The notes: generated by a model from the sequence alone, not told the origin. A stretch of DNA of 55,728 nt, filler included, from Bilabrum cf. latius (GCA_965178125.1; 2 parts of 2 records of this genome joined end to end with filler, not necessarily neighbours in it); one strand, 5' to 3'; counted from the whole stretch's first letter, positions 1-55,728 are shown. Numbers and translations: made by a program.

Positions 1-35205: not shown

Positions 35206-36843
35206 GTGAGCGATCTTCTGCCCGGTTCCTCACGCGTCATGATGTCCTCTGCTTCGGTGCCGGATCAGCTCGCACGGATCAGTAAGGAGCTGAAGTGTCT
35301 CAGAGACGCGAGACAACGGGCGCGCAATGGGCTGCGCCATCCGTGGTTGCGCGCCATGGAGGCACAGGTCGCTGAGGTTATTCGTCATCACCCCGGAGGT
35401 GGCGAGGCAGCTCTTCGAACCTATGTCTCTCGTCAGTTGCAGAGTCGACAGGTTTCCACGCGGACGGCTTCGCAGGAGGAGTTTCAAAGGCAGGTCGATG
35501 AGGAGGTCGCGCTCACCATGAGGCGCCCAGCTGAGGCGTGGCAGCGAAATCCTCTTCGCTCATGTCATCGAGAGTCCGTGGCACGCGCGGAGACCTTTCT
35601 CGCCGAGGCTTCTGTCGTTGCTTGGATCGACCATGTGAACGAGCAGCGTGGGTGTGCTCCAACTGGGAACATGGTTTTCGCCATGCTTGCGAGGATGGGC
35701 GTTCGCGCGGGGAAGGATTCGGCTCGACGGCAGTGGCTCCTGCGCTTCCGTCGTCGTTGGCGGCTTCGGCATGGCCGATTGAAGAAGCAGCCCCCGGTAA
35801 CACTCGATTACGTCAGACTCGCGTGTCGTGTCTTCTATCAGTGGATTGAATTCGCAGAAGCGCGAGTGCCCCGCAACCGCCGCCTCGTCTTTGTGAACTT
35901 CGATGAGTCCAGCGTGCCCTTTGCCTTTCCGGGAATGCGCGGGTACATCGCACCGAGGTCAGGAACGGAGCCCGCTTCGCTTGGTTCGCGCACGGAGCGC
36001 CTCGCCTCGAATAGCAATCGAGGATCGTACACCTTTCTGGGTTTCATTAGCGACTGCCCGGAAATCCAGCGACGACTCCCGCGTATACTCATCGGGAAGC
36101 ACACGCGGCTGAGCAAGCGCTTGATGCGTGGGGCGTCGAACCAAATGGTGGACGGAATGGAAGTCTGGGCCCGAGAGAGCTCGTGGGTGACGCAGTCCCT
36201 CATGTTCGACATTCTGCGTCGGCTTTTCGCTTCTTGGATGGACATTCAGCATGAGATCTATCCAATAGTGATACTTGACTGCGCGCCCCAACACATTTCC
36301 ACTGAGATTGTGAACTTCGCACACGGCCTTGGCATGGATCTCGTGTTTATTCCTGGTCGACTCACCTTCTTGCTTCAGCCGTTGGACGTTCTCGTCTTTC
36401 AGCTTCTTAAGCGCGACCTTCGGGAGACGTGGATGCAGGAGCGCTCGCGTCATGAAGCGGGTCATGTCGATGTCTCTTGCCATCTCAGGGTTGTCGCTGA
36501 GTGCACGAAGAGAGTGCTCTCGTCTGGCTCGTGGCAAGGCGCTTTCGATATGACAGGCATTACCAGCGGCAGGCGCCGCTTGCATTCGACCCTACGGCGC
36601 TTGTTTGAGTGTGACATGGAGGACATCTCCAGCGATGCTCCGTCTGTCGACCAGCTCCGCTTCATCAGCAGTCCGCAGCAGCCTCTCCCGCACGATGCGC
36701 TCATCAACAGGGCCCCAGTCGCGTCCGGACACGGGGTCGACGGAGGCGTCCACGGTGGTAACGCTCGCCGCGTGCCTCGTGGCCGCAGACTAAACGGATG
36801 GACCCCCCGCGATCGCGCTCACCCCTCGGCGGCCATGCCGTGA
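35206..36843 (+). CDS. pogo/Tigger-like (Tc1/mariner superfamily) DDE transposase, DD35D
   Basis: CENP-B/Tc5-like HTH end 'RQWLLRFRRRWRLR'. Catalytic triad 'VNFDES', 'ILDCAPQH', 'LQPLDVLVFQLLK', with 35 residues between the second and third Asp. Frame intact; first ATG at 35239. Confidence 0.88.
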   Translation: MSDLLPGSSRVMMSSASVPDQLARISKELKCLRDARQRARNGLRHPWLRAMEAQVAEVIRHHPGGGEAALRTYVSRQLQSRQVSTRTASQEEFQRQVDEEVALTMRRPAEAWQRNPLRSCHRESVARAETFLAEASVVAWIDHVNEQRGCAPTGNMVFAMLARMGVRAGKDSARRQWLLRFRRRWRLRHGRLKKQPPVTLDYVRLACRVFYQWIEFAEARVPRNRRLVFVNFDESSVPFAFPGMRGYIAPRSGTEPASLGSRTERLASNSNRGSYTFLGFISDCPEIQRRLPRILIGKHTRLSKRLMRGASNQMVDGMEVWARESSWVTQSLMFDILRRLFASWMDIQHEIYPIVILDCAPQHISTEIVNFAHGLGMDLVFIPGRLTFLLQPLDVLVFQLLKRDLRETWMQERSRHEAGHVDVSCHLRVVAECTKRVLSSGSWQGAFDMTGITSGRRRLHSTLRRLFECDMEDISSDAPSVDQLRFISSPQQPLPHDALINRAPVASGHGVDGGVHGGNARRVPRGRRLNGWTPRDRAHPSAAMP

Positions 36844-36857
36844 CCTCGACCACGACC

Positions 36858-37862
36858 ATGTCAGGGGCGAACGCGACTTCGTCAACCTCGAGCACGACCA
36901 TCCCAGCGGCGAACGCGGCTTCCTCGATGGGATCCCTGACCCCGACGAAGCTTCCCCGACCTCGGCCACGTGAACCTGCAGGCGCATTCTTGCCCGATGT
37001 GCCCGCGCAGGTGGCGGCCTGCACGGCGTGGGCGCCACCGTTTCGTCGACCAGACAGCTCAGCCACTCCGGCGACGCGCGAGGCGGCAACGTCCACGTGC
37101 ATCAATCCGTGGACCGCTCTCTCCTGGTATCCGACACCACCGCAGCCGACGGACCCCCCTTCCGACAGGCCTCGCGAGGTACCGAACCCGAGCTCCCGGC
37201 AGCAGCGCAGGCGTCATGCTTGGGGCGGCACGTGGGTGTTCGACGACGCCATTACGCTCAGCGATTGCGGGTCGAGGGTGCAGATCGACGCGCCGCAGTC
37301 GAAGCTCTTGGCGATGGTCGTGCCCCGGAAGTCGGGCCAGTGGATTCCTCGTAGGCTGCGCTCGCGTACGATCTGGTATTTGGCTGGGGAGCAGTCGGCC
37401 GTGATCACCAACCTCAAGTGCCAGGCCTGCAGTCGGGTCAAGCAGGCGGACAGCTTCAACCCGAAGAGCTTGCGTCGGGCTCAGTACTCGTTGCTGCATT
37501 CCCTGTGGCCCGGCTACATACGACGTACCGAGCGGTCTATTTGGTGCACGCAGTGTGCGGTGGAGGACCAGTTGATGCAGGGCAACTTTCCGGACGGCTA
37601 CTGTTTCCGGATCCGCGCCACACTCGAAATTTGCCATCAAGATCGCGTCGCGGCCAGGCTGTTTGCAGTGCACGACAGTAACGCTCTCTTCGAGCAGATC
37701 CCGCTGAGCTCCCATGCGGCCATGGACGTGGCGGAGCAGTTGCGTCGATACTGGCAGGATGCCGTGTCCTCAGACGGCCAGAGCAACATCTTCCACAGCG
37801 ACCACGTTTCGACAGACGACGACTCTGAGTTCGCACCGGGCGGACCGGAGAGCGTGCCGTGA
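36858..37862 (+). CDS. Hypothetical protein with Ser/Thr/Pro-rich N-terminus and CxxC...CxxC zinc finger
   Basis: ATG lies 15 bp after the transposase stop. Contains 'LKCQACSRVKQADSFNPKSL...WCTQC'. Sibling fragments in the mosaic conserve the frame. Confidence 0.65.
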   Translation: MSGANATSSTSSTTIPAANAASSMGSLTPTKLPRPRPREPAGAFLPDVPAQVAACTAWAPPFRRPDSSATPATREAATSTCINPWTALSWYPTPPQPTDPPSDRPREVPNPSSRQQRRRHAWGGTWVFDDAITLSDCGSRVQIDAPQSKLLAMVVPRKSGQWIPRRLRSRTIWYLAGEQSAVITNLKCQACSRVKQADSFNPKSLRRAQYSLLHSLWPGYIRRTERSIWCTQCAVEDQLMQGNFPDGYCFRIRATLEICHQDRVAARLFAVHDSNALFEQIPLSSHAAMDVAEQLRRYWQDAVSSDGQSNIFHSDHVSTDDDSEFAPGGPESVP

Positions 37863-38062
37863 GGGACCGCAGCGACAGTATCGTCGCTTAGGTGAGGAGC
37901 GGGTGCCAATGCTCTTTTGAAAATGGTGCGTCGTACGTACGGCAGGAACCGTCGGTGGGAGCGGGGCGGATCCTGCGGGAAGTCGTGGAGACTGAGGGCA
38001 GAGACTCTCGGGTCGGTCAGGGTCTCATGTAACGTGCTGTTCACCGCAGAGGTATGTGCGGA

Positions 38063-38316
38063 TCTTGGTGGATCTCTCGAGGACATGGGTGGCATACCGT
38101 TGTGCATCCGTTCCCCGGGGGGGGCGGTCGCAGAAGAGTGCACACGAAAACAAGAGGAAAGGAGACCAACCCCCCAAACCCACGTAGTGCGATCCTGGGG
38201 GGTACCCTATAAGGTACTAAGAATCCTTCTCCCGAAAATCGCACTACCTCGGGCCACAACGTCTTGGTGGATTCCTCGAGGACATGGGTGGCATACCGTT
38301 GTGCATCCGTTCCCCG
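38063..38316 (+). repeat. 55-bp direct repeats flanking a 145-bp copy of the stem-loop common region
   Basis: 38063-38117 and 38262-38316 differ at two positions. The enclosed 38115-38262 is homologous to 54470-54611. Confidence 0.85.
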
Positions 38317-41300
38317 TCGCTCCCTAACGTCTTCAGTGGCAGGTTCGGAAAAGACACCTCCGTAGGCACGCGACAAGTCCCGGTGAAGCGGGCTCGCACC
38401 GCGCTGGGCGGGAGATCGTGAGCGCTTAGAGGACCGGAGCTCTCGGGCGGGTGCGTGTCTCGACAAACTCCCTCTTGACCACGGGCGGGGAACGTGTAGG
38501 GCGGAAGCTAAAGACACCGTAAGTAGCGGAGGGCTAACATTCCGTCCTTCGGTGAGAGCCAAAAGTTCGAGTCTGCGAGAGACTATTATACGAAGTTCTC
38601 CCCTCCTCATACGTGCGCATAGCCTCCTCACGCGGTAGCGCGAGCGCGGGACCCGGACCTGTCCCTGATGGGCGTGAATCTGAACCCGGCGTACTCTCCT
38701 AGTCTGTCACTTCCACGACCTTGTTGTCGCGGAACCACTTGTACGGAGAGGAACCTGTCGTTCAAGCGGGTGCAGCCGGACGCGCAGGTGTAGTGCATCG
38801 CCTTGCATATGTGCACGGCCAAGTAGATGCCGGAACCGTAGAGGTATCACACTTCCCGCGGAGCTTGGGTGGGTCTTTCGCTGCTGTCGTCTGCTCCAGA
38901 AGGTTTGCGCCAAAAACCGGAAAACTTCTAAGACAGAGGTGGGATGCCAGGAGCTCACGGTCCTGCCGGATTGGGGAGGTCCATGCCCACGCGAGCCGGG
39001 TACTCGCCGAATCCAACGCGAGCCGTTCCCCACGGCGCACCGATAAGTGTCGGGACGCCGAGAGCAGGCACGCTGACGGCGCCAAGGACGCTCGTGGTCC
39101 GGCACGTGAGGAGCCTCTTGCGAAGCGCCGCGTCTCTGTTGAACACACAAATGACTCTGAGCTCCACCGTAACGTAACGTGCCATCACCACTCTCGATCT
39201 CGGAAAGGGCGGGAGTGCGCTCTTGCATTCGGAATGGGCGGGGATAGAGCCAGTCCAGCATGTGTGGGCGTGAAGCCGGAGGAGTTGCTCTTCCTGGGAG
39301 CATGTGCGAGATTCCTTCTCCGCGGATCCTCTTTCGGCTTCGGCAGTCAGCAGCGCACTCTGTGGGAACGGCATTCTCCGTCGCCAACGCCGTGCATGAG
39401 AGCGCCTGCCGACAAAGTTTACGCCAAAAACCGCAAAACATGTGGGACAGAGGTGGGATGCCTGGGGCTCGCGGTTATGACACATTAGGAAGGTCCATGC
39501 CCATGTCACCGCCACCATGGCGACACGCGCCCAGACCTTGGAGGGTTTTTCAGTGGTGTCGCCTGCCGGGGAGGGTTTACGCGGAAAACCGGAGAACTTG
39601 TGCGTTTCGCGTTCCCGAAGCCCGCCATTACTCCGGGAGGGAGCCTGCCAACGAGGTGGTGCTTGGCGAAATGTGGTGGGTCGCGAAGATGTGGTACTTC
39701 GCCGTGCCTTTCTCTATGACGGCCAAGCGTGCACTCGCCATCGCGCTCGGACGCCACAGGAAGAGATCCCAGCACGCAGCTCCGCCGCCTCATCCAGGAG
39801 TAAGGCGAAGTCGAATCGTGAATAGCGCTTCGCACCTTCACAGAGCCGAGGATCACAGATAGGCCCCGCCTCACAGAACCCAGCGCCATAGGGCAGAGCG
39901 TGAAGTACCTGGCCGCTTGGCTTGGCCGGACCCCCGCCCGCCCTCCGCCGGCAGCTCCTCCCGTCCGTCCCTATGGAGGCAGATCCGCGTACCCATGCTG
40001 CGGCGGGATCCTGACACAATCCGTTCCTCTTAGTGTGTGGCCGTGGGGCATGAGTAGAGCAGCATCGGGCCCTCACCAGCCGTGGAACGGAAGCAGCTCT
40101 CCGTGCGGCAGCTGTGCGATGCACAGACCTTTTCCCAAAGATACGGATCCATTTTGCCGTCTTCCCGCGCATACTGCATCGCTCTGCAAAACTGCATTGC
40201 GCAGTGGATCCCGGAGCGTCGACTGCCAATAGCAGGCGGCCTCGCAAGGCCTTCATGGACGCAGGATTTGGGCTTCTTCATCGTAAATTTGGGGTCTGCT
40301 CAGCGCGCGAAAATTCCAACGCTTCAAAATGGATCCGGACGTCGCGAGAAGGGAACTCGTTGCTTGCTCACCTGTGCGGAGGGGTTGGATGCCCGATGTG
40401 CTAAAGAGAGGATATTGTCCGTCGGCGTTCTCTCTTCACCTTGTGCGGAAGGGTTGGGTGCCTGATTTCAGACAGAGAAGGTCTCGTCCGTCGGGAGCGC
40501 TTAGGAATACTTCCGGATGGGGCGTCCAGACGCGGTCCAGGACCTCCAGCTCGTCGGGGTCAATGTCGCCCGCGCCGTCCGTGCCTTTGACGCCCTCTGG
40601 ATCGATGATGCCCACGATCTTTGTCATCTCGGACGACACACGTCCCAGCTGCTCTTTGGTAGTGCATTACCTCATTGACCCCGAAGCGTTGAATATTTAA
40701 TGAAGACCCTTCGGAAGCTGACGAAGTTTGTCAGCTTGTCGGAGCGCAGCCTGGGTCCTTGTCAACAAACATGGAGGGTTTCGGGGGCGGATTTCCAGCG
40801 TTCCGCCTTGATTTCGAGTGCACCTCGAGGTCGGGATCGAAGCGGGGCGGGCGGTTCGTCATCCTCTGTGATACGCTTAGGAGGCGCCGACTTGATGCCC
40901 ACCTTGTCCCCCAATCACTCCAGACGTAACTGGGGAACTCTTCCCGTCGTGGGCCGGGTACGCCTCCGAATCCCACGCGAGCCGTTCCCCACGGCGCACC
41001 GATAAGCGCCGCTGCAAGCGTACCAAGAGGGGCGTACCAAGAGGTGCTTCCTTCGCTCGGCAGTGTGGCACTTCAAGCAGTAGAATGTGCCACTCCCAGC
41101 ACGTAGGTGGAGTTTGCGAGCTGCCGGCCGACATGCTCGTGTGGTGACCTCCGGCGCACCGATAAGTGCCGCTGCAAGCGCACCAATACTACTTCGCTTG
41201 GGAGCGTGGCACTTTAAGCAATGCAGTGCGCCGGTTTTCGTGCACGCCCAGTCGCGCGGACGCCGCAGGTGGCTTGGCCGTAGGATAGAATTAGTGGCGG

Positions 41301-41536
41301 GTCGGTTTTGCATGTCTTCCCTCTCCTCTTGATATGGTACAGAAAGGCAAGAGCCTGACGATGCAGACGGAACTCCTGGATTTCACCGCCACATTCCTAG
41401 TCAAGACAGCCCTCGACTAAACAGACGCCGAGTTATCTTGAGCAGCATCCCACGACGCAGTGATGTGGACGGCAAGGGTGATGCCATGCTTTCCGGGCCT
41501 CCCATGTGACCGCTTTTTGCGTACCGAAACACTTTC

Positions 41537-43500
41537 CGAGGTCGACGCCCCGGCGGAGCACGCCGGCGCGGCGGCAAGCGTCGATGTTGCGGGCGGCCCA
41601 GCCATGAGGTACATGATCAAGTACGCGGAAAGCACGCAGAGCGTCGTCAATCCGTTCGTGAGCCGCGAGTTCCAAAAGGTCTTCGAGCACATCCCCCCGG
41701 AAAGCACGCAGAGCATCGTCAATCCGTTCGTGAGCCGCGAGTTCCAGAAGGTCTTCGAGCACATCCCCCCGGAAAGCACGCAGAGCATCGTCAATCCGTT
41801 CGTGAGCCGCGAGTTCCAAAAGGTCTTCGAGCACATCCCCCGGATGATGTCGAGCATGCGGACGCCCTGCTCCGGATGATGTCGGCCATGCGGACGCTCT
41901 TCCCAGACCTTGCGCGGCAGCGGGACGAAAATGGAGCTCTCCCTGCACCGCAAGCACGCCGGAAACCTGGTGCACTTCCACGTATGCATGACGGACTCCG
42001 AGAGGTCGCATCGTTGTCGCGTGGCGGAGGATTTCATTTGGGCCGGCAGCAGGCCGAATGTCGTGTACGGCTTTTAGGTACCGAACCCGAGCTCCCGGCA
42101 GCAGCGCAGGCGGCATGCTTGGGGCGGCACGTGGATCTTCGACGACGCCATTACGCTCAGCGATTGCGGGTCGAGGGTGCAGATCGACGCGCCGCAGTCG
42201 AAGCTCTTGGCGATGGTCGTGCCCCGGAAGTCGGGCCAGTGGATTCCTCATAGGCTGCGCTCGCGTACGATCTGGTATTTGGGTGGGGAGCAGTCGGCCG
42301 TGATCACCAACCTCAAGTGCCAGGCCTGCAGTCGGGTCAAGCAGGCGGGAACGGCATTCTCCGAGTCTCTTTGCCGATGATGTCTGAGGAGAAACCGTCC
42401 GAGAGCATTGCTGTTTCCTTGGGAGACGGCCGCAATCTTCGTGGGCGTCAAGGCGCCGGTAATATGGGAAACGAGGGCGGCATGTTGGCGCGCGAGGTCG
42501 ACGCCCCGGCGGAGCACGCCGGCGCGGCGGCAAGCGTCGATGTTGCGGGCGGCCCAGCCATGAGGTACATGATCAAGTACGCGGAAAGCACGCAGAGCGT
42601 CGTCAATCCGTTCGTGAGCCGCGAGTTCCAAAAGGTCTTCGAGCACATCCCCCCGGAAAGCACGCAGAGCATCGTCAATCCGTTCGTGAGCCGCGAGTTC
42701 CAGAAGGTCTTCGAGCACATCCCCCCGGAAAGCACGCAGAGCATCGTCAATCCGTTCGTGAGCCGCGAGTTCCAAAAGGTCTTCGAGCACATCCCCCGGA
42801 TGATGTCGAGCATGCGGACGCCCTGCTCCGGATGATGTCGGCCATGCGGACGCTCTTCCCAGACCTTGCGCGGCAGCGGGACGAAAATGGAGCTCTCCCT
42901 GCACCGCAAGCACGCCGGAAACCTGGTGCACTTCCACGTATGCATGACGGACTCCGAGAGGTCGCATCGTTGTCGCGTGGCGGAGGATTTCATTTGGGCC
43001 GGCAGCAGGCCGAATGTCGTGTACGGCTTTTAGGTACCGAACCCGAGCTCCCGGCAGCAGCGCAGGCGGCATGCTTGGGGCGGCACGTGGATCTTCGACG
43101 ACGCCATTACGCTCAGCGATTGCGGGTCGAGGGTGCAGATCGACGCGCCGCAGTCGAAGCTCTTGGCGATGGTCGTGCCCCGGAAGTCGGGCCAGTGGAT
43201 TCCTCATAGGCTGCGCTCGCGTACGATCTGGTATTTGGGTGGGGAGCAGTCGGCCGTGATCACCAACCTCAAGTGCCAGGCCTGCAGTCGGGTCAAGCAG
43301 GCGGGAACGGCATTCTCCGAGTCTCTTTGCCGATGATGTCTGAGGAGAAACCGTCCGAGAGCATTGCTGTTTCCTTGGGAGACGGCCGCAATCTTCGTGG
43401 GCGTCAAGGCGCCGGTAATATGGGAAACGAGGGCGGCATGTTGGCGCGCGAGGTCGACGCCCCGGCGGAGCACGCCGGCGCGGCGGCAAGCGTCGATGTT
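41537..43500 (+). repeat. 956-bp tandem duplication of a mosaic block, containing a 72-bp x3 sub-repeat
   Basis: Identical ORFs are offset by 956 bp (41876/42832, 42177/43133). The 72-bp units start at 41626, 41698 and 41770. Confidence 0.93.
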
Positions 43501-44983
43501 CAGGCGGCCCCCACATCGAGAGCGGCGGCGCGGAGGCGGCGTCCACGGGGATGCTCGGAGAGGAGAGCGGCAAGGCAGCGCCGAAGGAGGACGCCGAAGA
43601 CGACGGCGGCAAGAAGACGGAGGAGGAGGATGCTCGCGACGTATGGTCAGACGCAGCCGCTTGGAAGGCGGGTGGCGGCGTGGCAGACGGGAAGGATGTC
43701 GGAACCTGGGGTTCATGGAAGACGCCTGCGAAGTCGTCATGGGGGGAGCCGTACGTGCCGTGGCAGGTCGCGCCGGAGCCGGCGGAGGAGGCGACATGGA
43801 CTTGCAACGCGTGCCAGGGCCTAAGCCCCGGTCAGAGTACTTCAAGAAGTGGAAGGACTGGATCCAACCAGTTTGCCGGGTGTGTTGCGACAAGTTCGAC
43901 AACGCGACGCCGTGGTGGGTGAGGTGCAAGAATTGCAAAAACGAGTTTCCGGCGTACCGATTTCCCCAGATCCGCCGGAAGAGGGAGAACCTGCGCTACT
44001 TCTTCCCTGAGGACTGGTGCGCGAAGTGCCTGGTTGCGCGTGGCTGGAGTCTCCATGATGTCCGTTCCTCTGCGGGTGAAGCGAAGCGTTGGGTGCCAAA
44101 AGCTTGCGCGAATACCGCTGACGGCGACAACGACGCTCGTGCTCCCGCGCGCGACGAGCCTTCTGCAGGGGACGCCGCCTCGTGCAGCAACGCCGTGCGT
44201 CAGAGTCCTTCGCGTGACGAGGCCTTGGACGATATCAACCGGGCCATGGAGCTTCTCCGGAATGCGGAGAAATTCATCTCCGCGATGCCATCGTGCATGC
44301 AGTGTGCGGTGCAGGACCAGTTGATGCAGGGCATCGTCAAAGACCAGGCCCTCTTGGATATCTTCTCCGGCAAGATAACGGACTGGATCAAATACCATCC
44401 GGCCACTCTTGGGGCGATCCAATCCCATCGAAACGCATGGCTGTGGGCTGAGAACCACACGCCGACGGAATGGCTCATGGTTGTCGAGGATGATATCGAA
44501 CCTCGCGAAGCATGCGTGGATCGGCTACTCGTAGTTCTTCACGCCATCGCGAAAAACCCCAAGGTGACGCAGATGGCCATGTTAGCGGGGTCAGAAGCAC
44601 CGAGAATGGTCAGCCTCCAGCGCGGAAACTCCACCTCCATCCACAACTGCGAGCGCCTCTTGGACGTGCGGACCTATCCGGCGCACTGGGTAGACAACAC
44701 ATTTGTGGTCCCCTTCCACGTCGGCATGGGCCTAAAGTGGTATCTCATCAGCCCGGAGGGGAGGAAGGCGCTCCTGAAGATGCGGATCCCGAACCGAAGC
44801 TTCGAACGCTGCGTCTGGCGCCGCATCTTCGACACGTTCCAAGGGCCGGTATGTAAGTGGGAAGATTGCTTCCGCATGACATCTGTGCTGGCAGCCAGCC
44901 CGGTCCTCGCATCGACTCCCGAGAGCATGGACACGGAGTGGGGGGCTCGGGACGACGAAGTGCGGATGCAGGGCACAGTATGA
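43364..44983 (+). pseudogene. Chimeric ORF: zinc-finger domain + 41-bp linker from ORF 36858 + glycosyltransferase-like domain
   Basis: '...AEKFISAMPS|CMQCAVQDQLMQG|IVKDQALLDIFSGK...'. All three parts are in their native frames. It ends after a 1-bp G-run deletion near 44945. Confidence 0.7.
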
Positions 44984-45342
44984 AACCGTACATAATGATC
45001 GACCCGAGTGACGACTGGACTCTTGGCGAGCGATTAAACACATTGTCCGTCGTGATGTCCGTGTGCGCGGCCCTGAGTTGGGGGGTTGTCCTCGTCTGGG
45101 AAAAAACAGAGCGCGTGCCCATCTCCTACGAAGACTTGTGCGGTGTTCACGAGCACGCCGGCGAAACCTCGAGTTTTGGCATCAAGATCGTGTCGCGGCC
45201 AGGCTGTACGACGGCGGCAAGAAGACGGAGAAGGAGGATGCTCACGGTATCGCCCTGATCATCTGCACGACTTCGTGGGGCTCCATGACGTAACGGCGAG
45301 CGAGAACATTGACTGGTGGCGTGGCTGGAGGATCTCGGGAAC

Positions 45343-45506
45343 ACACGGCGGGCGAGCCGTTTTTCAAAAGGAGCACGGGTCCTTCGGGACGCCATTTCAC
45401 TTACGGCGGGCGAGCCGTTTTCCGAATGGTGCGGGGGTCCTACTGATGCACACGGCGATCGCTGGTTCACTCACGGCGGGCGAGCCGTTTTCCGAATGGT
45501 GCGGAG
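45343..45506 (+). repeat. Three-copy imperfect repeat
   Basis: ACGGCGGGCGAGCCGTTTT occurs three times, two of them followed by CCGAATGGTGCGG. Confidence 0.8.
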
Positions 45507-46026
45507 TCCTCCAGATGACCACGGTGATGGGTGGCAGCATGTCATAGGCGCGCCGTCGGAAGCTTCCCCTTCGAGTGCTGCCTAAAACTGAGAAACCTGG
45601 AGATCCTAGCATCGTATGGAGGCACGAGGTAACACCAGTGGGGTCCGTTCTCCGCTTCAATTCCTGTCCCAAATCCGATTCCCATTTCGAGACCGAAAAA
45701 GGTGACCCGGAAAACGACGGTACTTATTTCTGAACCGTTTTCCGGACGCTTTCCGGGCCTCCCATGTGACCGCTTTTTGCGTACCGAAACACGTTCCGCG
45801 CGTGAGGAGCAGATGCGGATCTCCGCGGGGTCCTATTTGTGTCTTTTTTCGGGGGACGAAATCGGGCGCACTTCTCGTGCCGATTTGTGGTCGTCTCTGA
45901 AACCGGCTGCGAGTCGGGAAAGGTGCCCGAGATGCTCGTGTCCTTGGCTTCGTATTTCTCCGCATATTCTTCAAACGCGGGCGGCAGTGGCTCCTGCGCG
46001 GGAGCTTCCCGAGTGGGTCCGTCGTG

Positions 46027-46223
46027 CAGTGCGCTGGGTAGGTCCGCAGGTCAAGGAGGCGTTCGCAGTTATAGACGTAGGTGGAGTTTGCGAGCTGCCG
46101 GCCGACATGCACATGTGGTGACCGGAGGTCACCACATGAGCATGTCGGCCGGCAGCTCGCAAACTCCACCTACGTCTATAACTGCGAACGCCTCCTTGAC
46201 CTGCGGACCTACCCAGCGCACTG
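46027..46223. repeat. Long inverted repeat (97-bp arms, 3-nt loop, one mismatch)
   Basis: 46027-46123 is the reverse complement of 46127-46223. The right arm encodes 'NSTYVYNCERLLDLRTYPAH', a paralog of ORF 50254. Confidence 0.95.
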
Positions 46224-46302
46224 AGCAGACAACGCATTTGTGGTCCCCCTCCACGTCGGCATGGGCTTGAAGTGGTACCTCAGGAGGATTTCACTTGCGC
46301 CG

Positions 46303-47210
46303 GCCCCCCAGGATTTCGCCAAAAATGGCCGATCCGCACAAGGAATTTAAGTTGCGGCGACACAGCTCGGACCCCGGCTTTTTTTTGGCTGTTTCGGGGC
46401 CCCAAGAGGGCTCCCGGCCCCAAAAAGGGCAAAACGCGAGGTTGTGGTGGAAAAAATGGGCCCCAAGGAGCCCCCAAACGACGCAAAACGCCACGTTGTG
46501 GTGGATTTTAGAGCCCCTAAATCGCCCAAAAAAGACGCAAAACGCCACGTGGTGGTGGATTTTAGAGCCCCTAAATCGCCAAAAAAGACGCAAAACGCCA
46601 CGTTGTAGTGGATTTTAGAGCCCCTAAATCGCCCAAAAAAGACGCAAAACGCCACGTTGTGGTGTTTTTTTTGAGCGTTTTCGGGGGGCTCGGAAGGGGA
46701 CCCCCCCAGGATTTGGCCAAAAATGGCCGATCCACACAAGGACTTTAAGTTGCGGCGACACAGTTCGGGCCCCGGTTTGTTTTTGCGGTTTGGGGGCCCC
46801 GAGAGGGCTCCCGGCCCCAAAAAGGGCAAAACGCGAGGTTGTGGTGGAAAAAATGGGCCCCAGGCAGCCCCCAAACGACGCAAAACGCCACGTTGTGGTG
46901 GATTTTAGAGCCCCTAAATCGCCCAAAAAAGACGCAAAACGCCACGTTGTGGTGGATTTTAGAGCCCCTAAATCGCCCCAAAGAGACGCAAAACGCCACG
47001 TTGTAGTGGATTTTAGAGCCCCTAAACCGCCCTAAAAAGACGCAAAACGCCACGTTGTGGTGTTTTTTTTGAGCGTTTTGGGGGGGCCCGGAAGGGGACC
47101 CCCCCAGGATTTGGCCAAAAATGGCCGATCCACACAAGGAATTTAAGTTGCGGCGACACAGTTCGGGCCCCGGGGTTTGTTTTGCTGTTTGGGGGCCCCA
47201 AGAGGGCTCC
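46303..47210. repeat. 398-bp higher-order tandem repeat (about 2.3 copies) with 54-bp subunits
   Basis: GGCCGATCC recurs at about 46327, 46725 and 47123. The subunit is GACGCAAAACGCCACGTTGTGGTGGATTTTAGAGCCCCTAAATCGCCCAAAAAA, with 3-4 copies per unit. Confidence 0.93.
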
Positions 47211-49239
47211 CGGGAGGCCCTAGAGTGGCCCTTCTCCGCTTCAATTCCTGTCCCAAATCCGATTCCCATTTCGAGACCGAAAAAGGTGACCCGGAAAACG
47301 ACGGTACTCTCCGTCACTCCATCTGGCGGCGAAAATTGCCTCAGTTTCCGGTCCCCGATTCCGGGCCCAGGGACCCCCGAAATTCCCGATTCCGCGCAGT
47401 GCCGAAAGCTCGACATAAACCACAAACACGACACACAACACAACACGATAGCGCCTCCCCACGCGCGGGATTGGGTCCTTCCGCTCGCTGCATGTGAGCT
47501 GCAGTGTGTTCTTGCCGGGAATGTCACTGGAAGTCGCGCTGCAGTCTGCTCAGGGCGCCTTATGACCATGAAGGCGTCTCAGCACCCGCGACGGCAAGAG
47601 GGGGCACGCACGACGTTGCGAAGCACCCGCCCTGGGTGAAGAAACTGCGTATCCACAGGAGTCACGTTCAGGTGCGCGAGAATTGGAAAGGCGGGGTAAC
47701 TGGTGCAGAGGAGCTTGTTCGCAGCGCGGCTTCCACCAGCGCCGCTGACGGTAAGATGCATCGGTCTCGGTACATGAGTCGGCACGGTGTTGCGTGATTG
47801 ACTTCACGATGCGGGAGTGTGCAGCCTTCCGCAGCGGGAGAATTGTATCTCCCCACGACCGCCGAAAAAAAAAAAGGCTATGCTGGACTCGTTCCAGGGA
47901 AGGCTATGCGATGAGTATCTCTAGGCGCTTTCCGGAAGACCCACCCACTACACGCTGGTCAGCCCTCCCAAGCGGGAGTGAACCGCGGAGCCGCGGGCCC
48001 GTGAGCGCTGCTGCTACGATCATTTCTGCCCGTTTGACTCTCGCCCACTCTTGCCGTGACCAAAGACGCGCAGATCCTTATGACGCATGACACCTCGTCG
48101 AGGTGTCGAGACTGCCTCACATTCCCGTTACGGAGACCCACAGCACTGCGACAACGAAATCGGTCACGAAGAGAGCAAGAGGCCGCGCACCTGAGCATCA
48201 CAAAAACCCCGACAGACATAAACAACACCGTACCGTGAAGTCCCTGCGACGAGGGGATGCTAAGCGGCTCCCACGGCGGCTCCTCTGCGGGAGAAGCTGC
48301 CGCAGACCTCGAGATGGGATGCACATGATTGCGAAGATTGCGGAACTCGTCCGAAGCCGGTCGCACGAGGGTCACAGCGAATGGAGGCATATCTATGAAA
48401 TAGAGTCTGCGTGCAAAGCAGCATTCCAAACGATCGTCCGCATTCTTCCGAGCAAATCCTTGGGAGCACACATCCTGCGGACGACATCTCTTTTCTGTCC
48501 ACCCCAGCGTACTCCCCGCACACACTTCTCGCGAATGATTGAGAATTCTGTGCGGCACATGTAATATCAGGCTACCATGATACGCGGAATGGCGTGCTAT
48601 TGCTCGCACGTTCGTGCGCCCCCTTCCGAATGCGCTTACCACATCACTATGTTCGTCGGCAACCGTATACACCGTAGGGGTCTTCCCTCCGACACCAAGC
48701 GTACACGACTGGCCGTAATAGCGCAGCGTAGATGTTTCGGACGTCGCCCAGGACAAGTGTCGACGCCCGGTTCGTCACGATCACTACGTGTGCACTTCAC
48801 TCACCGCCCTCCAGCCGCTAGACTTCTTTTGGAACGCGACATCCTACGACGCGCTATGACACGTAGCCGTAAACCGCAGACGGCCTCGCGTTCACTGCTT
48901 GCAGCGCAAGAGCGTGAACGAGAACCGCCCGCGTGGCACACCTTCGCAGGCGCGGAAGACAAAAAGTTCCTTCTAAGCTTGTATTCGGGTCCGAAAGCCA
49001 AATTCCACTTCGGGGTCGAGAAGGGCGACCCGGGAAATCACCGTACGCTCTGTGAATCCATTTCCCGGGGAAAGTCCCCGAGTTCCCGCTACCCGGTCCC
49101 AGGCCCAGCGACCCAGGAAAGTTCCCGTCCCCCCGCATGCGGAAACCTCCCACGAAGCACGCCCACCTCACGCTTCACACGCAAAAGTCCAGGAGTCAAA
49201 TCCATTCCGGACCCAGCAGTTCACCCCCCGTGACGATTG

Positions 49240-50257
49240 GGAAAGGCTCTTGCACACACCTTCTCGTCCGAGCAGTCTATGGAGCACACGCCTGTCTTCG
49301 TTGCCTTTTCCGGCCAAAAATGCAGGGAGTTCGAAGGGGAAGTAGCAAACGCGGAAGACCGCTTTCGAAACGCAGGTGCTCAGGGAAAAACAACCAGAGC
49401 GTCCCTGATCCTCGGCAGAGCCGTCCAGGAGGGACGGGCACGGACGGGCATCGCAGATCTTGCAGCGCCACCATTCGCCGGGATGGGCGACCGGACGAGG
49501 GCGACCACAAGTACGTAGCGTGCGACGTCCGTCAGTCGCCATGTTGCGCTCATTCGCTTTCGCGGCACGACTTCCAGGGCCGGCCTTACTCACTCCTCGG
49601 AGTCCGCGTGTGGATTCTCCCCTGCGCACGATCTGCCGCTCTAGATGCTACACAAAGATCCCGCTCGGATGACCCCCTCTGTGCATTCTGCAAGATTTTA
49701 CGCGCCTCCATTCAATGCGCGAAGCATGCACCGCAGCAGTCTGAGTCCGGTGACCACCTTCAATAGCGTGGGACAAATTCCGTCCGCGATGTGCATTCGG
49801 GCATGCTCCCCTTTCCGAGTCTCTGTGACCCGTAGTGCGTCCGCGGCCAACGACTCAGGACTCCACGATGGTACGCACGAGTTGCATTCCTTGCACGAAG
49901 CGTGCGGAGAGAAAGCGATGCTCAGACATCGAGGCGCTTGGAGGGTCTGCACACGACATGCTTCGAGAGGCCATGCAAACATGCGAAACCAGAACTGAGG
50001 TTCCTCATCGTTCCTGCTGTCGAGCGCTCAATTGGGGCATCGGAGCAGGACGAAGCTCGCGAAGAGAGGACGCGGGTGTCCCCATCCAAAAATCCGCCGC
50101 CTTCAAGGCTCATGTTCCCGGATCCTGCATTCGCGAGTTTCGGGAGCAGAAGTGCAAGATCGCCGCTGGACACACAGCGCATGCCATTTCCCGTCTCTGG
50201 AGATGTCGGGCTTCCAGGCGCAATTCGGACACCATCGCCAGGACCTCGGGAAGATGA
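49240..50257 (+). pseudogene. Possible degraded Cys/His-rich gene
   Basis: Overlapping partial ORFs with CxxC motifs ('CAFC', 'CIPC'). The last frame ends at a TGA overlapping the ATG of the next ORF. Confidence 0.3.
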
Positions 50258-52764
50258 CATGCCTGCTGATCTGCAGGGAAGAGTCCCGCTTCGAGGAGTG
50301 GCGACAAAAAAAAGGGGCGCGAGAACTCCACGAGCACATGGGAGCGGTCCTTCGGCTCCCCAATCCAGTGTTTCCGCAGACCGACAGGGACCCAGATGGA
50401 CGCGACATCGTCAAAGACCAGGCCCTCTTGGATATCTTCTCCGGCAAGATAACGGACTGGATCAAATACAATCCGGCCACTCTTGGGGCGATCCAATCCC
50501 ATCGAAACGCATGGCTGTGGGCTGAGAACCACACGCCGACGGAATGGCTCATGGTTGTCGAGGATGATATCGAACCTCGCGAAGCATGCGTGGATCGGCT
50601 ACTCGTAGTTCTTCACGCCATCGCGAAAAACCCCAAGGTGACGCAGATGGCCATGTTAGCGGGGTCAGAAGCACCGAGAATGGTCAGCCTCCAGCGCGGA
50701 AACTCCACCTCCATCCACAATTGCGAGCGCCTCTTGGACGTGCGGACCTATCCGGCGCACTGGGTAGACAACACATTTGTGGTCCCCTACCACGTCGGCA
50801 TGGGCCTAAAGTGGTATCTCATCAGCCCGGAGGGGAGGAAGGCGCTCCTGAAGATGCGGATCCCGAACCGAAGCTTCGAACGCTGCGTCTGGCGCCGCAT
50901 CTTCGACACGTTCCAAGGGCCGGTATGGAAGTGGGAAGATTGCCTCCGCATGACATCTGTGCTGGCAGCCAGCCCGGTCCTCGCATCGACTCCCGAGAGC
51001 ATGGACACGGAGTGGGGGGGCTCGGGACGACGAAGTGCGGATGCAGGGCACAGTATGAAACCGTACATAATGATCGACCCGAGTGACGACTGGACTCTTG
51101 GCGAGCGATTAAACACATTGTCCGTCGTGATGTCCGTGTGCGCGGCCCTGAGTTGGGGGGTTGTCCTCGTCTGGGAAAAAACAGAGCGCGTGCCCATCTC
51201 CTACGAAGACTTGTGCGGTGTTCACGAGCACGCCGGCGAAACCAACACGTTCGTCCACCTCCTCCAGGACAAACGCGGCGGGTCGTATTCGTACTTCCTG
51301 AGGTACGGAGACATCCGCATCCACGTGGTGCAGCCGATGATGTGCATCCCCACCCTCGACAGAATGCTCGACATGGTAGCCATGAAGAGGCCCAAGATGA
51401 ACACCCTGCCTCCCTTGAAATGGCAGACCGCTCGATGGATCCAAGTCAAGCAGAAGTGGATCGATAAACTCCACACGGAGATGCCGGGGGCCGAGCTGCC
51501 CTCATGGCTGGAGTGGCCACCCTCAACCCACGCGCTTGTCCTCTGCGACGACAGGGACTTGGCGGCGCATAGCCTCGAGGGGAGATGCCAAGAGGAGCAG
51601 CAGGAGTGGATGAACGGCGGGAAGGACAACAGCATCCAGTACTACATCCTTGAGGCAAAGCAGGCGCTGCAGAACGAGTTGGAAGACATCCTAAAGGGGG
51701 ACAGCAGCTCGCGCCTCGTCGTGATCCGCATGACAACCAAACCGCTGGGACAGGTCTGGGTGGGCATGATGAAGCACCTCACGAAGCAGTTCAGGGAGCG
51801 CATCATAACGCCAACGTTCCTCCTCCCGAAAATGATCCCCAAAAGGAGGCACGACGAGAAGAACCCGAGTGATGATTGGATTACTTGGGGAGCATCCTTG
51901 GCGAAAACCGTGGGCCTCCTCACGCTCATACCTCCGATGCAAGTGCACTATCCCATCATGAGCTGGACCGTGGCCTGGAACCACTTCATGTTTAAGGGCA
52001 GGACTGCCACGGACACCGTGATCCCAGACGTCATCCGAACTCTGTACGCTCCGCACAAGAGCAACAGGAAGCAGCTCCTCAAGAACGGCCCGCTGTGCCA
52101 GACGAGGCGCGCCGTGCTGGACTCGCCCGCACTGCAGGACATTGCGAACAACTACTCAAGGGCCAAGGACAAGACCTATAACCTCTTGAGCTATTCCAAA
52201 TGGTTTGCCGAGGAAGCCATGTGGCACATGATCGAGTACGCCGAAAGCACGCAGTGCATCGTCGACCCGTTCGTGAGCCGCCAGTGCCAAAAGGTCTTCG
52301 AGCACATCCCCTCGGACGACATCGGCCATGCGGACGCCCGGCTCCGGTACAACCTTCAGGATGCCGACGACCGAGGTTACCGCTTCAACGCGGGGCATCT
52401 CTACACCGCGGTGCAGGGCATCAAAACGGTGAACATCGCATACAACAAGTGGCTCACCGAGCAGGCACAGAGTCATTCCGAATGGAGCTGGGGCAAAACG
52501 TTCATCAAGCTTGTGATCAACCAGTGGCGGCAGCAGCAGGGCAGTGAGCCGTATGACGTGGACGAGGAGGAGTACGTGAGCCTTCCGCGGACCTTCCACG
52601 GGAATTCGTTGAAGCTCGCGAGGAGCGCAAGCCTCAAGGACACGAGATCCTGCTCCAGATCGCCCTCATCCTATTCCAGGTCGCCCTCCACCAACAGGAC
52701 TGAGGCACAGCCTTCGAAGAGAGCGCGCCTGACCCCGGCACCCGGCGTAAAGCACGAGCCCTGA
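50254..52764 (+). CDS. Large glycosyltransferase-like protein (GT25-like domain, then a possible fucosyltransferase-like domain)
   Basis: 'LGAIQSHRNAWLWA..WLMVVEDD' and 'GMGLKWYLISPEGRKALL' resemble the GT25 motifs GC..SH...W, LILEDD and YLIS..GA..LL. 'LGERLNTL...VVLVW....ISYEDL' resembles the GLGNRL..L.V.W..F.DLF pattern of fucosyltransferase-like proteins. The frame is open from 50032; ATG 50254 was chosen as the likely start. Confidence 0.7.
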   Translation: MTCLLICREESRFEEWRQKKGARELHEHMGAVLRLPNPVFPQTDRDPDGRDIVKDQALLDIFSGKITDWIKYNPATLGAIQSHRNAWLWAENHTPTEWLMVVEDDIEPREACVDRLLVVLHAIAKNPKVTQMAMLAGSEAPRMVSLQRGNSTSIHNCERLLDVRTYPAHWVDNTFVVPYHVGMGLKWYLISPEGRKALLKMRIPNRSFERCVWRRIFDTFQGPVWKWEDCLRMTSVLAASPVLASTPESMDTEWGGSGRRSADAGHSMKPYIMIDPSDDWTLGERLNTLSVVMSVCAALSWGVVLVWEKTERVPISYEDLCGVHEHAGETNTFVHLLQDKRGGSYSYFLRYGDIRIHVVQPMMCIPTLDRMLDMVAMKRPKMNTLPPLKWQTARWIQVKQKWIDKLHTEMPGAELPSWLEWPPSTHALVLCDDRDLAAHSLEGRCQEEQQEWMNGGKDNSIQYYILEAKQALQNELEDILKGDSSSRLVVIRMTTKPLGQVWVGMMKHLTKQFRERIITPTFLLPKMIPKRRHDEKNPSDDWITWGASLAKTVGLLTLIPPMQVHYPIMSWTVAWNHFMFKGRTATDTVIPDVIRTLYAPHKSNRKQLLKNGPLCQTRRAVLDSPALQDIANNYSRAKDKTYNLLSYSKWFAEEAMWHMIEYAESTQCIVDPFVSRQCQKVFEHIPSDDIGHADARLRYNLQDADDRGYRFNAGHLYTAVQGIKTVNIAYNKWLTEQAQSHSEWSWGKTFIKLVINQWRQQQGSEPYDVDEEEYVSLPRTFHGNSLKLARSASLKDTRSCSRSPSSYSRSPSTNRTEAQPSKRARLTPAPGVKHEP

Positions 52765-53639
52765 CGACGAAATGCCGCGGAACAGCGCGTTGCGAGGAGA
52801 CAAAGCTCCGCAGGCAACAGCAGAAGGCCGCCGAGCGCCGGAGTTGGAGGGTCACATAGTTCCATCGGTCCCATTCTCTCCGGAAGTCGCATAGCACGTG
52901 GAGATCCGCATGCTCTCGGTGCATGAACGCTGGCAGCACGCAGTGCCAAAGTCGCAAAGCTCTTCAGAGTCACAAGTCCAGAAGTTCTTCTGCCAATGTG
53001 TGTCCTCTTCCCGCTCATGTGTGCATCCTCGGAGGAAGTCTGGAGATGACAGGACCCAGCACGCACCACATCAGAAGTCCTTTTTTAAAGCGGCATCGTC
53101 AGAAAAAAATCTGGAACGCCCTTCCGCAAAAAAGAGTGCTGCCCACAGAAAAAAGGGAAACACCTGAGGCCCCAGAAGCCAAAGGGAGGACCGCGAAGGA
53201 CGCAGTTTCGAGGTCACACTTTCCGGGACCAGTTTTGAGCCCAAAAAGGGGTACACAAGAGGAAAACACGATGCGGGAGGCTTGAAATTGTCACCGAAAA
53301 CGGGCCCAAAATTGGGACCCCTTTTTCGCAAATTTCGCAGCATCCAGACGACCCAGAAAGGCTTTCCCAGGCGCCGCCTCGAAGCTCACCTTCTCGCATG
53401 CAACCATGACGCACCCCCCACCTCCTCATGCAGACGCGTCTGAGAGACCCCGCAGTGGAACTTCTCCCATTCTGCGCAGGAAGCACTTCAGTCTACAAGG
53501 ACCCGCGCACTTCTTACCGCACCACCTCCATGTGAAAGCACTTCTCGCTGAGTTTTTTTTGGGCCCAGGAATACAGCAACTGCCAGAAGCTTCGCACAGA
53601 AAAGCAGCCCGCTCAGGAAGCAAACTCACTGCACACCCC

Positions 53640-54110
53640 ATGGCGAGCGACGCAGAACCGGAGGACGCAATGCGGCTCGACTCCCCTAGAGATGCGGATG
53701 CAGCGGCGCCACCCGAAGCGACGGAGGCAGGATCACAGAAACCAGATCATGCGCAGCAGTTCTTCGAGGAGCCCTGCCCGAAAGACGGACACATGGAAGC
53801 GCTAGAGAAGACCGCCAAGACGGACGAACCTGGCGACACACCCTTGTTCGTCGACAAGTGGACGGCAGCGATCACACGCCTTACCGAGGAGCGCAAGGCT
53901 CTCAAGCTCGAGCAGCGGGCTAAAACGAAGGCCATCCGCAAAACCATCCGGCAGAAAAGGCGCACCATGAAGAACGCCAAAAAACTCACAGACGACGAGC
54001 TCGCCCAAATCGTGCTAGACAGGAAGATCTTGCAGTTGGTGCAAAAAGAAGAGATCGCAGCACGCAGCTCCGCCAACTCCTCAACGAGCCAGGCGAAGTC
54101 GACCTTGTGA
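53640..54110 (+). CDS. Hypothetical protein with acidic N-terminus and basic coiled-coil C-terminus
   Basis: 'ITRLTEERKALKLEQRAKTKAIRKTIRQKRRTMKNAKKLTDDELAQIVL'. The frame is open from 53406. A diverged sibling fragment lies at 39760-39908. Confidence 0.6.
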   Translation: MASDAEPEDAMRLDSPRDADAAAPPEATEAGSQKPDHAQQFFEEPCPKDGHMEALEKTAKTDEPGDTPLFVDKWTAAITRLTEERKALKLEQRAKTKAIRKTIRQKRRTMKNAKKLTDDELAQIVLDRKILQLVQKEEIAARSSANSSTSQAKSTL

Positions 54111-54469
54111 GAAGCGCTTCCCGTGTTCAGAGAACCGAGGATTACAGATAGACCCCGCGTCACAGAAGCCATCGCAAGAGGGCAGAGCGTCAAGTACAGC
54201 GCAGTCTTGACGGACACAGATAGCCCGAGCAGCACAAAGCAGCGGATGCGGCTGCCCAGCGGAGTCGCGCACTCGGACAGCATACACGGGACGTGCTGGC
54301 AGAAATCACTCAGTCCGCGAGCACCGTCGTCAAGAGCACGGGAGGGGCAGACTCGACATGCACAACTTTGAAAAACGGGAGGGGCACGAAAGGAAGACAA
54401 ATTTGGCATTAATCCTTGATTACCCCCGCCCCCCCGTAGAATCAGAGCGAGCAGATATGCTCGGAAGGT

Positions 54470-55125
54470 CCGGGGGGCAGTCGCAGAAAAGTGCACGCGA
54501 AAATAAGAGGAAAGGAGACCCCCCAAACCTGCGTAGTGCGACCCTCGGGGGTACCCTCTAAGGTACTAAGAATCCTTCCCCCGAAAATCGCACTACCTCG
54601 GGCCACAACGTGGGCGGAAGCGGAAAAAAGCCGAGCACTACCGTGAAAAAATCCTGCATTTTACAGGAAAATCGGAGCACTACGTGTCAAAAACTGGGGG
54701 TTTTTGAGCTTTTTTTTCCAGAAAAACGGCATTTTTTTATGTAAAAACCGCGCGAAACGAGCACTACCGAGCACTACCTCGCCTCCTCCAGTCGTGTTTC
54801 GCATTTTTTTCGCTGGCCGAAAATGTCTCCGAAGGCGCTGCCTCGAGGGGGGTTCCGATGGCTGATTTTGGGCGTTCGGTTGTCGATTTCGCGTGCATTT
54901 CAGGTTGTCGGCGAGGCCTTTTTGGCGTATGTCGCAGGTTCGGATGCCCTCGAACGTCGTGCCTCATGTGGTATTCGCCGGTTTCTATGTTCGAGAAGGC
55001 GGTCGGTCGGTCATCCTCTCTGGCAGGCTCCGAAGTGCGTTTGTGATCGTGCTAATTGCAACGCCATGCTTTCCTTCGTTGGCTTCGAGAATCCTTCCCT
55101 CGGAAGCGGTACTACCTCGCCCAGG
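54470..55125. promoter_or_regulatory. Candidate origin/terminal region: stem-loop plus repeated GCACTAC motifs and A/T tracts
   Basis: GTAGTGCGA...TCGCACTAC inverted repeat around GGGTACCC-TCTAAGGTACTAAG. GCACTAC recurs near 54590, 54634, 54677, 54761 and 54771. A degenerate second copy lies at 55089-55120. Function is inferred. Confidence 0.4.
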
Positions 55126-55143
55126 GCGGCACGAGCTGCAGAC

Positions 55144-55674
55144 TCAGCTGCCTCGGTGCTCATGTGTGTCCCGTGTCAGCAGTTTCGGTGTTTCGAACAG
55201 CAAGGATTCTGGGCATTGCGTGTCGGAGGCAAGTGTTCTATCTTGAGGCATTCCGCGATTCGTCGAAGGATTATTTGCGCAAATAATGTCGGCTCCGTTC
55301 AAGGGCGAAACGATGAGTTTGTCTGTTGCCGAGTCGCTGAAGTCCCGAGTCGCATCCTGCTCCTGGGATCCCGCGTGGGTTTCCGCGAGCTGCGTGCCGT
55401 GCGATGGCCTCCCCACAAGCCAGGAGTCAGAAGCGTCCACGACGGCGACCTCTGCTTTGTTAGGGGTGTCCGAGGCGTCCTCAACGTGCTCGTGTGGCCT
55501 CGGTGTCTCCAATTCGGTGGCTGCAGCGCGCGCGGCCGCTGTCCCGAGTTTTGGCTTTGACGATGCGGAGAACGACTTCGACGCCAGTCTCGACATGATT
55601 GAGGCCTCATGCGAGGTCGCATGCGAGGCAGAATGCGAGGGCGATCCGGGAGCCTGCTTGTTGTCCCACGGCAA
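55144..55674 (-). CDS. Possible 3' part of a low-complexity hypothetical protein
   Basis: 176-aa Ser/Ala-rich ORF near the window edge with no recognisable motif. Confidence 0.2.
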   Translation of the reverse strand: MPWDNKQAPGSPSHSASHATSHEASIMSRLASKSFSASSKPKLGTAAARAAATELETPRPHEHVEDASDTPNKAEVAVVDASDSWLVGRPSHGTQLAETHAGSQEQDATRDFSDSATDKLIVSPLNGADIICANNPSTNRGMPQDRTLASDTQCPESLLFETPKLLTRDTHEHRGS

Positions 55675-55728
55675 GTCGAGCGGTCAGTGGCAGATCGGCG
55701 TAGTGGGTGAACGAGTCCTTTATGAGGG

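Follow-up and report, generated by a model that had tools for sequence, protein, structure and literature searches.

A patchwork of DNA fragments that extends from approximately 38.06 to 46.28 kb of the window analysed here (that is, the whole stretch of 55,728 nucleotides, linker included) is real, inherited DNA rather than an isolated error of assembly. Immediately upstream of it is an apparently intact gene block that comprises Rep, an ORF of 443 aa, a pogo-like DDE transposase and an ORF of 354 aa, and the corresponding Rep-plus-transposase mobile element is so far undescribed. On balance, the patchwork appears to be non-coding debris left by a series of template switches between co-oriented copies, each primed by microhomology.

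The window and the genes that supplied the patchwork

Comparison of the window with itself revealed an artificial linker at 27837-27936 (44 N, TTAATTAATTAA, 44 N) that joins two contigs; a first-pass annotation had overlooked this make-up. The telomere-repeat-rich half to the left of 27837 is thus a separate contig. The host is a GC-rich eukaryote with TTTAGGG-type telomeres, and the telomere arrays in the window display 2-7% indels. The patchwork-bearing contig is at least 27.8 kb in length, and its first nucleotide is just 70 nt upstream of the start of that part of the sequence which encodes Rep.

The Rep gene (28007..29779, plus strand) is an ORF of 590 aa, in which HUH and Walker A and B motifs were located by sequence alignment. 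Both H285 and H287 of the HUH motif are invariant in 11/11 aligned sequences, as are Tyr335 and Lys340, which display a spacing of Y-x4-K as compared with the textbook YxxK motif quoted in PMC10288648. In the same alignment the Walker A motif (G454..G459-K460-T461) and the Walker B motif (D500-E501) contain five invariant residues (G454, S456, G459, K460 and E501), with T461 and D500 nearly so. The AlphaFold model (pLDDT 74.6) matched 42 PDB structures at E<=1e-3, the best being AAV2 Rep68 (E 2.4e-8, 493 columns), with further matches to Vientovirus Rep, B19V NS1, papillomavirus E1 and SV40 large T; the TM-scores of these matches are low (about 0.2), as expected for multi-domain chains. The protein is a genuine HUH plus SF3-helicase initiator, in which the nuclease is followed towards the C-terminus by a helicase modelled with an SF3 fold. 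It is a member of a large family for which there is no Pfam model: a Pfam scan of the Rep in the window matched no family, none of 10 relatives matched a Pfam family at its curated cut-off, and a PDB sequence search with Rep returned no match. An Atlas feature search with Rep returned Gemini_AL1-type clusters, which were taken as a lead only.

The pogo-like DDE_1 transposase gene (35206..36843, plus strand), recognized with Pfam and Atlas, encodes a DDE_1 catalytic domain (PF03184, 44.7 bits versus a cut-off of 22); the score of a homologue in L003 is 23.7 bits, and the Atlas neighbours of the transposase are DDE_1 clusters. Self-comparison of the contig, which begins 70 nt upstream of Rep, found no inverted repeat on the flanks of the transposase gene, nor any around the block as a whole. 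The linkage of Rep to a pogo-like DDE transposase recurs in a distant, apparently circular relative of 13 kb.

Three additional genes on the plus strand served as sources. A Cys-rich ORF of 443 aa with almost no relatives (31712..33043), together with its upstream DNA (31305-31983), is the most-used source of patchwork pieces. A 354-aa ORF of unassigned function (36798..37862) supplied 37177-37449, 37544-37584 and 37623-37662. The third (50032..52764) encodes a conserved protein family of 836-859 aa with a weakly GT25-like N-terminus; this 836-aa gene is multi-copy and located near the patchwork, and supplied 50406-51243 (the longest piece), 50683-50821 and 52215-52347. The earlier description of the pieces as the element's own genes is borne out only for Rep and the transposase; the 836-aa gene is a putative member of the element.

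Organization of the patchwork

A BLASTN comparison of 38900-46280 with the rest of the window returned 31 matches (77-100% identity, E 4e-7 to 0), 30 of which are on the plus strand and one on the minus strand. All 17 piece-to-source equivalences listed in the first-pass annotation were recovered (16 by BLASTN and one as an exact 18-nt match) with boundaries within a few bases, and the junction overlaps GAA, GCGG, GTG and CA were correct. Missing from that list were a tandem duplication of 956 bp, a triplicated unit of 72 bp, a 197-bp palindrome and the R repeats described below.

The rearrangement seems to start at 38063 and not, as previously indicated, at 38900. At that position a 55-bp direct repeat (38063-38117 / 38262-38316; the feature as a whole 38063..38316, plus strand) encloses a copy (38119-38262) of R, a 144-bp repeat with a conserved hairpin, which follows the gene block and has a second copy in the window at 54.5 kb (54472..54611, plus strand, 90% identical to 38119-38262). 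In two further runs (X3 and X9) part of R also precedes Rep, and the R hairpin at the left edge of the patchwork may correspond to a replication origin. A joint 38252>27938 in X3 and X9 is matched by only 55 and 30 letters, and so does not demonstrate a circle.

The left part of the patchwork (38900..41487, plus strand) mostly lacks a source in the window and contains older or short pieces: 39136-39191 (= 31305-31360) and 39191-39380 (~ 31833-31983, 77%), both absent from the earlier list, as well as 39760-39908 (~ 54048-54197, 82%) and 40319-40363 (= Rep 29110-29154), all in plus orientation. These are followed by 41488..41599 (plus strand), in which 31526-31576 (41488-41538, again previously missed) is joined to 32113-32175 with a 2-nt overlap. 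A composite unit then occupies 41600..42555. It begins with 52215-52347, within which a 72-bp unit present once in the source is found three times, and continues through a 20-nt filler (14 nt of which are a back-copy of 52322-52335), Rep 28504-28537, Rep 28813-28958 (which carries the HUH motif), TTT, 37177-37449 and 31965-32175. The entire 956-bp unit is duplicated in tandem at 42556..43511 with 5 differences in 956 nt, and several pieces that had been listed once are consequently present twice. Both copies are on the plus strand.

Further to the right, 43301..44295 is a plus-strand copy of 31965-33042 (88% identity), which has lost 36 and 39 nt in two internal deletions and in which the substitutions are clustered. 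Within 44293..45207 (plus strand), 37544-37584 gives way to 837 nt of the 836-aa gene (50406-51243, 99.3% identity) and then to 37623-37662. A run of short plus-strand pieces (45208..46031) comprises 32265-32304, Rep 29618-29669, 348 sourceless nucleotides, 47229-47308, 31503-31763, 35728-35745 and 33044-33078; the 18-nt piece at 45982-45999 corresponds exactly to 35728-35745 of the transposase gene, and is present nowhere else in the window. The 197-bp palindrome (46027..46223, the feature extending to 46282) consists of inverted and direct copies of 50683-50762 and runs on to the equivalent of 50821; one of its arms is the sole minus-strand piece, and the other arm is on the plus strand. A 398-bp tandem repeat of 2.3 copies with nested 54-bp repeats (46304..47213, plus strand) forms the right boundary. 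Approximately 2.9 kb of the patchwork (38900-39135, 39381-39759, 39909-40318, 40364-41487 and 45297-45644) has no source in the window.

Stop codons occur in all three plus-strand frames across the patchwork, and an ATG-initiated ORF of 495 aa spans two of its junctions. Ten mosaic ORFs had no exact match in the protein collection that was searched. The coding pieces display 15 synonymous versus 33 non-synonymous differences from their sources (one indel-spoilt row having been dropped), a pattern of substitution close to neutral.

Polarity, junctions and order of the pieces

The earlier observation that nearly all pieces keep plus polarity was borne out by 21/22 independent pieces (one-sided binomial P=5.5e-6); where BLAST had assigned no source, 7 further exact matches of at least 14 nt were all on the plus strand (7 plus, 0 minus), where 0.57 would be expected on both strands. 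Junction microhomology was tabulated against random expectation, as the first-pass annotation had proposed. From 26 rows, 6 repeats belonging to tandem copies, 2 within-piece rows and 3 long sourceless gaps were dropped, leaving 15 junctions. Thirteen of these 15 are direct joins (overlaps of 1, 2, 0, 3, 4, 3, 2, 1, 0, 5, 0, 2 and 3 nt) with a mean microhomology of 2.0 nt, versus 0.71 nt in simulated random joins of the same DNA (P=2.8e-4); the excess persists if the two joins with short fillers (20 nt and TTT, the only fillers between pieces) are set to 0 (P=7.6e-4). Two events have the form of a departure from a template and a return to it: (i) 37584 is followed by 50406...51243 and then by 37623; and (ii) the 144-bp R is inserted between the 55-bp direct repeats. 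The order of the pieces was not clearly colinear with that of their sources (8 descents versus 10.2 expected, P=0.095). Nor was there a significant excess of short jumps in the forward direction (3 versus 1.4 expected, P=0.14), and stable hairpins were not enriched at 46 source breakpoints relative to 1500 random sites (P=0.29).

Occurrence in public sequencing runs

One alternative is that the patchwork would be a chimeric long-read or amplification product that had been assembled and is absent from cells. The indels of the telomere arrays and single-base indels relative to other runs do suggest a noisy long-read assembly, and one ultra-deep run (X1), in which there are about 34,000 short contigs and alternative joints number 64, is of a chimera-prone data type. 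However, while 1735/7351 mosaic 31-mers (24%) occur elsewhere in the window and 76% are mosaic-specific, 16/24 listed public runs, from 12 studies, contain part of the mosaic, and 10 runs contain at least half of the sampled mosaic words (0.70-0.87); all 24 are recorded as something other than RNA. Depth was found in all 30 bins in 4/4 runs mapped, and in X3, X6 and X9 the depth of the mosaic-specific left part is approximately that of the unique flanking DNA around the transposase. Letters of the mosaic type, at the positions equivalent to 37351A, 37384G, 32070A and 28924T, and one internal joint, that of the 39-nt deletion (32386>32426), recur in X3, X6 and X9, which derive from three other studies, and the tandem copies differ from one another at 5 sites. 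An artefact is very improbable.

The bin at 43279-43945 has low depth in X3 (6.4) and X9 (5.5), so that the structure may differ between carriers. Among the contigs listed from independent runs, none had at least 31 letters on both sides of a junction in the dense cluster at 41.5-46.0 kb; an X9 contig covering 39586-40348 extends only 30 nt beyond the junction at 40319. In X1, the low-frequency alternative joints display little microhomology (the 'both' column is mostly 0 among the 15 rows listed), and may represent library chimeras rather than a living swarm.

An independent mosaic, the search for which had also been proposed, was found on another public contig of 17 kb. This patchwork ORF, P0025, differs from the one described here and passes from a piece of the 443-aa ORF (32216-32522) to Rep 5' DNA (28005-28400) and back, with all pieces co-oriented; its arrangement was not found in the window.

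Origin of the patchwork

The explanation that we would narrowly favour is that a DNA polymerase would have repeatedly abandoned one template and resumed synthesis on another copy of the same orientation, primed by 1-5 nt of microhomology, stringing together at least 22 co-oriented fragments of 14 nt to 1.08 kb from the genes and spacers of the gene block and from the nearby multi-copy 836-aa gene. The templates might have been single strands or concatemers generated by Rep or, equally, co-oriented chromosomal copies used in break-induced or stalled-fork repair. Later remodelling would have produced the 956-bp tandem duplication, the 72-bp triplication and the fold-back palindrome, followed by neutral drift. 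Same-sense template switching is the best fit because of the polarity, the microhomology excess and the two leave-and-return events; the original proposal of switching among same-sense single-stranded DNA or RNA is upheld to that extent, with single-stranded DNA, RNA and chromosomal templates being indistinguishable. We infer the action of a polymerase rather than of ligation, the kind of template and the order of events, and the results would fit ligation of chance co-oriented fragments as well. Sibling copies, which were previously suggested as templates, are plausible candidates in view of the 77-100% identities and the second patchwork, P0025.

Co-orientation would arise automatically, and template switching would be unneeded, if a head-to-tail concatemer or copy array had been integrated and then trimmed by many microhomology-joined deletions through end joining or slippage. 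The uniform orientation of the pieces, four forward jumps on one source (31360>31833, 31576>32113, 28537>28813 and 33042>37544), the two small internal deletions in the long copy of 31965-33042 and a number of source-order descents somewhat below random (8 versus 10.2) are all in keeping with such an origin. Eight wrap-arounds in 21 pieces would, however, require about nine full copies cut to 7 kb (more than 200 kb of starting DNA if one unit extends from 28 to 54.6 kb), and the order test (P=0.095) is not significant. Both the events in which an insert is followed by a return and the 55-bp duplication that surrounds R represent gains of DNA by insertion, where this origin would call for deletions, and identities of 77-100% fit poorly with one array of equal age. 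This origin is rather unlikely. Strand transfers by reverse transcriptase are known to yield short pieces with small overlaps, and the strict sense polarity relative to all ORFs and the pieces of 18-60 nt with overlaps of 0-5 nt resemble a chimera formed by a reverse transcriptase jumping between sense RNAs of the element and the 836-aa gene, the cDNA of which was then integrated. A Pfam scan of 20 window ORFs nevertheless revealed no reverse transcriptase, the pieces include non-ORF DNA (31305-31360, 31503-31711, 47229-47308 and 54048-54197), A-runs are absent from piece ends and a dinoflagellate spliced-leader relic was not found, and such a route appears improbable.

It is similarly doubtful that the locus has been retained as useful, whether as a piRNA-cluster-like memory that yields small RNAs against the element, as a Rep-soaking defective interfering copy or as a generator of chimeric proteins. 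Its near-identical retention in runs under 11 organism codes might be read in that manner, as might the R hairpin copy at which the patchwork starts (in X3 and X9, R also precedes Rep), the 495-aa ORF and the in-frame state of 6/10 coding-to-coding joins. If one join in three is in frame by chance, the probability of that last proportion is about 0.08, and it is therefore not significant; the near-neutral substitutions, the stops in every frame and the mosaic ORFs that lack an exact protein match also argue against usefulness, and retention across runs may reflect one carrier strain only.

Comparison with known systems

The defective DNAs of geminiviruses and nanoviruses are rearranged, deleted and reiterated molecules, composed of the virus's own and foreign pieces in one polarity with short junction homologies. 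The patchwork resembles them in the presence of a replicon with an HUH Rep and in its rearranged, reiterated, same-polarity pieces with short homologies at their junctions, but, as assembled, it resides within a contig of at least 27.8 kb beside a full gene set and not on a small separate circle, and, unlike the Reps of those viruses, its Rep belongs to a family without a Pfam model in a unit that measures some 10 kb or more. The complex chromosomal rearrangements attributed to microhomology-mediated break-induced replication or to fork stalling and template switching share with the patchwork a series of joins with microhomology of 0-5 nt and short templated insertions, as well as duplications, triplications and a fold-back inversion; those processes usually generate orientation-mixed products from local sequence, whereas here 21/22 pieces are co-oriented and derive from a single family of elements and a single family of genes. 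Clusters of endogenous viral elements that supply small-RNA defence, such as the EVE/piRNA clusters of mosquitoes, have been described in animals. Like them, the locus gathers fragments of mobile or viral genomes, some of which are old and diverged; in contrast, its pieces are sense to source genes on the same contig, and its carrier has plant-type telomeres.

Helitrons can accumulate arrays of gene fragments with an orientation bias, for which a filler-DNA model has been advanced, and the present element is likewise a eukaryotic rolling-circle element with strings of short gene fragments and the possibility of chimeric ORFs. It differs in that its fragments are mostly the element's own rather than host genes, and in the SF3 (not Pif1-type) helicase fold of its Rep. 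Assignment to the Helitrons, whose RepHel is described in PMC10288648 as a two-Tyr Rep fused to a Pif1-type helicase, was rejected, given that the window contains no Helitron or PIF1 Pfam match and that the helicase fold matches SF3 initiators. Replitrons (Craig 2023, PMC10288648) are described as elements of algae and protists with a CRESS-like Rep and one catalytic Tyr region, with short direct repeats near their ends and with transposases that lack a helicase domain. The window element is similarly a eukaryotic element with a CRESS-like Rep, one candidate catalytic Tyr region and short direct repeats; as judged against that description it was not assigned to the Replitrons, since its Rep has a helicase domain (Walker A/B motifs and an SF3 fold) and is linked to a DDE transposase.

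Composition of the patchwork

Comparison of positions 38900-46280 with the rest of the window, using BLASTN, returned 31 matches, 30 on the + strand and one on the - strand, at identities of 77-100%. The first-pass annotation had described this region as a scrambled series of same-sense element fragments; all 17 of the pairings of piece and source that it listed were reproduced (by BLASTN or, for an 18-mer of the transposase gene, as an exact and unique match), as were, on re-tabulation, the overlaps that it had reported at junctions. Three additional pieces were located at 39136-39380 and 41488-41538. The region further contains a 956-bp tandem duplication (41600-42555 and 42556-43511, with 5 differences between copies), three copies of a 72-bp unit belonging to the piece derived from 52.2 kb, a 197-bp palindrome (46027-46223), and a copy of 31965-33042 bearing internal deletions of 36 nt and 39 nt. 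What resembled a diverged fragment of Rep at 40152-40318 contains gaps and stops and is spurious; 40319-40363 alone is real.

Approximately 2.9 kb of the patchwork has no source in the window. Exact matches of at least 14 nt within these sourceless parts number seven on the + strand and none on the - strand, against 0.57 expected, and three of the seven belong to R, a 144-bp hairpin repeat. In the left part of the patchwork, at 39003-39055, a small structural polymorphism was observed, in which some contigs of the public sequencing runs X1 and X6 have 12 other letters in place of 39004-39054.

The coding pieces differ from their sources by 15 synonymous and 33 non-synonymous substitutions (a count that leaves out one row spoilt by an indel), which is close to neutral, and stop codons interrupt every frame of the patchwork; together, these features of the sequence argue that the patchwork does not encode protein. 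An exact look-up of 10 ATG-started patchwork ORFs in the protein collection, in which one changed residue suffices for a miss, matched none of them.

Polarity and microhomology of the junctions

With the second unit of the tandem duplication set aside, 22 independent pieces remain, and 21 of them are in + orientation (P=5.5e-6), in agreement with the shared polarity originally proposed; the remaining piece forms one arm of the palindrome. The 26 tabulated junctions were reduced to 15 by removal of 6 duplicates, 2 that are internal to one piece and 3 that span long sourceless gaps, leaving 13 direct joins and 2 short fillers (20 nt and TTT). Overlaps at the direct joins measure 1, 2, 0, 3, 4, 3, 2, 1, 0, 5, 0, 2 and 3 nt; their mean of 2.0, compared with 0.71 for 200,000 simulated joins of the same DNA (P=2.8e-4, or 7.6e-4 once the two fillers are scored as zero), places the microhomology noted in the first-pass annotation above chance.

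For other properties of the joins, no significant effect emerged. Permutation of the pieces yielded P=0.095 for source order (8 descents versus 10.2), P=0.14 for short forward jumps (3 versus 1.4) and P(>=1)=0.21 for the two observed returns to a template. Hairpin stability at 46 source breakpoints, relative to 1500 random sites, gave P=0.29, and preservation of the reading frame at 6 of 10 joins was not significant (P about 0.08).

Origin of the patchwork

Template-switch patchworks are familiar from defective viral DNAs (such as those of geminiviruses), from Helitron captures, and from complex chromosomal rearrangements (MMBIR). Template switching, the origin initially suggested for this patchwork, is also the one best supported here by polarity, microhomology, back-copied filler and leave-and-return events; these features do not distinguish between kinds of template. 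In such a process, a polymerase would repeatedly re-prime on another co-oriented copy. The microhomology at most joins fits this behavior, and so do the two leave-and-return events, the filler that was copied back, and the triplicated, duplicated and folded-back segments. The templates would be either single strands made by Rep or, in chromosomal break-induced replication, the chromosome itself. Random ligation of double-stranded fragments is excluded by the strict polarity of the pieces; the patchwork may alternatively represent a whittled-down concatemer, or may have been copied from RNA templates.

A second and different patchwork ORF was found in P0025, an entry of the protein collection (244 aa, from a 17,177-bp public contig), which joins 32216-32522 to 28005-28400 and then to 32610 onward, such that part of the 443-aa ORF is followed by frame-shifted 5' DNA of Rep and then by the region of the 443-aa ORF again. 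This arrangement is absent from the window, and its existence indicates that such events recur. No comparable patchwork was seen in nine metagenome loci that carry a Rep relative, of which only one (L003) is long enough to be informative.

The patchwork described here is unusually clean, comprising 22 pieces of near-perfect polarity and measurable microhomology with an intact putative parent on the same contig, and it therefore provides a good natural record of how template-switch events proceed. A role as a decoy or as a source of small RNAs would be speculative.

Occurrence in public sequencing runs

Within the window, 1735 of the 7351 31-mers of the patchwork (24%) are found elsewhere. Part of the patchwork is present in 16 of 24 public runs listed, and 10 of these carry 0.70-0.87 of the sampled words; the runs with matches come from 12 studies, fall under 11 organism codes, and include none recorded as RNA. 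Those with the fullest coverage may include the window's own sample. The occurrence of near-identical copies under 11 organism codes may reflect a carrier that is a widespread associate or contaminant, or an element shared between hosts.

Four runs (X1, X3, X6 and X9) were compared across 27938-47937, and all four displayed depth in 30 of 30 bins. In X3, X6 and X9, depth over the left part that is specific to the patchwork (38.6-41.3 kb) is similar to that over the transposase region, which is unique (about 51, 24 and 18, respectively). Contigs of these runs bear patchwork-type letters at the source positions 37351, 37384, 32070 and 28924, and contain the same 39-nt deletion joint (32386>32426) as the patchwork copy. 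In the dense cluster, none of the contigs listed crosses a junction with at least 31 letters on each flank; unitigs break at shared words, and one X9 contig (39586-40348) ends 30 nt beyond the junction at 40319. A 70-nt string spanning a junction had no match in either viral_contigs or genome_contigs. Depth is low at 43279-43945 in both X3 and X9, so the structure of the patchwork may vary between carriers.

The X1 run is ultra-deep: word depth sums to 1.3-4.7e5 throughout the 20 kb compared (27938-47937), in roughly 34,000 short contigs. It contains 64 alternative joints, at approximately 0.01-6% of local depth, and the 15 of them that were listed show little microhomology; these joints may represent a living variant swarm or library chimeras. 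The longest record in the entire run, at 28,401 bases, approaches the length of the contig, and this sequence is the dominant content of X1.

The surrounding element and its relatives

The 590-aa Rep ORF displays, in alignment, an invariant HUH motif, conserved residues Tyr335 and Lys340, and Walker A and Walker B motifs. Its predicted structure (pLDDT 74.6) best matches AAV2 Rep68, a redondovirus Rep, B19V NS1, papillomavirus E1 and SV40 large T; searches of Pfam and of PDB sequences returned no match. A word-indexed search of the protein collection identified 10 relatives, none of which has a Pfam family above cut-off, and an exhaustive profile search recovered 2689 cluster representatives (50% clustering) at E<=1e-3, with 833 at E<=1e-30; among the 150 representatives that were listed, most are about 600-700 aa in length. 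By these searches, the Rep family is large and unannotated, with no Pfam model. Among 20 pattern matches in viral_contigs, none was confirmed as a Rep relative. Replitrons encode a CRESS-like Rep without a helicase (PMC10288648), whereas the Rep of the window possesses Walker A and B motifs, and the element is therefore not a Replitron. A literature search in an incomplete library found no description of an element combining Rep-SF3 and DDE_1.

Three ORFs follow on the 3' side of Rep in the same orientation: a Cys-rich one of 443 aa, a pogo-like DDE_1 transposase and one of 354 aa. DDE_1 was the only family matched in a Pfam scan of 20 ORFs of the window. The 443-aa ORF has two database matches only, one of them on a 25.9-kb contig that also bears the 836-aa gene. 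That gene, which lies nearby at 50032-52764 and is at most a possible part of the element, belongs to a small conserved family of 836-859 aa with a weakly GT25-like N-terminus (8 matches at 28-99% identity, two of which weakly match Glyco_transf_25); its AlphaFold model (pLDDT 49.1) is too poor for a structure search, with 130 N-terminal residues that are fairly good and a remainder that is poor. Atlas neighbours of the transposase are Oomycota clusters, which constitute only a lead as to the carrier organism. Positions 33244-34225, which separate the transposase gene from the 443-aa ORF, carry a tandem duplication of about 470 bp whose copies have diverged to 84% identity.

L003 spans 13,155 bp and has identical 99-bp ends, which suggest that its unit, of 13,056 bp, is circular or tandemly repeated. 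Its ORFs, all on one strand, include those of a distant Rep relative (30% identity) and of a DDE_1 transposase that is split (28%), so the linkage of Rep and transposase is conserved. L003 is a candidate for a circular genome from this element family.

The two copies of R (38119-38262 and 54472-54611) are 90% identical and have in common a hairpin whose stem, of about 10 bp, is conserved (z from -2.6 to -3.2), and the first copy is flanked by 55-bp direct repeats. R is a putative Rep origin. In X3 and X9 contigs covering the start of Rep, the 55 and 30 letters to the left match 38198-38252, indicating that part of R is also present upstream of Rep. Being short, this match does not demonstrate a circle. 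Aside from R, 46.3-55.7 kb has no protein-level similarity to 27.9-38.9 kb.

A joint reading, which must be considered improbable as a whole, is that these observations describe a eukaryotic mobile element of a new class, about 10-13 kb long with all its genes on one strand, that would replicate from hairpin origin R by means of a CRESS/parvo-like Rep and integrate by means of a pogo-like DDE transposase. The single strands from its rolling-circle replication would recombine by copy choice, and the resulting same-sense chimeras would be fixed next to the parental copy, close to chromosome ends; there, the R-headed patchwork would be a defective interfering copy, or a source of small RNAs, that restrains the element.

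The element family around the patchwork may be the more novel part of the finding; if the Rep family does correspond to a replicating, integrating protist element, then the patchwork would open a way to study the intermediates of its replication and its possible control by the host.

The telomere contig and the remainder of the window

The window consists of two contigs, each about 27.8 kb long, joined end to end and separated at 27837-27936 by a linker of 44 N, TTAATTAATTAA and 44 N, and the patchwork is entirely within the second (27937-55728; GC about 0.6). The linker is artificial, and the adjacency of telomere arrays and Rep gene is consequently not real. In the first contig, base composition and Tandem Repeats Finder delineated (AAACCCT)n arrays at 1331-19018, 21676-23294 and 24639-27836 (17.7, 1.6 and 3.2 kb), corresponding to the C-strand of TTTAGGG-type telomeres. 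These arrays are interrupted by GC-rich islands at 19019-21675 and 23295-24638, which carry 163/446-bp tandem repeats with hairpins of their own. BLAST found no match between the islands and the second contig. A 12-nt motif of the R hairpin occurs 8 times in the window, always on the + strand (0.02 expected), with six copies in the islands and one in each copy of R; because the motif is common to both contigs, they probably originate from one genome.

Scans of the window for Rfam families and for tRNAs found no match, nor did a search for the dinoflagellate spliced-leader motif in which up to 3 mismatches were allowed. Immediately 3' of Rep, at 29984-30035, is a palindrome that contains (CA)n/(GT)n, and an X9 contig that ends at 30025 continues into a GTGTGG-type repeat instead of the sequence of the window.
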